Origin: an uncultured Candidatus Saccharibacteria bacterium
Lineage (GTDB): Bacteria > Patescibacteriota > Minisyncoccia > Phycocordibacterales > CAYRGE01
Assembly (NCBI GenBank): GCA_964612415.1
Contig: CAZTCT010000002.1
Location: 13,631-77,630 of the forward strand
Direction: 5' to 3'
Length of the DNA stretch: 64,000 bases
Shown here: piece after piece, positions 1 to 64,000 of the stretch
Layout of the letters: every line of letters begins with the position of its first letter
Numbering within the stretch: position 1 is the first letter of the stretch
Notes under the pieces: model-generated
Seen by the model: the letters and a program-made list of their open reading frames with translations, nothing else
What the model was told of the DNA's origin: nothing
Databases searched by the model: none
Translations under genes and position numbers: made by a program

Positions 1-132
1 CCCCCAGAAGGAGGCCTTGCCATAGGGCTAGAACGCCTTACAGCGCGTATTTTGGGCCTAGATAACGTGCGGGAGGCCACCCTCTTCCCAAGGGACATAA
101 ACCGCATAGACACCCTCCTTTCGCAGGAATAA
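1..132 (+). CDS. 3' end of a class II (IIb-like) aminoacyl-tRNA synthetase, partial at window edge
   Basis: Frame 1 reads PPEGGLAIGLERLTARILGLDNVREATLFPRD...QE*. This is the class II aaRS motif-3 pattern of the Asp/Asn/Lys-RS type; TAA at 130-132. Confidence 0.6.
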   Translation, partial: PPEGGLAIGLERLTARILGLDNVREATLFPRDINRIDTLLSQE

Positions 133-245
133 GGGCTAAATTGCCACCCCCCCCCTACTGAGGCAAATAGTCGGGGGAGGGGATATATAGGGAGAAAGGC
201 TTAAAACCCTTATTTTAAGCCATATTTTGGGCTTATCCCCATACT

Positions 246-310
246 TTTGAAATGTACGAGGTGGTTGGAAAAACGGCTCAACCGATCGGTTGAGCCGTTT
301 TTTGCCCCTT
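246..310. repeat. Repeat copy 1. Contains a 26-nt perfect palindrome ACGGCTCAACCGATCGGTTGAGCCGT (273..298) flanked by an A-run and a T-run, giving a bidirectional intrinsic terminator. Shares a 5' extension (aaatgtacgaggtggtt) with copy 2.
   Basis: Exact palindrome read directly; identical copies at 32041..32066 and 57583..57608. Confidence 0.85.
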
Positions 311-397
311 TATGACCCCCTTGGATAAAGAGGGGGGGGTAGGGTGTTTTTCACCTAAAAATGGGGCTTTTTGGGGCAAAAATGCTAGAATAGCCGC

Positions 398-1144
398 ATG
401 TTTGACGATGCTATCTATACCATCAAAACTGACGTTTTTGAGGGCCCCCTGGACATGCTTTTGGACCTCATAGAGAGGCGAAAACTGCTTATAAACGATA
501 TATCGCTTGCCAAAGTGGCGGATGACTATATTGCGTATGCCAAGAATCTTGAGCAATTTCCGACCGCGCAGGCGGCCGGCTTTTTGCTTGTGGCTTCTAC
601 GCTTGTGCTTATCAAATCAAAGTCACTTTTGCCGACGCTGTCTCTTTCGCCGGAAGAAGAAGGGAGTATCGCTGATCTTGAGCGAAGGCTCAAGATACTC
701 AAGCGTCTTCGTGAGGCAAGTTCCCATGTGAGACGCACCTTTGGCGCAGCGCCACTATTTTTCCGTACACAAGGCGGATTTTCTGAGCCTGTCTTTGCGC
801 CACATGAGAGTATGACCGTCTCAAATCTTGCAGAAGCAATGAATGGAATGGTTGCGCGCTTCCCGCGAAAAGAATTTATCCCAGAGGCAGTGGTGCGCAA
901 AGTTGTAAGCATTGAAGAGATGATAGACAACTTGATGGATCGTGTACGCGAGACAATGCAGATGAGCTTTAAAGAATTCTCAAACAAAACCAAGCGCACG
1001 GATGCAACAGTCAAAGAGGAGCGTCTGCACATGATCGTGAGCTTTCTTGCGATGCTTGAGCTCGTGAAGCAGGGCTCACTCATGGCGCGACAAGATGATA
1101 GATTCGCAGATATTTTGCTGGAACCCGAACAGACAGTACAATAA
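398..1144 (+). CDS. scpA: Segregation and condensation protein A (ScpA kleisin)
   Basis: N-term MFDDAIYTIKTDVFEGPLDMLLDLIERRKL matches the ScpA signature; followed by scpB. Confidence 0.9.
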   Translation: MFDDAIYTIKTDVFEGPLDMLLDLIERRKLLINDISLAKVADDYIAYAKNLEQFPTAQAAGFLLVASTLVLIKSKSLLPTLSLSPEEEGSIADLERRLKILKRLREASSHVRRTFGAAPLFFRTQGGFSEPVFAPHESMTVSNLAEAMNGMVARFPRKEFIPEAVVRKVVSIEEMIDNLMDRVRETMQMSFKEFSNKTKRTDATVKEERLHMIVSFLAMLELVKQGSLMARQDDRFADILLEPEQTVQ

Positions 1145-1152
1145 CAATCATT

Positions 1153-1734
1153 ATGCAGACAAGCGCGCACATAGAAGCAATACTTTTTTACAAAGCGGCA
1201 CCCGTGGGCGTGTCTGAACTTGCGCGCATACTTGGAGTGAGCGAAGACGAGATCGCAAATGGACTCAATGAGCTTGAGGCAAATCTCGCGACGCGCGGTG
1301 TTCGTCTCTTGCGAAAAGGAGACGAGGTTTTGCTCGGTACCGCACCCGACGCAAGTGCCCAGATAGAGGCTTTAATTAAAGACGAATTGGCAAAAGACCT
1401 CGGCAAAGCAGGACTCGAGACACTCTCTATCGTCTTGTACCGCGGGCCAATCTCGCGTGCCGATATTGACTACATTCGCGGAGTAAACTCAACATTTGTT
1501 CTGCGAAATTTGCTCATTCGTGGGCTAGTAGAGCGCGTGGCGCATCCAACAGATCAACGTGCGTACCTATACCAAGCAACGTTTGAACTACTTGGGTATC
1601 TGGGAGTGACTCGCATTGAAGAGCTTCCGGAGTATACTGAAGTAAACAGTGAGATCAATGCGCTCTACGACCGACGCGCAGCCGAAGAAGCAGCGAGTGT
1701 AACTCCCGACGAACAGGAAAATGCCACCCAATAA
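1153..1734 (+). CDS. scpB: Segregation and condensation protein B (ScpB)
   Basis: HIEAILFYKAAPVGVSELARILGVSEDEI and LSIVLYRGPISRADIDYIRG winged-helix repeats typical of ScpB; 8 nt after scpA. Confidence 0.9.
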   Translation: MQTSAHIEAILFYKAAPVGVSELARILGVSEDEIANGLNELEANLATRGVRLLRKGDEVLLGTAPDASAQIEALIKDELAKDLGKAGLETLSIVLYRGPISRADIDYIRGVNSTFVLRNLLIRGLVERVAHPTDQRAYLYQATFELLGYLGVTRIEELPEYTEVNSEINALYDRRAAEEAASVTPDEQENATQ

Positions 1735-2713
1735 AAATCTTTCAGACAAGCTAATAATGATCCGGAAAGTGATGTCTGCTACTGCTATCGTGGCCTTTGT
1801 CGCAACGCTCGTCACGTGGGCTGGGCAGATGCGCTACGCAGAACCGGAAGGACAACATGCGCAAGCGCTTGCGACTACTACTCCCGCACAAGCGATTGAT
1901 TATTTTGCAGGAGCTTCTCATTCGATTGTTGCGAAAGCGGCGTATGTCAAAGATACGTCTGACGGACGCGTGTTGTACGAACAAGATGCCTCCGAACAGC
2001 TACCACTTGCGTCACTCACAAAGATCATGACTGCGATTGTGGCGATTGATACGCTCCCTTCATCGCTTGTGGTTGAAATTGCACCAGAAGACCTTTTGGA
2101 GGATGGAGATTCGGGTCTTTTTGCATATGAACGGTGGAGGCTTACAGATCTCCTTGATTACACCCTAATGGTCTCATCAAATGATGGCGCGCATGCCATT
2201 GCGCGTACCGCAGGGATGCGACTACTTAATACAAGTGCGACTACTTCAGACCCAGTGAAGATATTTGTGGAGCATATGAATGCCAAGGCGCGCGAAATCG
2301 GGCTTGAGCATACGTATTTCTTGAATCCGACAGGGCTTGATGTTGACTCGGGTGTAAGTGGAGCATATGGGACGGCTGCCGATGTCGCCAGACTCGCGAC
2401 GTATGCCATGGTCTCGTATCCGGGAGTTTTTGACTCAACAACCCGCGCAACGGAGAATTTTGAATCTATGAGTGGCTTCACTCATGTGGCCACTAATACG
2501 CACGCACTGCCCAATACAGTGTCTGGGATTGCTGTCTCAAAGACGGGCTATACGGACCTGGCGGGAGGAAATCTTGTGGTGGTATTTGAGGTTGCGCCGC
2601 TGCATCCAATCGTCGCCGTAGCGCTTGGCTCCACAGAGGATGAACGGTTTACGGATATTTATACGCTCGCCGATGCCGCCATACGATCTTTTAGCGGGAA
2701 GAGCGGAGAATAG
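1721..2713 (+). CDS. dacA: D-alanyl-D-alanine carboxypeptidase (S11 serine peptidase, PBP5-like)
   Basis: SLTK (SxxK) active-site motif, SxN (VSSND) and KTG motifs; N-terminal TM. Start may be the internal Met at about 1757. Confidence 0.8.
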   Translation: MPPNKNLSDKLIMIRKVMSATAIVAFVATLVTWAGQMRYAEPEGQHAQALATTTPAQAIDYFAGASHSIVAKAAYVKDTSDGRVLYEQDASEQLPLASLTKIMTAIVAIDTLPSSLVVEIAPEDLLEDGDSGLFAYERWRLTDLLDYTLMVSSNDGAHAIARTAGMRLLNTSATTSDPVKIFVEHMNAKAREIGLEHTYFLNPTGLDVDSGVSGAYGTAADVARLATYAMVSYPGVFDSTTRATENFESMSGFTHVATNTHALPNTVSGIAVSKTGYTDLAGGNLVVVFEVAPLHPIVAVALGSTEDERFTDIYTLADAAIRSFSGKSGE

Positions 2714-2767
2714 CGATATACCCAGGTTTAAAGGGGAGGCACAAATTTTCGGCTATAATAGACCACA

Positions 2768-3820
2768 ATGATTCTCGATGTTGTTAAAGTATTTCTTCCG
2801 ACGGTACTTGCATTCGGCGTGGGCATAGCCATTACCCCTGTACTGACACATTATTTGTATAAGTACAAAATGTGGAAGAAAAAAGCGCGTAATGAGGCGC
2901 TCGGCGGAGGAAGTACTCCAATATTCAACCAGCTCCACAAAGAAAAGGAGGTGGGGACACCACGCATGGGTGGTGTGGTCATTTGGGCAAGTGCGCTTGT
3001 GGTATCGCTCGGGTTCTTTCTTGCCGCAGCACTTTCCTCAAGTGACCTGATGGACAAGTTAAATTTTTTGAGTCGAGAACAGACGTGGCTTCCGCTATTT
3101 ACGCTTATCATCGCGTCACTCGTGGGCCTATTGGATGACTTTTTGCAAGTGCAGGGCAGGGGCGGGTATGTTGCGGGAGGGTTATCGCTCACACTGCGGA
3201 TTTTTATTGTATTTGTGATCGGGATCGTGGCAGGGTGGTGGTTTTTTGACAAGCTTGATGTCTCGACAATCTATGTTCCTTTTGTGGGGGATTTCTCTCT
3301 GGGGATACTTATGATCCCATTTTTTGCGATTGTCATGCTCGCGCTCTTCTCTGGCGGAGTGATTGATGGGCTCGATGGACTCTCGGGTGGAGTCATGGCA
3401 ACTATATTTTCTGCATATGCAACCATCGCCTTTTTCAATAACCAGATAGATTTGGCTGCATTTTGCGCCGTTGTAGCTGGGGCGACACTTGCGTTTTTGT
3501 GGTTTAATATCCCACCCGCGCGCTTCTACATGACTGAAACGGGTATACTTGGACTTACTACCACGCTTGCGGTCGTCGCATTCCTCACACAGTCAGTGCT
3601 TGTGCTACCAATTATTGCTTTCCCATTATTTGCCGCGTCTGGTTCAGTAATCATCCAACAATTATCAAAAAAGTTTAGGGGCAAAAAAGTATTTCTTGTT
3701 GCGCCGATACACCACCACTTTGAAGCACTTGGATGGCCGTCATACAAGGTCACTATGCGCTTTTGGATCATATCTGTGGTATGCGCCATATTAGGAGTTG
3801 TCATTGCACTTGCCGGATAG
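2768..3820 (+). CDS. mraY: Phospho-N-acetylmuramoyl-pentapeptide transferase MraY
   Basis: Polytopic membrane protein with a conserved APIHHHFE motif. Confidence 0.92.
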   Translation: MILDVVKVFLPTVLAFGVGIAITPVLTHYLYKYKMWKKKARNEALGGGSTPIFNQLHKEKEVGTPRMGGVVIWASALVVSLGFFLAAALSSSDLMDKLNFLSREQTWLPLFTLIIASLVGLLDDFLQVQGRGGYVAGGLSLTLRIFIVFVIGIVAGWWFFDKLDVSTIYVPFVGDFSLGILMIPFFAIVMLALFSGGVIDGLDGLSGGVMATIFSAYATIAFFNNQIDLAAFCAVVAGATLAFLWFNIPPARFYMTETGILGLTTTLAVVAFLTQSVLVLPIIAFPLFAASGSVIIQQLSKKFRGKKVFLVAPIHHHFEALGWPSYKVTMRFWIISVVCAILGVVIALAG

Positions 3821-4925
3821 TGCCATGTTGAAGCGCCATCATGTAGACACGTTTTTTCTGGGTATTGTAGTTTTGCTTATTGTCGTCGGCTTTTTGATAT
3901 TTCTCTCAGCGTCCCTGGGGCTCTTGGCGCGCGATGGCGCAACATATTCATCCGTTGCGTTGCGGCAGGTCGTTCTCGGCATCATTTTAGGCTGCGCTGG
4001 TATGTTCGCAACAGCAAAGATGAATTACCAAATCTGGAGAAAATACTCCCCATATTTTTTCCTCATTGCATTGATCAGTACCGCACTTGTCTTTGTCCCT
4101 GGGATCGGACTTGAACATGGAGGTGCTACACGATGGATTGATCTCAAGTTTATTACCTTTCAGCCGGCTGAAATATTAAAACTTGCTGCGGTAGTGTATC
4201 TTGCCGCTATCTTTTCGGGGTCAAAAGTAGACATGAAGGCCTTTGGGCGCGGGCCTATGTTTACGCTTATAGTCATTGGACTTTCGGGATTCATGCTCGC
4301 ACTGCAACCCGACTTTGGGACATTGCTCGTGATATCCATAGCCGCACTAGGCGTACTTGTCGCTGCTGGGGCGAAATGGCGACACCTTGGGGCCATATTG
4401 CTTATGCTCTTCCTTGCCGCAGCTGTGGTTGTGGCGACAAAGCCCTATGTACTTGATCGCTTCACCACATTCCTCTCTCCAGAACACGATACGAGTGGGT
4501 CATCATATCAAGTGTCGCAGTCTTTGATCGCAATTGGCTCAGGTGAATTGACCGGGCGCGGATTTGGTCAGAGTGTGCAGAAGTTTCAATTCCTTCCAGA
4601 GCCGACAGGCGACTCGGTATTTGCCGTTGCAAGCGAGGAGTTCGGCTTCATTGGCGCAATGACGCTCATTGTACTGTATCTCATGTTCGCATTTAGGGGA
4701 TTGGCGATCGCACACAATGCTGCAGATAAATTTGGCGGACTACTTGTTGTAGGCATTGTGATACTTGTGGTTGCGCAGTCATTTATAAATATTGCGTCAA
4801 TGCTTGGTCTTTTCCCACTCACAGGAATGCCACTTCTATTTGTAAGTCAAGGTGGCACAGCACTCTTCTTTACTCTAGTGGAGATTGGTATAATTTTGAA
4901 TGTCTCACGAAATATCATAAAATAA
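3798..4925 (+). CDS. ftsW: SEDS-family peptidoglycan glycosyltransferase FtsW/RodA
   Basis: 10-TM protein with FLPEPTGDSVFAV..EEFGFIGA motifs; sits between mraY and murG. Start may be Met at about 3825. Confidence 0.88.
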   Translation: MSLHLPDSAMLKRHHVDTFFLGIVVLLIVVGFLIFLSASLGLLARDGATYSSVALRQVVLGIILGCAGMFATAKMNYQIWRKYSPYFFLIALISTALVFVPGIGLEHGGATRWIDLKFITFQPAEILKLAAVVYLAAIFSGSKVDMKAFGRGPMFTLIVIGLSGFMLALQPDFGTLLVISIAALGVLVAAGAKWRHLGAILLMLFLAAAVVVATKPYVLDRFTTFLSPEHDTSGSSYQVSQSLIAIGSGELTGRGFGQSVQKFQFLPEPTGDSVFAVASEEFGFIGAMTLIVLYLMFAFRGLAIAHNAADKFGGLLVVGIVILVVAQSFINIASMLGLFPLTGMPLLFVSQGGTALFFTLVEIGIILNVSRNIIK

Positions 4926-4932
4926 TCTCAAT

Positions 4933-6060
4933 ATGCTACGCGTACTTTTTACAGGAAGTGGTGGAGGAGGGCACTTTTATCCCGTTATTGCGATCGTTCA
5001 ACAACTCAACGAACGTATTGATAAAGAAAAGCTCGTGAATGTTGAGCTTTATTATATGGCAGATTCTGTGCTAGACGAGCGGCTGCTTTTTGAGAACAAT
5101 GTGAAGTTCAAGAAAGTTCCAACGGGAAAACTGCGTGGCTATTTCTCTATTCAGAATTTTATTGATGTCTTTAAAACATTTGCTGCACTATTTAAAGCGG
5201 TCGGACAAATGTACTCTTTGTACCCTGACGTTGTTGTGGGGAAGGGGGGTTATGGGAGCTTACCAGCATTATTTGCGGCACGCTTTTTGCGCATACCAGT
5301 CATCATACACGAATCGGACACGGTCCCCGGGAAGGTGAATAAATGGGCGGGTAAGTTTGCGGAGCGAATCGCTGTGTCGTATCCGTCAGCTGCTGAATAT
5401 TTCCCAAAGGAAAAAGTTGCACTTACTGGACAGCCCATACGCCGTGAAATCCTTTATCCTCGTAAAGAAGGTGCAGGAGCTGCCTTTTTACTTGAACCGG
5501 GTACACCAACACTCCTTGTGCTTGGAGGATCTCAAGGTGCTCAGATGATCAACGAGGCCCTTATGCAGGTCATCCCAGGTCTCTTAGAGCGATTTCAGAT
5601 CATCCACCAGACGGGCTCTGAAAATTATGCAGCGGTGACGCAAATGGCAGGAGCGATGCTTGAGAATCATCAGTACAAAGCACGATATCATCCCATGCCA
5701 TTTCTTGATGATATGAAACTGCAACTTGCAGCTGGAGCAGCTACCCTTGTCTTGTCGCGCGCGGGCTCAACGATATTTGAGATTGCTGCGTGGGGACTTC
5801 CGTCTATTGTGGTTCCCATCACAAAATCAAATGGAGACCACCAGCGAAAGAATGCTTTTGCATATGCGCGCGCAGGAGCATGCGAGGTCATTGAGGAAGC
5901 CAATCTAAGTGCAAATATTCTTGCCTCCGAGATAACCCGACTCATGGATGATGGCGAAGAGCGTAAGCGCATGAGTGACGCTGCGAAGAATTTTGCGAAA
6001 TACGACGCAGCAGAGAAAATAGCTGACGCGGTTACCGAGATACTGGTTAAGCACCACTAA
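4933..6060 (+). CDS. murG: Undecaprenyl-PP-MurNAc-pentapeptide-UDPGlcNAc GlcNAc transferase MurG
   Basis: FTGSGGGGHFYP N-terminal G-loop, GT28 family; mraY-ftsW-murG order. Confidence 0.9.
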   Translation: MLRVLFTGSGGGGHFYPVIAIVQQLNERIDKEKLVNVELYYMADSVLDERLLFENNVKFKKVPTGKLRGYFSIQNFIDVFKTFAALFKAVGQMYSLYPDVVVGKGGYGSLPALFAARFLRIPVIIHESDTVPGKVNKWAGKFAERIAVSYPSAAEYFPKEKVALTGQPIRREILYPRKEGAGAAFLLEPGTPTLLVLGGSQGAQMINEALMQVIPGLLERFQIIHQTGSENYAAVTQMAGAMLENHQYKARYHPMPFLDDMKLQLAAGAATLVLSRAGSTIFEIAAWGLPSIVVPITKSNGDHQRKNAFAYARAGACEVIEEANLSANILASEITRLMDDGEERKRMSDAAKNFAKYDAAEKIADAVTEILVKHH

Positions 6061-6098
6061 TTACCAGCAAAAAACTATGGTAAAATGGGCCTATTCTT

Positions 6099-7421
6099 AT
6101 GAAAGATAAGCCTGTCATTACCCGATTTGCTCCGTCGCCAACTGGAGTCCTGCATGTAGGAAGCGCACGAACCGCTCTCTTTAATTATTTGTACGCAAAA
6201 AAGACCGGAGGGCGCTCAATCCTGCGCATTGAAGATACCGACAAAGAGCGTTCTAAGCCAGAGTTTGAAGAAGACATAAAGGAAGGACTTGCCTGGCTTG
6301 GTATTACATATGATGAGTTCTACCGGCAGAGTGAACGCGAGGCTGTGTACGCTAAGCATATTCAAAAATTGATTGATACCGGGCATGCCTACATCTCTCA
6401 AGAGGAGGTGAAGGAGGAGGGACAGCGAGCTGAGGTGATTAGATTTAAAAACCCCAACCAAAAGGTTTCTTTTGATGATATTGTGCGCGGAACGATAGAG
6501 TTTGATACGACTGACCTTGGAGATTTTGTCATCGCAAAATCACTTACAGAGCCACTGTATCACTTGGCAGTAGTGGTGGATGATTTTGTTATGGGAGTGA
6601 CGCACATCATTCGTGGAGAGGATGGGATTTCAAATACTCCTCGGCAGATTTTGATCCAAGAAGCGCTCGGGGCACCGCGCCCAGTATATGCGCACATACC
6701 ACTCATTCTTGCTCCAGACCGCTCCAAGCTCTCTAAGCGGCATGGCGCTCAGTCCATCCTTGAATATAGAAATGAAGGATATCTTCCGGAAGCAATCGTA
6801 AACTTCTTGGCGCTTATAGGCTGGAATCCAGGAGACGAGAGGGAAGTATTCACACTCGCAGAACTTGTAACAGAATTTTCACTTGAACGCATAAATAAAT
6901 CAGGAGCAATTTTTAATGCAGAAAAATTGCTCTGGATCAATAAAGAGCACTTGAAGCGTTTGCCCGAATCAGAAATTATTGAACGCATTCAAGGTGCTCT
7001 GGGTGTATCGCAAGACATGGCAACGAGACTCATGCCGATAGTTTTGGAGCGCATTTCCAGCTGGAAGGAGTTTGATCAACTTGTGAATGATGGAGACTTC
7101 TCATATGTGAATGCGCAGCCTGAATATGAGACGAACAAGCTCCTTTGGAAAGATGAGCCAGATACTCAAAAGACCGCCTTGCGGCTTAAGCATATAGTTG
7201 AAACTTTGACGGGTATTGATAGTGACAGCTTTCACGCAGACACAGTAAAGACAGCTATCTGGGATTATGCCACCACTGAAGGGCGTGGGACCGTGCTCTG
7301 GCCTATGCGATATGCATTGTCAGGCAAAGAAAAATCTCCAGACCCCTTTGTCCTCGCTGAATTATTGGGCAAAGACGAGTCTATCAATAGAATTAACGTA
7401 GCAATCAGTAAATTAAGTTAA
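6099..7421 (+). CDS. gltX: Glutamyl-tRNA synthetase
   Basis: HVGSARTALFNY (HIGH-like) and KLSKRHG (KMSKS) class I motifs of GluRS. Confidence 0.9.
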   Translation: MKDKPVITRFAPSPTGVLHVGSARTALFNYLYAKKTGGRSILRIEDTDKERSKPEFEEDIKEGLAWLGITYDEFYRQSEREAVYAKHIQKLIDTGHAYISQEEVKEEGQRAEVIRFKNPNQKVSFDDIVRGTIEFDTTDLGDFVIAKSLTEPLYHLAVVVDDFVMGVTHIIRGEDGISNTPRQILIQEALGAPRPVYAHIPLILAPDRSKLSKRHGAQSILEYRNEGYLPEAIVNFLALIGWNPGDEREVFTLAELVTEFSLERINKSGAIFNAEKLLWINKEHLKRLPESEIIERIQGALGVSQDMATRLMPIVLERISSWKEFDQLVNDGDFSYVNAQPEYETNKLLWKDEPDTQKTALRLKHIVETLTGIDSDSFHADTVKTAIWDYATTEGRGTVLWPMRYALSGKEKSPDPFVLAELLGKDESINRINVAISKLS

Positions 7422-7424
7422 GTC

Positions 7425-8717
7425 ATGGGCTACAGGCGCTTTTTTACATACATACTACGAATCGTTTTGGTCACCGGCATTATTATTTTTGGCGGGCATT
7501 ATGCTTTGGCCGACACGGTTTCAGATCTTCAGCAAAAAATTTCTGCACAGAAGGGAAGTATTGAAGCCCTTGAAAAGGAGATAGCTCAATACGAGAAGGA
7601 TTTGGTTAATATTGGCAAGGAGAAGAACACCCTTAAAAATACTGTCCAGTCGCTTGAACTCAATCAGAAAAAACTTGAGACAGATATCAGTCTCACGGAA
7701 AATAAAATTGATGGAACAAATCTTGAGATAGAAAGACTTGGACTTGAGATCAATACAAAAGAGTCTGACATAGGCGACCAGCATACCGCCTTAGCCCAAA
7801 GTATGCGGCTTGTGAACGAAGTTGAAGAAACATCTCTCATTGAGGTTATGTTGTCAAATAATAGTCTTGCCGAGTTTCTTGGTGCCGTAGATCAATTGGC
7901 GCAATTGCAATCTCTCATGCAAGGTCATATCAGTGATTTGCGTGATGCAAAGACCGACCTGGAAGGAAAGGTGACTGAGAGCCAAAAAAAGAAAGCGGAA
8001 TTGGTGTCACTCACCAACAAACTCTCAGACCAAAAGCAGATCGTAGTTATTAACAAAAATCAACAGCAATCTCTCCTCAAAGATACACAAAATAAAGAGT
8101 CTCAGTATCAAGCAACTCTAACGAGCAAGAAGAAGCTCAAAGAAGCGTTTGAGCAAGAGCTTCTTGATTATGAATCGCAGCTCAAGATCGCGATTGATCT
8201 GAGTCAGCTTCCGAGCAGGGGTACTGCGGTGCTTTCGTGGCCACTAGCCAAGATCCAGATCACGCAATTCTTTGGTGACACAGAATTCTCGCGAACAGGC
8301 GCGTATAATGGAAAGGGGCATAACGGTATTGACCTCGGGGCGTCAATCGGCACGCCGCTTATGGCGGCTGCGGAGGGTACCGTGGTGGGTACAGGAGATA
8401 CCGATTTGGCGTGTCCTGGAGCTTCCTATGGTCGCTGGGTGCTTATCCAGCATAAGAATGGGCTCTCTACGCTCTATGGGCATCTTTCCCTCATTAAAGT
8501 ATCCAGCGGGGACACAGTGAGCCGCGGCAGTATAATTGGATATAGTGGCAACACAGGATATACCACAGGCCCACACCTGCACTTTACCGTTTTTGCGACT
8601 CAAGGTGTCCAGGTAGGACAATTGAAAAGCAAAGTTTGCAGCGCAACATACACACTGCCGCTTGCATCGCTCAACGCATATCTAAACCCGATGGATTATC
8701 TACCTCCAGCACCATAA
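7425..8717 (+). CDS. M23 (LytM-type) peptidoglycan endopeptidase with N-terminal coiled coil (EnvC-like architecture)
   Basis: Long Q/K/E-rich coiled coil followed by HNGIDLGA (HxxxD) and HLHF (HxH) M23 metal motifs. Confidence 0.85.
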   Translation: MGYRRFFTYILRIVLVTGIIIFGGHYALADTVSDLQQKISAQKGSIEALEKEIAQYEKDLVNIGKEKNTLKNTVQSLELNQKKLETDISLTENKIDGTNLEIERLGLEINTKESDIGDQHTALAQSMRLVNEVEETSLIEVMLSNNSLAEFLGAVDQLAQLQSLMQGHISDLRDAKTDLEGKVTESQKKKAELVSLTNKLSDQKQIVVINKNQQQSLLKDTQNKESQYQATLTSKKKLKEAFEQELLDYESQLKIAIDLSQLPSRGTAVLSWPLAKIQITQFFGDTEFSRTGAYNGKGHNGIDLGASIGTPLMAAAEGTVVGTGDTDLACPGASYGRWVLIQHKNGLSTLYGHLSLIKVSSGDTVSRGSIIGYSGNTGYTTGPHLHFTVFATQGVQVGQLKSKVCSATYTLPLASLNAYLNPMDYLPPAP

Positions 8718-8725
8718 ACATTTAT

Positions 8726-9019
8726 ATGAATACAAGAAAGGGATTAGTCGGACTGGTCATTGTTTTAGTCACAGGAATTGTCATTTTGGCCTATGTGGGT
8801 ATCACATATAGTGATATTGAGCAGTCTGGGCCATTTCAATGGATATTGAGCTTCACTAAGCATGTGTGGGAAGCATATCTCGTGCCAGGTGCATCATGGA
8901 TCTGGCAACATGTGGTCATTGGTATCGTCGTTCCCGCATTTGCAAAATTTTTTGGAGGGAATGAGTCATCCATTATAGAAACAGCCACGTCTACGGCATC
9001 TACAACATCAGCGATATGA
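8726..9019 (+). CDS. Small membrane protein (one N-terminal TM, S/T-rich C-terminus), hypothetical
   Basis: ORF-track start at 8636 (TTG) overlaps the M23 gene; the in-frame ATG at 8726 (MNTRKGLVGLVIVLV...) is more plausible. The stop overlaps the next ATG (ATGA). Confidence 0.55.
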   Translation: MNTRKGLVGLVIVLVTGIVILAYVGITYSDIEQSGPFQWILSFTKHVWEAYLVPGASWIWQHVVIGIVVPAFAKFFGGNESSIIETATSTASTTSAI

Positions 9020-9426
9020 GAATCTTCGTGTGTGCGAGCAAATCTTTCTACCCACAAGCAAGGTCAATTATTGATACCTTGCAGGAGCTTGAGCACGTTG
9101 TTACGCCTCCAAATGGCTTTAATGAGCCTGAGATGGAACAGCAGATGAAGGATATGCCGCACAATGAGTACCTTGCATGGAAAAGAGCTATGTTCAAGCA
9201 AGACGCCGTACATATAGAGGCCAACGATGGGATATTGGTCCTGAACCTAGAAAAAGGAGGTAAAAAGAATTATATTGGCGGCGCAACATTTTTAGAAATA
9301 TTTAAGGCGTGGGAACTAGGGAAGAAAATATTTTTATACAATCCAATTCCTGAAGGAATACTTGCTGATGAATTAATAGGGATGGGCCCGATTATCCTTA
9401 ATGGCAATTTGCAGAATATACGGTAG
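9016..9426 (+). CDS. Nucleoside 2-deoxyribosyltransferase-like (NDT/Rossmann-like fold) protein
   Basis: MRIFVCASKSF N-terminus and GGATFLEIFKAWELGKKIF resemble the NDT-family G/DxGTxxExG...LGKP catalytic-Glu region (recalled motif). Confidence 0.5.
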   Translation: MRIFVCASKSFYPQARSIIDTLQELEHVVTPPNGFNEPEMEQQMKDMPHNEYLAWKRAMFKQDAVHIEANDGILVLNLEKGGKKNYIGGATFLEIFKAWELGKKIFLYNPIPEGILADELIGMGPIILNGNLQNIR

Positions 9427-9508
9427 GAGGGCCTATTGTCCCTATAGTGATACGTCGGAAAATGTATATTGTGCGACATTAGTATTGTTGGCCACAAGGC
9501 TCTTCCCC

Positions 9509-10168
9509 TTAGCGCCTATGTCTGCGCATGTTGTATTGCCGCAACGGACAATTATCATGTTTGTGATGTGGTCCACCTTTGCAGTATGCCCGACCATAAG
9601 AGATAAGAAGATATGTCATTTCAAACCACTGATCTTTTGGTATGAGTGCCATTAAATCTTTTTCAATCTTCTCTGGAGTCTTCTCTTTGGTGAGTCCAAG
9701 GAGTTGGGAGAGTCGTATCACATGCGTATCTACTGCTATCCCCTCCACTACCCCATAGGCATTGCCTAGTACAACATTTGCAGTCTTGCGAGCGACTCCA
9801 GGTATCAAAAGCATCTCATTCATTGTCTTTGGTATTTTCCCTTGGAACCTTTCTTGTATCATTTTAACTGCGCCTAAAATATTTTTTGCTTTATTGCGGT
9901 AAAAGCCGGTAGACTTTATATCTTGTTCAAATTGAGCCTGCGATGCACCCACATAAGAATCTAAAGTTGGATATTTTTTGAAAAGTTTTTCTGTGACCTC
10001 GTTCACCTTTTTGTCCGTACATTGTGCCGAAAGAATAACCGCAACGAGCAATTCCCAATCGTTTGAATAATTGAGAGCAATTTTTGCATTAGGAAAAAGC
10101 CCGCGCAGTTCACTGATAATCTTTTGTGCACGAGCCTTTTCTTTTGTGCTGCGTTTAATCTCCTTCAT
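9509..10168 (-). CDS. nth: Endonuclease III (Nth), HhH-GPD glycosylase/lyase with 4Fe-4S
   Basis: HhH-GPD core plus C-terminal CKGGPHHKHDNCPL cysteine cluster. Confidence 0.88.
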   Translation of the reverse strand: MKEIKRSTKEKARAQKIISELRGLFPNAKIALNYSNDWELLVAVILSAQCTDKKVNEVTEKLFKKYPTLDSYVGASQAQFEQDIKSTGFYRNKAKNILGAVKMIQERFQGKIPKTMNEMLLIPGVARKTANVVLGNAYGVVEGIAVDTHVIRLSQLLGLTKEKTPEKIEKDLMALIPKDQWFEMTYLLISYGRAYCKGGPHHKHDNCPLRQYNMRRHRR

Positions 10169-10171
10169 ATT

Positions 10172-11002
10172 TCACTGCGGCAATGTGTATGTGTTATTGG
10201 TGCGTACCAGCAAGCCTTCGCGCAGCAACGCTTCAAGGCCTTTGGTGACTTGATGTTGAGGGAAGTCTTTTGTGGCGCCCACGATTTGCCCTTTTCCTAC
10301 CCTCCCCTTCTTAAGAAGTATGCGCATTATGACGCCGCGCACCTGACGGTCCGAACCCAAAAATTTACCTTGCTTCCTATAATGGACGCTCTTGTGGTTT
10401 GGATTTGCAGTCGCTTTTGGCAGTTGTGAGCCATAGTCCATAAGTGCCCAGTACCAAATTCGCGGCGAACGGGCCATCTTAATAGTTTTTTCTATAAGCG
10501 GCAAAAGTTCTTCATCATGCACTTGCGCCCTCCGCTTTGCAAAATGATAGATAAAAACTCTGCGAATGTTCGTCTCAATAAAGGCTTCTCTTTCGTCGAA
10601 TGCAAAAGCTCTTATGGCACCTGCCGTAGATTGCCCTATCCCAGGCAATCTAAGAAGGTCGTCTCTGCTCTGTGGCACACGCCCGTCATGTCTTTGCATA
10701 ATAACCCTTGCGGTATCCGAAAGAGCGCGAGCTCGGCGGTTATATCCAAGACCACTCCAGATGCTCAAAACTTCTGAAAGAGGAGCGGATGCGAGTGATC
10801 TGATATCTGGGTACTTGGCAATGAACTCCCTATACTTCCCTTCTACCCGTCCGACTTGTGTCTGCTGCAGCATAAATTCCGAGACCAAGATCTTGTATGG
10901 ATCTCGTGTTTTTCGCCACGGGAGGGCTCTCCCTTTTTCGTTATAAAAATTTTCAATTTCTTCTACAAATTTCTTAACCTTTGCCGTCGTAGCAGCAATC
11001 AT
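10172..11002 (-). CDS. MutY/EndoIII-like HhH-GPD DNA glycosylase lacking the Fe-S cysteines
   Basis: LPWRKTRDPYKILVSEFMLQQTQV and LPGIGQSTAGAI HhH motifs; no Cys cluster. Start likely the Met at 11002 that overlaps the upstream stop (ATGA), rather than 11083. Confidence 0.75.
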   Translation of the reverse strand: MIAATTAKVKKFVEEIENFYNEKGRALPWRKTRDPYKILVSEFMLQQTQVGRVEGKYREFIAKYPDIRSLASAPLSEVLSIWSGLGYNRRARALSDTARVIMQRHDGRVPQSRDDLLRLPGIGQSTAGAIRAFAFDEREAFIETNIRRVFIYHFAKRRAQVHDEELLPLIEKTIKMARSPRIWYWALMDYGSQLPKATANPNHKSVHYRKQGKFLGSDRQVRGVIMRILLKKGRVGKGQIVGATKDFPQHQVTKGLEALLREGLLVRTNNTYTLPQ

Positions 11003-11598
11003 ACGTTTGTAAAAATCTCTGGTATCGGGTATTTCGCATATTCGGGCAAAATATTCTTCCCATAAAGAATCCTTGAGAAACATTCTGCCTCTAGTTTGGC
11101 GTCAATGAGACCATGATGCGGCACTTCAATATCATGCATTCCTGTGTAGCGTAGAATCCCTTCTAAGTTTAAATCGGTTCTATCGTTGCGCAGAGGCACT
11201 GGAATTCCCCTTTTTACATGATCTGCGTAAGCAACTGAATGCAGGTCTACAACCCGATGTGGAAACTGGAAATCAATGCGTGCTTTTGCAAAAGAGAAAT
11301 TAAGATAGTCGCGATCTATGGCCACATTTTGCCCCGCGAGTGTTTTGTCGTTTGACTGCTCAACCCAATGAAAAAAAGATTGCATTATGTCCTCAAGACT
11401 TTGCTTATTTGGATCAGTCACTTCGGCTTCAGTGAAGCCAGACACCGCCAGTCCTTCTGGGTTGATCTCTGCCCCATCCCAAATGCGACACTCCTCGTAA
11501 AATTGCCGGTCTGGATTACTAAAATCGACACCGCCGATACTCACAATAGAATTGCGCTGGGGTAAGAGTCCTGTAGCTTCAATATCAACGACAAGCAT
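10999..11598 (-). CDS. DEDDh 3'-5' exonuclease (DnaQ/epsilon-like)
   Basis: Exo I DIEATG, Exo II NVAIDRDYL and Exo III HHGLIDA motifs. Confidence 0.8.
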   Translation of the reverse strand: MLVVDIEATGLLPQRNSIVSIGGVDFSNPDRQFYEECRIWDGAEINPEGLAVSGFTEAEVTDPNKQSLEDIMQSFFHWVEQSNDKTLAGQNVAIDRDYLNFSFAKARIDFQFPHRVVDLHSVAYADHVKRGIPVPLRNDRTDLNLEGILRYTGMHDIEVPHHGLIDAKLEAECFSRILYGKNILPEYAKYPIPEIFTNV

Positions 11599-11613
11599 GA
11601 TTTTAGTTTAGAA

Positions 11614-12051
11614 CTATTGTGCTACTAAATGGGCGAGCTTTTCTGTCGCGTTATTTAAAACTGTTCGGGATTCCTCGTAAGTGATCAAGTCGGCAGCTTC
11701 TTTTGAGGTTGCCCATTTGGCATCCACAATTTCGCTTTCTTGCAACTTAAGCTCCTTCTCTGGTACGCGTCCCAAGAAATACATAACTGTCTTACTAATC
11801 GACACTCCATCTTCTTGAAATTCATACGATTCACGAAGTGGTGCAGGGTCAATGATATCGCATGACACGATTCCTGTTTCTTCGCATAGCTCACGCATTG
11901 CAGCAGTAAGTGGAGCTTCGGAGCTTTCCGCCCTCCCCTTTGGGAATCCCCAATGCCCTTTTTTGTGCTGGACAATGAGATAAAGTGGTTCCTTCTCTTG
12001 AAAATAAACTGGAACAATTCCGAAAGATGCTTGGATTTTTTCTTTTTGCAT
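11614..12051 (-). CDS. NUDIX hydrolase
   Basis: Nudix box GHWGFPKGRAESSEAPLTAAMRELCEETGI (GX5EX7REUXEEXGU). Confidence 0.88.
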   Translation of the reverse strand: MQKEKIQASFGIVPVYFQEKEPLYLIVQHKKGHWGFPKGRAESSEAPLTAAMRELCEETGIVSCDIIDPAPLRESYEFQEDGVSISKTVMYFLGRVPEKELKLQESEIVDAKWATSKEAADLITYEESRTVLNNATEKLAHLVAQ

Positions 12052-12057
12052 ATATTC

Positions 12058-12477
12058 CTACAGTCCTGGGCAATTGCTTGCAGGTTTGTACCCTGCCTTC
12101 TCTGCTTCCTTTTTTGATTGGAACCAGATTTTATTTGCTTCGCTGATACGAGCTGCACCAGAGCACCAAGGATAATGATACTTGTCACTGTTCTTTGACG
12201 CAACTAATAACCCAGATTGCCCCGATATTGATGGGGTTTCGGCAGGCGCCTTTTGTGCGTCGCTAGATATGGCTGGTAAACGTGTGCCTGCCGGTGATTC
12301 TCCGGGGTAAATGATCTGGACTGGCCCTCCTGAAACTTCGTCCCCAACAGAGAGTCTCCCGAGCCCAAAACTGGCAAATGCTACAAGGACAATAATGAGT
12401 GCCGTGAGGAGTTCGGGACGAGAAGGGGCCGCTTTTGCCCCCTTGATTTTTTGAGTGAAATGTTTTATACTCCCCAT
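12058..12477 (-). CDS. Membrane-anchored secreted protein with a C-terminal Cys/His motif (YHYPWC...NCPG), hypothetical
   Basis: N-terminal TM (LLTALIIVLVAFASFGL), low-complexity linker, and a C-terminal about 40-aa segment KYHYPWCSGAARISEANKIWFQSKKEAEKAGYKPASNCPG resembling small metal-binding C-terminal modules. Confidence 0.55.
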   Translation of the reverse strand: MGSIKHFTQKIKGAKAAPSRPELLTALIIVLVAFASFGLGRLSVGDEVSGGPVQIIYPGESPAGTRLPAISSDAQKAPAETPSISGQSGLLVASKNSDKYHYPWCSGAARISEANKIWFQSKKEAEKAGYKPASNCPGL

Positions 12478-12535
12478 ATTCTCGTCGCCTCAGGCGGTGA
12501 GCAAATACTAATTTAATTTATCATAACGATACAGT

Positions 12536-12808
12536 ATGGCAACAAAAAAAGCCGGAGGAACAGCTAAAAACCTGCGCGATTCAAATCCAAAGTATCTAGG
12601 GGTCAAGCTTTCTGATGGACAAAAAGCAAAAGAAGGTGCAGTTATCGTCCGTCAGCGCGGCACACGCATTCTCGCAGGTGCAAATGTTCGCATAGGGCGT
12701 GACCACACCCTTTTCGCAGCAAAAGCTGGCACAGTTTCCTTTACAACAGTGCGAAAGACAAACTTCAACGGAAAATCAACAAAGAAAAAAGTTGCGCACG
12801 TTAAGTAA
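12536..12808 (+). CDS. rpmA: Ribosomal protein L27
   Basis: [24 protein letters not shown] canonical L27 N-terminus. Confidence 0.93.
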
Positions 12809-12825
12809 TGATATGGAGAAGCAAA

Positions 12826-12852
12826 GAAAAACCCCGCCAAGTGCGGGGTTTT
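12826..12852. terminator. Bidirectional intrinsic terminator between convergent rpmA and rplI
   Basis: AAAAA-CCCCGC-CAAGT-GCGGGG-TTTTT read directly. Confidence 0.8.
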
Positions 12853-12855
12853 TCT

Positions 12856-13305
12856 TTATTCTTCAACCACTTCAACTTCAAGTGTCACTTTGCCTCTATG
12901 TTCGCCTACGGTAATCCCAAGTGGGTGAATCCCAGCCTCTTTTATGGGCTTCTTAAGGGTAATATGCTCTGGTGACAGGTCGATGTCAGTCTGCTCCTTT
13001 ATTGCCTGCGCAATTTCTGCCTGATGAAGACCTGCAAAAAGATGCCCTTGATCATTCCCCTTGCCACTCATCTTGACCGTAATAGTTGCAAGGTCACCCA
13101 AGCTCTTAACCAAGAGCTCTTCTCGGACGGCAAGCTCCTGCTGATGGCGCAAGTTTAATGCCTCGTAGCGCTTCATCGCTGCCTTCGTGGCCACTTCAGC
13201 CTTTTTGGCTGGGAAAAGGAAGTTTCTAGCAAATCCTGGTGAAACTTCAGCAATTTGATACTTTTTGCCTACTTTGTGTACGTCTTGTAAAAGGATAACT
13301 TTCAT
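12856..13305 (-). CDS. rplI: Ribosomal protein L9
   Basis: MKVILLQDVHKVGKKYQIAEVSPGFARNFLFP typical L9 N-domain. Confidence 0.92.
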   Translation of the reverse strand: MKVILLQDVHKVGKKYQIAEVSPGFARNFLFPAKKAEVATKAAMKRYEALNLRHQQELAVREELLVKSLGDLATITVKMSGKGNDQGHLFAGLHQAEIAQAIKEQTDIDLSPEHITLKKPIKEAGIHPLGITVGEHRGKVTLEVEVVEE

Positions 13306-13366
13306 GGTGTTTTTGGTTAGTCCGCCGATTATAGCAAAGGGACGCGCTCCTTCGCAAGTAAGATTT

Positions 13367-14605
13367 TTACCTCAAAACCTCAAAAGCTTTTTGGAGCTGT
13401 GGGTCACGCCCAGCCTTAAGATCAGCTTCAGTAAGTGGTACTTTGTAGTCAGGTGTAATCCCTGTGCCATTAATGCCAGTGTCATCTGGCAAAAGCCAAC
13501 GAGCGACGGTAATCTTGAGGGAGGTATCATCAGTAACATCGATCAATTGCTGTACGGACCCCTTTCCAAAAGTCTGCTCTCCGACGATTTCCCCCACACC
13601 GTTCTTTGAAAGTGCCCCAGCAAGAATCTCCGACGCTGACGCAGAGCCTTCATTCACCAATATTACAAGATGAAGATTTTCATTGAAGATATCGTAGCCC
13701 TTGCTGCGGTAGATTTCTTCTTTCTGCTTCTCCCCAAAATCCTCCTTCACTACCACATCTCCTATCGGCAAAAACCAACTTGCTATATCAACCGCAGCGT
13801 CAAGATACCCGCCCGGGTTATTTCTGAGATCGAGAATAAGTTTTGTATACCCCTGATTGAAACTTAGTGTTGCAAATTCTCTTAATGCCTCTCTGAATTT
13901 GTCCGGCGAGGTGGCGCTGAAGCTCACAAGGCGGATCAGAAATGCCCGCTCTTCTGGATAATCCTCCGTTTCAACTACTGGAACATCAATAACATCTCGA
14001 GATACCTTGACCTCAAACGGTTCTGTGCGAGTGGTGCGATCAATAAGAAGCGTTACCTGAGTACCCTTCGGCCCTCTGATCAGGTCCACAGCCTCATTAA
14101 TGCTAAGGTCTGTGGTGTCGGTGTCGTCGATTTTTAGAATTCTATCTCCTGCGGCAAGTCCCGCTCTCTCAGCAGGAGTGCCCTTGAGCGGTGTAATGAT
14201 GGTAAGGACCCCGTCAACAATATCGATTTCCATTCCGACTCCCTCAAAATCCCCTCGTACTTCGCTTTCAAAATATTGCTTCGCTTTTGGCGGGAAGAAC
14301 ACTGAGTATGGATCTCCGAGCTTGGCAACAAGACCTTCGATTGCACCCCAGACCTTCTCTTGGTCACTCGGCATTTCTCCAACATAGAGTTCGTTGATGT
14401 CATTCCATGTTTTCCAGAATGGCGCAAAATCGACGGTCGTGCTTGCAAAAAGTCCTGCCGGGCCGGCATTCATTGGGTACGCACCCATCCCATTGATATC
14501 GTCTAGACGCAACGATGCAAAGAAATATCCCGCGCCAAAGGCGAGGGCTAATGCAATGATGCTCCCTGCTAGAAAAATACGCCGACGCGATGGTTCGGTG
14601 TTCAT
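13367..14605 (-). CDS. ctpA: Carboxyl-terminal processing protease (S41, PDZ-containing)
   Basis: PDZ segment and S41 catalytic region GSASASEILAGAL...TFGKGSVQ; likely start at MNTEPSRRRIFLAG (14605) rather than the GTG at 14674. Confidence 0.85.
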   Translation of the reverse strand: MNTEPSRRRIFLAGSIIALALAFGAGYFFASLRLDDINGMGAYPMNAGPAGLFASTTVDFAPFWKTWNDINELYVGEMPSDQEKVWGAIEGLVAKLGDPYSVFFPPKAKQYFESEVRGDFEGVGMEIDIVDGVLTIITPLKGTPAERAGLAAGDRILKIDDTDTTDLSINEAVDLIRGPKGTQVTLLIDRTTRTEPFEVKVSRDVIDVPVVETEDYPEERAFLIRLVSFSATSPDKFREALREFATLSFNQGYTKLILDLRNNPGGYLDAAVDIASWFLPIGDVVVKEDFGEKQKEEIYRSKGYDIFNENLHLVILVNEGSASASEILAGALSKNGVGEIVGEQTFGKGSVQQLIDVTDDTSLKITVARWLLPDDTGINGTGITPDYKVPLTEADLKAGRDPQLQKAFEVLR

Positions 14606-14685
14606 TGCAAAATTATCGCAAACTATCCACTTGTGGTCAAACGCACTCGCCGATATACTTACATCAATAAACACCAGTTCTCTGC

Positions 14686-15600
14686 ATGATTACTCGCTAT
14701 AAGCACAAAGAGATTGTTTGGATTGACCTTGAGTCCCCCACCAAAGAAGAGGTTCGTGAGGTGATGGAAGAATTTCATATTCACCCAATGGTTGCAAATG
14801 AGCTTCTTGTTCCTACGTTGCGCGCGAAAGTGGATGTGTATGATGACTACATCTATCTTATACTCCACTTCCCTATTATCTCGCACCACCATGATGGCAA
14901 GGTTGAACAAGAACTCGACTTCATCATTGGCAAGAATTTTCTTATTACTACTCACTACACGCTTATTGATCCACTGCACGAATTCTCAAAAATCTTTGAA
15001 GTTAATTCGATGCTAGATAAGAGTAATTTTGGGTCACATGCAGGATTTCTATTTTTCTACCTGATTCGAGAGCTTTACCAAACACTTTCTCGCGAACTTG
15101 ATTCTGCGGGAAGTGCATTAATGAAGATTGAAGAGCGTATCTTCGCGGGCGATGAAGTGCGTATGGTGAAGGCAATTTCCGGGGTGAACCGCAATCTGCT
15201 CAACTTCACGCAAGCCACTCGGCATCACAAGGAAGTACTTGAGTCCTTTGAGATCGCCGGCAAGCGACTATTTGGCGACGAGTTCTCGTATTATTTGCGC
15301 GCCATCATGGGCGAGTACTACAAAATGGCGAGCATCCTCACAAGCTATAAAGAGACGCTAAGTGACCTGCGTGTGACAAACGATTCCCTTCTTACTACAC
15401 GAACCAATGAGATTATGAAAGTCCTTACCATCATTACCGTGGTTATTTCACCGCTCGCATTTGTCACCGCGCTGTTTTCAATGAACACCAGATATATCCC
15501 TCTTGTGGGGGCACCAAACGATTTTTGGGTAGTTTTCGGCATTCTTCTCGGCGTTTTCTTTGCGATGATAGCCTACTTTCGCTACAAGAAATGGTTCTAA
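14686..15600 (+). CDS. corA: CorA-family divalent cation transporter (variant SMN signature instead of GMN)
   Basis: Soluble N-domain plus two C-terminal TMs with FSMNTRYIPLVG where CorA has YGMNFxxMPEL. Confidence 0.65.
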   Translation: MITRYKHKEIVWIDLESPTKEEVREVMEEFHIHPMVANELLVPTLRAKVDVYDDYIYLILHFPIISHHHDGKVEQELDFIIGKNFLITTHYTLIDPLHEFSKIFEVNSMLDKSNFGSHAGFLFFYLIRELYQTLSRELDSAGSALMKIEERIFAGDEVRMVKAISGVNRNLLNFTQATRHHKEVLESFEIAGKRLFGDEFSYYLRAIMGEYYKMASILTSYKETLSDLRVTNDSLLTTRTNEIMKVLTIITVVISPLAFVTALFSMNTRYIPLVGAPNDFWVVFGILLGVFFAMIAYFRYKKWF

Positions 15601-15633
15601 ATCTCCCGTCGCTAGATATGATATAGTTTCCAA

Positions 15634-17043
15634 ATGGAAATCTTTCTGCAAAACACCGCTTCGCGAGAGAAAGAGGAGTTTACCCCCCAAGACCCAGGTC
15701 GTGTAAAAATTTATAGTTGTGGCCCGACCGTATACGAGAGAGCACATATTGGCAATCTGCGCGCATTTCTTCTCTCTGATGTACTACGCAGGGTTTTTGA
15801 ATATAACGACTATGAGGTCACACAGGTGATCAATATCACTGATGTTGGACACCTCACCAGTGACGCCGATGAGGGTGAAGACAAGCTCGAGGCAGCAGCA
15901 CGTTCAAAAAAGCAGAGTGCGCAGGAAATTGCAGTTTACTTCACGAATTTATTTTTCAATGATATTGGTGCGTTAAATATCAAGATGGATAGGACCATCT
16001 TCCCGCGTGCTACGGCGCACATCACGGAGCAAATTAATCTTATTGCGCGACTGGAGGAGAAAGGCTACACATATCAAACGTCCGACGGTGTGTACTTTGA
16101 TACCAGCAAGTTTCCGCCCTATGCCGATTTTGCGCATCTTGATGTTTCGGGACTCAAAGAAGGTGCGCGCGTTGATATTGGAGAAAAGCGAAATGCAACA
16201 GATTTTGCTCTTTGGAAATTCAGCCCAAAGGATGCTGGGCGCCAACAAGAGTGGGCTTCGCCGTGGGGGCAGGGATTCCCTGGTTGGCATATTGAATGCT
16301 CCGCGATGGCAATACGGTATCTTGGAGATGAATTTGATGTGCATACTGGCGGCATTGATCATATTTCCGTACACCACACAAACGAGATCGCCCAATCAGA
16401 GGCTGCTACCGGGCGAAAGTTCGTACATTATTGGCTGCATAGTGAATTTATGACGATTGAGGGCGAGAAGATGTCAAAGTCTATCGGCAACACATTTTCA
16501 CTTGATGATTTGTCTACAAAGAATATCCACCCCCTTGCCTACCGATATTGGCTTCTTACCGCACATTACCGCACCCCGCTAAATTTCACATGGGAGACGC
16601 TCACTGGCGCATCACAAGCGCTTTTGCGCCTTTATAAATACATCACCGACCTCCCCACTTCACAAGGAGGTATCCCCGCCCAATATGCCGAGCGGTTCCA
16701 GGAAGCAGTAAATGATGACCTTAACACACCAAAAGGTCTTGCGCTCGTCTGGGAGCTTATCCATGATGAGCAAATTGCTCCCGAAGACAAATACGCAGCG
16801 CTCATTAAGTTTGATGAGGTGCTGGGGCTGGATCTTAAAAATGCCCAGAATTACTTAACATCTTTTGAACAGCTTATCCCCATAAGCGAATTACCCCCAG
16901 AAATACGCGAGCTTGTCCGCGCTCGCGAAAATGCCCGTAAAACAAAGGCTTGGGAGGAAGCTGATGCTGCCCGTCTACAAATTGAAGAGGCCGGGTACCA
17001 CATAGAAGACGGAAAAGATGGGCCAAAAATCAGCAAAAAATAG
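15634..17043 (+). CDS. cysS: Cysteinyl-tRNA synthetase
   Basis: CGPTVYERAHIGNLR (HIGH), KMSKSIGN (KMSKS), Cys-binding region. Confidence 0.92.
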   Translation: MEIFLQNTASREKEEFTPQDPGRVKIYSCGPTVYERAHIGNLRAFLLSDVLRRVFEYNDYEVTQVINITDVGHLTSDADEGEDKLEAAARSKKQSAQEIAVYFTNLFFNDIGALNIKMDRTIFPRATAHITEQINLIARLEEKGYTYQTSDGVYFDTSKFPPYADFAHLDVSGLKEGARVDIGEKRNATDFALWKFSPKDAGRQQEWASPWGQGFPGWHIECSAMAIRYLGDEFDVHTGGIDHISVHHTNEIAQSEAATGRKFVHYWLHSEFMTIEGEKMSKSIGNTFSLDDLSTKNIHPLAYRYWLLTAHYRTPLNFTWETLTGASQALLRLYKYITDLPTSQGGIPAQYAERFQEAVNDDLNTPKGLALVWELIHDEQIAPEDKYAALIKFDEVLGLDLKNAQNYLTSFEQLIPISELPPEIRELVRARENARKTKAWEEADAARLQIEEAGYHIEDGKDGPKISKK

Positions 17044-17081
17044 CTGTCTGCCCGCTGACTTGTTGTGCTACAATAGCGTTC

Positions 17082-18461
17082 ATGGCCGACAAGAAAACAA
17101 GCTCTCCTTTGCGTGTTCCGCCTCAAAATCTTGAGACAGAAAAGGCGCTTCTCGGATCAATAATGCTGAAGCCAGCATCCCTCATTGAAGTCTCAGACCT
17201 TGTCACTCCCGAGTCTTTTTATGCTGAGAAGCACAAGATCATATTTCAGGCGATGCTCGATCTTTTTCATAAAAAGGAGCCAATTGACCTTCTCTCCCTC
17301 TCCTCTAAATTAAATGAGCAAAAGCTGCTGACTCAAATCGGTGGCCGAGCGTACCTGACCGAGCTTGTAAATATTGTTCCTTCTGCAGCAAACGTTGGAC
17401 ACTATGCAGATGTCGTTCACCGCAAACGAGTCCTGCGCGATCTCATTGAGATCGCAGAGCGAATAGCTCAAGCGGGATACGATGAGACCGAAGACTTGGA
17501 AGTTGTTTTAGATAATGCAGAAAAAAATATTCTCGGCGTCACTGCACTTGGCGTGAAGCGCTCATATGTAAACCTCCGCGACACTCTTGAGGAAGCATGG
17601 GAGAGATTGGACAAACTTCACAAATCAGACGGGGGACTTCGTGGTGTGCCGACCGGCTTTCAGTCATTGGATGACAAACTCTCCGGTCTTCAGAAGTCAG
17701 ACCTCATTATTCTGGCAGCCCGCCCTTCCGTCGGTAAAACATCTCTTGCGCTTGATATCGCGCGAAATGCTGCCCTTCAGCATAAGGTGCCCACATGTAT
17801 ATTCTCGCTTGAAATGAGCTCTCAGCAACTTGTTGATAGGATGCTTTCAGCTGAGTCAAAAGTGGATTCCTGGAAAATTCGCACTGGTAAAATTTCAAAT
17901 GAGGGTGAATTTGAGCAGATCCAGCATGCAATGTCTCGTCTTGCCGAGGCCCCCATCTTTATTGACGACCAGGCTGGCAATACAATCATGAAGATGCGCT
18001 CTGTTGCACGTCGTGTGAAGAGTCAGCACGGACTTGGTCTTATTGTTGTAGACTACCTACAGCTCATGATGACCTCAAAGCAGTATGATTCATTGGTCAC
18101 CCAGGTCACTGAGATATCTCGCTCCCTTAAGGCACTCGCACGCGAGCTTGATGTGCCAGTACTTGCCCTCTCGCAGCTCTCTCGCGCCGTAGAACACCGT
18201 CGAGACCGCCCTCGCCTCTCTGATCTTCGTGACTCAGGTTCTATTGAACAAGATGCTGACTTGGTAATGTTCATCCACCGCCCAGACCGCTATGTTGAGA
18301 ACTCAGATCGTCCGAACATTGCAGAAATCTTGATCGAGAAGCATCGTAATGGTCCAACTGGAAAAGTGGAGCTCTACTTTGACGACAAGAAAACATCATT
18401 TGTTAACTTGGATAATAGCGAGTGGAGCGAGAGCGCAATGGCAGCTACAGACGACTTTTAA
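17082..18461 (+). CDS. dnaB: Replicative DNA helicase DnaB
   Basis: N-terminal DnaB domain (PPQNLETEKALLGSIML), Walker A ARPSVGKTS, H4 and RecA-like motifs. Confidence 0.93.
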   Translation: MADKKTSSPLRVPPQNLETEKALLGSIMLKPASLIEVSDLVTPESFYAEKHKIIFQAMLDLFHKKEPIDLLSLSSKLNEQKLLTQIGGRAYLTELVNIVPSAANVGHYADVVHRKRVLRDLIEIAERIAQAGYDETEDLEVVLDNAEKNILGVTALGVKRSYVNLRDTLEEAWERLDKLHKSDGGLRGVPTGFQSLDDKLSGLQKSDLIILAARPSVGKTSLALDIARNAALQHKVPTCIFSLEMSSQQLVDRMLSAESKVDSWKIRTGKISNEGEFEQIQHAMSRLAEAPIFIDDQAGNTIMKMRSVARRVKSQHGLGLIVVDYLQLMMTSKQYDSLVTQVTEISRSLKALARELDVPVLALSQLSRAVEHRRDRPRLSDLRDSGSIEQDADLVMFIHRPDRYVENSDRPNIAEILIEKHRNGPTGKVELYFDDKKTSFVNLDNSEWSESAMAATDDF

Positions 18462-18466
18462 TTTCT

Positions 18467-19090
18467 ATGAATGAGCTTGAGAAACTGGTCACTCTTTTTG
18501 CGAAGCTCCCAGGTGTTGGCAAACGGCAAGCGCGCCGTTTTGTGTACCACCTTTTGACCAGGGACAAGTCCGTAACCAAAGCGCTCATACAGGAGCTTGG
18601 ACGGCTCCATGAGCATATCTCTCAATGCGACCATTGTATGCGCTTCTTTGAAAAGAAAGGCGGCCCTGGCACACTCTGTCGCACGTGCGCAGACCCCCAC
18701 ACAGACAGAGCATCCATGCTTGTCGTTGAGAAGGATGTTGACCTTGAAAGTGTTGAGCGAAGCGGTGCATACTCCGGCAGATATTTTGTTATTGGCGGGA
18801 CACTCCCAATTCTTGAGAAGGAGCCAGAAAAGATGATACGCCTCAAAGCATTTATCTCCGAGCTAAAACGGGCCGCAAAGGAAGACAATCTCAGTGAAAT
18901 AATCTTCGCTCTCTCGGCGACTCCTGAAGGAGAGTACACAGCAGAGTACCTAAAGACTGCCACAAAAGAGGCAGGGTTTGGAGAAATTAGTACCAGTATC
19001 CTTGGACGCGGGCTCTCCACTGGAAGCGAGCTTGAATACTCCGATGAGGAGACGCTAAAAAGCGCCCTCAAGAATCGGGGCGCTTTTTAA
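18467..19090 (+). CDS. recR: Recombination protein RecR
   Basis: HhH (LPGVGKRQARRFVYHLL), C4 zinc finger CDHC...CRTC, Toprim. Start taken at MNELEKL (18467) just after the dnaB stop. Confidence 0.88.
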   Translation: MNELEKLVTLFAKLPGVGKRQARRFVYHLLTRDKSVTKALIQELGRLHEHISQCDHCMRFFEKKGGPGTLCRTCADPHTDRASMLVVEKDVDLESVERSGAYSGRYFVIGGTLPILEKEPEKMIRLKAFISELKRAAKEDNLSEIIFALSATPEGEYTAEYLKTATKEAGFGEISTSILGRGLSTGSELEYSDEETLKSALKNRGAF

Positions 19091-19109
19091 ACTGCTTTTT
19101 GTATTTTAA

Positions 19110-19424
19110 TTACTTAACTGAGGAGATTTTCACCTTAAGGTATTGCTGTCGGTGCCCGTTTTTCTTGAAGTAGCGACTCTTTGCTTTGTAGTGAATAACA
19201 GTGATCTTCTTCCCCCTTCCTACCTTTTCAACTACGCCGTTCACCTTAGCCCCTTTGATGTATGGGGTTCCGATGGTGGTCTGCTTTCCGTCTGAAAGGA
19301 AAAGGACCTTATCAAAGGCAACTTTATCGCCCTCCTTGAGGTCGCCCATGATCTCAATATTTACGAGAGAATCTGGAGACACCTTGTATTGCTTTCCTCC
19401 TGTTTCGATAACTGCGATTTCCAT
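19110..19424 (-). CDS. rplU: Ribosomal protein L21
   Basis: MEIAVIETGGKQYKV canonical L21. Confidence 0.92.
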   Translation of the reverse strand: MEIAVIETGGKQYKVSPDSLVNIEIMGDLKEGDKVAFDKVLFLSDGKQTTIGTPYIKGAKVNGVVEKVGRGKKITVIHYKAKSRYFKKNGHRQQYLKVKISSVK

Positions 19425-19489
19425 AGATTTCGGGATTATACCAAAGACATTAAATTCCGCAAGAGAGCGGAGATTGACCTTATTTTTTA

Positions 19490-19518
19490 ATTATAGCATA
19501 TTATGTCACCCACGTCAA
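19490..19518 (-). promoter_or_regulatory. Consensus sigma70-type promoter (TTGACG-17-TATAAT) upstream of rplU
   Basis: Minus-strand reading TTGACGtgggtgacataatatgcTATAAT; a second TGGTATAAT lies 10 nt from the rplU ATG. Confidence 0.6.
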
Positions 19519-19520
19519 TC

Positions 19521-20603
19521 CTAATCCTCTTCAGATTCAGGCTTCTCTAGTAAATCCACTTCCACTTCGTTAGATGTACCGGTAACTCTCAAAATATCCT
19601 TATCAATCTTTCCAAACTCCTTCTGTGCGGAATTGTAGTGACTCACTGTCGTCCCAAGCGATGTCCCAAGCTTTGTAAAAAATTGTTGATATGCCCCTAG
19701 ATGCCGCCCTAGCTCCCCTACCCGCTTTTGAATATCCTTTGCCTGCTCTTCAATCTGCAACGCCTTAAGCCCCTGTAGCACCGTCTGCAGATATGCCAAA
19801 AATGATGTCGGTGAGGCAATGATGACTTTCTTCGCAAATGCATACTCTATCAAGTCACGCGTTTGTGTCTTCATTGCCCCCACCTGGTTTATCAAAAGGT
19901 CATAGTAAACTCCTTCAGAAGGAATGAACATGAACGCGAATTCCATCGTGTTCTCTTCTGGGCGAACATATTTTGATGTTTCGTCAATGCGAAGTTTGAG
20001 GTCTTGTTTGAAGGCTTTCTCATATTTTTCCCGCTCTGCCTTATCGCGTGATTCAATAGCACGATTATAATTTTCCAACGAGAACTTTGAATCCACAGGG
20101 ATGATGCGATCTTTCACTTTCACGATTGCATCCACGATCTCACCGTTTTTGAACATGTATTGCATCTCATACGAGCCGGGAGGCAATACATTTTTAAGCA
20201 CAGTCTCAAGATAGTATTCACCTAGTACTCCGCGTTGCTTCGGGTTCTGTAGAACATCCTGAAGATTCTGGAGCTGGTCAGCAAAATCGACAACCTGTCG
20301 GTTCACTTCCTTTACACTCGTCAGCTCACGGGTAATCTCTTGGATAAGCTTCTGCGACTGATCAAACTGTGCGCGCATCGTGGTGTTAAGCTCACGTTGT
20401 GAATCTCCGAGCTTCGCCTCAAGCGCACGAGTGAGATTGTCTATCTGATTTTGCAGGAGAACGAGCCCTTGATCATCCCCGCGAGACTCCCCTCGCGATC
20501 GTCGTGCAACAATCCAGGCGAACACGCCGCCAATAGCTGCTCCGACAAGAATCCAGATGATAAGTTCAGGGCTCATATTGAGTCGATGGTACCATACCCA
20601 CAA
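19521..20603 (-). CDS. rmuC: DNA recombination protein RmuC
   Basis: N-terminal TM, coiled coil, GEYYLETVL... RmuC core. Confidence 0.85.
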   Translation of the reverse strand: MWVWYHRLNMSPELIIWILVGAAIGGVFAWIVARRSRGESRGDDQGLVLLQNQIDNLTRALEAKLGDSQRELNTTMRAQFDQSQKLIQEITRELTSVKEVNRQVVDFADQLQNLQDVLQNPKQRGVLGEYYLETVLKNVLPPGSYEMQYMFKNGEIVDAIVKVKDRIIPVDSKFSLENYNRAIESRDKAEREKYEKAFKQDLKLRIDETSKYVRPEENTMEFAFMFIPSEGVYYDLLINQVGAMKTQTRDLIEYAFAKKVIIASPTSFLAYLQTVLQGLKALQIEEQAKDIQKRVGELGRHLGAYQQFFTKLGTSLGTTVSHYNSAQKEFGKIDKDILRVTGTSNEVEVDLLEKPESEED

Positions 20604-20619
20604 CCGACGCGTCTATCAC

Positions 20620-23328
20620 CTACCCTGCCCGTTTCTGTGGCATACGAAACACGATATATTTTGATATCTCCACTACAGTAAGGTTGATTGTTCCAAAAAG
20701 CAGGACCGCAAGCACTGTGATGTATGTCGGAGCGGCCAAGGTGAGGAGGTGCTGGAGTGCGGGTGTAACCAGTGCCAAAAGAAGAGCCAGAAGGCTAAAT
20801 GAAAGCGCACCAAGTAAATAGCGGTTTGAGGAGAGTTTGATCTTCCATAAAGGTTGATGGAGGTTCTTCATTGCAAATGCAAAGAAGATAGAATCTATTG
20901 AAACAGCAATAAACATCAGGGTTCGGAGTTCATCAATCGGCGTACCTAGATGATCTAACGTGAGATAGAGTATTCCCAGGAAAATCCCTGTCATCCCCGC
21001 TACAAGAAAGATGAGTTTCTTAAGCTTTTGGGTCACGATCTCTTTCATTGAGTGCTCACGAGGGTCTTTTTTCATAGACTCTGGCTCAAGCGGTTCAAAT
21101 GCAAACGCAAAGTTCATAAATCCTTCTTCGACGATCTTTGTCCAGAGGATCTGTGACGGCAACAACGGCAATGGCTTTCCCAAGAAAAGCGCTACTGTCA
21201 CCACCACAATCTCACTGAAACTCGTTGAAAGAAGGTATGTGATGATCTTTTTTAGATTATCCCTGATGCGTCTTCCCTCCTCTATTGCACTTGTGATAAC
21301 GCTGAAGCTGTCATCAAGCAAGATGATATCTGATGCGTCTTTTGCGACTTCAGTACCACTACCGAGTGCGAGACCAATATCAGCATTGCGTAGTGCTGGG
21401 GCATCATTTACCCCGTCTCCTGTCATTGCAACAACCTCTCCATTGCCGCGCAAAAGACGTGCAAGGCGCAGTTTATGCTCAGGAAGTACTCGTGCAAAGA
21501 CAGAGTGCTTTTTGATCGTAGCGAGCAGATCTTCGTCGTTGAGCCCCTCAAGGTCTTTCCCAAGAATCGCCTTCTCCTCTCCATGCGCAATGCCTGCCTC
21601 GCGCGCAATGGCAAGCGCAGTCTCTGGATTATCCCCTGTCGCCATGACTACACGCGTCCCCACATTCTGCACGATCTTGATAGCTGCAGGCACATCCGCT
21701 CGCAGAGGGTCATGCATCGCGATAAAGCCCCCAAAAACAAACCCCTCAAGGTCAGCAGCCGTTTTCTCATCTATCTTCTCATCCGAAATGTCTTTGTATC
21801 CAACACCGATGAGTCGCATACCTTTCTTGCTATAAGAATGATGCGCCCGTGCAAGAAGTGCATGCTTTTCTTTTGTAAGCCGCTCAGACTTACCATTTCG
21901 ATAAGCAGACTTCGCGTGTTCAAGTATAAATTCTGGAGCACCGGTTATATAAAAGCGTTTCATTTTCTTTCTTGGCAAAGAGTGCAGAGATCCGGCAAAA
22001 CGCCGCTCTGGATTGAATGGGAGGTAATCAACGCGCGCATATTCGCGCAAAAGGTCTTTCTGTGAAAGTCCGAGTTCAATGCCTGCAGTCATGATTGCCT
22101 TCTCCACCGGACGCCCGCGCACCACCCAGCCAGCAAGCGCTTCGCCTTCATTTTCAACAAACGCATCTGAGGTTAGTATCGCCATTTTGAGCGCATCAAG
22201 TCCATCCGCATGTACTTTAAGCTGTTTTGCAGTTGGCGCATCTCCAGGCGGTTGCTCTGTCGGCTCTTCAAGCAATGTCGCAAGTGTGATGATCTCGGCA
22301 ACTTGCATCTGCGCTTTTGTGAGCGTGCCCGTTTTGTCGGTGAGAATGATCGTCGTCCCTCCAAGCGTCTCAGCCGCAAGCAGATTTCGCACAAGACCGC
22401 CTTTTTTAAGAATTGATTCCATCCCAATCGCAAGTACCACGGTCACGGCAACAGGAAGCCCTTCTGGCATGGCGGCAACGGCAATAGCAATAGAAATGAA
22501 TATAAGATCAAAGAGCTCGTATCCGCGCGCAAGCCCGACGATGAGAATGAGTGCCAAGACACCCAAAATGACGTACATGAGAAAAGTAGCGAGACGGTGA
22601 ATACTCTTCTGAAGTGGCGTACTCTCGTCTATTTTCTCGCCGAGAGATTGCGCAATAACTCCAATCTGTGTCTTGTTTCCCGTGGCAATAACAATACCTT
22701 GCCCAGTCCCTGTGGCGACAAGTGTACCCATCCACGCCATATTGCCCTGCTCGCTCAATGGCGCTTCGCCAGCGATCACCTGACTGTCTTTACTTACTGG
22801 AACCCACTCGCCAGTAAGCGTTGCTTCATTTGTTGAAAGATCTTGTGCGATCAAAATTCTCACATCTGCGGGGACATACATTCCGGCAGATAATTCAATG
22901 ATATCCCCGGGGACGAGCTCCTCTGTCTGCACGATAGACTTTCTGCCTTCGCGAATAACTACAGCAGTCCGCTCTTGAGACTTAGCGAGCCGATCAAAAG
23001 CAGTGAAAGCTCTTTCTTCTTGGAAAACGCCAATGATGACATTGATAGCGAGTGCGATACCAATGACGATTGCATTCGTGTACTCTCCAAGGAGAATCGT
23101 TGCTACGCCCGCACCAAGAAGCACAAGCACAAGCGGATTCTTTAGTTGAGTGAGGATTCGCTGTAAAACGGTAACCTTTTTGTGCCGTTCAAAAACATTT
23201 TTCCCGTAATTCTTTTGCCGTTTGGCGACTTCGCCTCCCGCAAGCCCGCTTTTAAGGTCCGAGACGAACTCTGTCAGTAAATCTTCTTGAGTTTTTTGAT
23301 ACCATAGCGCCGATTTTTCTGGCGACAT
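20620..23328 (-). CDS. P-type cation-transporting ATPase (PIIA, Ca2+/SERCA-like)
   Basis: DKTGTLT phosphorylation motif, PEGLP, TGDGVNDAPAL, 10 TM. Confidence 0.9.
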   Translation of the reverse strand: MSPEKSALWYQKTQEDLLTEFVSDLKSGLAGGEVAKRQKNYGKNVFERHKKVTVLQRILTQLKNPLVLVLLGAGVATILLGEYTNAIVIGIALAINVIIGVFQEERAFTAFDRLAKSQERTAVVIREGRKSIVQTEELVPGDIIELSAGMYVPADVRILIAQDLSTNEATLTGEWVPVSKDSQVIAGEAPLSEQGNMAWMGTLVATGTGQGIVIATGNKTQIGVIAQSLGEKIDESTPLQKSIHRLATFLMYVILGVLALILIVGLARGYELFDLIFISIAIAVAAMPEGLPVAVTVVLAIGMESILKKGGLVRNLLAAETLGGTTIILTDKTGTLTKAQMQVAEIITLATLLEEPTEQPPGDAPTAKQLKVHADGLDALKMAILTSDAFVENEGEALAGWVVRGRPVEKAIMTAGIELGLSQKDLLREYARVDYLPFNPERRFAGSLHSLPRKKMKRFYITGAPEFILEHAKSAYRNGKSERLTKEKHALLARAHHSYSKKGMRLIGVGYKDISDEKIDEKTAADLEGFVFGGFIAMHDPLRADVPAAIKIVQNVGTRVVMATGDNPETALAIAREAGIAHGEEKAILGKDLEGLNDEDLLATIKKHSVFARVLPEHKLRLARLLRGNGEVVAMTGDGVNDAPALRNADIGLALGSGTEVAKDASDIILLDDSFSVITSAIEEGRRIRDNLKKIITYLLSTSFSEIVVVTVALFLGKPLPLLPSQILWTKIVEEGFMNFAFAFEPLEPESMKKDPREHSMKEIVTQKLKKLIFLVAGMTGIFLGILYLTLDHLGTPIDELRTLMFIAVSIDSIFFAFAMKNLHQPLWKIKLSSNRYLLGALSFSLLALLLALVTPALQHLLTLAAPTYITVLAVLLFGTINLTVVEISKYIVFRMPQKRAG

Positions 23329-23368
23329 ATGGAAATCATTATATCACAGCCCCATTTTGCACCGGGCG

Positions 23369-23390
23369 CCCTATTTGAGCTAAAATAGGG
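23369..23390. promoter_or_regulatory. Perfect 8-bp-arm palindrome CCCTATTT-gagcta-AAATAGGG, 5 nt upstream of the yqeY ATG and overlapping a TAAAAT -10-like box
   Basis: Read directly; candidate operator or 5' hairpin. Confidence 0.4.
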
Positions 23391-23395
23391 CTACT

Positions 23396-23848
23396 ATGCT
23401 ACAACAAAAAATTAAGTCTGAGTTACCCGCAGCCATGAAAGCAAAGGATGCTTTGCGAGTGAATGTACTGAAAGGAATGATGTCAGGGTTTACCAACGAG
23501 CTTGTTGCTCGCGGCGTTCCTCCACAGGGTGAGCTTGATGACGACGGCGTACTTACTGTAATCCGACGTCTTGCCAAGCAGCGCAAAGACTCAATTGAAC
23601 AATTCACAAAAGGTGGCCGACAAGAACTCGCGGACAAAGAAGCAGCAGAGCTTGCTATCCTTGAGAGCTACCTCCCACAAATGATGCCGATAGATGAGAT
23701 CCGCAAACTCGCACAAGCAAAGCAAAGCGAGCTTGGTATCACTGACAAAGCAAAAGCAGGAATGCTTATGGGCGCACTTATGAAAGACCTCAAGGGTAAA
23801 GCCGATGGTGCAGATGTTAAAACTGCGGTAGACGAATTATTTGCTTAG
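23396..23848 (+). CDS. yqeY: GatB/YqeY-domain protein
   Basis: ALRVNVLKGMMSGF...ILESYLPQMM typical YqeY. Confidence 0.85.
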   Translation: MLQQKIKSELPAAMKAKDALRVNVLKGMMSGFTNELVARGVPPQGELDDDGVLTVIRRLAKQRKDSIEQFTKGGRQELADKEAAELAILESYLPQMMPIDEIRKLAQAKQSELGITDKAKAGMLMGALMKDLKGKADGADVKTAVDELFA

Positions 23849-25071
23849 TTTCCAAACGAGCGCTTGGAACGTAGGTTGCGATGATATGAGATAGCAAATC
23901 TATGCGCTTCGTTATTGGCAAGTAGAATTTCTTGTTCGTGCGCCTCAATGATGCGCCTCTCCCCAAGGATATCCTTTGGCCGGTGATGCTCATCCTTCAC
24001 TACAGAAACTACCGGGATTGAAAGCCCCGCCTCGTCTAGTACCTTCTCGGCTGCCTTTTTCTGTGCCTTCCCGCCATCAATGACGAAAAGTCTTGGAAGT
24101 CGCCACTCATTGTGAGCAAGCCTCCTTTCTATGATCTCCTTGAGTGCCCGAGTATCATCTGCGCCAGTGAAGCTTTTGATTTTGAATTTTCGGTAGGCAC
24201 TCTTGTTTGGCTCACCGTCCTCTACTACTGTCATCACACCAACAGAAGCTACTCCGCTTATATGCGCAATGTCGTAACTCTCAATGCGAAAATTGCGCAG
24301 TGTCTTGAGTGAATCCTCTTTGATAAGCGCGACATCTTGTATATGAGTAAGCCCAAAGATCGTCCGCTTGATACGCTCGGCTTCTTCAAACTCACGCATC
24401 TTTGCCGCGCGCTTCATGTCCTGCTTGAGGGTGCGAAGAAGTTCTGATTTTTTGCCATTGAAAAGCAGCTTGATTCTGCGAATTGTCTTTTTGTACTCTG
24501 CTTTGCTTACTACGCCACTACACACACCTGGACACAGATTGATCTGCGCATTAAAGCACGGACGTCCTCTCTCGGGTTCGCATGTGTCTCGAAACGGGAA
24601 TATCTTTCGAATGATCTTTAGCGCCTCTTTCAAATCCTTGCCATGCGGGAACGGCCCGAATACTGTATCTACTTTGTATGAAAGCTTTTTTGCAGGATCA
24701 AAGAGTTCGCGTCCCCGTACCAAAAGCACTCGAGGGAAATCCTCTTTTGTAATGACCGCGTAATTGAAACTTTTATCATCTTTATCACGACTGTTATATG
24801 GCGGGTGATGCTTCTTGATAAGCGCTGCCTCTAAGAGGAGTGCCTCTAGGGCCGACTCCGTCAGAACATGCTTGATCGTCTTTGCGCGCAATACCATGTT
24901 CACCATGTGAGGTCCGCGCGTCTCGGCAAGGTCAGTATCAAAATAGCTACGGACACGATCGCGTAAAAATGTGGCTTTCCCTACATAAAGCACTTTCCCT
25001 TTTGCATCACAGAACAGATACACACCCGGCTTTTTGGGGAGTTTTAGTTTTTGAAATGCTGCTAAATTCAT
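23845..25071 (-). CDS. uvrC: Excinuclease ABC subunit C, compact form (GIY-YIG + UVR + RNase H-like endonuclease; no C-terminal HhH2)
   Basis: GVYLFCDAKGKVLYVGKA GIY-YIG, UVR helix, ESYDIAHISG endonuclease motif; 408 aa. Confidence 0.82.
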   Translation of the reverse strand: MNLAAFQKLKLPKKPGVYLFCDAKGKVLYVGKATFLRDRVRSYFDTDLAETRGPHMVNMVLRAKTIKHVLTESALEALLLEAALIKKHHPPYNSRDKDDKSFNYAVITKEDFPRVLLVRGRELFDPAKKLSYKVDTVFGPFPHGKDLKEALKIIRKIFPFRDTCEPERGRPCFNAQINLCPGVCSGVVSKAEYKKTIRRIKLLFNGKKSELLRTLKQDMKRAAKMREFEEAERIKRTIFGLTHIQDVALIKEDSLKTLRNFRIESYDIAHISGVASVGVMTVVEDGEPNKSAYRKFKIKSFTGADDTRALKEIIERRLAHNEWRLPRLFVIDGGKAQKKAAEKVLDEAGLSIPVVSVVKDEHHRPKDILGERRIIEAHEQEILLANNEAHRFAISYHRNLRSKRSFGN

Positions 25072-25072
25072 A

Positions 25073-27667
25073 TTACTTTGAATGAGCTCGCCCTCTTTTG
25101 AGTATCTTCCCTAGATACTTGCCGGTGTGCGAATTCTTGTTGTTCGCAATATCCTCTGGAGTCCCTTTGGCAACGATCTTCCCTCCCCCTGCTCCACCTT
25201 CTGGGCCAAAGTCTAAAGCATAATCAAGACACTTGATCACATCAAGATTGTGCTCAATAAGGACAACGGTATTACCTTTATCGACAAGTTTTTGGAGAAT
25301 CTCAAGGAGCTTGCGCACATCCTCATAGTGCAAGCCCACTGTTGGCTCATCAAGTAGATACACCGTCTTCATTAAATCCGGGCGATATAGTTCAGATGAT
25401 ATCTTCACACGCTGCGCCTCACCACCTGAGAGTGTTGTAGCCGACTGTCCGAGTTCAAGATACCCAAGACCCACGTCAACAAGCGTCTTGAGACGATCTG
25501 AAATCGCTGGAATATCTTCAAAAAAGTCATGCGCTTCTTCAATGGTCATCTTAAGCACTTCGTAAATACTTTTCTTCTTGTATTTCACTTCGAGCGTCTC
25601 TTTCTGATAGCGCTTCCCATGACACACATCACAGGTTACATATACCGTCGGCAAGAAATGCATCTCCACTGCGATGACACCATTCCCTTGGCACGCTTCA
25701 CAGCGCCCGCCCTTCACGTTGAAAGAGAATCTGCTTGGGCCCCATCCACGAATACGTGCCTCTTCTGTCTCGGCAAATAGATCACGTATGAATGTAAAAG
25801 CGCCTGTGTATGTCGCTGGGTTTGAGCGGGGCGTACGTCCAATAGGAGACTGGTCTATGAGGATCGCACGATGTACATACTCCGTGCCAGTGAACTCTGC
25901 CGCATTGTATACCTTATTGCTCCTATATCTACGGTCAAAACGTGCGCGGAGGTTTTGATAGAGCACCTCATACATAAACGATGATTTCCCTGAACCAGAA
26001 ACACCCGTAATGCCAACCAATTTCCCAAGAGGGATTTCGGCATTCAGATTCTTAATATTAAACACATTTGCCCCGACGATCTTTATCTTCCCCTTATCCT
26101 GATTTCTGCGCGTCTTTGGTATTTCAATTTCTTCATCCCCACGCAAGAAATCAAGCGTGAGTGATTTATGCTTTTTGTTCGCCAAGAGCTCATCAAGATA
26201 TCCAGAGACCACCACATTGCCTCCATGTACTCCAGCACCCGGGCCGATGTCTACAAGGTAGTCAGATGCAAAAATCGTATCCTCATCATGTTCAACAACG
26301 ATGATGGTATTGCCTAGGTCTCGCAAGCCGGCGAGCGTGCGGATAAGACGGTCATTGTCTCTCTGATGCAACCCGATCGTAGGCTCATCAAGTACATAGA
26401 GTGCGCCCACAAGCTGCGAGCCAAGCTGCGACGCAAGACGGATACGCTGTGCTTCACCACCAGAGAGCGTATTGGCACGACGGCTTAGCGTCAGATAGTC
26501 CAGGCCAACATTGAGCATGAAGGAGAGTCTGCTCTCAATCTCTTTGATAACAACTTTTGAAATCTCCTTTTCTTGTGGTGTAAGTTTCACTTCTATGAAA
26601 AAGTCTGCAGCATCTGCGATAGACATTGAGGTGATGTCATCAATGTTTTTCCCATCGATGAGTACGTGCAAGGCCTCTGGACGCAGACGCTTCCCTTTAC
26701 ACTCAGGACACTCTTCCTCGCCCATGAAATGCTTTGTCCCGAGCCCATTACACGCAGAACATGCACCGTATGGCGAGTTAAATGAAAATAGTCTTGGCTC
26801 AACTTCCGGATAAGAGAATCCATCATGCGGGCATGAGTGTCGTGTAGACATGAGCTTCTCGTCCTCTTCTTCCTTAGCAGTAAAGCGCGCTTTCACCAAG
26901 CCATCCGATTCGCCAATCGCTCGCTCAATAGACTCCGCGAGGCGCTCGCGTGTGCCTTTCAGATTTTCTTTGAGGTCTTCGGTGGATACTTCATCCACAA
27001 CAATATCAATATCGTGAGCTTTGTAGCGTGCAAGGACAAACTTCTCGCGTAGATTGACCGCCTTGCCGTCAATGCGCGCACGCTCGTATCCTTTCCCAAG
27101 CATGTCATAGAGCATCTGATAGTATTCCCCTTTGCGCCCACGCACGACAGGTGCAAGTAGTTGTATCGTCACCTTCTCGCCCTTGCCCCGTGCGAAGCGC
27201 TTGGCTTCATCAATGATGAAATTCATAATCTCCTCCTGTGAGAGCCGCTCAATTTTTCTTCCGCACAAAAGACAATGAGGGATGCCGACACGAGCAAAGA
27301 GCACGCGCAAATAGTCGTATATTTCTGTTGTAGTGGCTACGGTAGAGCGCGGGTTATGAGAAGCGCTCTTTTGGTCAATGGAGATTGCAGGAGAGAGTCC
27401 AACGATCTCGTCTACATCAGGCTTCTGCATCTGGTGCAAAAATTGTCGCGCGTATGCAGAGAGAGACTCCACATAGCGTCTTTGCCCTTCGGCAAATATC
27501 GTATCAAATGCCAAAGACGACTTCCCTGATCCAGAAAGCCCTGTGAATACGACCATCTTGTTGCGGGGTAACTCAACCGTGATGTCCTTGAGGTTGTGAG
27601 TACGAGCACCCTTTACGATGATCTTCTCAAGCCCTGCATTTGCCTTGTGTGTGTCTTTTTTTGACAT
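25073..27667 (-). CDS. uvrA: Excinuclease ABC subunit A
   Basis: Two ABC ATPase modules (GLSGSGKSS / GVSGSGKSS) and zinc-finger cysteines. Confidence 0.93.
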
Positions 27668-27712
27668 AAGCTAACGCCCCCTCGCTCGTGTGTAGAGGGG
27701 GTATATAGGCAG

Positions 27713-27740
27713 ATTATACTCCGAGTAGGGGCGAAAACAA
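27713..27740 (-). promoter_or_regulatory. Putative internal promoter (TTGTTT-16-TATAAT) for uvrA, followed by a CCCCCTC...GAGGGGG hairpin in the leader
   Basis: Read on the minus strand in the 74-nt uvrB-uvrA spacer. Confidence 0.4.
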
Positions 27741-27741
27741 G

Positions 27742-29805
27742 TTATTTTCCTTTTGCTTTTTTGGTCTTTTTGTCAGGTTGTCCTACTCCTTTAGCCAAGC
27801 TCTCTTGAAGAAGCCGAATCTCATCGCGTAAGATAGCTGCAGTTTCAAAGTCCAAGATTTTTGCAGCAGCATTCATCTGCTTCTCCTTCTGTCTCAAAAG
27901 TCGGTCAGGATTTTTCTTGAATATTGGTAGATCAGTCTCAATGTTCGCACGCACAGCTTTATCATGAGCTTTTTCAAATTGCTCCGTAATGTCGTGTATC
28001 TTCTTCTCAATAGTCTTCGGGGTGATACCATGCTCTTTATTGTACGCAAGCTGCAACGCTCTGCGGCGGTTGGTTTCCCCTATTGCCCGCTCCATTGAGC
28101 CTGTCATTTGATCAGCGTAGAGAATGACGCGTCCGGTCGCATTACGCGCGGCGCGCCCAATGGTCTGGATAAGCGATGTCTCCGAACGCAAGAAGCCTTC
28201 TTTGTCTGCGTCCAAAATACCAATGAGCGCTACTTCTGGAAGATCAAGACCTTCACGAAGGAGGTTGACCCCGACAAGACAATCAAAAGCGCCTTTGCGA
28301 AATTCCGTGAGGATACGGATGCGATCTATCGTCTTTATCTCGCTATGCAAATATTCCGAGCGAAGCTTCTGCTCTTTGAGATACGCACTTAGGTCTTCCG
28401 CCATCTTTTTCGTCAGCGTGGTAGCAAGTACGCGATAGCCCTTCTTTACTACTGCCTTAGCTTCTTCAATGAAATCAGGCACCTGCCCCTTGAACTTACC
28501 CTTACTCACAATCGGTCGTACTTCAAGTTCGGGATCAACAAGCCCTGTCGGACGAATGATCTGCTCGGCGACATGGCCTTTACTCTTCTCCATCTCGTAT
28601 TCTCCCGGAGTAGCAGATGTATATATGACTTGCCCAACGCGCTCTTCAAATTCTTTGAACTGGAGCGGTCTGTTGTCCAGTGCACTTGGCAGGCGAAAGC
28701 CGAATTCAATAAGAGACTTCTTGCGTGAGGCATCTCCGGCGTGCATGCCACCAACCTGTGGGATGGTCACATGCGACTCATCTATCACGGTAAGGAAGTC
28801 GGGCTTCCCATCTTTTGTATGTGGGAAATATGCGAGAAGTGTATCTGGCGGATCGCCCTCTTCGCGCCCAGCAAGATGGCGTGAATAATTCTCAATACCG
28901 TTGCAATATCCCACTTCCTTGATCATCGCCAAGTCATAATTCGTACGCCTGCGTAGACGCTCAGCCTCTAGAAGCTTCCCTTCCTTTTTAAGCACCTTCA
29001 GACGGTCGGCAAGCTCATTTTTGATCGCGGTTATCGCGCGCTTGCGTTCATCCTCGGGAGTGAGGAAGTGCTTCGCAGGAAAAAGGAAAAGTGTATTGGG
29101 AGTATCAATGATCGCACGCGTGATAGCGTCTATTTTCTCAATTGATTTTATTTTGCCCACACCAAGGTCAACCCGATAAATCACTCTCTCTGATACAGGC
29201 ATGATCTCTACCCTATTGCCAATAGCACGAAATGTCCCAGGGGTGAGGTCGGATGGGGTGCGCTCAAAAAATACTTGTACAAGTTTTGCTATCAAGCTCC
29301 TGCGCTCAAGCTTGTCCCCCACATTGAGCTCCAAATGCTGTTTGCGATATTCCTCGGGGCTTCCAATACCATAGATACAAGATACTGATGCGACAATGAT
29401 GACATCGCGCCGCGTAAGGAGTGCTTGTGTTGATGCATGACGAAGACGGTCAATCTCTTCATTGATTTGTGCATCCTTCTCTATATATGTATCCGATGCA
29501 GCCAAATACGCTTCTGGTTGGTAGTAGTCATAGTATGAAACGAAATAATGTACTTCATTCTCTGGGAAAAATTCCTTGTACTCTTGCGCAAGCTGCGCAG
29601 CAAGCGTTTTGTTGTGCGCAATCACAAGCGTAGGCTTGTTCACATTGGCGATGACATTGGCAATCGTGAAGGTCTTGCCCGACCCCGTCACACCGAGCAG
29701 TGTCTGGTGCTCGATATCAGAATTAAGCCCTTTGGTGAGGGCTTCTATGGCCTTGGGCTGATCGCCCGCCGGCTCCCATTCGCTTTTGAGATTAAAACTT
29801 GCCAT
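27742..29805 (-). CDS. uvrB: Excinuclease ABC subunit B
   Basis: Helicase motifs, beta-hairpin, C-terminal UVR domain. Confidence 0.93.
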   Translation of the reverse strand: MASFNLKSEWEPAGDQPKAIEALTKGLNSDIEHQTLLGVTGSGKTFTIANVIANVNKPTLVIAHNKTLAAQLAQEYKEFFPENEVHYFVSYYDYYQPEAYLAASDTYIEKDAQINEEIDRLRHASTQALLTRRDVIIVASVSCIYGIGSPEEYRKQHLELNVGDKLERRSLIAKLVQVFFERTPSDLTPGTFRAIGNRVEIMPVSERVIYRVDLGVGKIKSIEKIDAITRAIIDTPNTLFLFPAKHFLTPEDERKRAITAIKNELADRLKVLKKEGKLLEAERLRRRTNYDLAMIKEVGYCNGIENYSRHLAGREEGDPPDTLLAYFPHTKDGKPDFLTVIDESHVTIPQVGGMHAGDASRKKSLIEFGFRLPSALDNRPLQFKEFEERVGQVIYTSATPGEYEMEKSKGHVAEQIIRPTGLVDPELEVRPIVSKGKFKGQVPDFIEEAKAVVKKGYRVLATTLTKKMAEDLSAYLKEQKLRSEYLHSEIKTIDRIRILTEFRKGAFDCLVGVNLLREGLDLPEVALIGILDADKEGFLRSETSLIQTIGRAARNATGRVILYADQMTGSMERAIGETNRRRALQLAYNKEHGITPKTIEKKIHDITEQFEKAHDKAVRANIETDLPIFKKNPDRLLRQKEKQMNAAAKILDFETAAILRDEIRLLQESLAKGVGQPDKKTKKAKGK

Positions 29806-29859
29806 AATTACTATAGAAACATACTATAGCACTTTGCGAGACAATCCCAGGAGACTCTC

Positions 29860-30033
29860 ATGCACACCAAGAGCGCACTTGAAACCGCCTTTGACAGGCA
29901 GATGATGGGACACCCAACCTCTGCCGACCTCCCACTCGATGGAATGCACAGTTTCGATGTTCCGAGTATCCCGGTAGATAAACACGCTATCGAGGAAGCA
30001 ATAGCAGCTCTTCAAAAAATATTCTCTCATTGA
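29860..30033 (+). CDS. Small hypothetical protein (57 aa), below the ORF-track length cutoff
   Basis: ATG preceded by AGGAGA at -7 spacing; MHTKSALETAFDRQMMGHPTSADLPLDGMHSFDVPSIPVDKHAIEEAIAALQKIFSH*; immediately followed by C14 and a hairpin/T-run terminator. Confidence 0.4.
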   Translation: MHTKSALETAFDRQMMGHPTSADLPLDGMHSFDVPSIPVDKHAIEEAIAALQKIFSH

Positions 30034-30036
30034 GCT

Positions 30037-30076
30037 CCCCCCCCCCCCCCGCCCTCACCGGCGGGGTTTTCATTTT
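30037..30076 (+). terminator. Intrinsic terminator (C14 run + CCCCGCC-ctcacc-GGCGGGG + TTTT) after the small plus-strand ORF; overlaps the tgt stop codon
   Basis: Read directly. Confidence 0.6.
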
Positions 30077-31281
30077 CCGTAATATTGAGTGAGAAATTCG
30101 TCGCGGTACTTCTCAAAATTGCCATCGAGTATCGCTTGCCGCATATTGTTCACCATTTTAATAATGAACGTCAGATTGTGGATTGACCCGAGTGTCGCAG
30201 CAAGCATTTCCTTGGAGCGATACAGGTGCGAGAGATAGCTTCGTGTGTAATTTTCGCACGTGTAGCATCCGCATTCACTATCAATCGGCGATGAGTCGCG
30301 TGTGAACTGTGAATTGAAAATATTTATCCGTCCATCATGGGTATAGAGACCCCCGGTTCTACCAAGGCGCGTCGGTGCCACGCAATCAAACAAATCGCAT
30401 CCATTCTCTACGGCACCAAAGAGATCAAGCGGTTCCCCGATGCCAAGCAGGTGTCGCGGCTTCTCTTCAGGCAAAATCTTGTTCACCCATGCGACAGCAG
30501 TATTCATATCCTCTTTATCAAACGAGCCTCCAATACCGAATCCATCAAAATCCATTCGCCCTACTTCTTCTGCACTCTCTTTGCGTAAGTCTTCAAAGCG
30601 GCCGCCTTGCACAATACCAAAGAGCGCTTGCTTGTTCGAAGCTTCATTGTTCGCATCGTGCGCGTCTAGGCTTCGTTTTGCCCAACGGTGTGTACGTGCG
30701 AGTGCCTCTTTTTGATATTCATATGACGCACGCGGAGATGTGCATTCATCAAACGCAAAGATAACATCTGCGCCAATGCCATGTTGTATTTCGATCGAGC
30801 GCTCTGGAGTGAATAGATGCTCTGATCCATCGTATGGAGATTTGAACGACACACCGTCTTCGGTCACCTTTGCAAGCGGCGTCTCTTCGCCTTCCGGTGC
30901 TTCGCGCGCATCGCTCGTTTCATCGCCCTTTGCCACTTTACTCACTCCTTTGCCATACGCCACACCCAGCGAGAATGCCTGGAATCCACCAGAGTCAGTC
31001 ATGGTGGGCCCTGTCCAGTTCATAAACTTATGCAGTCCTCCAGAGGCCTGAATAATGTCATGCCCAGGCTCCAAATAGAGATGATATGTATTGGCAAGTA
31101 CCACCTGTGCGCCGGCATTCTTCACTTGCTCTGGTGTAAGTGATTTAACAGTTCCCTTCGTGCCGACAGTGACAAAAGCGGGCGTTTGTATCTCGCCGTG
31201 TGGTGTTGTAAGCACGCCAGCACGACCCAAGTGCCCTTTGAGCTTCTTCTGAATATTAAATGTTATTGGTGAGTCAAACAT
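30070..31281 (-). CDS. tgt: Queuine tRNA-ribosyltransferase
   Basis: TIM-barrel Tgt core and zinc site CGCYTC...H. Confidence 0.9.
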   Translation of the reverse strand: MFDSPITFNIQKKLKGHLGRAGVLTTPHGEIQTPAFVTVGTKGTVKSLTPEQVKNAGAQVVLANTYHLYLEPGHDIIQASGGLHKFMNWTGPTMTDSGGFQAFSLGVAYGKGVSKVAKGDETSDAREAPEGEETPLAKVTEDGVSFKSPYDGSEHLFTPERSIEIQHGIGADVIFAFDECTSPRASYEYQKEALARTHRWAKRSLDAHDANNEASNKQALFGIVQGGRFEDLRKESAEEVGRMDFDGFGIGGSFDKEDMNTAVAWVNKILPEEKPRHLLGIGEPLDLFGAVENGCDLFDCVAPTRLGRTGGLYTHDGRINIFNSQFTRDSSPIDSECGCYTCENYTRSYLSHLYRSKEMLAATLGSIHNLTFIIKMVNNMRQAILDGNFEKYRDEFLTQYYGK

Positions 31282-31311
31282 GTAGCATCACGATAGCGCG
31301 GGAATGTATTT

Positions 31312-31340
31312 TTGACAACTAGCGCATCTCCAGGTATAGT
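31312..31340 (+). promoter_or_regulatory. Consensus promoter TTGACA-17-TATAGT for folA
   Basis: tttTTGACAactagcgcatctccaggTATAGT; GAAGAGGA Shine-Dalgarno about 10 nt from the ATG. Confidence 0.6.
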
Positions 31341-31388
31341 TTGTCCGGAACATATCACAACGAAAACTAGACGAAGAGGATTTCGTAG

Positions 31389-31937
31389 ATGGACATTACA
31401 ATGATAGTTGCGCTCGGCGACAAAACTCATGTCATCGGCAAAAACGGAGAACTCCCCTGGCCATTCTTAGCAAAGGATTTGGCCAACTTCAAAGAGAGGA
31501 CGCTCGGCAAACCCTGTATTATGGGGAGAAAGACTGCCGAGTCGATCATGGCACGCTTGGGGAAGAGGAGGCTTCTCCCAGACCGAACGAATATTGTACT
31601 GACACGAGGATGCCGTCTCTATGATCATCCTAACGCCTATTGCGTAGAATCAGTAAATGAGGCGCTTCTCTACGCAAAAGAGCACGCAAATGGGCAAAAT
31701 GAAGCAATGATCATTGGGGGTGCCGAGATCTACAAATTGTTTTTTCCGTATGCAACTCGAATGATCATTACCATCGTCTACGGCGACTATGAGGGTGACA
31801 CTTATTTCCCCCGCTGGGACGAAGGAACTTGGATGAATCTCGAGGAGGAGACTCGCGCATTCCCGCCCGAGAATTCAACCCCCGGTTTCCGTATCGAGAC
31901 ATACAAACGCGTCGGCAAACCTGCACTTGCAATCTAG
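31389..31937 (+). CDS. folA: Dihydrofolate reductase
   Basis: IVALGDKTHVIGKNGELPW...ANFKERTLGKPCIMGRKTAESI DHFR signature. Confidence 0.82.
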   Translation: MDITMIVALGDKTHVIGKNGELPWPFLAKDLANFKERTLGKPCIMGRKTAESIMARLGKRRLLPDRTNIVLTRGCRLYDHPNAYCVESVNEALLYAKEHANGQNEAMIIGGAEIYKLFFPYATRMIITIVYGDYEGDTYFPRWDEGTWMNLEEETRAFPPENSTPGFRIETYKRVGKPALAI

Positions 31938-31944
31938 CACCCCC

Positions 31945-31984
31945 CCCCCTGCAAAACAGGCGTTTTGCAGGGGGTTTCTTTTTT
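31945..31984 (+). terminator. Intrinsic terminator of folA (13-bp G/C-rich stem + T10)
   Basis: CCCCCTGCAAAAC-aggc-GTTTTGCAGGGGG-TTTCTTTTTT. Confidence 0.8.
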
Positions 31985-32014
31985 ATCCCTTAAACACGAG
32001 GAGAGCTCATAGAT

Positions 32015-32077
32015 TTCAAATGTACGAGGTGGTTTAAAAAACGGCTCAACCGATCGGTTGAGCCGTTTTTTGCCCCT
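32015..32077. repeat. Repeat copy 2 (palindrome 32041..32066) between convergent folA and the ROK kinase gene
   Basis: About 60 nt nearly identical to copy 1, including the aaatgtacgaggtggtt extension. Confidence 0.85.
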
Positions 32078-32926
32078 CTAGAGGCCTTTTTGTCGCAAAT
32101 ATGCCATAGCCCCATGGACCCCCATTTCATCCCCAAATACTGCAGGGACTATCTCTGGCGCAACGGGGATAGTCCCCCTAATAGTGTCCTCAAGGCAAAG
32201 GCGCACCTCTGGGATGGGTATCCCGATCTTATTCATCATAGAACCCCCCAAGACAATGACCTCGGGTGACCAGAGCATGCAAATATCATGAAGCCCATAG
32301 GCAAGCCATTTGGCTTTTTCTTTCCAAAACTCTTCATCAGTGATTTCAACTGGCTTTCGTCCCTCATGTTGCTCAGTACAGGCGCCACTTATATAGCTTG
32401 CAAGATATCCCCCGCCGCAAATGTTTTGCGTATCGTTTAGTTTAGAGGCATCCACAATAAGCCAACTTGGCTCAAATCCTGTTGCACTCTCATCAATACG
32501 TCCGTCAACAAAACGGCATCCTCCAACTCCAGTACTTACTGTTATGTACGCCGCGATCCGTCGTCCTTGCGCTGGTCCATACGTGACTTGTGCAAGTCCC
32601 CCCATCGCAGCATCATTTTCAATAAAGACCTTACACCCGAGCGCGTTTTCAAATTGATCTTTTATTGGCTGTCGCAACCAGCCCTTAATATTTGTCCCGC
32701 CAGAAACCAATTCCGTTTTTTCGGCATTCGGAGAAGCTGCAACGCCAATTGCCGCAGCCTTAAGCGGCGTATCCCCACGAAGTTCTGTGATGACGCGCAC
32801 CACTTCGCTCACTCCTTCATGAAAATCAGGTGGTGTAGAAAAAACTTTTACCTCCCCAAAAGTGAGGAGGTCTGCCGAAAGCGCTACGCGTGTTTTTGTT
32901 CCACCGATATCAACTAGTGCGTACAT
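32078..32926 (-). CDS. ROK-family sugar kinase (glucokinase-like)
   Basis: N-terminal DIGGTKTRVAL, ENDAAMGGLA, VSTGVGGC ROK/actin-like ATPase motifs; last gene of the glycogen-PPP operon. Confidence 0.75.
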   Translation of the reverse strand: MYALVDIGGTKTRVALSADLLTFGEVKVFSTPPDFHEGVSEVVRVITELRGDTPLKAAAIGVAASPNAEKTELVSGGTNIKGWLRQPIKDQFENALGCKVFIENDAAMGGLAQVTYGPAQGRRIAAYITVSTGVGGCRFVDGRIDESATGFEPSWLIVDASKLNDTQNICGGGYLASYISGACTEQHEGRKPVEITDEEFWKEKAKWLAYGLHDICMLWSPEVIVLGGSMMNKIGIPIPEVRLCLEDTIRGTIPVAPEIVPAVFGDEMGVHGAMAYLRQKGL

Positions 32927-32935
32927 AGGATAATT

Positions 32936-33910
32936 CTACACGCCCGCAGGAAGGGCGCAACCATTAAACGCCCGCACCTGTTCATTGTATTGGGCAACTC
33001 TTGTTTTGATCGAGGCAATAAGATCATTCACTTGAGCCACAAGAGTATTGTACTGATTAACTTTCGCATTATATGCATCGAAGTCTTGTTTTGACATACT
33101 ATTGAGTTCTTCACCCATAACATCTAGTTGTGCTTTGAGTGTGTCAACAGTTTTTTGATCTTGTTCAATACCTGCTTTAAGTTCGGGGCTTGGGCTTGGG
33201 CATGCAGACAGTGACCTGCCAAATTCCTGCACCGCCATCCACACTGTTCTGCCCTCATATGTGCCCTTCTTTACAGAAACGCCAATCTCCTGGTAAAGCG
33301 GATTGAGAATGTTAGCACGATGACCAGGACTATTCATCCACGCATCTACTAAATCAGCATCACCATCAAACGTCCCCATCGCAAGATTTTCTCCAATATT
33401 CACATACGCATATCCAACGCGAGCTGCGAGCGTCTCTACATTTGCTCCTGTAGGTGATTCGTGCTCAAAGTATTGGAGCTGAAACATATCATCTACCTTG
33501 AGTTCTGCCGCATTCCCTAACCGCGCATTTTCGAGAAGTGCAGGCAGTCCGTGTGCCACACGCTGCTTATTGGTCTCAGCAATCACTCCTGAGATTGTAA
33601 TCGTGTGAGGATCAGAAGGTGTGACATTTATATTTTTGACAAGCGGTGCGGGCTTTGACACGACCTTCCCTTCCACTGATTCGTTCTTTACAGTCTCTTC
33701 TAGCGGAGCAATTGCGTCATTCCCATCCCCCACCCCTGATGCCGAAACACTCCCTTCATTGGGCGAGACGACGTTGGCAGGAATTTTTACCGCATTTTGA
33801 TATGCAACATCATTTTTAAAATCCACAACATTCTCAATCTGAAAATAGACGAAGGTGGCAGAGCCAATGAATGCGAGAAGTGCAAGTACAAAAAGTTTAA
33901 GGAATTGCAT
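32936..33910 (-). CDS. CAP/SCP (YkwD-like) domain protein with N-terminal TM and C-terminal coiled coil
   Basis: CAP core with SPGHRANIL motif. Confidence 0.75.
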   Translation of the reverse strand: MQFLKLFVLALLAFIGSATFVYFQIENVVDFKNDVAYQNAVKIPANVVSPNEGSVSASGVGDGNDAIAPLEETVKNESVEGKVVSKPAPLVKNINVTPSDPHTITISGVIAETNKQRVAHGLPALLENARLGNAAELKVDDMFQLQYFEHESPTGANVETLAARVGYAYVNIGENLAMGTFDGDADLVDAWMNSPGHRANILNPLYQEIGVSVKKGTYEGRTVWMAVQEFGRSLSACPSPSPELKAGIEQDQKTVDTLKAQLDVMGEELNSMSKQDFDAYNAKVNQYNTLVAQVNDLIASIKTRVAQYNEQVRAFNGCALPAGV

Positions 33911-33911
33911 A

Positions 33912-34682
33912 TTAGACCAATGCTTTTATTTTACTAAGTGTATTATAGAGCGCGCGATCAGTATAGAGCGTCCCTGGCACCTCACGGAGTATACGTGCAG
34001 GAGTATCCGCGAGCGAACCATTTTCGGTCATTTTGGCGATCGCCCCTGCTTTCCCTTCTCCTGTTGCAAATACATATACCTGTTTCAATTCCTTTAGAAA
34101 TGTCATGGTGGCCGTTATACGAACTCTAAACATATTTTTGCCTCCTGCGTCGTATGTACTGACCCACTCTTTGCCGCAAAATTGTTCTTGAAAGAAAGCC
34201 TGATCTTCTGGATACGGCATGATCCCCGCCGTATGTCCATCCGCCCCAATCCCCGCAGTTGCGATCATTTCCCCTTTTGGATATTTTTTCCTCCATGCGT
34301 GGAGAAGTTTTTCAAATCCTTTTGCGATACTCTCAGGACTGCGTGACTCCCCTTGCTTGATCTCTATGAAAGAAACCCCTTTGTCTGCCGCAACATGCGC
34401 AAACCGCATGAGTGACAGTGCCCGAGAATTGCTAGTCCTCCCCGTTGGGTCGTACCGCTCATCCAAAACGCCTATAGTAAGGTATCCACCAAGCACTTTC
34501 TTGTCCACGTGCCCGAATATACCGAGCGCAGTGCCTCCAGAGGCGAGTAGTAAGATGGGCTGTTTTTTGCGTTTGGCAATACGCAAATATCGCGATAAGT
34601 CCGCTGCGGCAACGCGCGCAGCTTCGTCTGCTGTCCTTTCAACATTGACAGTAAGTGCCCCAATGACATCAGTAACCGCCAT
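33912..34682 (-). CDS. pgl: 6-phosphogluconolactonase (NagB/Pgl family)
   Basis: Glucosamine-6-P isomerase/6PGL fold (LLASGGT..., GADGHTAG); sits in zwf-gnd-pgl order. Start at MAVTDVIG (34682) avoids overlap with gnd. Confidence 0.75.
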   Translation of the reverse strand: MAVTDVIGALTVNVERTADEAARVAAADLSRYLRIAKRKKQPILLLASGGTALGIFGHVDKKVLGGYLTIGVLDERYDPTGRTSNSRALSLMRFAHVAADKGVSFIEIKQGESRSPESIAKGFEKLLHAWRKKYPKGEMIATAGIGADGHTAGIMPYPEDQAFFQEQFCGKEWVSTYDAGGKNMFRVRITATMTFLKELKQVYVFATGEGKAGAIAKMTENGSLADTPARILREVPGTLYTDRALYNTLSKIKALV

Positions 34683-34683
34683 T

Positions 34684-35577
34684 TTATTTTTTTGAAACGT
34701 CGTGCCCGCCAAATTCGTTGCGGAGCGCAGACACTACCTTTCCTGTGTATGTCTCGTTACCTTTTGACTGCACACGAAAATCTAGTGCGGCCTCAATCGC
34801 CGGAGTCGCAAGCTCCTGCTCTTTTGCCTCCTCAACGGTCCACATCCCCTCCCCCGAGTGTGCAACTTCTCCAGAAATATCCGAAAGTGCACTCCCATGT
34901 TTTTTGTATGCGGACACAAGCCACTCAATAAGCCGCGACTCAATCACACTTCCGTGATTATACAAATTCGCGACCGCCTCAAGATCAAGGTCAAACTGTG
35001 AATTTTGCATCAGCGCAAATCCTTCCCCAATGGATTGCATCATGCCATATTCAATGCCATTGTGAACCATTTTCACAAAATGCCCGGAGCCAGAGGCACC
35101 ACAATACAGAAGTGCGTCCTCTGCGGCGATGTCTGTAAAAAGTTTTTTGTGCGCATCAAAAGTCTCTTTCTCTCCTCCTACCATGACACATGCGCCAGTT
35201 TTTGCGCCACCCGGGCCACCACTCACCCCCGCATCAAGATACTTAATTCCTCTACCCTCCAGCATTTTTGACCTAATGACCGTCTTTTTGTAAGGAGAGT
35301 TGCCTCCATCAATGATCGTGTCGCCTGATTCAAGCTGCGGCAAGAGCTCAGCGAGTACGGCATCAACAACCCCGTGCGGAACCATGAGCCATACCGTTCG
35401 CGGAGCTGAGAGTTTTTTGAAATCTGCAACACTTTCGGCGACCTCTGCGATGTCTGCCGCCTTTCCTCTAGCTCCCTCGTTCGCATCGTAAGCCAATACA
35501 TCCCACCCCACATTCACAAGGTGAGATATCATATTGAGCCCCATTTTTCCCAATCCAATGTATCCAATTTTACTCAT
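34684..35577 (-). CDS. gnd: 6-phosphogluconate dehydrogenase, short (about 300 aa) form
   Basis: N-terminal IGYIGLGKMGLNM Rossmann motif and 6PGDH core. Confidence 0.85.
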   Translation of the reverse strand: MSKIGYIGLGKMGLNMISHLVNVGWDVLAYDANEGARGKAADIAEVAESVADFKKLSAPRTVWLMVPHGVVDAVLAELLPQLESGDTIIDGGNSPYKKTVIRSKMLEGRGIKYLDAGVSGGPGGAKTGACVMVGGEKETFDAHKKLFTDIAAEDALLYCGASGSGHFVKMVHNGIEYGMMQSIGEGFALMQNSQFDLDLEAVANLYNHGSVIESRLIEWLVSAYKKHGSALSDISGEVAHSGEGMWTVEEAKEQELATPAIEAALDFRVQSKGNETYTGKVVSALRNEFGGHDVSKK

Positions 35578-35581
35578 CGCT

Positions 35582-36994
35582 TTATTCTACCTCAAGTTGT
35601 TCGCCTTTCTTATATTTTACCAAAGGTAACGTCCCCCACGAATTGATAATGGGCGTAATGAAGGCCCACGCCCTCTCAACTTCATTTGTACTTGCAAAGA
35701 GAGTTTGGTCTCCAATGATACTATCGTAGAGAACCTTTTCATACGCATCCGGTATGGGTAATGTGTCCGCATCGCCATTGTAGGCAAACGAGAGAAGGCG
35801 GGCGGCAAGGTCATGGTCAAACCCAGCTTTTCTTGCCCAAAACCGAACAGATATACCTTCGTCAGGTTGTATGCGAAATACTAAAACATTTTCATGCTCA
35901 ATCTCGTCATCATGTGAACAGAGACATGTGTCGCTATGTTTAAATGTAACGCGAATCTCAGTCTTCCGCTCCGCAAGCGCTTTCCCGCTTTCAAGATAAA
36001 ATGGCACCCCTTCCCAACGGGGCATGTTTAAAAATGCACGCAGCTTAAAGTATGTCTCCGTCTGCGAGTGAGGGCTAACACCTTTCCCTAATGCATATTC
36101 ATTATACTGAGCGCGAAACGCATCAAGAGTAACATCAAGTGGCGCTAGGGCGTCAAAAACTTCCGCCCTTTTCGCGCGTATAGAGTCAGCAGACATGCCA
36201 TCAGGTCTGTTCATCGCAACAAGCGCAAGCATCTGCAAGATATGGTTCTGCCCCACATCCCGCAGCTCTCCAACTCCATCGTAAAAGTCACCCCGAAATG
36301 ATAAATCAGAGGTGTCGCTCATCATTATCTCCACTTTTCGGATGTGCTCTTTATTCCACAATGGCTCAAAAAGGCGGTTTGCAAATCTAAACATCAAAAT
36401 ATCCTGTACAGCGTTCTTCCCAAGATAATGATCGATTCGGAAAATTTGCTCCTCTTTGAACAGCAGCCCTAGTGTTCGGTCGAGCTCTTTTGCTGTCTTG
36501 ATATCTTTCCCAAATGGTTTTTCAATGAGAATACGGGTCCACCCAGTTTTATCACTACAAGAAAGTGAGAGTCCTGAATTAGCAATTTGCCCAATAATAT
36601 CTTCGTAGTGCCCAGGAGAAGCTGCGAGATAAAGTAACTTATTCGTACACATCTTGATTTGCTTCTCAAACGCAATGACCGCAAGCGCAAGCGCCCCATA
36701 TGCATCTGCAGAATTAAAGTCCCCGGACAAATAGTGGATACGTTCAACAAAGGCACGCACCTTGTCTTTGTCTGCAACGCGCCCAAGAATGCTCTCCCTC
36801 TCCACGAACTCGCGATACTCTGCATCGCTAAACTCCCTTCGCGAGAAACCAATGAGCCGCCATTGATCAGGCAAAAGACCCCTGCTGTAGAGATCAAAAA
36901 GTGCGGGAAGGAGTTTTTTGCGTGCTAAATCTCCAGTGCCGCCAAATATTACAAAAATAGTAGGGACATTCCCTACTTTTATCTTCTCGGGCAT
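35582..36994 (-). CDS. zwf: Glucose-6-phosphate 1-dehydrogenase
   Basis: RIDHYLGK and EKPFGKD signature motifs. Confidence 0.92.
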   Translation of the reverse strand: MPEKIKVGNVPTIFVIFGGTGDLARKKLLPALFDLYSRGLLPDQWRLIGFSRREFSDAEYREFVERESILGRVADKDKVRAFVERIHYLSGDFNSADAYGALALAVIAFEKQIKMCTNKLLYLAASPGHYEDIIGQIANSGLSLSCSDKTGWTRILIEKPFGKDIKTAKELDRTLGLLFKEEQIFRIDHYLGKNAVQDILMFRFANRLFEPLWNKEHIRKVEIMMSDTSDLSFRGDFYDGVGELRDVGQNHILQMLALVAMNRPDGMSADSIRAKRAEVFDALAPLDVTLDAFRAQYNEYALGKGVSPHSQTETYFKLRAFLNMPRWEGVPFYLESGKALAERKTEIRVTFKHSDTCLCSHDDEIEHENVLVFRIQPDEGISVRFWARKAGFDHDLAARLLSFAYNGDADTLPIPDAYEKVLYDSIIGDQTLFASTNEVERAWAFITPIINSWGTLPLVKYKKGEQLEVE

Positions 36995-37009
36995 ATGTTC
37001 TCGTGTAAT

Positions 37010-39013
37010 CTAATTTTTGTCCGCCTCGTGCTGGTAGAGCGGATCACATTCAAGGCACAAACCGAGCTCTTCAAGCCGGTCGAGATATTTTATCACAGTG
37101 ATGACATACTCTGAATGGCTCCATGCCAGGGGAGCTGCCGAAATCTGAGCTCCTGTCTCTGGGTCAAGTTGCTCGGAGAGCACCCCGCTTTTGCGGGCAT
37201 GATCGACTGTCCAGCGCAACCAGCCCTTGGCAACTGCGAAATCATTAGAATTTTTTGCCTTTGCGATGTAGTATTGCGCAAGCCATAGTGTGGTAATAAA
37301 CCACGGATTGCCCGTCACCTCCTTTCGGGTCTTGTAGAACTTGTCCCCTGTATATCGGGCGATGCCTCCAATGAGGGTTGGAGCTGCGAGCTTTTTTTCT
37401 ACAAGCATGATCATCTCATATAAGCGCGGATCATCCGGAGGAAGTACTCCAAACGCGAAAAGTCCGTACACACTGCTCATATCAAGAGTATCGTCAACAG
37501 TCTTTTTGCCTTGTTCAAAGTTTACAAGTTTGTAAAACATTTTTTGCTGCGGATCATAGAGGTGTGTCAAAATAGCTTCCTTCACCTCCTCTGCGGCACT
37601 TTTGTAATACTCCTGGCTTCGCTTTTTCCCAAGTAATGCTGCAAATTGCGACGCGGCATTCAGAGCGCCGTAGACCGTACAGGCAGTAAATGTGGAAATG
37701 CCGTACTTCTCTTCCCAGAGATCATAACTTGGATGTGGAAGTCGAGAAGTTTCATCTCTGAAAAGTACCATAAAGTCTGCTGCCTTTTTGATAAGCGAGT
37801 TGTAAATAGTTTCAATGAACTCCACATCGTGAGAAAGTGTGTAGTGCTTCCAGAGACTCAAGAGAACAAGGGCTGTTTCATCTTCTTGTATTGGGAGCTG
37901 AAATTCCCCTCCACGTATCCAGGGCTGCCATGAGCTTCCAAGCGATCCATCTGGACGATATTTGTGCATAAAATATCCGCCGTCAGAGATAATTTCATCA
38001 CACATACGGAAGAATCGCTGGGCGGAATTAAAGTCACCTGCCATATCGAGCGCCATAGAGGCATACGCTGCATCTCTCGGCCACATGTAGCTATATGTGT
38101 CTTTTCCGCCCTGGAGCATGTCTGAGTCGCCAGATGCGATGATAGAGCCGCGCATGTCCGTATGCGCTCGAATAACAAAAAGTGATTTCTTAAAAAGCTT
38201 GGTCACCGACTCATCTAGGTCGTGGAAATTAAACTTCTCCTTTTTTATCCATGCATTCCAAAAATCATGCGTTGTTCTGATCATATGCTCTGGAGTCTTA
38301 CTCATTGTGTAGTCAGAAATTTGTCGGGCTTCAGAGACAGATTCCGCTGAGACAAGCCAGTAATAAAGCACTTTCTCCTCCCGAGGATCATACACACGAT
38401 AAAATCCGACCACCGAGTCAGTGGGCCCATGCTCTATCGCATTGCGGGACAAAACCCCATCCTCAGCGTCTTTGTACGATCCTTCTTTGCCTTCAATATT
38501 GAAAACCCCAGTGGTGTAGTCATCAAAAGGCCTGTCATTACACCTGCCTCCGATAGCAAAAACTCGTTTACCGCTATAGTGAACGATTACATGATTGCGC
38601 GGGTCAAAATATGCCGTGTCACCACTGTGTGCACCTGAAATCTCAAACTCATGTGCAAAAAAAACTTTTATTGTTCGTTTTTGATCGGAAAGGTTGCGGG
38701 TAATACACCTGCGCAAAAAAACATTTTTTTCATTATAAATTGTGTCCGATATCTCAAGCTCTACTTGCAGTTGCTCATTACGGGCAATGGTCTTGCCAGC
38801 AAGCGCGTCATCGGCACTCTCCACACTCACCTTCCAAGATGGGTCGGAAAGCCATTTGAGTGTGCCGTCTACCCACACACCGATCCTATGTCGAGAGTGC
38901 CCACTGATATGATTTTCTAACCCAATGTACGGGAAATACAAATCCCGAACGAACGCGTGTTCGTCAAGGCAGACCATCATATTGCCGTTCCCTAGGGCAA
39001 GATGACGCGGCAT
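37010..39013 (-). CDS. GH15 family glucoamylase/glucodextranase-like glycoside hydrolase
   Basis: Archaeal-type GH15 N-domain plus (alpha/alpha)6 catalytic domain (recalled COG3387-like pattern). Confidence 0.75.
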   Translation of the reverse strand: MPRHLALGNGNMMVCLDEHAFVRDLYFPYIGLENHISGHSRHRIGVWVDGTLKWLSDPSWKVSVESADDALAGKTIARNEQLQVELEISDTIYNEKNVFLRRCITRNLSDQKRTIKVFFAHEFEISGAHSGDTAYFDPRNHVIVHYSGKRVFAIGGRCNDRPFDDYTTGVFNIEGKEGSYKDAEDGVLSRNAIEHGPTDSVVGFYRVYDPREEKVLYYWLVSAESVSEARQISDYTMSKTPEHMIRTTHDFWNAWIKKEKFNFHDLDESVTKLFKKSLFVIRAHTDMRGSIIASGDSDMLQGGKDTYSYMWPRDAAYASMALDMAGDFNSAQRFFRMCDEIISDGGYFMHKYRPDGSLGSSWQPWIRGGEFQLPIQEDETALVLLSLWKHYTLSHDVEFIETIYNSLIKKAADFMVLFRDETSRLPHPSYDLWEEKYGISTFTACTVYGALNAASQFAALLGKKRSQEYYKSAAEEVKEAILTHLYDPQQKMFYKLVNFEQGKKTVDDTLDMSSVYGLFAFGVLPPDDPRLYEMIMLVEKKLAAPTLIGGIARYTGDKFYKTRKEVTGNPWFITTLWLAQYYIAKAKNSNDFAVAKGWLRWTVDHARKSGVLSEQLDPETGAQISAAPLAWSHSEYVITVIKYLDRLEELGLCLECDPLYQHEADKN

Positions 39014-39019
39014 GAGATT

Positions 39020-39358
39020 TTATCGATATGAAGCAAGCCGTTTAGCAACCGCTTTTTGAGCAGCATTTTGACTTTTTGCTGCACGAAGCGATTTGGCACA
39101 TGCTGCATCTTGGAGTATGTCATTCACCCACGAGGCAAAGTCGTTGCGCCCCTTTTCAACATGATACCCGTACTGCTCCGCCGATATCTCCTTGAGCGCA
39201 GTTGAAAGTTCTTTGAGATCTTTGAGTACTGGGCCATTATTCACCCAAAAACACACTTCTGCAGAAGCAACGACTAGCTCCTTGCCTCTTTTCTTTGCAG
39301 GAGTTTTAGCTTTTGTTTTCGTTGTCTTCTTTGTTGTTTTTATAGTTTTCTTTTTCAT
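39020..39358 (-). CDS. Small protein with Lys-rich histone-like N-tail plus a conserved-looking C-domain (CFWVNNGPVLKDL...), hypothetical
   Basis: MKKKTIKTTKKTTKTKAKTPAKKRGK tail; embedded between GH15 and GH57 with 6-14 nt spacers. Confidence 0.5.
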   Translation of the reverse strand: MKKKTIKTTKKTTKTKAKTPAKKRGKELVVASAEVCFWVNNGPVLKDLKELSTALKEISAEQYGYHVEKGRNDFASWVNDILQDAACAKSLRAAKSQNAAQKAVAKRLASYR

Positions 39359-39371
39359 AATATTTTTTTAA

Positions 39372-40607
39372 TTATACCAAAAGTTTCTCTCTTTCTCCTC
39401 TCGCACCTTTACTTTCTCGCTCCACGCGTATCTTAAGATCGTTAATCGCGTTCATAAAAGCGATATACGCCTCGTATGGAGACTCATACGGATTGAAGTA
39501 TTTATGTACGTCTCCATCTGCAAACCACTTAGTGCACATGTAGTAGAAGTGGTCTGATGTTTGAAGTCTCCTCCAATCACGAATGATATCGAGATTCTTG
39601 GTTGCAAGTACCGCGTCTTCTAGCGCATAGATGCTTTCGAGTGCATTGTGCTGTAGTGGGTTAGACCTCCACGCAGAGAGATCTCGCTCAACATCAGCCC
39701 AAGACACATAGTGCGGAACGTCTAGCTCACCTACAGATGGATAGCGCAACGCCGCTTCAGTTGGCGTCACAAAGTCATTGTCGGGGTGTTTGAGTACTTC
39801 CCCAGGCAAAGCGCGCAAGAAATCAAAGATGCCTGTATCTGCCCATTGGTGCTCGCCAAACGTTTCGTAATCCATGAAGAGATTCACTACATTGCCATTT
39901 CCATTCACCGCAGATACCCATTGTGCAAACTGTGGTGCGGTAAGTGGGTACCCTGCCCAATCTCGAGAGGAAAAGCGGAAGGCAATGTCGTCTGAAAGGC
40001 GATAGTGTTTGAGTAAGAGCTTAATGTTTTTTGCACCCGGCGCGCTATAGAGGAAAGAAGGGCTTTTCCACCCAAGAATATGATCTGCTCCTTCCGCAAT
40101 GATGCCAAGATATCCCATCTCAGCGGCTGTTTTTGCAACTTCATTGCTGAAAATAAGCTCAGTATTTCTAAAGACACGTGGAGTGTAGCCAAAAAGTTTT
40201 TTGACTTTCTGCTTATGAAAAAGTACTTGCTTCTTGAATTCCTCTTTGGAGTAAAGGAAAGCGAGTGAATGAAAATATGTCTCACTCAGAATTTCAACTC
40301 TTCCTGTGTCCACAAGCCGCTTAAATGAGTCAAGTGTCTCTGGAGAAAATTCTTCAAGTTGATCCAAAAAGACCCCTGACAGGGAGAAGCTTACTCGAAA
40401 GTCTGGATATTGATTGAGCAAATCAAGAAGAACTGCGTTTGCTGGCAGGTAGCACTTCCCCGCTACCTTATTCAAAACTTTTCTATTGTTTGTGTCACGT
40501 TCCGCCTCATCATTGAAATATTGATGATCCTTCCCAATATCAAAAATTCGATATCGCTTAATGCGATATGGTTGGTGTACCTGAAAATAAAAGCAGACTG
40601 ACGCCAT
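39372..40607 (-). CDS. GH57 family alpha-glucan-active enzyme (amylase/branching-enzyme type)
   Basis: N-terminal CFYFQVHQPYR matches the GH57 (HQP) signature. Confidence 0.78.
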   Translation of the reverse strand: MASVCFYFQVHQPYRIKRYRIFDIGKDHQYFNDEAERDTNNRKVLNKVAGKCYLPANAVLLDLLNQYPDFRVSFSLSGVFLDQLEEFSPETLDSFKRLVDTGRVEILSETYFHSLAFLYSKEEFKKQVLFHKQKVKKLFGYTPRVFRNTELIFSNEVAKTAAEMGYLGIIAEGADHILGWKSPSFLYSAPGAKNIKLLLKHYRLSDDIAFRFSSRDWAGYPLTAPQFAQWVSAVNGNGNVVNLFMDYETFGEHQWADTGIFDFLRALPGEVLKHPDNDFVTPTEAALRYPSVGELDVPHYVSWADVERDLSAWRSNPLQHNALESIYALEDAVLATKNLDIIRDWRRLQTSDHFYYMCTKWFADGDVHKYFNPYESPYEAYIAFMNAINDLKIRVERESKGARGEREKLLV

Positions 40608-40609
40608 AA

Positions 40610-41824
40610 TTATTTTTTAAATAACGAATGATAAATATCAATGCACCTCTGTGCCGCACGCCTCCAATTGAGCCCTTGCACCTCTCCTCTACTGTAGTCT
40701 CTTAGAGTTGAGTGGAGTGTTGGGTGTTTCAACACACTCAAAATTTTATTTGCAGTCTCATCAATATCCCAGAAATCAACCTTGAGCGCATGAGTGAGTA
40801 CTTCCGATACGCCTGACTGCTTAGAGATAATGACAGGAACCCCGCTTGCGACCGCTTCAAGCGGAGTAATGCCAAAAGGCTCCGAAATAGAAGGCATTAC
40901 AAATACATCCGCGACTCGATAAAGCGATTTGAGATCATCTCCTCGCAAAAACCCGACAAAGAGGAGTTTCTCTCCTATCCCAAGATACGCCGCCTCATTC
41001 ATGATCTTGTGCTGCATATCTCCTGACCCAGAAACGACGAACAATACGTTTGGATCATGCTCCAGCACCTTCTTGGCTGCACGTACAAAATATTCAGGAC
41101 CCTTTTGTATTGTGATACGCCCCACGAAAAGAACGATTTTGCGCCCGCCAGCCTTGAGGGCAGCAAGACTATCGGCGTAAGATGACGGCGCCCACTCGTC
41201 GCCATCAACGCCATTATACACGACCTGAACCTTCTCTCTTGGCACTCCGTAGTGCACAACGAGTTTCTCCTTCGTTTGTTCACTTACTGCGATGATGAGA
41301 TCTGCCTCTTCCATTGATGAGCGCTCAATGTTGTACACATCCTGATTGACTCCATGCCCGCCAGTGCGATCAAACTCGGTGGCATGCACATGCAACACAA
41401 GCGGTTTACCACTTACACGCTTGGCTTGAACTCCTGCGAGAAATGAAAGCCAGTCATGTGCGTGGATTACATCAAAATCTTCCTCTTCTGCAATTTCACG
41501 GGCCAGCACACCATACCTTCTCACCTCATCTATCAGCGAAAGCGCGAACATGCCTTTCCCTTTGCGCAACATCTCGGCGTATTTCTCAGAGGTAAGGTAG
41601 GGGTACAGATACGCGGGCACATTTCTAAATTTCAAACTCACGCCTTTATCAGCAAAGCGCAGTTTTGCATATGGTGAATCTACGGGAACTGTTTTGGGGA
41701 GTACGAAAGTGACTGAAACGTCCTCCTCGCACAATGCCTTTGTGAGGCCAAAACATGCAGTCCCCAGCCCTCCACTATTGTGGGGTGGGAATTCCCATCC
41801 AAACATAAGAACTCGTAAAGGCAT
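40610..41824 (-). CDS. glgA: Glycogen synthase-like retaining glycosyltransferase (GT4/GT5)
   Basis: MPLRVLMFGWEFPPHNSGGLGTA N-terminus, GT-B C-terminal E-x7-E region; ORF-track start at 41869 adds 15 unconserved aa. Confidence 0.75.
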   Translation of the reverse strand: MPLRVLMFGWEFPPHNSGGLGTACFGLTKALCEEDVSVTFVLPKTVPVDSPYAKLRFADKGVSLKFRNVPAYLYPYLTSEKYAEMLRKGKGMFALSLIDEVRRYGVLAREIAEEEDFDVIHAHDWLSFLAGVQAKRVSGKPLVLHVHATEFDRTGGHGVNQDVYNIERSSMEEADLIIAVSEQTKEKLVVHYGVPREKVQVVYNGVDGDEWAPSSYADSLAALKAGGRKIVLFVGRITIQKGPEYFVRAAKKVLEHDPNVLFVVSGSGDMQHKIMNEAAYLGIGEKLLFVGFLRGDDLKSLYRVADVFVMPSISEPFGITPLEAVASGVPVIISKQSGVSEVLTHALKVDFWDIDETANKILSVLKHPTLHSTLRDYSRGEVQGLNWRRAAQRCIDIYHSLFKK

Positions 41825-42163
41825 TGGCGTTATATGAACTTCTGTGCGGGATAAAACAACGGGCAACAACTCTATGCGGCGCTAAGACTGAAAAAGAAAG
41901 TGGCGGGTACACATTGCCCCATCACATATAGCGCGTGTGGGAATGAGCCCGCCTTGCATAAAGTCATTACTTTTTATTTTCATGGTTGTACAGTGACGCT
42001 CGTTTGCTCGTGAGCGGTGCTATACGCAAATGACGGCAACCCGACTTTTGCCGAACTTTGCGCGCACACTTCATTTTAGCACGCAACTTCTCTCTTCTGC
42101 CATAAAAAATCTGTTAATAATGCGCTCCTGGCGCGAAATTGGGTATGGTATAGTTGTTCCTGT

Positions 42164-42883
42164 ATGAAAAAACAAAAACCGTCTAGCCGAAAAAAGCGAG
42201 TCAATCTACGTGAGTCAAAAATCCCGCGCAAACCTTACACACGAAAGGAAATTGAACACACCGCAAAGGAACGTATTGCACTTGTGGGACGTGAACTTTC
42301 AGACGGAATCTCATTTTCGCAGCGACATACCCGCTCAGTAACCGTCTTTGGATCAACACGATTGCGCCCAGGAAACCCTTTGTATAAAAAAGCGTACAGT
42401 CTTGCGAAGCGCATATCAAAAGAAGGATTCGCCATCACCACAGGGGGTGGCCCAGGAGCCATGGAGGCTGCGAATAAAGGCGCGCATGATGCAGGCGGGC
42501 ACTCACTTGGCTTTACCATTCGCCTCCCACAAGAAGAAGTGGCAAACCCATACGTAAATGAGTCGGTGAATTTCTATTACTTCTTTACGCGCAAAGTAGC
42601 TCTTTCATTTGCCGCAGAGGCTTATGTGTATTTCCCTGGTGGTTTTGGTACCTTAGACGAACTTTTTGAAATTCTTACCCTTGTACAGACTCACAAGATA
42701 CCGCCTGTGCCAATTATCCTTTTTGGCAAAGAATACTGGACACCCCTTGATACGTTCTTCAAAAAACACCTTGCACAAAAATATAAGACGATAGATAAAA
42801 AGGACACGGGGCTCTACATCATTACCGATAGTGAAGACAAGGCAATGGAGGCAATCAGGCGTGCCCCCATTAGAAGGAAGTAG
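42164..42883 (+). CDS. LOG-family (TIGR00730) nucleotide 5'-monophosphate phosphoribohydrolase
   Basis: GGGPGAMEA and PGGFGTLDELFE motifs. Confidence 0.82.
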   Translation: MKKQKPSSRKKRVNLRESKIPRKPYTRKEIEHTAKERIALVGRELSDGISFSQRHTRSVTVFGSTRLRPGNPLYKKAYSLAKRISKEGFAITTGGGPGAMEAANKGAHDAGGHSLGFTIRLPQEEVANPYVNESVNFYYFFTRKVALSFAAEAYVYFPGGFGTLDELFEILTLVQTHKIPPVPIILFGKEYWTPLDTFFKKHLAQKYKTIDKKDTGLYIITDSEDKAMEAIRRAPIRRK

Positions 42884-43133
42884 TCTTGTACCCTTCTGCT
42901 TTAAGTTTTTTGACCTTTTGGCTCGCTCCTTTATTGTACCCTCCAGCTTTGCCATCTGAGCGAATGACGCGATGGCAGGGAATGTTGGGGTTGTAATTGG
43001 TCTTCATGATCGCCCCTACAGCTCGCGCAGCATGTGGGTTACCCGCCCGCACCGCAACCTGCTTGTATGTAAGGACACTCCCCTTTGGAATCTTGCTCAC
43101 AATTGTGAGCACTTTGTCACGAAAGCTTTGCAT
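42870..43133 (-). CDS. ogt: Stand-alone MGMT C-terminal domain (methylated-DNA-protein-cysteine methyltransferase, 87 aa)
   Basis: PCHRV active-site motif with Cys retained; start 1 nt after the helicase stop. Confidence 0.8.
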   Translation of the reverse strand: MQSFRDKVLTIVSKIPKGSVLTYKQVAVRAGNPHAARAVGAIMKTNYNPNIPCHRVIRSDGKAGGYNKGASQKVKKLKAEGYKTTSF

Positions 43134-43134
43134 A

Positions 43135-46100
43135 TTATTGTGGCTTCATTGTCGCACGAAGCGCGCAATAATCGCAATCCTTCTTTCCGCATGTTTTGTC
43201 CCAGAACGCAAGACTGTAAATCTCGCTTCCAATCCGCTTCATTTCCCGCACAAGCTCGTCAACCTCGTCTTGAGATATCACAAAGCGTTCTTTTTTGAAC
43301 CGCCCCTTATCATCAGGCTCAACGAAGTCAATTTCACCAGTCTCCATCTTATATTTCCCTTCGTCATATCTGTCTAGCAGATATTTATAAAAAACAAGCT
43401 GCCGCTTATATTCCCCGTCGCTTGATTTAGTTTTACCTTCAATCGCATTACGTGAGCGTGGTTTTGATGTCTTGTAGTCAACCACATTTATTCCGCCATC
43501 TCCCTCCTCAATCTTATCGATTACCCCGCGCAATGTAATAATCAAAGGCTCGCCACTATTCTCAATGGTTAGATAAGGGCCAGCAATAGAAAATTCAGTT
43601 GCAATAGGCACCACCACTGAATGCTTGTACGCTTTGTAGTACCCCAAGAGCGCGCGCTTCCCTTTCGCGAGTAAATCAGTAAAGTCCGTCGCCGAAAGGG
43701 GCTCTCGCCCAAGAAGCCCAGCTAGGCGTTCTTCAAGAAAGCTCTCTGTCGGTGACTCTCCGGCTCGTAGCGCGTCATAATATTCTTTCAAGATACGGTG
43801 TATCACTGTTCCATACATTTGGAATTTAGAATATGGCCGCGGAATACGTACCAGGCTTACAAAAAAGTACTCCCATGGACAGCGCAGGTAATTATTAACC
43901 GCGGTGATGGAGAGGCCTTGTTCTAAAAAAAGCTCCTGCAAATATTTTTTGTCCGCAATTTCTGGGCCTTGATTTATACGAGGCGCAAAAATTCGCTCCT
44001 TTTCTTTTTGATATTTTGCTTCAAATTCGCCGACATCCTGCGACCTGATCAGCTTTACGTCAATTTCTCCGACAAACTGCGATGGAAGCTGATGCCGCCC
44101 ATCTATACTGGTTGAAGAATAGCTCAATGAAACTCCCTTGCGTGCTCGTGTGAGGAGCACATAGAAGAGCCTTCTTTCGTCCTCAACTTCACCTTCAAAC
44201 GACAGGGCAATGTCACCGCGCGCAACCCGGAAGGATGTTCGTGACCTTCTTCCTCCCCAGTGCTTGTCGTAAACACCGATTGCATATACATAATCAAACT
44301 CAAGTCCTTTTGCCTTGTGAGCCGTCATAAGACGCACGCCCCCGCCCCCTGCGCGATGCGGCATTTTTACAAGAACACCATGCCTCTCTAGAATCGCAAT
44401 GTACTCAAGAAAATCGCGCAACAAATATTCACGGTGGCCTAATACCGCTCTCTCTGCTTCAGTGAAAAACCCCTCGAGTGTTTCCATGCGCCTTGTGCCG
44501 CCTACTTCTGCAAGAATTGAGTGCAGGAAGCCTGACTCACGGACCACCACCTCAAGCGTTTCAAGGAGCCCGCGATTTCGGGCAAGCTTCCCCCACCCAG
44601 CCATGTTCTTCGCAAGCCTCAATATTGTCTCTTGCGCTTCTACGCCTGCTTTCTCTAATACTTTTTTTGACTTCATAGTCCCGTATAATGGGATTCGCTC
44701 CTTTCGCGCATGTGATATGACGCGATGCACATCAATATTGGGGATACCAAGAAAATCAATGTAGAGCGCCGCGGCAAGTACTGTGTCATCTCCCAGGTCC
44801 TCAACGGCGCGCAATAGTGCAATAAGCTTGCGAAGATCTTGGTCGCTTAAAAGGTCTCTGTCGGAGAGAACTATAAATGGTATGTCACTCTTTTCTAGAT
44901 ATCTGAGCACTGTATGCGCATCATTATTATCCCTGTAAAAAATGGCAATCTCTTCGGGTGGGACTCCATCAGAGATTTTCTTTCTTATGTCATCAACGAG
45001 GAAAAAATACTCATATTCAGGGGAAGAAAATTCGGAGAGGAGTATGGGAGCAGGGCCTGCTTCCTTTTTTGCCACCAGAGGGGCATGGAGCGTTTTGTCG
45101 TCAACCCTGTTGTGCAATATAACGCTATGCGCTGCATCAAGAATATCTTGTCGGGAGCGATAGTTCTCCGTCAGTGTAATAATGAGTGCGCTCGGGAATT
45201 TGTCTTTGAAGTATAGGAAGTTCGCCAGAGAGGCGCCTTGGAATCTGAAGATTGCTTGCTTCTCATCTCCCACAATAAAAAGATTGGGGTCCTCGTGGAA
45301 ACTTGCGAGAAGCTCAAGGATACGATTTTGCGCATTGTTCGTATCCTGGTGTTCGTCCGCGAGAATATACTGGTAGTTTTCCTGCAGACCAAGGAGAAAA
45401 TCTGAATTGCGCTCCATAGCACGCACTGCCTCAATGATCATGTCCTCATAGTCATACTTCTTATCTGCTTCAATTTCTTCCTGATACATTTGATACGCTC
45501 GCGCAAGCTCTTTTGTCTTCTCAATATCCTTTAATTCCTGTAAATACGCTCCCTTCATTTTGCCTTTGTGCGCGCCCTTTTCATGATAAAGATCCGGCAA
45601 CTGATTGAACGCATCTTCGGACTGCTCAACGATGCGCGTAAACACATCGGGAGCAATCCCCTCGCGCTTGAGATGTTGTATCGCCCCTAAAATAGAACGG
45701 ACGTAGAAAAACACATCTCCGTAAGGACGAAGAAGGTTGAATCCTCCTTTTTCGAGTACGCGCTCAACAATAGCGATCCTATCTACATCCGTTGCGCTTG
45801 TTCCGCCGATAATTCTAGGGAACTCATCGGGGTACGTAATAATGAGGTCTTGGCAAAATGAATGGAAAGTCATGATATTGACCCGGTAGGCCGGACTTCC
45901 AATAATCTCCACTAGACGTTTGCGCATTGAATGCGCACCCGACTCTGTAAATGTAAGCGCAAGAATATTTTCGGGCATCGTGTCGGTCTTGAGAAGAATG
46001 TTCGCGATACGCAGCGTAAGTGTTTGTGTCTTGCCTGTCCCAGGGCCGGCAATAACCATGACAGGCCCCTCTATCGCATCCACGGCTTGTTGCTGTGCCT

Positions 46101-46161
46101 TGTTAAGCCTCTTATATTCACGCTGAAATGTAGCCGCATCCATTGGCTCATTATAGCCCAT
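43135..46161 (-). CDS. UvrD/PcrA-type SF1 helicase fused to a C-terminal PD-(D/E)xK nuclease with Cys cluster (AddA/AdnA-like)
   Basis: Walker A GPGTGKTQ, UvrD motifs, C-terminal VVDYKTSK plus CGKKDCDYC. Start taken at MGYNEPMD (46161), because the ORF-track Met at 46182 lies inside the upstream terminator hairpin. Confidence 0.8.
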   Translation of the reverse strand: MGYNEPMDAATFQREYKRLNKAQQQAVDAIEGPVMVIAGPGTGKTQTLTLRIANILLKTDTMPENILALTFTESGAHSMRKRLVEIIGSPAYRVNIMTFHSFCQDLIITYPDEFPRIIGGTSATDVDRIAIVERVLEKGGFNLLRPYGDVFFYVRSILGAIQHLKREGIAPDVFTRIVEQSEDAFNQLPDLYHEKGAHKGKMKGAYLQELKDIEKTKELARAYQMYQEEIEADKKYDYEDMIIEAVRAMERNSDFLLGLQENYQYILADEHQDTNNAQNRILELLASFHEDPNLFIVGDEKQAIFRFQGASLANFLYFKDKFPSALIITLTENYRSRQDILDAAHSVILHNRVDDKTLHAPLVAKKEAGPAPILLSEFSSPEYEYFFLVDDIRKKISDGVPPEEIAIFYRDNNDAHTVLRYLEKSDIPFIVLSDRDLLSDQDLRKLIALLRAVEDLGDDTVLAAALYIDFLGIPNIDVHRVISHARKERIPLYGTMKSKKVLEKAGVEAQETILRLAKNMAGWGKLARNRGLLETLEVVVRESGFLHSILAEVGGTRRMETLEGFFTEAERAVLGHREYLLRDFLEYIAILERHGVLVKMPHRAGGGGVRLMTAHKAKGLEFDYVYAIGVYDKHWGGRRSRTSFRVARGDIALSFEGEVEDERRLFYVLLTRARKGVSLSYSSTSIDGRHQLPSQFVGEIDVKLIRSQDVGEFEAKYQKEKERIFAPRINQGPEIADKKYLQELFLEQGLSITAVNNYLRCPWEYFFVSLVRIPRPYSKFQMYGTVIHRILKEYYDALRAGESPTESFLEERLAGLLGREPLSATDFTDLLAKGKRALLGYYKAYKHSVVVPIATEFSIAGPYLTIENSGEPLIITLRGVIDKIEEGDGGINVVDYKTSKPRSRNAIEGKTKSSDGEYKRQLVFYKYLLDRYDEGKYKMETGEIDFVEPDDKGRFKKERFVISQDEVDELVREMKRIGSEIYSLAFWDKTCGKKDCDYCALRATMKPQ

Positions 46162-46195
46162 AAGAAAAAGCCCCCACACCATCTGTTTGGTGTGG
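46162..46195 (-). terminator. Intrinsic terminator downstream of the cytochrome c gene (CCACACC-loop-GGTGTGG + CTTTTTCTT)
   Basis: Read on the minus strand; a second GCCCG...CGGGC hairpin at 46209..46228. Confidence 0.7.
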
Positions 46196-46242
46196 AGGCT
46201 TGGGGTAAGCCCGACTTGTAAGGCGGGCGTTTGTTGTAAGGC

Positions 46243-46614
46243 TTACTGGGAGCCGGCCAGGCTCAAGACGAAGTCCACGAGCGTCGCGATATCACCGTCG
46301 GAGACACGCGGGCTGTAGGGCGGCATGGGCACACCACCAGTGACTTCGGTCCAGTTGCCCTTGCCGCCGGCCTTGACCTTGGCGACGAGTGCGTCCTTGG
46401 CGCCGGCATCACCCTGATACTTCTTGGATACGTCCATCCATGCCGGACCGACGACCTTCTTGTCGATGGCGTGGCAGGCGATACAGCCGCTTGATTTGGC
46501 CAGGTCGGGCATTTCGGCGGCGTTGGCGGGGACATTGGGCAGCAGAATGATACAGGAAACGATGATTGCCAGCGCGATCGGCATCAGTATGCGGTTAAGG
46601 GTTCCCTGAAACAT
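46243..46614 (-). CDS. Class I c-type cytochrome (cytochrome c551/c552-like) with signal peptide; compositionally foreign (GC-rich) gene
   Basis: CIACH haem-binding motif; GCIACHAIDKKVVGPAWMDV...GVPMPP closely resembles Pseudomonas cytochrome c-551 (recalled); GGAGGG Shine-Dalgarno at -8; GC3 strongly elevated. Confidence 0.85.
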   Translation of the reverse strand: MFQGTLNRILMPIALAIIVSCIILLPNVPANAAEMPDLAKSSGCIACHAIDKKVVGPAWMDVSKKYQGDAGAKDALVAKVKAGGKGNWTEVTGGVPMPPYSPRVSDGDIATLVDFVLSLAGSQ

Positions 46615-46651
46615 GCGTATTTCCCTCCTTCAGTCTTGTGGATTTAAGGTA

Positions 46652-46676
46652 CAAAAAAGGCACACACCTGTGTACC
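46652..46676 (-). terminator. Intrinsic terminator of the HAD gene (GGTACACA-gg-TGTGTGCC + TTTTTTGT on minus strand), 35 nt upstream of the cytochrome c ATG
   Basis: Read directly. Confidence 0.65.
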
Positions 46677-46721
46677 TCTTTCAACTATAGCATATATCCT
46701 TTCCCCTGTAAAGTACCCGCT

Positions 46722-47432
46722 CTAGATCTCGTAGACGACATCCTTTCGTTCCACCACAACCTTCCACCCATTGATTTTTGCATATCTATAGAGCGTATTG
46801 TTGGGGTTGAAACATATCGGTATCTCTACTAACTCGAGGACAGGAATATCACCTTCTGTATCACCCACTCCAATAGACCCTTCAAGAGTAAGATTCTCTT
46901 TCTCCATTGCCCTCTTCACGATATTAGATTTGTTTGCAATCAAGTGTTCGTCAACCACCGAGCCTGTGAAGCGATCTCCGGGACCGATCTCATAAATGCG
47001 TCCGTACACTTTATCAAACCCATATTGTTCACAAAATTTATCCAAAATAGACTTTGGGGATTGAGATATTGCGAGGAGAAAATAGCCTTTCTTCTTCAGG
47101 TCATGCACAAGGTCGCGCGTATACCGATACACCCGGTTTTGATGGTGTGCAAGCACATGATCTGCGGTATCTGCGAATTCACTATAATGCACACCTTTGA
47201 TGTGCTTCATGAACGATTTCACGACGGCACCAATATAGTCTTCATAGGTGCCCTCTCGATCAAGCCACGCACGATATTCTTTCTCAAAACTAGCTCGTGC
47301 CCCCTCGGGGAATATCTCTTTCTCGACAAGCGCAGACACAAGCTCAATGAGCAAGCTTGAGCGGAAAATAGTACCGTCTACATCAAATATCGCGACTTGC
47401 CGCTTAGACTTCATTCTATGATAGTACCACAA
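46722..47432 (-). CDS. HAD-superfamily hydrolase (HAD-IB/phosphoserine-phosphatase-like)
   Basis: DVDGT motif I, C-terminal GDTEGD motif IV. Confidence 0.75.
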   Translation of the reverse strand: MWYYHRMKSKRQVAIFDVDGTIFRSSLLIELVSALVEKEIFPEGARASFEKEYRAWLDREGTYEDYIGAVVKSFMKHIKGVHYSEFADTADHVLAHHQNRVYRYTRDLVHDLKKKGYFLLAISQSPKSILDKFCEQYGFDKVYGRIYEIGPGDRFTGSVVDEHLIANKSNIVKRAMEKENLTLEGSIGVGDTEGDIPVLELVEIPICFNPNNTLYRYAKINGWKVVVERKDVVYEI

Positions 47433-47453
47433 GCAAACCCCCGAGAGGCGGGG

Positions 47454-47786
47454 TCAAACATCTACCGGAACATGCTGCGCAACCTTTTGCCGAAGCACCG
47501 CCATAAGCTCGTCATCCCCTCTGCTAAATACGTCTGGGATATCGAGATCGTAAATGAGCTTTCGGTATGTATTGAAATGCCTTTCAATAAATGTACGATG
47601 GCTTTCTTCGCCTTCTGACATCACAAATACAATATCTGCCCAATTGAGAAGGTCCTGGGAGATTGGATATGGAGAGAGTGGATTGGTGCCACAAAATCGT
47701 GCTTCATAGAGCTTAGACTTCCTGAATAGATCCACGGCAGTAGGTGCGCGACGGAGTCCTTCTGTACAGACAAAAAGGATATGCAT
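47454..47786 (-). CDS. Low-molecular-weight phosphatase/ArsC-fold protein with variant P-loop (CTEGLRR)
   Basis: MHILFVCTEGLRRAPTA keeps the C-X5-R spacing; DIPD candidate general acid. Start taken at the internal Met (ORF track 47867). Confidence 0.5.
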   Translation of the reverse strand: MHILFVCTEGLRRAPTAVDLFRKSKLYEARFCGTNPLSPYPISQDLLNWADIVFVMSEGEESHRTFIERHFNTYRKLIYDLDIPDVFSRGDDELMAVLRQKVAQHVPVDV

Positions 47787-47956
47787 GCGATTCCCTGTGC
47801 GTGTGATGTTCTGAACCACACTTCCAAGAAACCCTTTGATGCTTGGTTGTGCGTAAGATGCAGGCATTGTTGCTTATATTATCTGCCATCAGCACCTCGC
47901 CTGCAATGCAAACTGTGGAAAGCACGATCCTTCGCGCCTTGCTATAATGCATCCAT

Positions 47957-48673
47957 ATGAGCGAAAACGACGAGGTGCGCCTTTTTGATGATTACGGCGA
48001 GGAGTATGCGGTAACCGATTATGTACTTGGATACGCACAGGTAGCAAAATTGCTTTCGCCTCTGGCGGGAACACGAGTTTTGGACTACGGCACTGGGTCC
48101 GGCAAATTCGCACGCTTCCTCCACCGTGAAGGTGCTTCAGTCATTGGCGTGGACATCTCAAAAGAAATGATCGCTGCGGCAGAAACACGCGAAGACGGCA
48201 TCCTTTATGCCCATATTACAAGCGGAGATCTCTCACTATTTCCTGACGGGTCATTCGATGCAGTGGTAGCAAACTTCGTACTCTGTATGATAGAAAGTCC
48301 TGACGAAATCCTCAAAATCACAAAGGAAGCGCACCGGGTTCTTAAGCCCGATGGGAAATTTATCATCCTACATGTGAATTGGGATGACTGCGCAGGAAGA
48401 GAATTTGTATCATTCTCACTAGAGAACCCACAGAATCTACAAGAAGGTGCCCGTGTTACCACCCTTTTGAAATCGGAACCTCCCCTTCCGCAAGTTGAGT
48501 ACTATCGCCCTGTTGAATTTTATACAAAAATTCTTTCAGAGAATGGGTTCTCTGATATGTCAGCGATAAAGCCAACACTTGAAAGCGTCCCTCTAGAGGA
48601 CAAAGTGCGCGTTTCATGGCTTGCCGAGGCGCTCTGTCCTCCATTTGTCATTATCTCAGCACGCAAGCGCTAG
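47957..48673 (+). CDS. Class I SAM-dependent methyltransferase
   Basis: VLDYGTGSGKFARFL motif I. Confidence 0.8.
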   Translation: MSENDEVRLFDDYGEEYAVTDYVLGYAQVAKLLSPLAGTRVLDYGTGSGKFARFLHREGASVIGVDISKEMIAAAETREDGILYAHITSGDLSLFPDGSFDAVVANFVLCMIESPDEILKITKEAHRVLKPDGKFIILHVNWDDCAGREFVSFSLENPQNLQEGARVTTLLKSEPPLPQVEYYRPVEFYTKILSENGFSDMSAIKPTLESVPLEDKVRVSWLAEALCPPFVIISARKR

Positions 48674-50061
48674 CCGTTTATTTTTGCGGTGATAAATGAG
48701 ACGAGGTCCGAGACAGGAATACGCTCCTGCTTCATCGTATCTCTATCGCGTACGGTGACGGCATTGTCTGACAGTGTGTCAAAATCAACAGTCACACAAA
48801 ATGGCGTACCGATCTCATCTTGCCGGCGATAACGCTTTCCGATATTGCCGTTGTCATCCCACATGATCTGCGGAACGACTTTTTTTACTTCATCAAAAAT
48901 CTCTCGGGCTTTGCCGACAAGTTCTGGTTTGTTTTTGAGCAAGGGAAAGATAGCTGCTTTTACAGGAGCAACACTTGGAGCAAATTTTAGATACGCTCGC
49001 TTCTCCCCCTCTACTTCCTCCTCCTTATACGCAGACGAAAGGACTGCGAGAATAGTACGATCAACTCCCAATGATGGCTCAATGACGTGAGGGACTAGCG
49101 GCTCTTTGCCCTCTTCTGTATACATGAGTGGCTGTGTGGATGTCTTTGCATGAGCTGACAAATCAAAATCTGTGCGATATGCCAATCCATACAACTCTTT
49201 GCGGCCAAATGGGAAATCAAACTCAAAATCTATAGTGCGCTTACTGTAGTGCGCGCGATCTTCATCGGCAACTTCAAGTTCATGCACCCCGTCTTTTGTG
49301 ATACCCACCGCAGTAATAAAACTCCAAATAACTTGCCGCCATTCTTCAAATTTTGTCTCCCAGTTTTCCGGCGCAACAAAATATTCAACTTCCATCTGCT
49401 CAAACTCTCGAGAACGAAAAACAAAGTCGCGTGGCGCGATCTCGTTACGAAATGCTTTGCCGATTTGGGCCAAGCCAAATGGCAATTTGGGGTGGAATGA
49501 GTCTACGACATTCTTAAAGTTCACAAACATGCCACCAGCTGTCTCTGGACGAAGGTATGAGATACTCGTTTCGTCTTCCATTGCTCCAACATGAGTCTTG
49601 AACATCATGTTGAATTGGCGAACAGGACCGAAAGCGTGCTCCCGCTTTTTGTCCGAATCATTCTTGTCGCATAACAGCAATTCTTTGTCGGCTGACGGCA
49701 TTGCTTTTATGTCGAAATTGTTCTCATTGGCTCGCTGTTTCGCTTCTTCAACATGATCTGCGCGGAACCTACGTTTACATTTTGAGCATTCCACAAGCGG
49801 ATCAGAAAAGCCCGCGACATGACCACTTGCCTCCCACACGCGCGGGTGCATAAGGATCGCGGCATCTATGCCATACATATCACTGCGACTCTCGACAAAC
49901 ATCCTCCACCAGAGATTTTTGATGTTGTTCTTGAGTGTCACTCCAAGAGGGCCATAGTCCCATGTCCCAGCAAGCCCTCCGTAGATCTCTGACCCTTGAT
50001 AGATGAACCCTCTTCGTTTTGCAAGTGAGACAATATTGTCTAGTGTGTATTCCTTCTCCAT
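48670..50061 (-). CDS. glyQS: Glycyl-tRNA synthetase, single-chain (archaeal/eukaryal-type alpha2)
   Basis: N-terminal EIYGGLAGTWDYGPLG and class II motifs. Confidence 0.9.
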   Translation of the reverse strand: MEKEYTLDNIVSLAKRRGFIYQGSEIYGGLAGTWDYGPLGVTLKNNIKNLWWRMFVESRSDMYGIDAAILMHPRVWEASGHVAGFSDPLVECSKCKRRFRADHVEEAKQRANENNFDIKAMPSADKELLLCDKNDSDKKREHAFGPVRQFNMMFKTHVGAMEDETSISYLRPETAGGMFVNFKNVVDSFHPKLPFGLAQIGKAFRNEIAPRDFVFRSREFEQMEVEYFVAPENWETKFEEWRQVIWSFITAVGITKDGVHELEVADEDRAHYSKRTIDFEFDFPFGRKELYGLAYRTDFDLSAHAKTSTQPLMYTEEGKEPLVPHVIEPSLGVDRTILAVLSSAYKEEEVEGEKRAYLKFAPSVAPVKAAIFPLLKNKPELVGKAREIFDEVKKVVPQIMWDDNGNIGKRYRRQDEIGTPFCVTVDFDTLSDNAVTVRDRDTMKQERIPVSDLVSFITAKING

Positions 50062-50078
50062 GAAAGTCTTTCTGTCGT

Positions 50079-50363
50079 TTATTGTGTTGCCATCTTTGCT
50101 CCTCCGTGATGCCCGGGCGCGTCGTGATGTTCGTCGTGCTCCTGCTCTGGAGGACGCCTCTTATTTAGCATTGCATTATAGCGAGGCTGTTGGGAGTGTC
50201 TTGAGTGAGATGACATGCCCTTCATCATGATACGCATAGCGAGCACATTGAGCCCCAGCGCGACAAAGAACAAGAATATGACCGCAGCAATGGCCACAAT
50301 GACGTAAAATATAACGTCAGAATTAACTCCTCCATACAATACTGCTTGGTAATCTTGTATCAT
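50079..50363 (-). CDS. Small membrane protein with His-rich C-terminus, hypothetical
   Basis: One TM (VIFYVIVAIAAVIFLFFVALGL) and HDEHHDAPGHHGG tail. Confidence 0.45.
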   Translation of the reverse strand: MIQDYQAVLYGGVNSDVIFYVIVAIAAVIFLFFVALGLNVLAMRIMMKGMSSHSRHSQQPRYNAMLNKRRPPEQEHDEHHDAPGHHGGAKMATQ

Positions 50364-50388
50364 GTGGCGTGCAAAAACCTAATTACTT

Positions 50389-50835
50389 CTATTTGTCCGC
50401 GGATGTAATACCGTTGAAATGCTCTTCCTTCTCATCTGCTTTTGTCGGCTGAACAACACCATCCTCGTGCTCAGGTGGTGAATAGAGCGTGTAGAGCTTG
50501 AGATCAGACTTCCCAGTATTGATGATGTTGTGCCATGTCCCCGCTGGGATAATGATCGCCCAATCATCTTTAAGGTCGTACTCTACCGCTCCATTATCTA
50601 GGATAGCTTTTGCCTCTCCTTCTTCAATTCGTATGAACTGATCCAGCCCGTGGATCTCGTTTCCAATCTCTCCTCCTGGCTTCACATTCATCACCACAAG
50701 CTGCGTATAGCGGCTTGTATAGAGTACTCGTCTATAATCCGTGTTGTTGACCGTGGTCTCTTCAATATTTGTTGTATACCCCAATGTTTTTTTGCTCATA
50801 GAATTTTTGAGAAATGCGCTTTCAATAAGCCTCAT
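50389..50835 (-). CDS. Cupin-domain protein
   Basis: GxxxxxHxH(...)E-like cupin motifs (GGEIGNEIHGLDQFIRIEEGEA ... PAGTWHNI). Confidence 0.7.
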   Translation of the reverse strand: MRLIESAFLKNSMSKKTLGYTTNIEETTVNNTDYRRVLYTSRYTQLVVMNVKPGGEIGNEIHGLDQFIRIEEGEAKAILDNGAVEYDLKDDWAIIIPAGTWHNIINTGKSDLKLYTLYSPPEHEDGVVQPTKADEKEEHFNGITSADK

Positions 50836-50868
50836 TGTAGCAGAGGTTCCCCCCTGCGTCTACGCTTT

Positions 50869-51258
50869 TTATCTTCCCTCTTGCTCCCACTTTCTCACCA
50901 TACCCTCGTCCATACCAAAGTAGTGCGCGTACTCATGCCATATTGTCTCACGGATTACCCTTTCAATCTGCACTGAGTCTCCACCAGCCTCGCGCTCAAT
51001 AGGATTTTGAAAGAGTGTGATAGTATCTGGCAATGTAGGACCTACCCCATACCCTTCTCCACGCGCAATCGCAGGTACTCCATGATAAAGCCCGAGCAAA
51101 GTTTCGTTCGCACGCAGCCCTTGCTCTTGCCGAGTCTGCGCTGACACATCATCCTCAACAAGAATCGCGACATTTTTGATACGCTCTCGAAATTTCTCAG
51201 GGATGCTCCCTACCGCCCTTACTACAGAAGCCTCAAAATCTTCGCGTGACATCGGCAT
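50869..51258 (-). CDS. Minimal zincin-like metallopeptidase (HExxH; DUF1025-like)
   Basis: HEYAHYFG zinc-binding motif in an about 130-aa protein. Confidence 0.6.
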   Translation of the reverse strand: MPMSREDFEASVVRAVGSIPEKFRERIKNVAILVEDDVSAQTRQEQGLRANETLLGLYHGVPAIARGEGYGVGPTLPDTITLFQNPIEREAGGDSVQIERVIRETIWHEYAHYFGMDEGMVRKWEQEGR

Positions 51259-51267
51259 ACACCGCGT

Positions 51268-51729
51268 CTAGTTGAGCGTCAGAATGACGTAAGTGAGATA
51301 CACACCAAATCCTACCCATATCGCATATGGAATGAACAGAAGCGCTGCAGAACGGATCTTCCCCCAAAGCGCAAAAATAAGAGCGACTGTAGTGAAGAGA
51401 AGCAAGACCGCAACCCAAAGAGAAAGCCCAAAGCTCTGTAGCCAGAAGAATGTCGCTGGCCACAAGACGTTGAGTAAAATATTGAAAACCAGGAGCACAA
51501 TACTTGCCGCAAATGCCTCATCGCGAGACATGACATTCCACATCATAAGCGCCGCAAGCGTTGCTGATGCATACAAAATTATCCACACGAGGGACAAGAC
51601 GCCGCCCGACGGTGCCCAAACTGGTAGTATTAGCGCGTTGTACCACTCAAGCCCATACCCCACAAGCCACCCACCAAACAGCGCGGTCAAGACCGTAATA
51701 ATCGGAATAATGTAATAATTTGGCTTCAT
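51268..51729 (-). CDS. tspO: TspO/MBR tryptophan-rich sensory protein
   Basis: Five-TM, Trp-rich, LFIPYAIWVGFGVYL C-terminus. Confidence 0.85.
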   Translation of the reverse strand: MKPNYYIIPIITVLTALFGGWLVGYGLEWYNALILPVWAPSGGVLSLVWIILYASATLAALMMWNVMSRDEAFAASIVLLVFNILLNVLWPATFFWLQSFGLSLWVAVLLLFTTVALIFALWGKIRSAALLFIPYAIWVGFGVYLTYVILTLN

Positions 51730-51731
51730 TG

Positions 51732-52196
51732 TTATTGCAATACTTTTAAATCGTTAATTACCTCGCTTGCATGACTCTCCGACTTAACGCGCTTGTACAC
51801 TTTCCTAATAATCCCCTGTGGGTCAATAAGAAATGATGTGCGGAGAACACCTTCGCTTTTGCGTCCCATAAAATTTTTTTCTCCCCAGACACCATACGCA
51901 TTTATGACGATGCGATCTGGGTCTGCAAGGATCGGAAAGGTGAGAGAATATTTTTCAGCAAAATGTTTGTGACTCTCCGTAGAGTCCGCGCTCACACCAA
52001 AGACCACTGCATTGACGGCACTAAGGTCAGGAAGTGCGTCACGGATGGAGCATGCTTCCTTTGTACACCCAGGAGTATCATCTTTTGGATAAAAATAAAC
52101 AAGCACCCACTTCCCTCTGTGCTCTGACAAGTGGTGCACAGCGCCATCCTGATCAGAAAGCGCAAACTCCGGAGCCAACGTACCTTCTTCCACCAT
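51732..52196 (-). CDS. bcp: Peroxiredoxin Bcp (thiol peroxidase)
   Basis: PGCTKEAC peroxidatic motif; start taken at MVEEGTLAPEF. Confidence 0.85.
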   Translation of the reverse strand: MVEEGTLAPEFALSDQDGAVHHLSEHRGKWVLVYFYPKDDTPGCTKEACSIRDALPDLSAVNAVVFGVSADSTESHKHFAEKYSLTFPILADPDRIVINAYGVWGEKNFMGRKSEGVLRTSFLIDPQGIIRKVYKRVKSESHASEVINDLKVLQ

Positions 52197-52287
52197 GCAT
52201 AAATATTGTACCAAAACAGAGGCACTGCGCGATAGAAAGTGGGGATTTATATATAACAAAAGGCCAGCATATGCTGGCCTTGGTGTA

Positions 52288-52449
52288 TTAGGGGAGAGTG
52301 TTGAGCGTAGCTTGTGCTTTGGTGAGACTTAACTGTAAAGTCTCAAAGACTGATACGACCAGCGATTCTCCTCCAGAAAAAACTTGTGGCACGATGAATT
52401 TGAGCATGATAAGGAAAAGTCCAAATCCAATAGCTTTTAAAATTCCCAT
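52288..52449 (-). CDS. Candidate small membrane protein (53 aa), not in ORF track
   Basis: MGILKAIGFGLFLIMLKFIVPQVFSGG...; followed on the minus strand by the perfect palindrome GGCCAGCATATGCTGGCC (52263..52280) + TTTTGTT. Weak Shine-Dalgarno. Confidence 0.3.
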   Translation of the reverse strand: MGILKAIGFGLFLIMLKFIVPQVFSGGESLVVSVFETLQLSLTKAQATLNTLP

Positions 52450-52569
52450 GTCGTTGGCTATATCTGATTAGGATACAGCCGGCTAAATTTGCTAATACGA
52501 CGCGGAAACTTTGTAAGCTCTCGTACCTTCTTTTTTAATTATACCACCATTATGAAAATAATGCAAGTC

Positions 52570-53181
52570 CTACTGGAGAAGCCCTCGTAGTACAGGCTCT
52601 ACTCTATCTGCAATCCGCGCATACCCTTTGTCATTTGGATGCACTTCGTCAGACATATATTCCGGATGAGCGAAAAGTCCGTCCAGTACATCAGACACAT
52701 ACGCTGTATGATATTTCTTGCTTGTAGCTTCGTAATATTCCTTAAACGGATCAGAGAAGACACTCCCCCGCACCCCAAGCAAAAGCACGATTGCTCCACG
52801 GTCTTCTATGTTCTGAACAATGTCTGAAAGAGTTTTGAAAGTTTCTTCTATCGGCACTCTTTTGAGGTGGTCATTGCCGCCTAGAAGTAGGATGACCACC
52901 TTTGGACGGTATTTATCAAGTGCATCAATGCGCGCAAGACCATCTGCAGTAGTATTGCCCGATACACCAAGATTTACGATAGGTCTGCCTATGCGTTTGG
53001 AGAGTAGGCTCACAAAGTCATTTCCTGGGCTTGCTCCAACCCCTTGGATCAAGCTGTCCCCAAAAGCGATGATATCCGTCCCCGAGGATGGGTAATTGGC
53101 AATCGTGCTCTCTCCTGAAAAGAAAAAGGAGCCTCCTACAATGAGCGCAAGAGCGACCCCTCCCGCGATTGTGTATTTCAT
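52570..53181 (-). CDS. SGNH/GDSL hydrolase (arylesterase-like), secreted
   Basis: FGDSL block I, GGNDHL block III, DxxH at C-terminus. Confidence 0.82.
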   Translation of the reverse strand: MKYTIAGGVALALIVGGSFFFSGESTIANYPSSGTDIIAFGDSLIQGVGASPGNDFVSLLSKRIGRPIVNLGVSGNTTADGLARIDALDKYRPKVVILLLGGNDHLKRVPIEETFKTLSDIVQNIEDRGAIVLLLGVRGSVFSDPFKEYYEATSKKYHTAYVSDVLDGLFAHPEYMSDEVHPNDKGYARIADRVEPVLRGLLQ

Positions 53182-53747
53182 TCTGCGTCTACTGGCTCGT
53201 TATCTTCAGTTGCCTCAGTAGTTACATCTGGTCCGTCTACTTTGAATGTAAAGCGATAATTTTGTGGCTCAATAGATTGTGAAGCACGTGGAGCTGGCGT
53301 TACTTCTTTGAGTGTAATTGTGTGCCCTTCAAATGGCAGAGTCTCACCAAGCCCTATCGTCTCTTCGGTGCCGGTAGCTCCAGTAGTAATGCGCAGTGTG
53401 AGCTTGACCGTCCCGGCCTGGATGCACACAACATCCACGGGGCAGCGGCTGTCTTCCAGAACGGTAAGAGGTGTGAGGCGAAGATCAAGCGCATTGACTG
53501 CTTGTTTGAGACTTGCGGTTACAGTCGCGGTATTCGGCATATCAACAACAGGGCATGCGGCAAACTCGCATGACGGAGGGATTCGTCCTACCGCAGAACC
53601 ATCTGGACAAATCTTGGCGTCTGCAGTACAAGCCACTGGCTCATTCCCGTCATCTGGAGTTGGCGCTTTTGCCTCTTTTGAGTAAAGGAAAAGGCCTGCA
53701 ATGATGAGTACCAAAACAATAACCCCTGTCGCTATTTTTGAGTTCAT
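53178..53747 (-). CDS. Secreted/membrane-anchored Cys-rich hypothetical protein
   Basis: N-terminal TM, 8 Cys in the first 110 aa; 4-nt overlap with the GDSL gene. Confidence 0.5.
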   Translation of the reverse strand: MNSKIATGVIVLVLIIAGLFLYSKEAKAPTPDDGNEPVACTADAKICPDGSAVGRIPPSCEFAACPVVDMPNTATVTASLKQAVNALDLRLTPLTVLEDSRCPVDVVCIQAGTVKLTLRITTGATGTEETIGLGETLPFEGHTITLKEVTPAPRASQSIEPQNYRFTFKVDGPDVTTEATEDNEPVDAE

Positions 53748-54193
53748 GTGGCTATTATATACCTCTGGTTATGCCCAGCAAGCCATACCTAAAATAAAAG
53801 ACCACATCTTTCTGTGGCCTTTTATTTCTTAAACATGCATCGGATGCACATTGTTTGAGCTTTACGCGTCTTGATGTATTTGCTTCCGCAGAGGCAGAGC
53901 AAAATCTCCGACCTTCGTGGTCGTTCAATCCATTTCCCATCTTTCTGGAACGTTCGTACCGCTCCTGTTTTGATCGCGTTTTTCATAAAATCAAAAACAC
54001 AAGAAGCATCTCTGCCCCTCGATAACATCTAGTCTGTGAAAATAGCGGCGACTAGGTTTATCTCGCCGGTCCGTAGGGCTATCTTCCCCGCTTGAAATGA
54101 GGTAGATACCCTTTGGAATCAATCCTTTGAGTGTTCAATTACACCAATACCCTATCAAAATAAGGGTTTTTTGTCAATTGGGGTCTAGAAACC

Positions 54194-55990
54194 TTATTTT
54201 TTTGGCTGCTTTCGGAGACGGACTGACTGCGGAGTGACCTCCAGGTACTCATCCTCAGACATTACTTCAAGCCCACGCTCAATCGTGAGCTCATACGGAG
54301 GGGTGAGAACGATCGCCTCATCAGAGGACGATGCGCGCACGTTGGTGAGATTCTTGCCTTTGGTAGGATTGACCTCCATTTGCTCGCCCTTGGCGGTATT
54401 GCCGATGACCATGCCCACATATACTTCTGTCGCGGGGCCGATGTAGAGTACTCCGCGCTCCTGCAAGTTCCACAAAGAGAAGCCAAGCGCCTTCCCTGCT
54501 GCCATGGAGATCATTGAACCAACGGCGCGCTTTTTGATCTCTCCTGCATACGGCTTGAAGCCGACCATGCGAGAAGATAGGATGCCTTCCCCTTTCGTAT
54601 CCAAGATAAACTGATTGCGATAACCCAAGAGACCTCTCGTTGGTCCCTCAAAGACAAGACGCAATGTATCATCATGCTGTTTGATGTCCTTCACCACAAA
54701 CTTGCGAGTACCAAGGCGCTCAATGATGACACCTTGATATGCAGACGGCGTGTCAATAACAGTCTCTTCAAACGGCTCAAGCTTCTCGCCGTTCTCTTCA
54801 TGAAAAATAACTTCAGGCTGCGATACCTGGACTTCATATCCTTCGCGGCGCATATTTTCAAGAAGGATTGAGATGTGCAATTCACCACGCCCAAGTACGC
54901 GGAACGATTCTCCGCCGGGAGAAAATTCCACTTTCAAACCTACGTTAACCTCAAGTTCGCGCTCAAGTCGCTCGCGGATCTGGCGCGAAGTAACAAACTT
55001 ACCCTCTCGCCCTGCAAACGGAGAGCTGTTGACCAAAAAGTTGAGCGCGATAGCAGGCTCATCAATCGCAATAGCTGGCAATGGCTCTGCATTCTCAGCG
55101 TCAGTGATCGTCTCTCCAATATAGATATCTGCAAGCCCCGCGATAAGCACAATATCACCCGCTGTTGCTTCCTGTGCCTCAACTCGCTCAAGACCATTGA
55201 AGGTAAGAAGTTTGGTGATGCGGCCTTGCCTTGTCTCTCCTGTGGGCTTCTTTACGAAAACAGTCTGCCCTGTCTTGAGCGTACCTTGGTATACACGAGC
55301 GATTGCGATACGGCCGAGGAAGTTGTCGTATGCGAGATTGAACGGCTGGATCTTCAGTGGTGAAGTTTCAGTGACATTTGATGCTGGTGTTACCTTTTCC
55401 AAAACAAGATCAAGTAGTGGTGTAAGGTCTTTTGATTCATCAGCAAGTTGGCGCTTTGCTTGTCCAAGGCGACCAATGGCATAGATGATTGGGAAATCCG
55501 CTTGTTCGTCAGAAGCACCAAGCTCAAGGAAAAGTTCAAGGACTTGTTCCTCTGTGCGAGCAGGGTCAGCGGCAGGTTTATCAATCTTGTTGATGACCAC
55601 AATCGGCTTAAGCCCAAGCTCAAGTGATTTCTTGAGCACAAAGCGGGTTTGTGGCATTGGCCCTTCCTGCGCGTCAACAACAAGAAGCACCGAGTCGATA
55701 GCACGAAGTACACGCTCTACCTCTGAACCGAAGTCTGCGTGCCCTGGCGTGTCTACAATATTGATCTTCGTATCCTTGTATACAATAGAGGCATTCTTAG
55801 AGTAGATGGTGATGCCTCGCTCTTGTTCAAGTTTGTTGGAGTCCATTGAGGTACCCTCCTCTGCTGCGCCATTTTGACGCAAGATAGCATCGGTCAAGGT
55901 CGTCTTGCCGTGGTCAACGTGCGCGATAATGGCGATGTTTCGGATTTCCATAAAACTAAAAATTGCCTCGTACCCGAGGCGTCGTTCCAA
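54194..55990 (-). CDS. typA: Translational GTPase TypA/BipA
   Basis: AHVDHGKTTL G1, DTPGHADF G3, EF-G-like domains. Confidence 0.92.
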   Translation of the reverse strand: MERRLGYEAIFSFMEIRNIAIIAHVDHGKTTLTDAILRQNGAAEEGTSMDSNKLEQERGITIYSKNASIVYKDTKINIVDTPGHADFGSEVERVLRAIDSVLLVVDAQEGPMPQTRFVLKKSLELGLKPIVVINKIDKPAADPARTEEQVLELFLELGASDEQADFPIIYAIGRLGQAKRQLADESKDLTPLLDLVLEKVTPASNVTETSPLKIQPFNLAYDNFLGRIAIARVYQGTLKTGQTVFVKKPTGETRQGRITKLLTFNGLERVEAQEATAGDIVLIAGLADIYIGETITDAENAEPLPAIAIDEPAIALNFLVNSSPFAGREGKFVTSRQIRERLERELEVNVGLKVEFSPGGESFRVLGRGELHISILLENMRREGYEVQVSQPEVIFHEENGEKLEPFEETVIDTPSAYQGVIIERLGTRKFVVKDIKQHDDTLRLVFEGPTRGLLGYRNQFILDTKGEGILSSRMVGFKPYAGEIKKRAVGSMISMAAGKALGFSLWNLQERGVLYIGPATEVYVGMVIGNTAKGEQMEVNPTKGKNLTNVRASSSDEAIVLTPPYELTIERGLEVMSEDEYLEVTPQSVRLRKQPKK

Positions 55991-56023
55991 AAGAATACAT
56001 TAAAAACTATGATTTGGCAAGCT

Positions 56024-56812
56024 CTATTTGCCTTTATTTACTGCTCCAGGGTGCTTCGTACTCCATTCATACAAAGCAATCGCAGCTGACGCTGCTACAT
56101 TGAGCGATTCACAGCGAGGATGAATGGGTATTGCAAGTGGAATGTCGCAAAGTTCACTTGTCTTCTGGCGAATACCCTTTGATTCATTCCCTAAAACAAA
56201 CACCGCCGGCGCATCAAACTTCTCTTCATCAACGGATACCTTGGCCGTCTCATCAAGCCCATAAATCCAAAAGCCCTTCTCTTTTAATTCACGAATGGTC
56301 ATATTCACATTCCCAATCCGCACCAATGGAACACGGAAGGCCATGCCTGCGGATACCTTAACCACAGCTCCTGTCACTTGTACCTGATTGTGTTCTGGAA
56401 AAAGGATGCCAGAGATTCCAAAGGCTGCCGCCGAACGGATAATGGCACCAACATTATGCGGGTCCTGCAGCTCATCCAAGAGCACAAGCGCTGTATCAGA
56501 AGTGACTTTCAAGTCTTTGGCAAAATCCGCAAAAGGGGTCATGAGGTTTTCAACTCCAACAACCCCAATGACTCCTTGGTGTGAGGCTGACTCTTCAATA
56601 TCTCGTGCACCTTTGTCAGAGCCAAGTGTTGCAGTTGGAATATTGTGCCTCTTTATAAGACTAGTGAGCTTGGCATCAGATGCCTGCGGAGCAAGATACA
56701 CTTTCTTGATGACATGAGGGCTGTTTTGGAGCGCTTCAGTCAGAGCGTGCTTGCCGTAGATATAGATTTTTTCCTGTTTCATAAAGGTACTCAAAAGTGT
56801 ACATGACTGCAC
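56024..56812 (-). CDS. rlmB: SpoU/TrmH-family RNA 2'-O-methyltransferase with N-terminal L30e-like domain (RlmB-type)
   Basis: SPOUT motifs (VLGNES..G; ESLNVA). Confidence 0.82.
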   Translation of the reverse strand: MQSCTLLSTFMKQEKIYIYGKHALTEALQNSPHVIKKVYLAPQASDAKLTSLIKRHNIPTATLGSDKGARDIEESASHQGVIGVVGVENLMTPFADFAKDLKVTSDTALVLLDELQDPHNVGAIIRSAAAFGISGILFPEHNQVQVTGAVVKVSAGMAFRVPLVRIGNVNMTIRELKEKGFWIYGLDETAKVSVDEEKFDAPAVFVLGNESKGIRQKTSELCDIPLAIPIHPRCESLNVAASAAIALYEWSTKHPGAVNKGK

Positions 56813-56850
56813 GCATTATGCCAACTCCGCTTGATTAAGACGCTCCCGCC

Positions 56851-57579
56851 ATGTATCGTGATGCTATGAAAAAGCCAAGGAAGGCACCCAAGAAAATCGG
56901 CAACGAGTTTTGGAACAAGGAATACGGCGCCCCGGCAAATTTTGCCCTCTCACTCAATCCGAGTGAAGACCTGCAGAAATTTGTGCGTTTTCTTGAGCGT
57001 GAGCACGGAAGAGTGTACCTCAATCCGATTGCATCAGTCCTTGACCTCGGTTGTGGCAATGGGCGCAACCTCATGTACTTGGCGAAGAACTACAATATGC
57101 GCGGTGTAGGATACGACATATCCAAGGAAGCAATTGATCAGGCAAAGGAGGCAAGCCGGGATATGCGCATTGAGTACGATGTGCGCTCAGTCGCAGAACC
57201 CCTGCCACTCCCCGACAAATCGCAAACAATTGTTTTGGACATGATGGTATCTCATGTGCTCAATAAAAACGAGCGCGAACAGCTGCGTGAAGAAACTGCA
57301 CGCGTTTTAAAACCAGGCGGCTGGCTTTTCTTAAAAACATTTCTCCGTGATGAAGACCGTCATGCAGAGCGACTCCTGCGAGAGCACCCTGCTGAGGAAA
57401 TGGGCTCATATGTACACCCTGAGATCGGTGTTGTTGAGCACGTATTCACAGAAGATGAGCTCCGTGAAGAGCTTGAGAAGAATTTTTTCATCCACAAGGT
57501 TTATACCTCCCACCGACACCTTATTCGCGGCAAAGCTGCCAAGCGACGCAGTATTTCCATATATGCCCAGCGGGTATAA
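56851..57579 (+). CDS. Class I SAM-dependent methyltransferase
   Basis: VLDLGCGNGRNLMYL motif I. Confidence 0.8.
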   Translation: MYRDAMKKPRKAPKKIGNEFWNKEYGAPANFALSLNPSEDLQKFVRFLEREHGRVYLNPIASVLDLGCGNGRNLMYLAKNYNMRGVGYDISKEAIDQAKEASRDMRIEYDVRSVAEPLPLPDKSQTIVLDMMVSHVLNKNEREQLREETARVLKPGGWLFLKTFLRDEDRHAERLLREHPAEEMGSYVHPEIGVVEHVFTEDELREELEKNFFIHKVYTSHRHLIRGKAAKRRSISIYAQRV

Positions 57580-57582
57580 AAA

Positions 57583-57608
57583 ACGGCTCAACCGATCGGT
57601 TGAGCCGT
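57583..57608. repeat. Repeat copy 3: the same 26-nt palindrome + A/T runs between convergent genes (bidirectional terminator)
   Basis: Identical to 273..298 and 32041..32066. Confidence 0.85.
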
Positions 57609-57635
57609 TTTTTGTGGCTTAAAATCGTTGTGTGC

Positions 57636-58019
57636 CTACCCAAGGAAATACGGCAAAAAGATGAGTATGCCAATCGCCGCCGAAGTAATCGCCGCAAGCA
57701 ATACTGCCCCTGCGGCGACATCTTTGGTATCCCTGGCGGCTGGATGATACTCGGGTGATGTGAGATTCATGTCTATTTCAATTGCAGAATTGAAGGCTTC
57801 GGCAGCAAGGACGAATCCCCCTGCAAATATCAAAAGTATCCAGTCCATTCTGCTGATACCAAAATAAAATCCGAGTACAATCGCTGCGATAAAGACGATC
57901 AATTGAATCTGCCCATTGTGTGCAGTTTTAATAAAAAGACCGAGCCCCCTTCCCGCATGAGCAAAGCTTCGCGCTCGTGACTTAAGTGAAAAATTTTTCT
58001 CAGAAACTTCAGTGTTCAT
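57636..58019 (-). CDS. dgkA: Diacylglycerol/undecaprenol kinase DgkA family
   Basis: 3-TM about 125-aa protein with FNSAIE motif. Confidence 0.82.
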   Translation of the reverse strand: MNTEVSEKNFSLKSRARSFAHAGRGLGLFIKTAHNGQIQLIVFIAAIVLGFYFGISRMDWILLIFAGGFVLAAEAFNSAIEIDMNLTSPEYHPAARDTKDVAAGAVLLAAITSAAIGILIFLPYFLG

Positions 58020-58022
58020 ACA

Positions 58023-58910
58023 TTATTGATCAATGGTGAGCGTCCTGCGAATCGCATCAAATTGATTTAAAAGTGCGGCTCGATCAAACTCTTTTATTGT
58101 CCCTGGATCATAATTCCCAATATTGGTGGAGTGAATGAGGTAGCGCACCCCTACACATGGATTTGTCCCTGGAAGTGCCCATACTTTTTCTTCGTAGAAA
58201 TTCCCTGCTCCAGCTCCAGAGAATTCCCCCACAGAATATTCCGTGTCGTTATCAGTCTCTTGAGACACATCTGCCCCCTCTCCCAAAAAGAGCCCTGCTG
58301 AACAATCTTGCGTGTTTGGAAGGAATTCCACAGAGACCCCCGTATCAAAACTAGAAAGATTTGTTCCCGTCGAGGTAGATGACGCAATGGTGAATTTAAC
58401 TCCATAAATATCCTCTCCTGGACCAAGGGCTTGGTAGCGATATGCGGGGTCAACACTGTACCCTTTTGGGTAACGAATTGAAAACCCCGTTGTCCCATCT
58501 GCATATACCTGAGGTAGTCCTCCAGGATCTGGCGCAACAGCAACACACCCGATGTATGATTTTTCTGCATTGTCTTCAAGTACGAGCGCACCATTGCCTT
58601 TTGACCAAAAAATGAACGATTCATCTTCGTTGGCATATCGAATACCACTTGCCGATATTGTTTGCGGGAGTACAAAGTGTCGACCATCACTAAGCGTGAG
58701 ATCAACGCTTCCAGTAGGCACAGGAGGTTCACCCGGCACGACCTCTTCTTCTGGGGCAGAGCCTTTATAATAGTCCGCGGTCATTGTCTTCCCTTCGTTG
58801 CAAGAGTATGTGACTGATGCAAGAGGCTTCAGTGTGTCTTTGGGGTAATACACGACGATCAACAGCACGAGAATAGTTATTGCAACAAATGTGATGACGT
58901 TACTTTTCAT
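58023..58910 (-). CDS. Secreted protein with MliC-like (lysozyme-inhibitor fold) N-domain plus unknown C-domain
   Basis: N-terminal TM; SCNEGK...LTLSDGRHFVLPQTISASGIRYANEDESFIFWSKGNGALV matches the MliC C..SASGARY..WxKG pattern. Confidence 0.6.
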   Translation of the reverse strand: MKSNVITFVAITILVLLIVVYYPKDTLKPLASVTYSCNEGKTMTADYYKGSAPEEEVVPGEPPVPTGSVDLTLSDGRHFVLPQTISASGIRYANEDESFIFWSKGNGALVLEDNAEKSYIGCVAVAPDPGGLPQVYADGTTGFSIRYPKGYSVDPAYRYQALGPGEDIYGVKFTIASSTSTGTNLSSFDTGVSVEFLPNTQDCSAGLFLGEGADVSQETDNDTEYSVGEFSGAGAGNFYEEKVWALPGTNPCVGVRYLIHSTNIGNYDPGTIKEFDRAALLNQFDAIRRTLTIDQ

Positions 58911-58919
58911 AAAGATATT

Positions 58920-59714
58920 TTATTTCCTACTCGTTAAAATTGCTATAAAAATGGCGAGCATTATAAGAACGATCGTCCCTCCTGTGGAAAGGTTGAAGTA
59001 GAAGGAAACACAAATACCTGCCAAGACCGAGAACAATGATATTCCCTCAGCGTAAAGTATAGTCTTTGTGAAATTCTTACGAAGTTGTAGGGCTGCAACA
59101 ACTGGAATAACAATAAGCGCTGCAATGAGCAATACTCCAACGATAGGGATAGAAAGTGCGATGGTTACCGCCGCAAGGACGATGAGCACAGTGTTCATCT
59201 TCTTGACCGGTATGCCTGCAACGCGTGCAGACTCCTCATCAAACGTTGCATAAATAAGCTCTTTATAAAAGAGCGCGAGTACTCCGAGCACTACGACCGC
59301 GAGTACTCCGATAGTGTAAATGTCCTGCTGGGTTACAGTAACAATACTCCCAAAGAGGTAATTGAAAAGGTTGGTATTAAACCCTTTCCCAAAACTCAGC
59401 AAGATCGTGGCAAGAGCGAGCGCCCCTGACAAAAAGAGCGCCAGAGCCGACTCGCCATAGACTCGCTTCGTCGTGCGGAGTCGCTCAATGCCAAGGGAGG
59501 CAACCGCTGTAACACCTATCGCCGTGAGAACCGGATTTATCTTAAGCAAAAGCCCGAGTGCAATACCCGCAAGCGAGACATGCGCGAGTGTATCGGCAAT
59601 GAGCGAATACCGGCGTAATACAAGAAATGTACCGATAAGCGGCGCGATGATGCCAATGACAATGCCTGCCTCAAAAGCTCTCACCACAAAAGTGTACTGA
59701 AAAATTTCTAGCAT
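58920..59714 (-). CDS. znuB: Metal (Zn/Mn) ABC transporter permease
   Basis: 8-TM ABC-3 family permease. Confidence 0.85.
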   Translation of the reverse strand: MLEIFQYTFVVRAFEAGIVIGIIAPLIGTFLVLRRYSLIADTLAHVSLAGIALGLLLKINPVLTAIGVTAVASLGIERLRTTKRVYGESALALFLSGALALATILLSFGKGFNTNLFNYLFGSIVTVTQQDIYTIGVLAVVVLGVLALFYKELIYATFDEESARVAGIPVKKMNTVLIVLAAVTIALSIPIVGVLLIAALIVIPVVAALQLRKNFTKTILYAEGISLFSVLAGICVSFYFNLSTGGTIVLIMLAIFIAILTSRK

Positions 59715-59717
59715 AAA

Positions 59718-60458
59718 TTATGGATGAGGGTGAGCCACATTATCTTTATCTTTTAAGTACTTATCGACTGATTCGTGGAAGAACGCGGTGCAATCAATGC
59801 ACACAACATGCATTGCCTGGTCTGCCATACTCTCAATATCGTGGGTGACCAAAAGCACGGTCAGATGCATTTCTTCGTTGAGCTTTTTAAGTAGTGAATA
59901 AAACTCATCTTTAACTGTCTTCTCTACCCCAACAGTAGGTTCGTCCAAGACGAGCACCTCCGGCTCTCCCACAAGCGCACGCGCAATAAAAGCGCGTTGC
60001 TGCTGTCCACCTGACAAGTCTCCAATAAGTCTGTCTTTGAGATCCCACATGCCAACATATTCCAGGGCCTTGCGAACCTTATCATAGTCTTCTGTAGTGA
60101 CATTCTTGAAGAAGCCTCTCTTGCTGAACCGCCCCATAAGAACCACTTCTTCTACAGTGGCTGGAAAGTTGGCATCAAAATTTGTGGCCTTCTGAGGTAC
60201 ATACCCTATCTTTGGCCAGTTTTTGAATTTTTTGATATCTTCCCCGAAAAGCTTTACGGTCCCAGTCGAAGGCTCTACCAGCCCAAGAATGATTTTAATG
60301 AGTGTTGTCTTCCCTGACCCATTGCTCCCAACTAAACCAAGATAGTCTCCCTTGTGAACAGTGAGATTGATGTGCTTGAGCACCTCGTTCCCATTATATG
60401 AGAACGAGACGTCTGCAAGCTCTATGAGGTTTTCGTTGTGGTCTACGGTACCTGGCAT
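59718..60458 (-). CDS. znuC: Metal ABC transporter ATP-binding protein
   Basis: Walker A GSNGSGKTT, LSGGQQQR signature, Walker B. Confidence 0.88.
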   Translation of the reverse strand: MPGTVDHNENLIELADVSFSYNGNEVLKHINLTVHKGDYLGLVGSNGSGKTTLIKIILGLVEPSTGTVKLFGEDIKKFKNWPKIGYVPQKATNFDANFPATVEEVVLMGRFSKRGFFKNVTTEDYDKVRKALEYVGMWDLKDRLIGDLSGGQQQRAFIARALVGEPEVLVLDEPTVGVEKTVKDEFYSLLKKLNEEMHLTVLLVTHDIESMADQAMHVVCIDCTAFFHESVDKYLKDKDNVAHPHP

Positions 60459-61375
60459 TCTAATGCTTCCTCTATATTAGCAAGATTCTGGCGCATTACA
60501 CTAAAATAATCCTCACCTCGTGCAATATCTGCCGGGGTCAGCCCTTCAAGTGGATCAAGGACAAGTGTCTTTGCGCCGATCTCATGTGCAATCGTCTCAG
60601 CGAGCGCGGGAGAGACAAGACTCTCAAAGAAAATAACCTTCACATTGCGCTCACGCGCCAATTTTGTAATGTCGGCAAGCTGCTGGGGGGATGGTTCCGC
60701 GTCAGGAGAAACTCCCGTGATTGGAATTTGATTTATCCCATACGCTGCCGCAAGATACCCAAATGCTGCATGCGCAGTCACAATATCTTGGTTTACGCAC
60801 TCCGCAAGCCCTGCTTTGAATTCTTGATCTAGATTTGCAAGCTTAGTCTCAAGCGCTTCTGCATTCTCACTATAATAATCGGCATGGGCTGGATCGGACT
60901 GCTTGAAGGCTTGCGCGATTTTCTCTACCATTCTTTGTGCAAGTGGTGGAGAAAGCCATACATGTGGATCAGTAATATCCTCGCCATCTTCTTCCATACG
61001 CCCGGTAGTTAATCCTTCACCCGCAATCACCACTCGAGTCTTGTCAGCATCAATGTTTTGGAGCATATTGTCAGCCCATGGCTCAAGCATCCCCCCATTT
61101 AAGACAAGAATGTCGCTTTTTGTAATTTTAGCTATATCTTGTGCGGTGAGATCATAATCATGAGGCTCTCCTCCCGGAGGTGTGATGTTGGTGACCTCAG
61201 CTTGATTTCCTCCTATTTCTGCAGCAAAAAAGTATAAAGGGTAGAACGAAGCAACAACATCAAGTTTTGAACTTTGGATGTCGCTGCCACCTTGTCCTCG
61301 CACTATAAAATAAATTGCGCCGGCAATTAACAACAACCCGACAACAATCTTCAAAAAAGAATGTTCTGTTTTCAT
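60443..61375 (-). CDS. znuA: Metal ABC transporter substrate-binding protein (TroA/ZnuA cluster A-I)
   Basis: N-terminal TM/lipobox-like, DPHVWLSP motif. Confidence 0.85.
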   Translation of the reverse strand: MKTEHSFLKIVVGLLLIAGAIYFIVRGQGGSDIQSSKLDVVASFYPLYFFAAEIGGNQAEVTNITPPGGEPHDYDLTAQDIAKITKSDILVLNGGMLEPWADNMLQNIDADKTRVVIAGEGLTTGRMEEDGEDITDPHVWLSPPLAQRMVEKIAQAFKQSDPAHADYYSENAEALETKLANLDQEFKAGLAECVNQDIVTAHAAFGYLAAAYGINQIPITGVSPDAEPSPQQLADITKLARERNVKVIFFESLVSPALAETIAHEIGAKTLVLDPLEGLTPADIARGEDYFSVMRQNLANIEEALECQVP

Positions 61376-61456
61376 AATCTTATATTTTATTTCTCATAAG
61401 GGAGCAGGAGCCGCTCCATTTCATATGACACACGAATAGTAACTACCGTTTCCCCC

Positions 61457-61484
61457 ATACTATCACTAAAAACCGAGTTGACAA
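61457..61484 (-). promoter_or_regulatory. Putative promoter TTGTCA-16-TAGTAT for the znuABC operon
   Basis: Read on the minus strand; about 80-nt leader containing a GGAGC...GCTCC hairpin and a 5-codon uORF. Confidence 0.45.
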
Positions 61485-61493
61485 GAGCTGCAA

Positions 61494-61520
61494 TAAAAAG
61501 AAACTCCGCGATTAGCGGAG
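61494..61520 (-). terminator. Intrinsic terminator of the NT5C-like gene (CTCCGC-gatta-GCGGAG + TTTCTTTTTA)
   Basis: Read on the minus strand. Confidence 0.65.
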
Positions 61521-61541
61521 CGTAAATTATACTTATGTGAC

Positions 61542-62126
61542 TCAGGCGACATGCCGAACGATGTCATGCCAATCATAAACCCGGGTAACACCTTTTTGTA
61601 ATATCCTGCGGTTCCATGGTCTGTCGTAGAGAAAAGTAGGGATGCCCTCCTGTGCGATCACGTGGACATGTTCAATGTGGTCATCAACAAAAGCGTCCAT
61701 CTCATACCACTTACAAATTTCTGCCTTTGTGACATTTATACCTGAGCCATGATAATTGCCGAGGAAAAACACATCAGCAAAAACGCCAGGGAAGTGCTCC
61801 TCGAGAAGCGCGTGGGTGATATCTCGTATTGTTTTTGGTCGAGATGTTCCTACGACTAACATACACCCTCGATGTTGTTTGAGAAAATTAAGCGATTCAA
61901 CAGCGCGTGGTATTGGTTTAAGGTCCATATGTTCTGGCGAAAGGTAAAACTCGTGTACCCGTCGCACCGCTTCAGCGCGATCACACCCCCAAAGTTTTTC
62001 CAATGGGTAGTCAGTGATTTCATCCATTTTATATGGCGGACCATATGCTGCGTTGTGCCACTGCCGCAACCCATCATTGAAGTCAAAGATAACATCATCA
62101 AAATCAACGCCGATGACCTTCATCAT
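61542..62126 (-). CDS. HAD-like 5'(3')-deoxyribonucleotidase (NT5C family)
   Basis: IGVDFDDV motif I, HAD core; recalled resemblance to the PF06941 family. Confidence 0.55.
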   Translation of the reverse strand: MMKVIGVDFDDVIFDFNDGLRQWHNAAYGPPYKMDEITDYPLEKLWGCDRAEAVRRVHEFYLSPEHMDLKPIPRAVESLNFLKQHRGCMLVVGTSRPKTIRDITHALLEEHFPGVFADVFFLGNYHGSGINVTKAEICKWYEMDAFVDDHIEHVHVIAQEGIPTFLYDRPWNRRILQKGVTRVYDWHDIVRHVA

Positions 62127-62189
62127 GGTTTTTCCTCCCTTCTATTCTGCCTGAGTGTCTCAAAGAGCTTGGTGCACTATACCACTCTC

Positions 62190-63254
62190 CTACCCGAAAG
62201 TGAACGCGTAGAAGCGAGCACCTGTTCCTCGCACTTTGAGCTCAAGAGTATGCTCTCCCGCAACATCGTTCTTGATAAGTTTATAGAGACGGCTCTCCTT
62301 GATTGTAACAATGCCTCCATCACTAACATCAGCCCCTTTGCTTGAGCTCACTAGCTTTCCGTCTTGCCATACTTCCATTTCTATATCCGAATCAGCTTCA
62401 GCGACAATATATACCTCTTTTGCATAATATTTGTATACAATACTTGAATTAGTCTTGGATTCTGCATATTCTGACGCAACATTCCAGTCTCCGCCAAGAT
62501 AGAGCGCGTTGCGGAAAAGAGTTTCGGGGACCGCAAATGTCTGATTCCCCACCTGCCCTTTTGCGCCGTTCATGAGATACTCATTTCTAAAGGCTCCTAG
62601 ATATGTTTCTGGGCTGCGTGTTTCGATATTTGTTTTAGGGACACTCGACGCCGCAAGTCCGCTTGTGTCAGGCATCGCATCTCCCAGTGCTTGGGCCCTC
62701 TCAGCAAGAAGCTCTTGAATTTTTTCTTCTGTCTCTTCGTATGCCCCTTCCCCGATATGGTCATACACAACATTGCCGTGGATATCAATGAGATACTTGC
62801 GCGGCCAATATCTGTTCCCGTAAGCGCGCCATGTGGCGTAATCATTATCCAGCACAATAGGATATTCTATGCCGAAATTTTTCATCGCTTCGCGTACATT
62901 ATTGATGTCTTTCTCAAATGCGAACTCTGGAGTATGAATGCCCACGATCTCGAGTCCTTGGTCTTTATATTTCTCATACCACGCATTCATATAAGGAAAA
63001 GTGCGCTGGCAATTAATACAGCTATAGGTGAGAAAATCTACTAAAATCACCTTTTTCCCAACCAACTCTCCGAGGGTGATGCTGTCTGTATTCACAAACC
63101 CAGATGGATCCACGATTTCCTTGTACGGGTTCTCTCCAAGAGCAACAACATTACTGTCTGTCTTTGTTTGAGAGGGTGCTGCGCTCAAGATAACAATCCC
63201 CACAGCAAGTAGTACGAGAAGAATAACGCCGATGATGTATTCAGGTCTTTTCAT
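62190..63254 (-). CDS. Membrane-anchored thioredoxin-like thiol-disulfide oxidoreductase (TlpA/ResA/DipZ-C-terminal type) with extra C-terminal beta-rich domain
   Basis: TM, then LVDFLTYSCINCQRTFP CxxC redoxin domain, then about 160-aa extra domain. Confidence 0.8.
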   Translation of the reverse strand: MKRPEYIIGVILLVLLAVGIVILSAAPSQTKTDSNVVALGENPYKEIVDPSGFVNTDSITLGELVGKKVILVDFLTYSCINCQRTFPYMNAWYEKYKDQGLEIVGIHTPEFAFEKDINNVREAMKNFGIEYPIVLDNDYATWRAYGNRYWPRKYLIDIHGNVVYDHIGEGAYEETEEKIQELLAERAQALGDAMPDTSGLAASSVPKTNIETRSPETYLGAFRNEYLMNGAKGQVGNQTFAVPETLFRNALYLGGDWNVASEYAESKTNSSIVYKYYAKEVYIVAEADSDIEMEVWQDGKLVSSSKGADVSDGGIVTIKESRLYKLIKNDVAGEHTLELKVRGTGARFYAFTFG

Positions 63255-63257
63255 ATG

Positions 63258-63983
63258 CTATTGCACTTTATCCAATAATTTCTGTTCAATCTTAGTCACA
63301 TCAAAAAACCCACTATCTAAAATTGATGCCTCAAGTTTTTTCTCATACCCCACCGCAATGAAAAGCCCGAGCAGGATGAAGAAAATACCAATCCCTCTTT
63401 TGAAGTACCCATGGGAATCTGAGAAAGCGGCAAGACGATCTGCAAATCGTTGCCCTAAAAGTGCGATCATGAGAAGTACTAGTGACAACCCGACAACATA
63501 TGAGAGTAGATATACCGTGCCGAGCAAAAACGATGCTGGCAATACAGACGCCAAAATCACAAAGTATGTAGGCGAACACGTAGAGAAGACAGGCCCAAGG
63601 GCGGCACCAACCATAATGTCTCCAAAGACAGTTTTCTTCTGGTAGCCTGTCCCGACCAACTTATTGGACCCAGCAGAGAGACGAGCGATGCCAGGAAGTT
63701 TCTCCCACAGACTAGGAAATACAAGGACAAGGCCAAAGAGAACCAACACACCTCCTGAGAAATACGTCCACACTTCCGGGGGCACCATGATGAATACCGT
63801 TGACGCCTTAAGCAGATACGTAAAGAGAATGATAGAGAGAGCAAGAGACCCAACAACAATGTATGGGGTAGATTTGCTCCTCCCTGCAGCAGAAGAGCCG
63901 ATCACCACTGGCAGAAGTGGCAAGATGCATGGTGCCAAAACCGTGAGAACTCCAGCAATAAACGAAACAATGAGAAAAGTCAT
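63258..63983 (-). CDS. ccdA: Cytochrome c-type biogenesis/disulfide-reductant membrane protein CcdA (DsbD core)
   Basis: 6-TM with the two conserved Cys (LAPCILPLLP; FSTCSPTYF). Confidence 0.85.
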   Translation of the reverse strand: MTFLIVSFIAGVLTVLAPCILPLLPVVIGSSAAGRSKSTPYIVVGSLALSIILFTYLLKASTVFIMVPPEVWTYFSGGVLVLFGLVLVFPSLWEKLPGIARLSAGSNKLVGTGYQKKTVFGDIMVGAALGPVFSTCSPTYFVILASVLPASFLLGTVYLLSYVVGLSLVLLMIALLGQRFADRLAAFSDSHGYFKRGIGIFFILLGLFIAVGYEKKLEASILDSGFFDVTKIEQKLLDKVQ

Positions 63984-64000
63984 GCTACTTTACACGAGAG

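What the first reader, a model, noticed from the sequence alone, without database searches (positions are those of the whole stretch)
246..310. Three-copy 26-nt perfect palindrome used as bidirectional terminator, two copies with a shared 5' extension
ACGGCTCAACCGATCGGTTGAGCCGT occurs identically at 273..298, 32041..32066 and 57583..57608. Each time it is flanked by A5-6 upstream and T6 downstream, and it sits 3' of genes, convergent in two cases.

Copies 1 and 2 additionally share tt(t/c)aaatgtacgaggtggtt immediately 5' and gcccct 3', giving about 60 nt at more than 90% identity.

Identical copies in a compact genome imply recent spread. Candidates are a REP/MITE-like mobile terminator, a recombination hotspot, or a small RNA gene family; the shared extension could be a transcribed sRNA body ending in the terminator. 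The CGATCG centre is a PvuI-type site.
Basis: seen in the sequence. Interest (0 to 1): 0.6.

Follow-up and report, generated by a model that had tools for sequence, protein, structure and literature searches.

The report
Three-copy bidirectional terminator cassette
One perfectly symmetric transcription-stop hairpin occurs three times in this tiny-genome (Patescibacteria) bacterium, twice inside a short 69-87-base cassette that is present in one strain and absent in a near-identical one; it is a small dispersed terminator repeat of a known kind, not a new type of element.

Summary
ACGGCTCAACCGATCGGTTGAGCCGT occurs exactly three times, against 0 expected by chance. With its A5-6 and T6 flanks it forms a 34-36-nt perfect palindrome, a canonical two-way Rho-independent terminator shape. 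It lies 0-22 nt from stop codons at two convergent gene pairs.

The window is from a Paceibacterota (CPR) genome. Symmetric A-tract/stem/T-tract terminators are routine in this clade.

New findings:
- Copy 3 is old. It sits at the same site in six samples, including a relative with 82% nucleotide identity whose centre is GTAC, not GATC.
- Copies 1 and 2 lie in a discrete cassette of 69 and 87 nt. The 87-nt cassette is missing, T-run to T-run, from a contig 99.97% identical to one that carries it.
- The cassette leaders differ by 15% plus an 18-nt indel, while the 36-nt palindrome has no differences. Identity therefore reflects constraint, not recent spread.
- "gcccct" is host flank, not part of the element.

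I found no promoter, Rfam match, isolated half-site, transposase or R-M gene, so the sRNA, uptake-sequence and PvuI readings are unsupported. The closest analogue is the pneumococcal SPRITE repeat. Whether the polymorphism is an insertion or a slippage deletion is unresolved. Interest is low to moderate.

The parts
269..303 (.). Copy 1 terminator: A5 + CGGCTCAACC-GATC-GGTTGAGCCG + T6
   Evidence: The RNA fold is identical on both strands, about -24 kcal/mol for the 36-nt form.
235..268 (+). Copy 1 cassette leader (ATCCC CATACTTTTGAAATGTACGAGGTGGTTGG), non-palindromic
   Evidence: It is paralogous to 31985-32035, with 5 mismatches and an 18-nt indel.
198..221 (+). Pre-existing terminator-like hairpin (GGCTTAAAA-CCCTTA-TTTTAAGCC + ATATTTTGGG); its stem ends 13 nt before the copy-1 cassette
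31945..31984 (+). DHFR's own terminator hairpin plus TTTCTTTTTT tail. Its last six T (31979-31984) form a direct repeat with the T6 that ends the cassette.
   Evidence: It is conserved in the element-free strain L085.
31985..32035 (+). Copy 2 cassette leader (51 nt)
   Evidence: It is absent from L085/L100.
32036..32071 (.). Copy 2 terminator, a 36-nt perfect palindrome. Together with 31985-32035 it makes the 87-nt unit missing from strain L085.
32072..32080 (-). GCCCCTCTA: ROK 3' flank and stop codon. It is present in the empty allele, so it is flank. A similar GCCCCTTTA follows copy 1 at 304-312.
57578..57613 (.). Copy 3 terminator: the 36-nt palindrome only, with no leader. Its A-run overlaps the methyltransferase stop codon.
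   Evidence: The site is occupied in all six samples seen, with a GTAC centre in L088.

Best explanation
The palindrome is a two-way Rho-independent terminator. Transcription from either strand produces the same RNA: A5-6, a 10-11-bp G+C-rich stem (CGGCUCAACC / GGUUGAGCCG), a GAUC loop, then U6. RNA polymerase approaching from either side therefore meets a hairpin followed by a U-tract.

The three copies are paralogues of one sequence.
- Copy 3 is an old resident terminator of the convergent methyltransferase/diacylglycerol-kinase pair.
- Copies 1 and 2 belong to a short non-coding cassette: a 34-51-nt leader plus the terminator, 69 and 87 nt in all. The cassette was duplicated into intergenic DNA just downstream of pre-existing terminator hairpins, next to T-runs.
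- At copy 2 the cassette gives the ROK gene a proper hairpin-plus-U-tract stop, which the cassette-free allele lacks.

The duplication is old, because the leaders have diverged by 15%. The hairpin stays identical because of selection for pairing, probably helped by palindrome self-correction through intrastrand template switching. That would also explain the symmetric GATC-to-GTAC change in a relative.

The strain polymorphism at copy 2 is most simply a recent precise deletion, by replication slippage between the two T6 repeats that bracket the hairpin.

Shown: the sequence anatomy, positions, paralogy, unit boundaries, polymorphism, differential conservation, and absence of mobility genes in the window. 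Inferred: actual termination, the duplication mechanism, and the direction of the indel.
For: - Chance is excluded: 0 matches in 100 shuffles, and this is the only long repeat family in the window.
- Hairpin energy is -18 kcal/mol for the 24-nt core and -24.2 for the 36-nt form, comparable with the window's other terminators.
- Positions are 0, 6 and 22 nt from stop codons of convergent genes.
- The same A-tract/stem/T-tract architecture occurs with unique sequences at other convergent pairs in the window (12823-12857, 19056-19089). In 1.35 Mb of related Paceibacterota loci it occurs at 1.3 per 10 kb.
- The empty allele is TTTCTTTTTT|GCCCCTCTAG in L085/L100, and the occupied allele is in L086. 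The two are 99.97% identical over 2913 nt and both about 91% identical to the window, which is also occupied. One deletion is the most parsimonious explanation.
- The left edge of the indel coincides with the start of copy-1/copy-2 similarity, (TT)ATCCC.
- The leaders differ at 5/34 positions plus an 18-nt indel, while the palindrome is 0/36 (P = 0.003).
- Copy 3 is present in six samples, and in an 82%-identity relative it shows only a symmetric change at the centre.
- Perfect-to-centre palindromes make up 24-27% of even-length hairpins in the clade against 6% expected, consistent with a symmetrising mutational process. The template-switch mechanism is described in PMC7202029.
- In L085 the minus-strand view of the DHFR hairpin is followed by a G-run, not a U-tract.
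Against: - No transcript data exist, so termination is inferred from anatomy alone.
- Only 64 kb of the genome, plus about 4 kb beyond the right edge, could be read, so the genome-wide copy number is unknown.
- The direction of the indel is not polarised by an outgroup. An insertion in the L086 lineage at exactly the same site as in the window would also fit and would imply site-specific mobility.
- The shared right flank GCCCCTYTA at copies 1 and 2, which is flank at copy 2, is not explained by simple selection. It hints at target preference or microhomology-guided copying.
- The origin of the leader is unknown. It has no significant similarity to the methyltransferase 3' end.
Confidence: 0.6

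Rival explanations
1. The cassette is an active, non-autonomous mobile element (MITE/REP/SPRITE-like), moved in trans by an enzyme encoded elsewhere. It inserts site-specifically next to terminator T-runs, 5' of GCCCCT. On this reading the occupied allele in L086 is a recent insertion.
For: - There is a presence/absence difference between 99.97%-identical contigs.
- The unit boundaries are discrete, and paralogue and orthologue comparisons agree on them at the left end.
- T6 lies on both sides and could be a target-site duplication.
- Both cassettes sit 10-13 nt after a pre-existing hairpin and are followed by GCCCCTYTA.
Against: - The 87-nt unit has no terminal inverted repeats. The leader/right-flank complementarity is at chance level (p about 0.5).
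- No transposase, RAYT or IS is present in the 64-kb window or the flanking Logan contigs.
- The leaders are 15% diverged, so there has been no recent burst.
- The same site is occupied in a lineage 9% diverged, which needs two insertions or an ancestral polymorphism, against one deletion.
- Only three copies were seen.
Confidence: 0.22
2. Leader plus hairpin is a small RNA gene family: a transcript of about 60-90 nt ending at the terminator.
For: - About 30 nt of conserved sequence with an SD-like GAGGTGG lies directly 5' of a strong terminator in two copies.
- The folds are significantly stable, although that stability comes from the hairpin.
Against: - There is no sigma-70-like promoter on either strand.
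- Similarity between copies begins only about 30-50 nt before the hairpin and is broken by an 18-nt indel.
- No Rfam family reaches its gathering score. The best hit is 26.8 bits against a gathering score of 56.
- The leader is absent at copy 3 and from all 80 related loci.
- The cassette is dispensable in strain L085.
Confidence: 0.06
3. The palindrome is primarily a DNA-level site: an operator for a dimeric protein, a DNA-uptake sequence pair, a restriction/methylation target (CGATCG/GATC) or a recombination site. On this reading it only resembles a terminator.
For: - Symmetry is perfect to the centre and is maintained after change (GATC to GTAC).
- Inverted uptake-sequence pairs do serve as terminators in Neisseria and Haemophilus (Kingsford et al. 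2007, PMC1852404, listed).
Against: - No isolated arms occur anywhere in the 64 kb, even allowing 2 mismatches.
- CGATCG frequency is ordinary.
- The central site is not conserved in a relative.
- Positions are at gene 3' ends, not at promoters.
- A/T tracts are exactly what a terminator needs.
- Perfect-centre palindromes are common among the clade's terminators generally.
- Gene order is conserved across copies 1 and 2 in relatives, so there is no sign of recombination.
Confidence: 0.05
4. These are three independently evolved terminators that happen to be alike, the refutation case named by the first reader.
For: None beyond the common architecture.
Against: - 36 of 36 nt are identical in three places, with 0 matches in 100 shuffles.
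- Other terminators in the window all have different stems.
- Copies 1 and 2 share a further 30-plus nt.
Confidence: 0.01

Closest known systems
Bidirectional intrinsic (Rho-independent) terminators between convergent genes (Ju, Li & Liu 2019, Nat Microbiol, PMC6814526, cited)
   Same: - A symmetric hairpin flanked by an A-tract and a T-tract, so that both strands read hairpin plus U-tract.
- It sits between convergent genes, close to their stop codons.
   Different: Ordinary terminators are each unique in sequence. Here one 36-nt sequence is used three times, and twice it travels with a leader as a cassette.
[quoted passage not shown] 2011, PMC3049150)
   Same: - A small interspersed repeat whose fold is a long stem followed by a U-rich tract.
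- A-run/T-run ends.
- Strongly enriched close to 3' ends between convergent genes.
- No matching IS element or transposase is known.
- It appears old and transposes slowly.
   Different: - SPRITE has about 30 copies per genome, is AT-rich, and no empty site was available for it. Here only 3 copies are seen, the stem is G+C-rich, and an empty site is available.
- Sequence homology to SPRITE was not tested and is not expected, because the phyla are unrelated.
REP / REPIN elements of Proteobacteria (RAYT-mobilised)
   Same: Short extragenic palindromes at gene 3' ends that can act on termination or mRNA stability (bioRxiv 10.64898/2026.03.23.713779).
   Different: - There is no 5' GTAG tetranucleotide and no inverted doublets.
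- No RAYT gene is in the window.
- The copy number is far lower.
- This palindrome is perfect and has U-tracts.
MITEs such as Correia, RUP and BOX (reviewed by Delihas 2011, PMC3184786, listed)
   Same: Under 200 nt, non-coding, intergenic, and polymorphic for presence or absence between strains.
   Different: - There are no terminal inverted repeats at the ends of the 87-nt unit.
- The flanking T6 repeat is ambiguous as a target duplication.
- No parent IS element is present.
Quasipalindrome template-switch mutation and slipped-strand deletion between direct repeats flanking hairpins (for example PMC7202029; the deletion mechanism is from general knowledge)
   Same: - It explains the symmetric double change at the palindrome centre.
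- It explains the clade-wide excess of perfect palindromes.
- It explains a precise T6-to-T6 loss of the cassette.
   Different: These are mutational processes, not element families. They are inferred here and were not demonstrated.

Membership tests
Bidirectional Rho-independent terminator | G+C-rich hairpin (stem about 5-14 bp, loop 3-8 nt) | tested here: met
   A 10-11-bp stem with a GAUC loop, -18 to -19.7 kcal/mol. With the A:U extension it is -24.2 kcal/mol.
Bidirectional Rho-independent terminator | U-tract immediately 3' of the stem on both strands | tested here: met
   T6 lies downstream and A5-6 upstream in all three copies.
Bidirectional Rho-independent terminator | Location just downstream of stop codons, typically between convergent genes | tested here: met
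   Copy 2 is 6 nt from the ROK stop. Copy 3 overlaps the methyltransferase stop and is 22 nt from the kinase stop. Copy 1 lies between co-directional genes, 136 nt after the AspRS stop.
Bidirectional Rho-independent terminator | Transcript 3' ends map to the U-tracts | not testable with these tools
   No transcriptome data are available.
MITE | Terminal inverted repeats at the ends of the mobile unit | tested here: not met
   The unit defined by the empty site (31985-32071) begins ATCCCTTAAAC and ends GCCGTTTTTT. Leader versus right-flank complementarity is at chance level (p about 0.5).
MITE | Target-site duplication | tested here: inconclusive
   T6 lies on both sides of copy 2, but the left flank of copy 1 is GGGCTT. 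T6 is equally the microhomology expected for a slippage deletion.
MITE | Presence/absence polymorphism at otherwise identical sites | tested here: met
   L085 is empty and L086 occupied, at 99.97% identity.
MITE | Related autonomous IS element or transposase | tested here: not met
   None is present among the window ORFs or the neighbouring Logan contigs. The rest of the genome could not be read.
REP/REPIN | Conserved 5' GTAG tetranucleotide and an imperfect palindrome, often in inverted doublets | tested here: not met
   The sequence read directly has no GTAG, the palindrome is perfect, and the copies are single.
REP/REPIN | RAYT (Y1 transposase) gene in the genome, flanked by REPs | tested here: not met
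   No Y1_Tnp hit in the window. Genome-wide presence was not testable.
SPRITE-like terminator repeat | Interspersed multi-copy repeat folding as a long stem plus U-rich tract, near 3' ends of convergent genes | tested here: met
   Three copies, two of them at convergent pairs. This is an analogy only; sequence homology to SPRITE was not tested.
DNA uptake sequence pair (DUS/USS-type terminator) | The arm occurs as abundant single copies, about one per kb, throughout the genome | tested here: not met
   The 13-nt arm with up to 2 mismatches is found only inside the three palindromes, apart from one chance-level 2-mismatch hit.
Small RNA gene | Own promoter upstream of a conserved body ending in a terminator | tested here: not met
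   There are no promoter-like sites in 100-420 or 31850-32150 on either strand. There is no Rfam match at gathering score.
Small RNA gene | Discrete transcript | not testable with these tools
   No RNA-seq data are available.

The most novel reading that the evidence does not exclude
The cassette could be an active 'portable terminator' of Patescibacteria. This would be a non-autonomous element without terminal inverted repeats that copies itself, by template switching or an unknown trans-acting enzyme, specifically into the T-run just behind existing terminator hairpins and 5' of GCCCCT. It would give neighbouring convergent genes a two-way stop signal. Its copies would be kept perfectly symmetric and mutually identical by DNA-level self-correction or gene conversion. 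That would be the first small mobile repeat family described in these ultra-reduced genomes.
Probability: 0.15. Interest if true: 0.55.

Novelty: new member of a known kind. Interest (0 to 1): 0.3.

Why it matters
- Patescibacteria genomes are tiny and almost free of repeats. In this window the palindrome is the only repeat family above chance level. A dispersed terminator cassette shows that even these genomes duplicate and reuse regulatory DNA.
- The cassette-free and cassette-bearing alleles form a natural experiment on whether a convergent gene (ROK) needs a proper terminator.
- The symmetric change at the palindrome centre, and the clade-wide excess of perfect palindromes, suggest that template-switch 'self-correction' shapes terminators in this clade.
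- There is a practical consequence. Every short-read (Logan) contig recovered around the three occupied sites ends inside the palindrome, so such elements limit the contiguity of assembled genomes.
- None of this changes a major concept.

Tried and rejected
- **Public collections.** The exact 26-mer has 0 hits in 185,579 GTDB representative genomes. The 22-nt core has one hit in JGI metagenomes (L001). That hit has different A/T flanks and an unrelated gene context, consistent with chance given only 11 independent bases. Viral contigs gave 0 hits for the palindrome (GATC or GTAC centre) and one coding-region chance hit for the leader.
- **Related loci.** blastn-short of the three regions against 80 related Paceibacterota loci found nothing. 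A fuzzy search of the core with up to 5 mismatches found nothing.
- **Leader origin.** The leader as a copy of the methyltransferase 3' end was not significant (local p = 0.7-0.9; end-anchored p = 0.05-0.07).
- **Leader structure.** An internal tandem repeat in the copy-2 leader was not significant (p = 0.12). An extended inverted repeat between the leader (GAGGTGG) and the right flank (GCCCCTC), suggested by RNAfold, was at chance level (p about 0.5). A TA-bounded MITE model is contradicted by the empty site.
- **Small ORFs.** Candidates in the leader (MYEVV*, MYEVVGKTAQPIG*) are not conserved between the copies.
- **Copy-1 orthologous site.** The AspRS fragment search returned only short fragments. 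The best contig ended 29 nt after the gene. The ScpB look-up did not reach the site. The closest ScpA relative (79% identity) has an intergenic region of 250 nt against 265 nt here, but its DNA was not retrievable.
- **Copy-2 left junction.** The DHFR side of the L086 lineage could not be obtained.
- **Terminator scanner.** The tool does not list the palindrome because the A:T pairs absorb the T-tract into the stem. I judged it by direct reading and folding.

Full report

Yes. ACGGCTCAACCGATCGGTTGAGCCGT occurs at 273-298, 32041-32066 and 57583-57608. No additional match appears even with three mismatches, and none appeared in 100 dinucleotide-preserving shuffles. Reading the flanks and running a perfect-hairpin scan shows the true perfect palindrome is longer. 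It is A5-CGG...CCG-T5 for copy 1 (269-302, with a sixth T at 303). It is A6...T6, 36 nt, for copies 2 (32036-32071) and 3 (57578-57613).

Copies 1 and 2 share 73 nt at 92% (240-312 versus 32008-32080). This is the only repeat family in the window that rises above chance-level short matches. The repeat is not an assembly artefact. Independent Logan assemblies of six sequencing runs contain it, and their contigs end inside it.

**2. Context**

The window encodes only housekeeping genes, and none is a transposase, a RAYT or a restriction-modification gene (and the Pfam tables). They are:
- AspRS-type synthetase, ScpA/B, cell-wall genes, and ribosomal proteins L27, L9 and L21.
- CysRS, DnaB, RecR, UvrABC and TGT.
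- DHFR, ROK, pentose-phosphate enzymes, a glycogen cluster, an AddA-like helicase and an ABC Zn transporter.

No tRNA gene or Rfam family is present. The best TGT relatives are Patescibacteria/Paceibacterota, near Candidatus Yonathbacteria, at no more than 72% identity. The exact proteins sit on an NCBI contig of 131 kb and in Logan assemblies.

Gene contexts of the three copies:
- Copy 1 lies between the co-directional AspRS-type gene (stop 130-132) and ScpA (start 398).
- Copy 2 lies between convergent DHFR (+) and ROK (-). The ROK stop is 6 nt from the T-run.
- Copy 3 lies between the convergent methyltransferase (+), whose stop overlaps the A-run, and diacylglycerol kinase (-), whose stop is 22 nt away.

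**3. The terminator reading**

Both strands give the same RNA: an A-tract, a 10-11-bp G+C-rich stem, a GAUC loop and U6. Predicted energy is -18 kcal/mol for the 24-nt core and -24.2 for the 36-nt form, like the window's other terminators.

The same architecture, with unique sequences, occurs at other convergent pairs in the window: L27/L9 at 12823-12857 and RecR/L21 at 19056-19089. In 1.35 Mb of related Paceibacterota loci, perfect hairpins with stems of at least 12 bp occur 1.3 times per 10 kb, many of them A-tract/T-tract forms. The architecture is therefore ordinary for this clade. Only the reuse of one sequence is unusual.

**4. Comparison with close strains: the main new evidence**

Exact-protein look-ups retrieved contigs from several strains.

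*(a) Copy 2 is an indel polymorphism.*
- A 20.5-kb contig from ERR15459717 (L085/L100) runs straight from the DHFR terminator into ROK as ...GCAGGGG TTTCTTTTTT|GCCCCTCTAGAGG....
- At that point the window has TTTCTTTTTT plus 87 nt (31985-32071, ATCCCTTAAAC...GAGCCGTTTTTT) plus GCCCCTCTAGAGG.
- A contig from SRR12009705 (L086) is 99.97% identical to L085 over 2913 nt, with one mismatch 2.1 kb away. It carries the palindrome at the same junction.
- Both contigs are only about 91% identical to the window there.
- The cassette is therefore a discrete unit bounded by T6 on both sides, and it differs between near-identical strains.

*(b) The unit has a consistent left edge.* The left edge of the indel coincides with the point where copy-1/copy-2 similarity starts, (TT)ATCCC. 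Copy 1 (235-303, 69 nt) lacks 18 nt that copy 2 has.

*(c) Copy 3 is old.* It is present in all six samples that reach the site. These include a relative at 82% nucleotide identity (L088), where the palindrome is unchanged except that the centre is GTAC, not GATC. That is two substitutions that keep perfect symmetry.

**5. Age and constraint**

The leaders of copies 1 and 2 differ at 5 of 34 aligned positions plus the 18-nt indel, whereas the 36-nt palindrome shows 0 differences among three copies. If it evolved like the leader, the probability of that would be 0.003. Together with the orthologous conservation of copy 3, this rejects the inference that identical copies mean recent spread. The hairpin is constrained, or homogenised, and the duplication is old.

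The symmetric centre change suggests DNA-level symmetrisation by intrastrand template switching, because loop bases have no pairing constraint. So does the clade-wide excess of palindromes that are perfect to the centre:
- All even-length hairpins: 36 of 134.
- A-tract hairpins: 10 of 41.
- Expectation: 1 in 16 (P = 6e-14 and 2e-4).

The template-switch mechanism is described in PMC7202029. This part is inference.

**6. Insertion or deletion?**

Parsimony favours an ancestral cassette, since it is present in the window lineage and in L086. A single precise deletion in L085, by slippage between the two T6 runs that the hairpin brings together, would then explain the empty allele. An insertion in L086 at the very same site cannot be excluded. 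It would imply site specificity, and the shared GCCCCTYTA right flank at copies 1 and 2 hints at that, or at microhomology-guided copying. L086 carries its own lineage's SNPs from 87 nt beyond the junction, so import from a window-like strain by homologous recombination would need a very short tract. The left side of L086 and any outgroup could not be obtained.

**7. Functional consequence (inferred)**

In the cassette-free allele, the ROK stop is followed on its own strand by the DHFR hairpin read backwards. That hairpin is followed by a G-run, not a U-tract. With the cassette, ROK has a canonical hairpin plus U6 starting 6 nt after its stop. DHFR already has its own terminator (31945-31984), so for DHFR the cassette is a second, tandem stop.

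**8. Rival readings**

- *sRNA.* There is no promoter-like site on either strand. Rfam matches are far below gathering score. Candidate small ORFs are not conserved. The leader is absent from copy 3 and from related loci.
- *Uptake sequence.* No isolated arms occur in the window.
- *PvuI or R-M target.* CGATCG occurs 13 times against about 15.6 expected. The centre differs in a relative, and no R-M genes are present.
- *MITE.* There are no terminal inverted repeats and no transposase.
- *REP.* There is no GTAG, no doublets and no RAYT.
- *Convergent evolution.* Excluded.

**9. Comparison with known systems**

The palindrome works like the bidirectional intrinsic terminators described by Ju et al. 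2019 (cited). As a repeat, its closest analogue is SPRITE of S. pneumoniae. SPRITE is an interspersed terminator-like repeat with A-run/T-run ends, enriched close to 3' ends between convergent genes, with no known transposase and slow turnover (PMC3049150). The resemblance is functional and architectural. Sequence homology was not tested and is not expected. Literature searches found no description of small dispersed repeats or intrinsic terminators in Patescibacteria.

**10. Verdict**

This is a real but essentially ordinary feature: a small, old, constrained, dispersed terminator cassette, a new member of a known kind. Interest is 0.3. The most novel reading not excluded is an active site-specific 'portable terminator' in CPR bacteria, at about 15% probability.

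Noticed in passing
window 147-155 (C9), 332-339 (G8), 30037-30050 (C14), 31940-31949 (C10): Long intergenic C or G homopolymer tracts form one arm of C-run/G-run hairpins right after stop codons. Three of the four lie within about 130 nt of cassette copies 1 and 2. Tract length varies between strains or assemblies: C10 in the window, C12 in L002, C11 in L085. This could be sequencing noise or phase-variable tracts.
   Followed up: partly
window 31958-31961 versus L085 (DHFR terminator loop): The 4-nt loop of the DHFR terminator is AGGC in the window and GCCT, its reverse complement, in strain L085. The stem is unchanged. This is a hairpin-loop inversion between strains.
   Followed up: no
window 31389-31937 (DHFR) versus L085 10903-11430: The DHFR proteins of the two lineages are only 68% identical, although the flanking TGT, promoter, terminator and ROK sequences are 91-95% identical in DNA. 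This points to an allele replacement or very fast evolution of this one gene. More generally, strains are mosaics. The ERR15459717 contigs are 99.9-100% identical to the window around copy 3 but 91-95% around copy 2.
   Followed up: partly
L091 (SRR12009705), equivalent to window about 57618: An extra 15 nt, CCTGGCCGGGCAGGC, lies between the copy-3 T-run and the kinase stop codon in one strain. It is a small G+C-rich quasi-palindromic indel.
   Followed up: no
Related loci: L007 2626-2667 and 3243-3282; L020 3252-3289 and 16385-16424; L015 8506-8547; L010 9252-9291; L013 12817-12860; L039 2301-2350 and 18882-18931: Several related Paceibacterota genomes carry 38-50-nt perfect palindromes without A/T tracts, sometimes two similar copies per locus. 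Many have the form TCACR...CTATAG...YGTGA. This may be another palindromic repeat or operator family in the clade.
   Followed up: no
80 related loci plus the window (1.4 Mb): Hairpins that are perfect palindromes right through the loop are about four times more frequent than random loop sequences would give: 36 of 134 overall and 10 of 41 with A-tracts, against 1 in 16 expected.
   Followed up: partly
L001 83-118 (JGI contig Ga0182027_10297583): An unrelated metagenome contig has TTTTAAAGGCTCAACCGATCGGTTGAGCCTTTAAAA, with the same 22-nt core, 12 nt after a 498-aa ORF. This is probably chance convergence, since only 11 bases are independent. The organism was not identified.
   Followed up: partly
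Logan contigs L002-L004, L086, L088-L097: Every Logan short-read contig retrieved next to one of the three occupied sites (L002-L004, L086, L088-L097) ends inside or at the edge of the palindrome. The only contig that crosses the copy-2 site is the one lacking the cassette. Such palindromes are a systematic cause of contig breaks in these genomes.
   Followed up: partly

What the first reader, a model, noticed from the sequence alone, without database searches (positions are those of the whole stretch)
17044..17084. Systematic pattern of extended -10 boxes 6-10 nt upstream of start codons with no Shine-Dalgarno (probable leaderless mRNAs)
Seven genes show the same arrangement:
- dnaB: TGcTACAAT + 7 nt + ATG
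- mraY: gcTATAATagaccacaATG
- murG: TAAAATaatctcaatATG
- gltX: TGgTAAAAT, with a leader of only a few nt
- scpA: aTGcTAGAATagccgcATG
- the 47957 methyltransferase: TATAATgcatccatATG
- cysS: TATAGTttccaaATG

None of these has a GGAGG-like element, whereas a few other genes do (cytochrome c, folA, the 29860 small ORF).

This implies frequent leaderless initiation, which matters for gene-start calling in this genome. Several ORF-track starts look too long.
Basis: seen in the sequence. Interest (0 to 1): 0.5.

Follow-up and report, generated by a model that had tools for sequence, protein, structure and literature searches.

The report
Leaderless gene starts in Parcubacteria
In this candidate-phyla-radiation (Parcubacteria) genome about half of the independently transcribed genes have a promoter -10 box 6-10 bases before the ATG and no ribosome-binding site, so their mRNAs probably start at or next to the start codon; the mechanism is known from other bacteria, but I found no description of it for this group, and it shifts where genes should be annotated to begin.

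Summary
All seven quoted strings are in the sequence. After start refinement, 27 of 65 genes have a -10-like hexamer 5-10 nt before the ATG: 20 of the 39 genes that are not tightly coupled to an upstream gene, 12 of them with a TGn extension. With unrefined starts the count is 21 of 62, against 7.7±2.5 in local shuffles. An E. coli control run through the same pipeline shows Shine-Dalgarno (SD) enrichment instead.

The window is a Parcubacteria/Paceibacteria (CPR) genome. In 80 related loci (1.3 Mb):
- The same peak appears, with spacer mode 6-7 nt.
- The logo is TnTGnTAwAAT, with a weak -35 TTG at 17-nt spacing.
- ATG is almost the only start codon after the box.
- The box is near background before stop-start coupled genes.
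- It is conserved before dnaB, rplU and rmuC despite changed neighbours.

SD is barely above background.

Best reading: extended -10 promoters make leaderless or ≤5-nt-leader mRNAs, downstream genes reinitiate by stop-start coupling, and a few genes keep SD. At least twelve longest-ORF starts are too long.

This is the known "group C" architecture in a lineage for which I found no published description. No transcription-start data exist, so the transcript 5' ends remain inferred.

The parts
17066..17084 (+). dnaB: extended -10 TGcTACAAT + 7 nt + ATG (the flagged site)
   Evidence: Sequence. The ATG is the first start codon of the ORF, and the DnaB N-terminal domain starts at residue 13. 64 of 79 orthologues have TANNNT 4-12 nt before the ATG, 54 of them with TG.
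383..400 (+). scpA: TGcTAGAAT + 6 nt + ATG
2754..2770 (+). mraY: TATAAT + 8 nt + ATG, in a 54-nt gap
4918..4935 (+). murG: TAAAAT + 9 nt + ATG. Ambiguous: 7 nt after the ftsW stop, and the hexamer overlaps that stop codon.
   Evidence: In relatives, genes with gaps of 10 nt or less show near-background motif frequency.
6078..6101 (+). gltX: TGgTAAAAT + 12 nt + ATG (predicted leader of about 5 nt, no SD)
15619..15636 (+). cysS: TGaTATAGT + 6 nt + ATG, inside a 33-nt gap after corA
47940..47959 (+). methyltransferase: TGcTATAAT + 8 nt + ATG. Divergent from 47454-47867.
47865..47881 (-). LMWPc-like gene: TAATAT + 8 nt + ATG. This is the other half of the 89-bp divergent spacer.
19422..19443 (-). 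rplU (bL21): TGgTATAAT + 10 nt + ATG
   Evidence: 57 of 59 orthologues have TANNNT 5-10 nt before the ATG.
20574..20594 (-). rmuC: TGgTACCAT + 9 nt + ATG at 20576. The longest-ORF TTG start at 20603 is too long.
   Evidence: 15 of 21 orthologues carry the box at 5-10 nt.
23326..23346 (-). P-type ATPase: TGaTATAAT + 9 nt + ATG
   Evidence: It lies in a 67-bp divergent spacer shared with yqeY.
23381..23398 (+). yqeY: TAAAAT + 9 nt + ATG
14603..14620 (-). S41 peptidase: TGcGATAAT + 6 nt + ATG at 14605. The GTG start at 14674 is too long.
31279..31295 (-). tgt: TATCGT + 8 nt + ATG
56854..56868 (+). second methyltransferase: TATCGT + 6 nt + ATG at 56866. The first ATG at 56851 is probably not used. 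Same 13-mer as at tgt.
42146..42166 (+). LOG-family gene: TGgTATAGT + 9 nt + ATG
46141..46155 (-). UvrD/PD-(D/E)XK helicase: TATAAT + 6 nt + third ATG (46143). The ORF start at 46182 is too long.
   Evidence: The UvrD domain starts at residue 26 of the long form.
47412..47429 (-). HAD hydrolase: TGgTACTAT + 6 nt + ATG at 47414. The TTG start at 47432 is too long.
52194..52213 (-). AhpC/peroxiredoxin: TGgTACAAT + 8 nt + ATG at 52196. The TTG start at 52259 is too long.
   Evidence: The AhpC-TSA domain starts at residue 26 of the long form.
53745..53759 (-). hypothetical 189-aa gene: TATAAT + 6 nt + ATG
61373..61389 (-). hypothetical 310-aa gene: TAAAAT + 8 nt + ATG
11596..11610 (-). exonuclease gene: TAAACT + 6 nt + ATG (weak box, 15-nt gap)
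13303..13336 (-). rplI (bL9): TGcTATAAT + 22 nt + ATG. Example of a short (about 15 nt) SD-less leader.
18459..18469 (+). dnaB stop TAA + 5 nt + recR ATG (18467). Example of a stop-start coupled gene with no -10 box and no SD. The GTG start at 18422 is too long.
   Evidence: In 57 of 76 orthologues the aligned ATG is the first possible start, and recR follows the dnaB stop by a few nt.
46615..46636 (-). cytochrome c upstream region: AAGGAGGG 8-9 nt before the ATG. One of the few SD-led genes.

Best explanation
The window comes from a Parcubacteria/Paceibacteria (CPR) genome whose housekeeping sigma-70 type RNA polymerase uses promoters dominated by an extended -10 element (consensus TnTGnTAwAAT) with only a weak -35 TTG.

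In about half of the transcription units this element sits 6-10 nt before the ATG, most often 6-7 nt. Transcription is therefore predicted to begin at the A of the ATG or 1-4 nt upstream of it. That gives mRNAs with no room for a Shine-Dalgarno (SD) sequence.

Such 5'-AUG mRNAs are translated by the leaderless route: the ribosome and fMet-tRNA bind the 5'-terminal AUG directly.

Genes further down an operon carry neither the box nor SD. They start -16 to +10 nt from the preceding stop codon, so they are most likely translated by termination-reinitiation. A small minority of genes (for example cytochrome c and hyp194) keep a positioned SD.

Shown here: the motif, its identity as a promoter-type element, its spacing, its enrichment, its dependence on operon position, its conservation across the clade, and the near absence of SD.

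Inferred, not shown: the actual transcript 5' ends and the translation route.
For: 1. Enrichment in the window.
- TANNNT at spacer 5-10 occurs in 21 of 62 unrefined starts, against 7% at random positions and 7.7±2.5 in local shuffles. TGNTANNNT occurs 6 times against 0.41 expected.
- With refined starts, 27 of 65 genes qualify. That includes 20 of the 39 genes that are not stop-start coupled.

2. Gene-call-free reverse test. TGNTANNNT followed by ATG plus an ORF of at least 80 codons peaks at spacers 6-10 in relatives (105, 81, 51, 54, 47, against about 5-15 elsewhere). It yields 12 sites in the window.

3. Unbiased k-mer ranking. TATAAT is the most enriched 6-mer at -22..-1 of starts in relatives (132 observed, 12.4 expected). 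The E. coli control returns AAGGA, TAAGG and AGGAG.

4. Promoter signature from 596 sites. G is 44% at -14, T is 53% at -15 and 58% at -17. TTG peaks at 17-nt spacing (64 against about 12).

5. Start codon. The codon 6-8 nt after the box is ATG in 165 cases. GTG and TTG are not among the 12 commonest codons there, the 12th of which has 7 counts. All 27 window cases use ATG.

6. Operon position in relatives. TANNNT at spacer 5-10 occurs in 18% of genes (extended form 4%) when the same-strand gap is 10 nt or less. The figures are 63%/18% for gaps of 11-30 nt, 59%/28% for gaps of 31-60 nt, and 47%/20% for divergent genes.

7. Conservation before orthologous genes.
- dnaB: 64 of 79 orthologues, 54 with TG, whether the neighbour is cysS (30) or a divergent gene (32).
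- rplU: 57 of 59. rmuC: 15 of 21.
- In 60 of 67 related loci the frequency is more than twice the random expectation, over a GC range of 30-51%.

8. SD usage. SD-like 4-mers occur in 13% of window starts against 8% at random, and in 8% against 6% in relatives. The E. coli control gives 33% against 4%.

9. Base before the ATG. T at -1 is enriched in box-bearing genes (60% against 43-46%). This fits the pyrimidine(-1)/purine(+1) preference at transcription starts, but it is weak support.

10. Literature.
- The architecture matches GeneMarkS-2 group C, which has a Pribnow box about 6-10 nt before the start of leaderless first genes (PMC6028130).
- The anti-SD motif was not detected in about half of Parcubacteria 16S genes (PMC9297842).
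Against: - There are no transcription-start data for this organism or any close relative, so the 5' ends are predictions.
- About a quarter of the sites have spacers of 9-10 nt, and some have 12 nt (gltX, DUF5752). These imply a 2-5-nt leader or an unusually long discriminator.
- rplU also has a stronger full-consensus promoter 65 nt upstream (TTGACG-17-TGcTATAAT), so at least some genes may also be made as leadered transcripts.
- Seven window cases lie within 10 nt of an upstream stop codon and may be chance matches that involve TAA or TAG.
- A generic -35/-10 scan finds no excess of promoters (10 found, 12.4 expected), although this is expected when -35 elements are weak.
- A small positional SD peak in relatives (GGAG at 6 nt: 22 against about 3) shows that SD pairing is not abolished.
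- The 16S 3' end of this genome could not be examined.
Confidence: 0.8

Rival explanations
1. The boxes are real promoters but secondary ones. Most protein is made from longer polycistronic or leadered transcripts, with SD-independent internal initiation at unstructured, A/U-rich start regions. Leaderless transcripts would then be a minor fraction.
For: - rplU has a strong upstream promoter plus a hairpin in addition to the proximal box.
- Many boxes sit in 30-40-nt gaps behind same-strand genes with no evident terminator.
- Several genes clearly have SD-less leaders: bL9 22 nt, corA 26 nt, and bipA with no box.
Against: - Divergent gene pairs with 67-89-bp spacers leave no room for other promoters (ATPase/yqeY and LMWPc/methyltransferase).
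- The sharp 6-7-nt spacing and the near-exclusive use of ATG are not required if these promoters were incidental.
- The exact arrangement is conserved at dnaB, rplU and rmuC.
Confidence: 0.12
2. The TA-rich hexamer is a non-SD ribosome-binding or translation-enhancer element on leadered mRNAs, as in the AT-rich motif of Bacteroidetes (GeneMarkS-2 group B). It would not be a promoter.
For: - The motif lies at a distance from the ATG (5-10 nt) that also suits a ribosome-binding site.
- Some same-strand genes with small gaps carry it.
- bS21 is often absent and bS1 is short in CPR (PMC9297842), so unusual 30S-mRNA contacts are conceivable.
Against: - The defining group B property is that the same motif precedes operon-internal genes. 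That is not met: 4% extended and 18% simple boxes at gaps of 10 nt or less, against 47-63% elsewhere.
- The motif carries the TG / TRTG extension and a -35 TTG at 17-nt spacing, which are RNA polymerase contacts.
Confidence: 0.05
3. The pattern is an artefact of AT-rich intergenic composition, stop codons (TAA/TAG) near starts, or wrongly called start codons.
For: - The 3-nt periodicity (spacers 6, 9, 12) in the longest-ORF analysis is a start-calling artefact, because in-frame TAA/TAG boxes fix the call.
- Stop codons can seed TANNNT in gaps of 11-16 nt.
Against: - Local shuffles, random-position controls, control spacer windows and an E. coli control all reject it.
- The periodicity disappears in the gene-call-free test.
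- The ATGs of dnaB, murG, gltX, cysS and bipA are fixed to within a few residues by Pfam domain boundaries.
Confidence: 0.03

Closest known systems
GeneMarkS-2 'group C' bacterial genomes (Mycobacterium tuberculosis, Streptomyces, Deinococcus deserti): frequent leaderless transcription (PMC6028130)
   Same: - A Pribnow-type TANNNT box lies 6-10 nt before the start codon of first genes in operons.
- Those genes have no SD.
- The fraction of transcription units affected is similar or higher: about 50% here, against 25-50% reported.
   Different: - Group C genomes with genetic code 11 are almost all high-GC (bioRxiv 10.1101/2022.07.25.500264). This clade is 30-51% GC.
- In group C the remaining genes mostly carry SD. 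Here SD is near background, and the remaining genes are stop-start coupled or have SD-less short leaders.
- There is no transcription-start validation here.
Low-GC, code-4 Mollicutes classified as group C (bioRxiv 10.1101/2022.07.25.500264)
   Same: Reduced genomes with low or medium GC. 30-60% of transcripts are predicted to be leaderless, from -10 boxes next to the start codon.
   Different: A different phylum and a different genetic code: TGA is a stop codon here, and ORFs are intact under table 11. RBS models with SD consensus are still derived for those Mycoplasma genomes.
Extended -10 / '-16 region' (TRTGnTATAAT) promoters of Firmicutes and E. coli
   Same: T at -17 and -15, G at -14, a TAwAAT hexamer and a weak or dispensable -35 element.
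   Different: In those organisms the promoters normally precede 20-200-nt leaders that carry SD. Here the promoter is placed so that the +1 position coincides with the start codon.
GeneMarkS-2 'group B' (Bacteroidetes/FCB): non-SD AT-rich RBS
   Same: SD is hardly used, and an A/T-rich motif lies a few nt before the start.
   Different: The group B motif precedes internal operon genes as well. Here it does not, and it has RNA polymerase-type extensions.
Archaeal leaderless genes (group D: Haloferax, Sulfolobus)
   Same: A high proportion of transcription units are leaderless, with a promoter at a fixed distance from the ATG.
   Different: The archaeal TATA box lies about 22-26 nt upstream. Here a bacterial -10 box lies 6-10 nt upstream.

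Membership tests
Leaderless-rich bacterial genome (GeneMarkS-2 group C type) | -10 (TANNNT) box localized about 6-10 nt upstream of the start codon of first genes in operons | tested here: met
   Window: 21 of 62 unrefined starts and 27 of 65 refined starts. Relatives: peak at spacer 6-7.
Leaderless-rich bacterial genome (GeneMarkS-2 group C type) | No SD upstream of those genes | tested here: met
A spacer of 10 nt or less leaves no room for one.
Leaderless-rich bacterial genome (GeneMarkS-2 group C type) | AUG (rarely GUG) as the 5'-terminal start codon | tested here: met
   ATG occurs 165 times, and GTG and TTG fewer than 7 times each, at 6-8 nt after the extended -10 box in relatives. All 27 window cases use ATG.
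Leaderless-rich bacterial genome (GeneMarkS-2 group C type) | Remaining (internal or leadered) genes use SD-type RBS | tested here: not met
   SD 4-mers occur in 13% of window starts against 8% at random, and in 8% against 6% in relatives. Only a small positional peak is seen. Remaining genes are mostly stop-start coupled (19 of 65).
Leaderless-rich bacterial genome (GeneMarkS-2 group C type) | Transcription start mapped at, or within a few nt of, the start codon | not testable with these tools
   No transcriptome or 5'-end data are available. The TM7x transcription-start paper (PMID 35975994) is not held.
Sigma-70 extended -10 promoter | TG one base upstream of the -10 hexamer; conserved A at -11 and T at -7 | tested here: met
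   G is 44% and T is 53% at the two positions, against backgrounds of 20% and 30%. 12 of the 20 free-standing window boxes have TGn.
Sigma-70 extended -10 promoter | -35 element about 17 nt upstream (may be weak) | tested here: met
   TTG peaks at 16-17-nt spacing (52 and 64, against about 12). The element is weak: a generic two-hexamer scan is not enriched.
Non-SD RBS genome (GeneMarkS-2 group B, Bacteroidetes type) | Same upstream motif before first and internal genes of operons | tested here: not met
   The motif occurs in 18% of genes (extended form 4%) at gaps of 10 nt or less, against 47-63% (18-28%) for genes with their own upstream space.
Canonical SD-led genome (group A) | SD consensus enriched 5-10 nt upstream of most starts | tested here: not met
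   The E. coli control through the same pipeline gives 33% against 4%, and SD k-mers rank top there.
Parcubacteria lacking the anti-SD (PMC9297842) | 16S rRNA 3' end without CCUCC | not testable with these tools
   No 16S gene is present in the window or in the 80 loci. A few well-placed SD motifs suggest that the anti-SD is retained here.

The most novel reading that the evidence does not exclude
Paceibacteria (Parcubacteria, CPR) as a class may run a translation-initiation regime with three parts:
- About half of all transcription units are leaderless 5'-AUG mRNAs made from extended -10 promoters.
- Most other genes are reinitiated by stop-start coupling.
- SD pairing is nearly vestigial.

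This would be the functional counterpart of the reported loss of the anti-SD motif, the frequent absence of bS21 and the shortened bS1 in this group. It would be a mid- or low-GC, code-11 bacterial clade with near-archaeal levels of leaderless usage. It would also mean that gene starts in thousands of CPR MAGs are systematically called too far upstream.
Probability: 0.6. Interest if true: 0.55.

Novelty: new member of a known kind. Interest (0 to 1): 0.42.

Why it matters
1. Annotation. At least 12 of about 65 longest-ORF starts in this window are too long. Public gene calls for the same DNA use the long forms of recR and rmuC. Gene finders tuned to SD, or to high-GC leaderless genomes, will misplace starts in CPR MAGs. 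That affects N-terminal signal peptides, domain boundaries and protein clustering.

2. Biology. The result gives a concrete expression model for an uncultivated, genome-reduced lineage. A single short element serves as promoter and fixes the translation start, intergenic spacers shrink to 30-90 bp, and operon-internal genes rely on reinitiation.

3. Link to ribosome changes. It connects independently reported ribosome peculiarities of Parcubacteria (anti-SD loss, frequent absence of bS21, short bS1) to a testable mRNA architecture.

4. Engineering. It supplies a promoter consensus (TnTGnTAwAAT + 6-7 nt + ATG) usable for expression design or heterologous testing.

Tried and rejected
- Rfam (gathering scan of the whole window; E-value scan around rplU) and tRNA scans found nothing, so no structured leaders or RNA genes explain the spacers.
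- A search for a 16S 3' end in the window and the 80 loci found none, so the anti-SD could not be read.
- The generic TTGACA-N16-18-TATAAT scan showed no enrichment (10 found, 12.4 expected). It is uninformative because -35 elements are weak here.
- The longest-ORF histogram showed a 3-nt periodicity (spacers 6, 9, 12). I traced it to start-calling bias from in-frame TAA/TAG boxes, and it vanishes in the gene-call-free test. I therefore do not read it as biology.
- I considered a non-SD RBS, a compositional artefact and mis-called starts as explanations. They were rejected as described under the rival explanations.
- Literature. No paper in the held library combines 'leaderless' with Patescibacteria, CPR, Parcubacteria or Saccharibacteria in the sense of mRNA. 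The hits were references to the GeneMarkS-2 title, to leaderless secretion or to YchF.
- The GeneMarkS-2 supplementary tables and the TM7x transcription-start paper are not held. I therefore cannot exclude that CPR genomes were already listed as group C there.
Other CPR classes were not sampled, so how far the pattern extends across the phylum is unknown.
Full report
**What is at the coordinates.** Positions 17044-17084 are the 38-nt spacer between cysS (15634-17043) and dnaB (17082-18461), plus the dnaB ATG. They read ...ctgacttgttgTGcTACAATagcgttcATG. All seven quoted strings are present with the stated spacings. None of the seven has an SD-like 4-mer 4-13 nt before the ATG.

**Where the window comes from.** The closest DnaB relatives (60-74% identity) are all MAGs labelled Parcubacteria, Paceibacterota, Ca. 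Yonathbacteria, Taylorbacteria or Nomurabacteria, or generic Patescibacteria. The window is therefore a CPR genome of the class Paceibacteria. It has about 47% GC, uses code 11, and has no tRNA or Rfam hit. The 80 fetched loci (1.3 Mb, 30-51% GC) served as an independent comparison set. A 50-kb E. coli K-12 stretch served as a pipeline control.

**Is it more than chance?**
- With purely mechanical gene calls (greedy longest ORFs, first ATG/GTG/TTG), TANNNT at spacer 6-12 occurs 30 times before 63 starts. The expectation is 5.5.
- At spacer 5-10 it precedes 21 of 62 starts. Random positions give 7% (binomial p = 6e-10). Shuffling each gene's own 40-nt upstream region gives 7.7±2.5, with a maximum of 18 in 2000 shuffles.
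- TGNTANNNT occurs 6 times against 0.41 expected.
- In the relatives the figures are 501 of 1329 against 292±15 (z = 13.6). The extended box occurs 183 times against 16 expected.
- The E. coli control shows no enrichment (3 of 42 against 4.7). It shows the expected SD signal instead (33% against 4%).
- A ranking of all 6-mers at -22..-1 puts TATAAT first in the relatives (132 against 12.4). SD-type words rank first in E. coli.
- A test that needs no gene calls gives the same answer. I took every TGNTANNNT and asked what follows it. ATG plus an open frame of at least 80 codons peaks at spacers 6-10 (105, 81, 51, 54, 47, against about 5-15 elsewhere). The window has 12 such sites.
- The 6/9/12 periodicity in the longest-ORF histogram is a calling artefact. 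In-frame TAA/TAG boxes pin the call. The periodicity is absent from this test.

**Is the motif a promoter?** I aligned 596 sites from the relatives on the hexamer.
- The logo is T(-17) n T(-15) G(-14) n TAwAAT. This is the extended -10 / '-16 region' signature.
- TTG peaks 16-17 nt upstream (52 and 64, against about 12). This is a weak -35 element.
- The spacer to the ATG is distributed as follows: 5 nt, 37 sites; 6 nt, 192; 7 nt, 117; 8 nt, 89; 9 nt, 110; 10 nt, 51. The mode equals the canonical distance from the -10 box to the transcription start.
- The codon at that position is ATG 165 times. GTG and TTG do not reach the 12 commonest codons. This matches the known strong preference of leaderless translation for a 5'-terminal AUG (my own knowledge of the field).
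- The base before the ATG is T in 60% of box-bearing genes, against 43-46% in others. This is weak support for a pyrimidine(-1)/A(+1) start site.

**Dependence on operon position.** In the relatives, using a first-ATG rule:

| Upstream context | TANNNT at spacer 5-10 | Extended form |
|---|---|---|
| Same strand, gap 10 nt or less | 18% | 4% |
| Same strand, gap 11-30 nt | 63% | 18% |
| Same strand, gap 31-60 nt | 59% | 28% |
| Divergent neighbour | 47% | 20% |

A ribosome-binding motif of the Bacteroidetes type should also precede tightly packed internal genes (the criterion in PMC6028130). This motif does not.

**Conservation.**
- Before dnaB, 64 of 79 orthologues have TANNNT 4-12 nt from the ATG. 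54 of them carry TG, and the commonest spacers are 6 and 7 nt.
- This holds whether the upstream gene is cysS (30 loci), another same-strand gene (10) or a divergent gene (32).
- Before rplU the figure is 57 of 59. Before rmuC it is 15 of 21. Before cysS it is only 17 of 55, so the arrangement is gene-specific rather than universal.
- In 60 of 67 loci with at least 10 genes, the box frequency is more than twice the local random expectation (median 0.39 against 0.11).

**The window gene by gene.** I refined the starts using the first ATG, Pfam domain boundaries and orthologue alignment. The 65 genes then fall into five classes:

| Class | Genes |
|---|---|
| Box 5-10 nt before the ATG | 27 |
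| Only stop-start coupled (-85 to +9 nt; all but one within -16 to +9) | 19 |
| Box 11-30 nt upstream (short SD-less leader: gltX 12, DUF5752 12, bL9 22, corA 26) | 8 |
| Only an SD-like element (cytochrome c AAGGAGGG, hyp194 GGGAGG, DHFR and others) | 6 |
| None of these (bipA, class II aaRS, cupin, glycogen synthase, one gene at the window edge) | 5 |

- Of the 39 genes that are divergent or more than 10 nt from the preceding gene, 20 (51%) carry the box at 5-10 nt. 12 of those 20 have TGn.
- The seven box-bearing genes within 10 nt of an upstream stop codon, murG among them, are ambiguous.
- Divergent pairs share 67-89-bp spacers that hold two back-to-back boxes and nothing else: ATPase/yqeY at 23329-23395, and LMWPc-like/methyltransferase at 47868-47956.

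**Starts that are too long.** The longest-ORF starts overshoot for these genes:
- ftsW: 3798 → 3825
- the small ORF at 8636: → 8726
- S41 peptidase: 14674 → 14605
- recR: 18422 → 18467
- rmuC: 20603 → 20576
- 6PGL: 34712 → 34682
- glycogen synthase: 41869 → 41824
- the UvrD-like helicase: 46182 → 46143
- HAD: 47432 → 47414
- ahpC: 52259 → 52196
- bipA: 55990 → 55951
- the TrmH-like gene: 56812 → 56782
- probably methyltransferase 2: 56851 → 56866

For recR, 57 of 76 orthologues have the aligned ATG as the first possible start, and 64 have an in-frame stop within the 15-codon 'extension'. Public gene calls on an identical contig use the long recR (222 aa) and rmuC (360 aa) forms.

**SD usage.** SD-like 4-mers at 4-12 nt occur in 13% of window starts (8% at random positions) and in 8% of relatives' starts (6% at random). 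A small positional peak (GGAG at 6 nt and AGGA at 7 nt, 22 each against about 3) shows that a few percent of genes do use SD. The anti-SD is therefore probably present in at least part of the clade. The 16S gene could not be examined.

**Mechanism proposed.**
- The housekeeping RNA polymerase holoenzyme recognises the extended -10 element.
- The transcript starts at the A of the ATG for spacers of 6-8 nt, or a few nt upstream for spacers of 9-12 nt.
- The 5'-terminal AUG is decoded by the leaderless route.
- Downstream cistrons are translated by termination-reinitiation across gaps of -16 to +10 nt.
- A few genes retain SD.
- Steps shown: motif identity, spacing, enrichment, operon-position dependence, conservation, ATG exclusivity and SD scarcity.
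- Steps inferred: the transcript 5' ends and the ribosomal route.

**Comparison with what is known.** The arrangement is the one GeneMarkS-2 models as 'group C', with a Pribnow box about 6-10 nt from the start of leaderless first genes. Group C is typical of Actinobacteria and Deinococcus-Thermus (PMC6028130) and of some code-4 Mollicutes (bioRxiv 10.1101/2022.07.25.500264). It differs here in three ways:
- The GC content is mid to low with code 11. That preprint states that code-11 group C genomes are almost all high-GC.
- SD is very rare among the remaining genes.
- The lineage is different.

For Parcubacteria, the literature I could search reports that the anti-SD motif is undetected in about half of 16S genes, that bS21 is frequently absent, and that bS1 is short (PMC9297842). 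It does not mention leaderless mRNAs. No held paper combines 'leaderless' with Parcubacteria (0 hits). None combines it, in the mRNA sense, with Patescibacteria, CPR or Saccharibacteria. I could not read the GeneMarkS-2 supplementary genome lists, so prior implicit classification cannot be excluded.

**Verdict.** It is a known kind of gene-start architecture in a lineage for which I found no description: a new member of a known kind. Its practical consequences for CPR genome annotation are real, and its conceptual interest is moderate.

Noticed in passing
window 30037-30070: A 14-base homopolymer (C14 on the + strand, G14 on the - strand) sits directly beside a GC hairpin (ccccgcc-ggtga-gggcgggg). 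It lies between tgt and a 68-aa ORF. On the + strand the hairpin is followed by TTTTCATTTT, like an intrinsic terminator, although both flanking genes are on the - strand.
   Followed up: partly
window 31283-31295 (-) and 56854-56866 (+): The exact 13-mer TATCGTGATGCTA occurs at the promoter/start of tgt and at the start of a methyltransferase gene (0.08 matches expected by chance, none of 100 shuffles reaching 2 matches). It could be a shared regulatory site or a duplicated promoter.
   Followed up: partly
window 19435-19518 (-): rplU has two tandem extended -10 promoters. The first is a near-consensus TTGACG-17-TGcTATAAT directly after the rmuC stop. It is followed by a hairpin (19456-19471) with a U-rich tail, and then by the proximal TGgTATAAT 10 nt before the ATG. 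No Rfam leader matches. It may be an attenuator or autoregulatory leader.
   Followed up: partly
window 46243-46636 (-): A cytochrome c gene (PF00034), unusual for a fermentative CPR lineage, carries the strongest SD in the window (AAGGAGGG). It could have been acquired horizontally together with its ribosome-binding site.
   Followed up: no
L082 (Logan contig SRR15237813_332975) vs window 18422-20603: Public gene calls on a contig that encodes the identical DnaB use the over-long starts for recR (222 aa) and rmuC (360 aa). Orthologue comparison does not support those starts.
   Followed up: yes
L001-L080, dnaB/recR junction: recR follows the dnaB stop by 0-6 nt in nearly all relatives (...gatgatttttaaNNNNATG). 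This is a conserved stop-start coupled pair with no SD and no promoter box.
   Followed up: yes
window 50835-50850 (-): Before the cupin gene, the box TGcTACAAT overlaps the first ATG (tgctacaATG). If the box is used, that ATG cannot be in the mRNA, and the next in-frame ATG is 36 nt downstream. The true start is unresolved.
   Followed up: no
window 32078-41869 (-): A long same-strand cluster holds oxidative pentose-phosphate genes (G6PD, 6PGD, 6PGL) and glycogen/starch genes (GH15, DUF5752, GH57, GT4 synthase), plus ROK and CAP genes. The cistrons are mostly separated by 1-15 nt, which makes it a good test case for reinitiation-based expression.
   Followed up: no
L013 (Ca. Yonathbacteria RIFOXYC2_FULL_47_9): This related locus shows the opposite pattern in a small sample of 14 genes: SD-like motifs in 36% and no proximal -10 boxes by the crude calls, although its dnaB still has TGcTACAAT + 7 nt. 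Usage within the clade may be heterogeneous.
   Followed up: no

What the first reader, a model, noticed from the sequence alone, without database searches (positions are those of the whole stretch)
32078..41869. Long co-directional glycogen-to-pentose operon (glgA, GH57, K-rich protein, GH15, zwf, gnd, pgl, CAP-domain protein, ROK kinase)
Nine genes lie on the minus strand with 1-15-nt spacers or overlaps. Together they encode alpha-glucan synthesis and degradation, glucose phosphorylation and the complete oxidative PPP branch.

This is a coherent storage-glucan-to-NADPH/pentose module of the kind known in reduced fermentative genomes.

Two embedded genes are unexpected. A histone-like Lys-rich protein (39020..39358) sits between the two glycosidases. 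A membrane-anchored CAP/SCP-domain protein with coiled coil (32936..33910) sits between pgl and the kinase.
Basis: partly seen in the sequence, partly recalled or inferred. Interest (0 to 1): 0.5.

Follow-up and report, generated by a model that had tools for sequence, protein, structure and literature searches.

The report
Storage-glucan to pentose operon in CPR bacterium
A nine-gene operon in a tiny-celled (Patescibacteria/CPR) bacterium makes an internal starch-like reserve, breaks it down to glucose and oxidises that to a pentose; one of its two "odd" genes is a recurrent helper of the glucan enzymes and the other is a passenger.

Summary
Nine minus-strand genes (32078-41869) are packed with gaps of -29 to 15 nt. 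A divergent gene lies upstream, and one strong terminator (32036-32071) follows the last gene.

The enzyme calls largely hold: GT-B glucosyltransferase, GH57, GH15, Zwf, short Gnd, Pgl-like and a ROK kinase. All are predicted cytoplasmic, so the glucan is internal.

Four refinements:
- **GT:** it is closer to GT4/GlgM-type enzymes than to GT5 GlgA.
- **GT-GH57 pair:** GT precedes GH57 in 55 of 56 related loci. Sulfolobus genetics place a GH57 on the synthesis side, not the degradation side.
- **CAP protein:** it matches the description (anchor, CAP domain, helical hairpin) but is extracytoplasmic. It is embedded here only in the nearest relative, so it is a passenger.

The zwf/gnd/pgl insertion is a minority variant. 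Overall this is a new variant of a known kind, of moderate interest.

The parts
41870..42163 (-). Intergenic promoter/leader region upstream of the GT. It contains an extended -10-like TGCTAAAAT at 42073-42081 and an imperfect inverted repeat at 42025-42039 / 42048-42062.
   Evidence: Sequence inspection and inverted repeat search. There is no Rfam match and leader folding is only modest (z -2.15). The promoter assignment is inferred, not shown.
40610..41869 (-). GT-B retaining glucosyltransferase, GT4-like ('glycogen-synthase-like'). The likely true start is ATG 41824 (404 aa). Proposed role: alpha-1,4-glucan (or maltose-1-P) synthase.
   Evidence: Pfam: Glycos_transf_1 128 bits, Glyco_transf_4 93.5, Glyco_transf_5 60.8. 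NCBIfam: TIGR02149 glgA_Coryne 152 bits (cut-off 302) and TIGR02095 glgA 83 bits (cut-off 328). PDB: GlgM 6TVP 1e-24, and a full-length match to Pyrococcus abyssi glycogen synthase at 4e-17. It lies immediately upstream of GH57 in 55/56 loci.
39372..40607 (-). GH57 'alpha-amylase-like' enzyme, 411 aa, cytoplasmic. Proposed role: glucan-processing or branching partner of the GT.
   Evidence: Pfam GH57 246.8 bits. The nucleophile Glu in FRNTELI aligns with the catalytic Glu of T. litoralis 4-alpha-glucanotransferase 1K1W. HQP, MDYETFGE and SDHFYY motifs are visible in the sequence. No signal peptide or TM segment. The anabolic role is inferred from PMC8158581 and PMC11046441.
39020..39358 (-). 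112-aa protein with a polybasic disordered tail (residues 1-27, net +12) and one OrfY/DUF5752-type helical unit (residues ~33-111). Proposed role: optional adaptor/tether of the GT-GH57 module.
37010..39013 (-). GH15 glucoamylase-type exo-hydrolase, 667 aa, cytoplasmic. Releases glucose from the glucan.
   Evidence: Pfam GH15 109.7 bits. TIGR01577 oligosaccharide amylase 361.7 bits, below the 820.7 cut-off. PDB relatives: dextran dextrinase, glucan 1,4-alpha-glucosidase, bacterial glucoamylase 1LF6. The Sulfolobus GH15 Gaa deletion raises glycogen (PMC8158581).
35582..36994 (-). Glucose-6-phosphate dehydrogenase (Zwf).
   Evidence: TIGR00871 464.5 bits, above the 400.6 cut-off. Pfam G6PD_N and G6PD_C.
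34684..35577 (-). Short-form decarboxylating 6-phosphogluconate dehydrogenase (Gnd, 297 aa).
   Evidence: TIGR00872 gnd_rel 359.6 bits, above the 297.2 cut-off. An Asp ends strand beta2 (LAYDAN), which suggests NAD+ preference. That is inference from the sequence.
33912..34712 (-). 6-phosphogluconolactonase-like protein. The likely start is ATG 34682 (256 aa).
   Evidence: Pfam Glucosamine_iso 62 bits, above cut-off 27. TIGR01198 pgl 43.8 bits, below cut-off 124. The position next to zwf/gnd is also seen in L010.
32936..33910 (-). Membrane-anchored extracytoplasmic CAP/SCP (YkwD-like) protein with a C-terminal disulfide-bracketed helical hairpin. Interpreted as a passenger gene.
   Evidence: Pfam CAP 59.3 bits. 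Hydrophobic residues 1-26. AF2 pLDDT 87: helix 2-36, linker, CAP 83-233, helices 242-271 / 277-319. Foldseek top hits are extracellular bacterial SCP proteins 4IFA and 4D53. C237 and C318 are invariant in 38 homologs. Context is not conserved.
32078..32926 (-). ROK-family sugar kinase. Proposed glucokinase.
   Evidence: Pfam ROK 99.8 bits. TIGR00744 75 bits, below cut-off 260. No CxCGxxGC zinc motif. A ROK gene ends the cassette in many relatives.
32036..32071 (-). Intrinsic terminator of the nine-gene unit.
   Evidence: A 10-bp GC-rich stem, GATC loop and T6, flanked by A6. dG -33.7 kcal/mol, z -6.6, and 0 of 200 shuffles fold as well.
33068..33097 (-). Candidate internal sigma-70-like promoter (ATGTCA-18-TATAAT, 10/12) inside the CAP gene, about 140 nt upstream of ROK.
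   Evidence: Consensus scan only. It found 29 promoter-like sites against 18.4 +/- 4.3 expected by chance, so this is weak.

Best explanation
The block is one transcription unit of a Patescibacteria (CPR) bacterium. It runs an intracellular alpha-glucan reserve and channels its glucose into the oxidative pentose-phosphate branch.

**Synthesis arm.** This is an archaeal-type, obligately paired GT4-like glucosyltransferase plus a GH57 amylase-like enzyme. The GT is proposed to extend chains. The GH57 is proposed to process or branch them.

**Small protein.** The 112-aa protein directly downstream is a single OrfY/DUF5752-type helical unit with a polybasic tail. I propose it is a non-catalytic, dispensable adaptor. 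It would bind the GH57 (or the GT, or the glucan) through the conserved unit. It would tether this to a polyanionic surface through the tail, most likely the inner face of the membrane.

**Catabolic arm.**
- GH15 glucoamylase releases glucose from the glucan.
- The ROK kinase converts glucose to glucose-6-P.
- Zwf converts glucose-6-P to 6-phosphogluconolactone.
- Pgl converts the lactone to 6-phosphogluconate.
- Short-form Gnd converts 6-phosphogluconate to ribulose-5-P, CO2 and reduced nicotinamide cofactor.

**CAP gene.** It encodes an unrelated cell-surface protein that was inserted between pgl and ROK in this lineage and is simply co-transcribed.

**Shown:** gene identities at family level, cytoplasmic or extracytoplasmic topology predictions, operon boundaries, synteny statistics, and fold relationships.

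**Inferred:** single-transcript status, substrate specificities, the anabolic role of GH57, and the adaptor role of the small protein (about 0.4 on its own).
For: - **Packing and boundaries:** gaps are no more than 15 nt, and the only strong terminator follows the last gene.
- **Family assignments:**
- **Topology:** eight products lack any hydrophobic segment. Only CAP has one.
- **GT-GH57 pairing:** GT precedes this GH57 clade in 55/56 metagenomic loci.
- **Cassette context:** GH15 with or without PGI, ROK or zwf/gnd follows in bacterial loci. In Altiarchaeota locus L031 the cassette abuts a GT3 glycogen synthase (519 bits) and a GDE-type debranching enzyme.
- **Sulfolobus genetics (PMC8158581):** glgA and the GH57 gene amyA are co-transcribed, and both are needed for glycogen accumulation. 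Deleting GH15 gaa raises glycogen.
- **Review (PMC11046441):** GH57 amylase-like enzymes are kept wherever classical branching enzymes are missing. GT4-GH57 clusters exist in archaea, with the GT4 role unresolved.
- **Small protein, structure:** the core is conserved (CFWVNxGPVL...H...RNDFAxW...LxD). The fold and sequence link to OrfY 4CSO.
- **Small protein, linkage:** GH57 lies upstream in 41/44 loci. Archaeal loci carry 2-4 tandem copies.
- **Small protein, variants:** there is a natural GH57-unit fusion in L103. Eight GH57-linked copies carry a C-terminal TM anchor and 56/117 carry polybasic N-tails.
- **CAP:** it is in-operon only in the closest relative. It is absent from the L010 and L058 operons and sits in unrelated contexts elsewhere.
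Against: - There are no transcript data, so internal promoters cannot be excluded. One candidate lies at 33068-33097.
- No NDP-glucose pyrophosphorylase, phosphoglucomutase or non-oxidative PPP gene lies in the 64-kb window. The donor supply and the fate of ribulose-5-P are therefore unverified.
- The GT, GH15, Pgl and ROK products all score below the curated equivalog cut-offs, so their specificities are inferred.
- Co-transcribing a synthase and a glucoamylase implies a futile cycle unless there is post-transcriptional control, and none is identified.
- The small gene is absent from about 59% of GH57-seeded loci, with GH57 abutting GH15 directly. It is not required for the core chemistry.
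- The GH57 fusion is a single contig and could be an assembly or frameshift artefact.
- Polybasic tails and the PDB label 'transcription factor' fit a nucleic-acid-binding role equally well.
Confidence: 0.7

Rival explanations
1. The small K-rich protein is a nucleic-acid-binding regulator or nucleoid-associated ('histone-like') protein. It would control the operon, perhaps by sensing a sugar metabolite through the conserved unit and binding DNA or RNA through the polybasic tail.
For: The tail has a net charge of +12 over 27 residues, and KKT/AKK tails of 20-100 residues are typical of stand-alone family members. The only solved relative, 4CSO, is labelled 'transcription factor' by its depositors. 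Family members also occur outside glucan loci, for example next to a Cu-ATPase/CsoR cluster, and fused to KaiC-like ATPases. Optional presence (about 41%) is typical of regulators. An imperfect inverted repeat lies near the -10-like element.
Confidence: 0.3
2. The block serves scavenging of exogenous or host-derived starch or maltodextrin rather than turnover of an internal reserve. GH57 and GH15 would degrade imported oligosaccharides, and the GT would make something else, such as a glycolipid or a surface glycan.
For: Patescibacteria surveys bin GH13, GH15 and GH57 as amylose-degradation genes (PMC9868632). GT4 is functionally diverse and the GT fails the curated glycogen-synthase models. 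No glgC, galU or pgm lies in the window.
Against: GT and GH57 are paired in 55/56 loci. Both glycosidases lack export signals. No transporter lies in or next to the operon. The same cassette sits beside a GT3 glycogen synthase and a debranching enzyme in L031. The GT N-terminal domain matches the starch-synthase catalytic domain, and the GT aligns full-length to an archaeal glycogen synthase. Sulfolobus GH57 is anabolic by genetics (PMC8158581).
Confidence: 0.12
3. GT4 and GH57 form a two-step relay analogous to actinobacterial GlgM/GlgE. The GT would make maltose-1-phosphate, and the GH57 would polymerise it, rather than the pair acting as synthase plus branching enzyme.
For: The best solved and curated relatives of the GT are GlgM-type enzymes: 6TVP at 1e-24 and TIGR02149 at 152 bits. 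The pairing is obligate. In L031 a separate GT3 glycogen synthase co-exists with the pair, which hints that the GT4 does something different. The review states that the GT4 role in archaeal glycogen clusters is unresolved.
Against: The GT scores far below the TIGR02149 cut-off (152 against 302). No GH57 is known to use maltose-1-P (my knowledge, plus the activity list in PMC11046441). This is purely analogical.
Confidence: 0.1
4. The nine genes are not one operon. They form at least two units, for example a glucan module and a PPP/kinase module with internal promoters, assembled by recombination.
For: In Sulfolobus, the synthesis and degradation genes are separate transcripts (PMC8158581). A promoter-like site lies inside the CAP gene, upstream of ROK. 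The part downstream of GH15 is modular across relatives. Strain contig L001 shows a sharp identity break inside GH15.
Against: All junctions are 15 nt or less, which leaves no room for intergenic terminators or promoters. Hairpins inside coding regions are short and weak. The only strong terminator follows ROK.
Confidence: 0.2

Closest known systems
Sulfolobus acidocaldarius glg cluster: glgA (GT5), amyA (GH57), saci_1199, gaa (GH15), glgX (Lee et al. 2021, PMC8158581)
   Same: It has the same enzyme set around a glucan: a glycosyltransferase next to a GH57 'amylase', a small gene, then a GH15 glucoamylase. The GT and GH57 genes are co-transcribed and both are required for glycogen. GH15 drives degradation.
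   Different: There the synthase is GT5, while here the GT is GT4-like. Sulfolobus has two divergent transcripts plus a GlgX debranching enzyme, and no kinase or PPP genes. Here there is one co-directional unit that continues into ROK, Zwf, Gnd and Pgl. Whether saci_1199 (labelled 'glgC' in that paper) is an OrfY/DUF5752 protein is my untested suspicion.
Archaeal GT4-GH57 glycogen-gene clusters (Picrophilus torridus with GH133; Methanoculleus bourgensis) described in Cifuente et al. 2024 (PMC11046441)
   Same: A GT4-type glycosyltransferase is clustered with a GH57 amylase-like gene in organisms that lack classical GlgA or GlgB. The function is flagged as unresolved.
   Different: Those clusters are in free-living Euryarchaeota. 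No OrfY-type unit, GH15-ROK or oxidative PPP extension is described there. Homology of those GT4 and GH57 genes to the window's genes was not tested here.
OrfY of Thermoproteus tenax (PDB 4CSO) / Pfam DUF5752 (PF19027)
   Different: OrfY/DUF5752 is a tandem duplication of the unit (216 aa). The window protein is a single unit with a polybasic tail. Identity is only about 20%. OrfY's genomic context and function could not be retrieved.
Classical bacterial zwf-pgl-gnd oxidative pentose-phosphate genes
   Same: Zwf and short-form Gnd pass curated equivalog cut-offs. A Pgl-family gene is adjacent.
   Different: They are embedded downstream of a glucan cassette and a glucoamylase and followed by a kinase. 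Gnd is the 297-aa short form and possibly prefers NAD+. Pgl is divergent and below the TIGR01198 cut-off.
Bacterial extracellular SCP/CAP (YkwD-like) proteins, e.g. B. anthracis 4IFA and Borrelia BB0689 (4D53)
   Same: The CAP alpha-beta-alpha domain and extracytoplasmic location are shared.
   Different: The window protein has an N-terminal membrane anchor and a CPR-specific C-terminal helical hairpin. The hairpin is bracketed by two invariant cysteines and carries YN-x-x-V repeats. Its function is unknown.

Membership tests
GH57 glycoside hydrolase family | Match to the GH57 catalytic domain with the conserved catalytic nucleophile Glu (CSR-3) and acid/base Asp (CSR-4). | tested here: met
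   PF03065 scores 246.8 bits against a 21.2 cut-off. The Glu in FRNTELI aligns to the catalytic Glu of 1K1W in WLTERVW. The Asp in MDYETFGE was identified by eye from the sequence.
GH57 glycogen branching enzyme (GBE-GH57) | Size of about 520-560 aa with the branching-enzyme C-terminal helical domain, sequence similarity to solved GBEs, and demonstrated alpha-1,6 transfer. | tested here: not met
   The protein is 411 aa. No solved GH57 branching enzyme is hit at E<=1, only 1K1W 4-alpha-glucanotransferase. Activity is not testable here, so 'works like a branching enzyme' remains an open hypothesis from PMC11046441.
GT5 glycogen synthase GlgA (TIGR02095) | Score at or above the curated cut-off of the ADP-glucose-type glycogen/starch synthase model. 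| tested here: not met
   82.8 bits against a 328.45 cut-off. The Glyco_transf_5 N-domain scores 60.8 bits, weaker than Glyco_transf_4 at 93.5.
GT4 GlgM / 'glgA_Coryne' (TIGR02149) | Score at or above the curated cut-off, and maltose-1-P synthase activity. | tested here: not met
   152.4 bits against a 302.4 cut-off. It is the best PDB relative (6TVP, 1e-24, partial). Activity is not testable here.
GH15 glucoamylase / oligosaccharide amylase | GH15 catalytic (alpha/alpha)6 domain, plus a curated equivalog score. | tested here: inconclusive
   PF00723 scores 109.7 bits against a cut-off of 22 (met). TIGR01577 scores 361.7 against 820.7, and TIGR01535 scores 104.9 against 741.9 (both not met). 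So this is a family member whose specificity is inferred.
Glucose-6-phosphate dehydrogenase (TIGR00871) | Equivalog score at or above the cut-off, with both G6PD domains. | tested here: met
   464.5 bits against 400.6. G6PD_N scores 185 bits and G6PD_C 273 bits.
Short-form decarboxylating 6-phosphogluconate dehydrogenase (TIGR00872) | Equivalog score at or above the cut-off. | tested here: met
   359.6 bits against 297.2.
6-phosphogluconolactonase (TIGR01198) | Equivalog-domain score at or above the cut-off. | tested here: not met
   43.8 bits against 124.45. Only the superfamily model PF01182 passes (62 against 27). The function is inferred from its position next to zwf/gnd.
ROK glucokinase (TIGR00744) | Subfamily score at or above the cut-off, plus the CxCGxxGC zinc motif. 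| tested here: not met
   75.2 bits against 260.35. The motif is absent. Pfam ROK passes (99.8 against 22.9). This is a ROK-family kinase with an inferred substrate.
DUF5752 / OrfY family (PF19027) | Score at or above the gathering threshold, the OrfY fold, and the two-repeat architecture of the 208-position model. | tested here: inconclusive
Histone-like / nucleoid-associated proteins (HU, H1/Hc1-like, archaeal histone) | Match to a histone, HU or Hc1 fold or family. | tested here: not met
CAP/SCP superfamily (PF00188) | CAP domain match and the alpha-beta-alpha sandwich fold. | tested here: met
   59.3 bits against 21.1. The AF2 model has pLDDT 87 and Foldseek hits to 4IFA, 4D53 and GAPR-1. 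YkwD TIGR02909 scores 101.4 against 171 (not met).
Operon (single transcription unit) | Co-directional genes, no internal terminators or promoters, and one transcript. | not testable with these tools
   Spacers are 15 nt or less and one strong terminal terminator is present. Transcript continuity needs RNA data.

The most novel reading that the evidence does not exclude
The OrfY/DUF5752-type unit is a dedicated, previously unrecognised accessory subunit of an archaeal-type GT4-GH57 glucan-synthesis machine. That machine would replace the classical GlgA/GlgB pathway. The unit would dock on GH57 and localise synthesis or the granule at the membrane through a polybasic tail or a TM anchor. The three-gene cassette would have been exchanged between CPR bacteria and DPANN archaea, two ultra-small, host-dependent lineages, giving both an internal carbon buffer.
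Probability: 0.3. Interest if true: 0.65.

Novelty: new variant of a known kind. Interest (0 to 1): 0.45.

Why it matters
How organisms that lack GlgA (GT5) and GlgB build glycogen is an acknowledged open question. The 2024 Chem Rev review asks whether GH57 'amylases' are the missing branching enzyme, and says the GT4 role 'requires clarification'.

This locus and about 130 related loci show that a GT4-like transferase and one GH57 clade are an almost obligate pair. The pair is often accompanied by an uncharacterised OrfY-type unit, and the package occurs in both CPR bacteria and DPANN archaea at roughly 50-60% identity. That gives a compact three-gene system that could be tested directly by heterologous expression.

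For CPR biology, it shifts the reading of GH57 and GH15 genes from 'environmental starch degradation' towards an internal reserve. In this lineage the reserve is wired to the oxidative pentose-phosphate branch, which yields reducing power and pentoses. That is relevant to how episymbionts buffer an intermittent supply from their hosts.

Tried and rejected
- **OrfY genomic context.** Literature searches for 'DUF5752', 'OrfY' + 'Thermoproteus tenax', and '4CSO' found nothing useful. Siebers 2004 is not held. PDB alignment with a two-repeat homolog did not print OrfY. So the link to the crenarchaeal glycogen cluster, including my suspicion that saci_1199 'glgC' is an OrfY homolog, stays untested.
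- **AlphaFold-database fold search.** Unavailable.
- **'Histone-like' reading.** Rejected for the core domain. No histone or HU family or fold is hit. It is kept only as a description of the tail.
- **'Small gene is obligatory' reading.** This was suggested by the small-gene-seeded scan. It was rejected after the reverse, GH57-seeded test by tblastn (27/69) and by profile HMM (29/71). The gaps show true absence.
- **'CAP is functionally linked' reading.** CAP-domain hits occur 1.4-3.3 kb upstream of GT in 5/80 loci. They cover the CAP domain only, at about 40% identity, and at a frequency compatible with chance or local synteny. Rejected.
- **Riboswitch or structured leader.** No Rfam match and a folding z of only -2.15.
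- **Internal terminators.** The consensus scan finds only short, weak hairpins inside coding regions. It also missed the real terminator, which was found by reading the sequence.

Full report
**Observation.** Spacers are 9, 1, -29, 4, 15, 6, 13 and 2 nt. Two mechanical ORF starts are probably too long. The GT most likely begins at ATG 41824 (MPLRVLMFGWEFPP, the N-terminus shared by relatives). The pgl most likely begins at ATG 34682 (256 aa, as called on contig L001 and in L010), which turns the 29-nt overlap into a 1-nt gap.

Upstream lies a 295-nt intergenic region and a divergent LOG-family gene. Downstream, directly after the ROK stop codon, is a textbook intrinsic terminator: CGGCTCAACC-GATC-GGTTGAGCCG followed by T6, at 32036-32071 (dG -33.7 kcal/mol, z -6.6). 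The consensus scanner missed it. No junction is long enough to hold a terminator or promoter. The hairpins the scan finds inside coding regions are short and weak. The flanking genes are housekeeping genes: UvrABC, TGT, DHFR, LOG, MGMT and an AddA-like helicase-nuclease. Named relatives of the products are all Patescibacteria/CPR.

**Enzyme identities.**
- Zwf (TIGR00871, 464.5 bits against 400.6) and the 297-aa short-form Gnd (TIGR00872, 359.6 against 297.2) pass curated cut-offs.
- GH57 (246.8 bits), GH15 (109.7), ROK (99.8), the Pgl-family protein (62) and CAP (59.3) pass Pfam thresholds. They fall below the narrower NCBIfam equivalogs, so their exact specificities are inferred.
- The GH57 keeps its catalytic nucleophile. 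FRNTELI aligns to WLTERVW of the T. litoralis enzyme 1K1W.
- The ROK kinase lacks the CxCGxxGC zinc motif.
- The GT is a GT-B enzyme whose N-domain scores better as GT4 (93.5 bits) than as GT5 (60.8). Its best curated and solved relatives are GlgM-type (TIGR02149, 152 against a 302 cut-off; 6TVP, 1e-24). It also aligns full-length to the Pyrococcus abyssi glycogen synthase at 4e-17. 'glgA' is therefore an over-call. 'Glycogen-synthase-like GT4' is the defensible label.
- Eight of the nine products have no hydrophobic segment. Only CAP does, at residues 1-26. The glucan handled by this operon is therefore intracellular.

An exhaustive profile search finds 4,702 cluster representatives (2,881 at E<=1e-10). 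Many carry long KKT/AKK tails. Others carry coiled-coil N-termini, KaiC-like or HerA-like ATPase domains, or C-terminal TM helices. No paper in the library mentions DUF5752.

**Linkage of the small gene.**
- *Seeding on the small gene* in species-representative genomes returned 48 loci. They come from CPR bacteria (Paceibacterota, Kaiserbacteria and others) and from DPANN-type archaea (Woesearchaeota, Nanoarchaeota, Altiarchaeota, and bins labelled Methanosarcinales). In 41 of the 44 loci with room, the same GH57 lies directly upstream, and GT nearly always lies upstream of that, on the same strand. Archaeal loci carry 2-4 tandem copies and no GH15. Bacterial loci carry one copy followed by GH15.
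- *The reverse test*, seeding on GH57 in metagenomes, gave 80 loci. GT precedes GH57 in 55/56. The small gene follows in only 27/69 by tblastn and 29/71 by a profile HMM. In 17 of 24 GH57->GH15 junctions the gap is -22 to 137 nt, so the gene is truly absent.

The GT-GH57 pair is thus essentially obligate, and the small gene is a frequent but dispensable accessory.

**Architecture variants of the small protein.** In L103 a complete GH57 and a complete unit form one uninterrupted 486-aa ORF. Among 117 GH57-linked copies:
- 56 have polybasic N-tails
- 33 are bare units
- 15 have a non-basic N-terminal extension
- 8 end in a C-terminal TM helix, in some cases (L106, L110) after a long linker that is K-rich in L106
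- 3 have polybasic C-tails
- 1 has both a non-basic N-terminal extension and a polybasic C-tail
- 1 is the fusion

A polybasic tail and a TM anchor look interchangeable, and one copy is fused to GH57. That pattern is what I would expect of an adaptor that binds the enzyme (or its glucan) and tethers it to a polyanionic surface, plausibly the membrane. It also recalls the membrane-bound glycogen fraction measured in Sulfolobus (PMC8158581). A nucleic-acid-binding regulator remains a serious rival, given the tail chemistry, the depositors' 'transcription factor' label, and family members in unrelated contexts.

**What is known.** In S. acidocaldarius the cluster is glgX, gaa (GH15), saci_1199, amyA (GH57), glgA. 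The amyA and glgA genes are co-transcribed, and deleting either abolishes glycogen. Deleting gaa or glgX raises it (PMC8158581). [quoted passage not shown] It also describes GT4-GH57 clusters in Picrophilus and Methanoculleus, with the GT4 role 'requiring clarification' (PMC11046441). So the window's GT-GH57 pair belongs to a recognised but unresolved class, and GH57 is more plausibly anabolic than degradative. Supporting the glycogen context, the Altiarchaeota locus L031 continues with a GT3 glycogen synthase (519 bits) and a GDE-type debranching enzyme. L024 continues with a GH13 enzyme. I suspect saci_1199 (called 'glgC' in that paper) is an OrfY homolog, but I could not test this.

**The downstream half.** Among 14 non-redundant loci with GH15 and at least 2.5 kb downstream, six continue to ROK, with a PGI in between in the loci where that gene was checked. 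Four carry zwf with or without gnd or pgl, and four carry none of these. The general design is glucan -> glucose -> glucose-6-P. The oxidative-PPP insertion seen here is a minority variant. The Gnd has an Asp at the end of strand beta2 (LAYDAN), which suggests NAD+ rather than NADP+ use. This is inference only.

**The CAP protein.** The description holds. There is an N-terminal helix (2-36), a disordered linker, a CAP domain (83-233) and an antiparallel helical hairpin (242-271 / 277-319) (pLDDT 87). Extracellular bacterial SCP proteins are the closest structures. It belongs to a very large family (3,762 hits). All named members listed are Patescibacteria or unclassified bacterial bins. The family has invariant C237 and C318 and conserved YN repeats. 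It is embedded between pgl and ROK only in the closest relative, at 58% identity. It is absent from the otherwise similar L010 operon (zwf-pgl-ROK) and L058 operon (zwf-gnd-PGI-ROK). In other CPR genomes it sits in unrelated neighbourhoods. Being extracytoplasmic, it is topologically separate from the cytoplasmic pathway. I treat it as a passenger.

**Evolution.** NJ trees of GH57 and GT are congruent. The DPANN sequences form a clade beside or within the CPR diversity. Mean inter-domain identity (GH57 0.60, GT 0.50) is close to identity within CPR (0.63, 0.54). This indicates inter-domain transfer of the cassette. The direction is not resolved by these midpoint-rooted NJ trees.

**Verdict.** The block is an intracellular glucan cycle wired to the oxidative PPP (confidence about 0.7). 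The notable content is the obligate GT4-GH57 pair with its optional OrfY-type adaptor, shared by CPR and DPANN. This is a new variant of a known kind, and it offers a compact system for testing how glycogen is made without GlgA and GlgB.

Noticed in passing
window 32400-39400 compared with locus L001 (Logan ERR15459717_237873): There is a sharp mosaic. L001 is 100.0% identical to the window over about 46375-39376. It drops to 84-92% from the 3' part of GH15 through ROK, and to 71-82% around DHFR. It recovers to 93-98% in TGT/UvrB. This is either a strain-level recombination breakpoint inside the operon or a chimeric assembly.
   Followed up: partly
L103:1204-2664 (contig Ga0194111_10058774): A single 486-aa ORF fuses a complete GH57 to a complete OrfY-type unit through a short KE-rich linker. 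This is a possible Rosetta-stone fusion, but there is only one instance and the reads were not checked.
   Followed up: partly
L106:3992-5005, L110:6828-7580; also L050, L056, L059, L060, L061: GH57-linked copies of the OrfY-type unit end in a C-terminal hydrophobic TM helix; in L106 and L110 this follows a long linker, K-rich in L106. This suggests membrane-tail-anchored versions of the small protein.
   Followed up: partly
L015-L062 (genome loci) and L063-L142 (metagenome loci): The GT-GH57(-small) cassette occurs in both CPR bacteria and DPANN archaea. Inter-domain identity (GH57 0.60, GT 0.50) is about as high as identity within CPR, and the NJ trees are congruent. This implies inter-domain transfer.
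   Followed up: partly
L031:5508-11747 (Candidatus Altiarchaeota, JAHIKS010000105.1): The cassette is followed directly by a GT3 (eukaryote-type) glycogen synthase (PF05693, 519 bits) and a GDE_C amylo-alpha-1,6-glucosidase. Two different glucan glycosyltransferases therefore sit in one cluster.
   Followed up: partly
window 33068-33097 (-): The best minus-strand sigma-70-like match in the region (ATGTCA-18-TATAAT, 10/12) lies inside the CAP gene, about 140 nt upstream of the ROK start. It is a possible internal promoter.
   Followed up: no
window 42025-42081: An extended -10-like TGCTAAAAT (42073-42081, minus strand) is followed by an imperfect 15-nt inverted repeat (42025-42039 / 42048-42062) in the 295-nt leader. 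There is no Rfam match.
   Followed up: partly
window 32936-33910 and alignment A2: The CAP protein belongs to a family of more than 3,700 proteins whose named members listed are Patescibacteria or unclassified bacterial bins. The family has a C-terminal helical hairpin bracketed by two invariant cysteines and containing regularly spaced conserved Tyr-Asn pairs. The function is unknown.
   Followed up: partly
L004-L006 (P0009, e.g. Ga0315284_10000365): A tail-less homolog of the small protein (about 50% identity) sits alone between a copper P-type ATPase/CsoR cluster and a Dus gene, unlinked to any glucan gene.
   Followed up: no
proteins P0180, P0203, P0212: OrfY-type units are also fused to KaiC-like ATPase domains. 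In a 1,970-aa protein they are fused to HerA-like ATPase and CarboxypepD_reg repeats. The unit therefore looks like a general-purpose module.
   Followed up: no
window 1-64000: No Rfam family, including tRNA, reaches its gathering score anywhere in the 64-kb window.
   Followed up: no
PMC8158581 (S. acidocaldarius saci_1199): The small gene between GH57 amyA and GH15 gaa is labelled 'glgC' in that paper but was never deleted or assayed. Its position matches that of the OrfY-type gene here. The identity was not testable with the sequences available to me.
   Followed up: no
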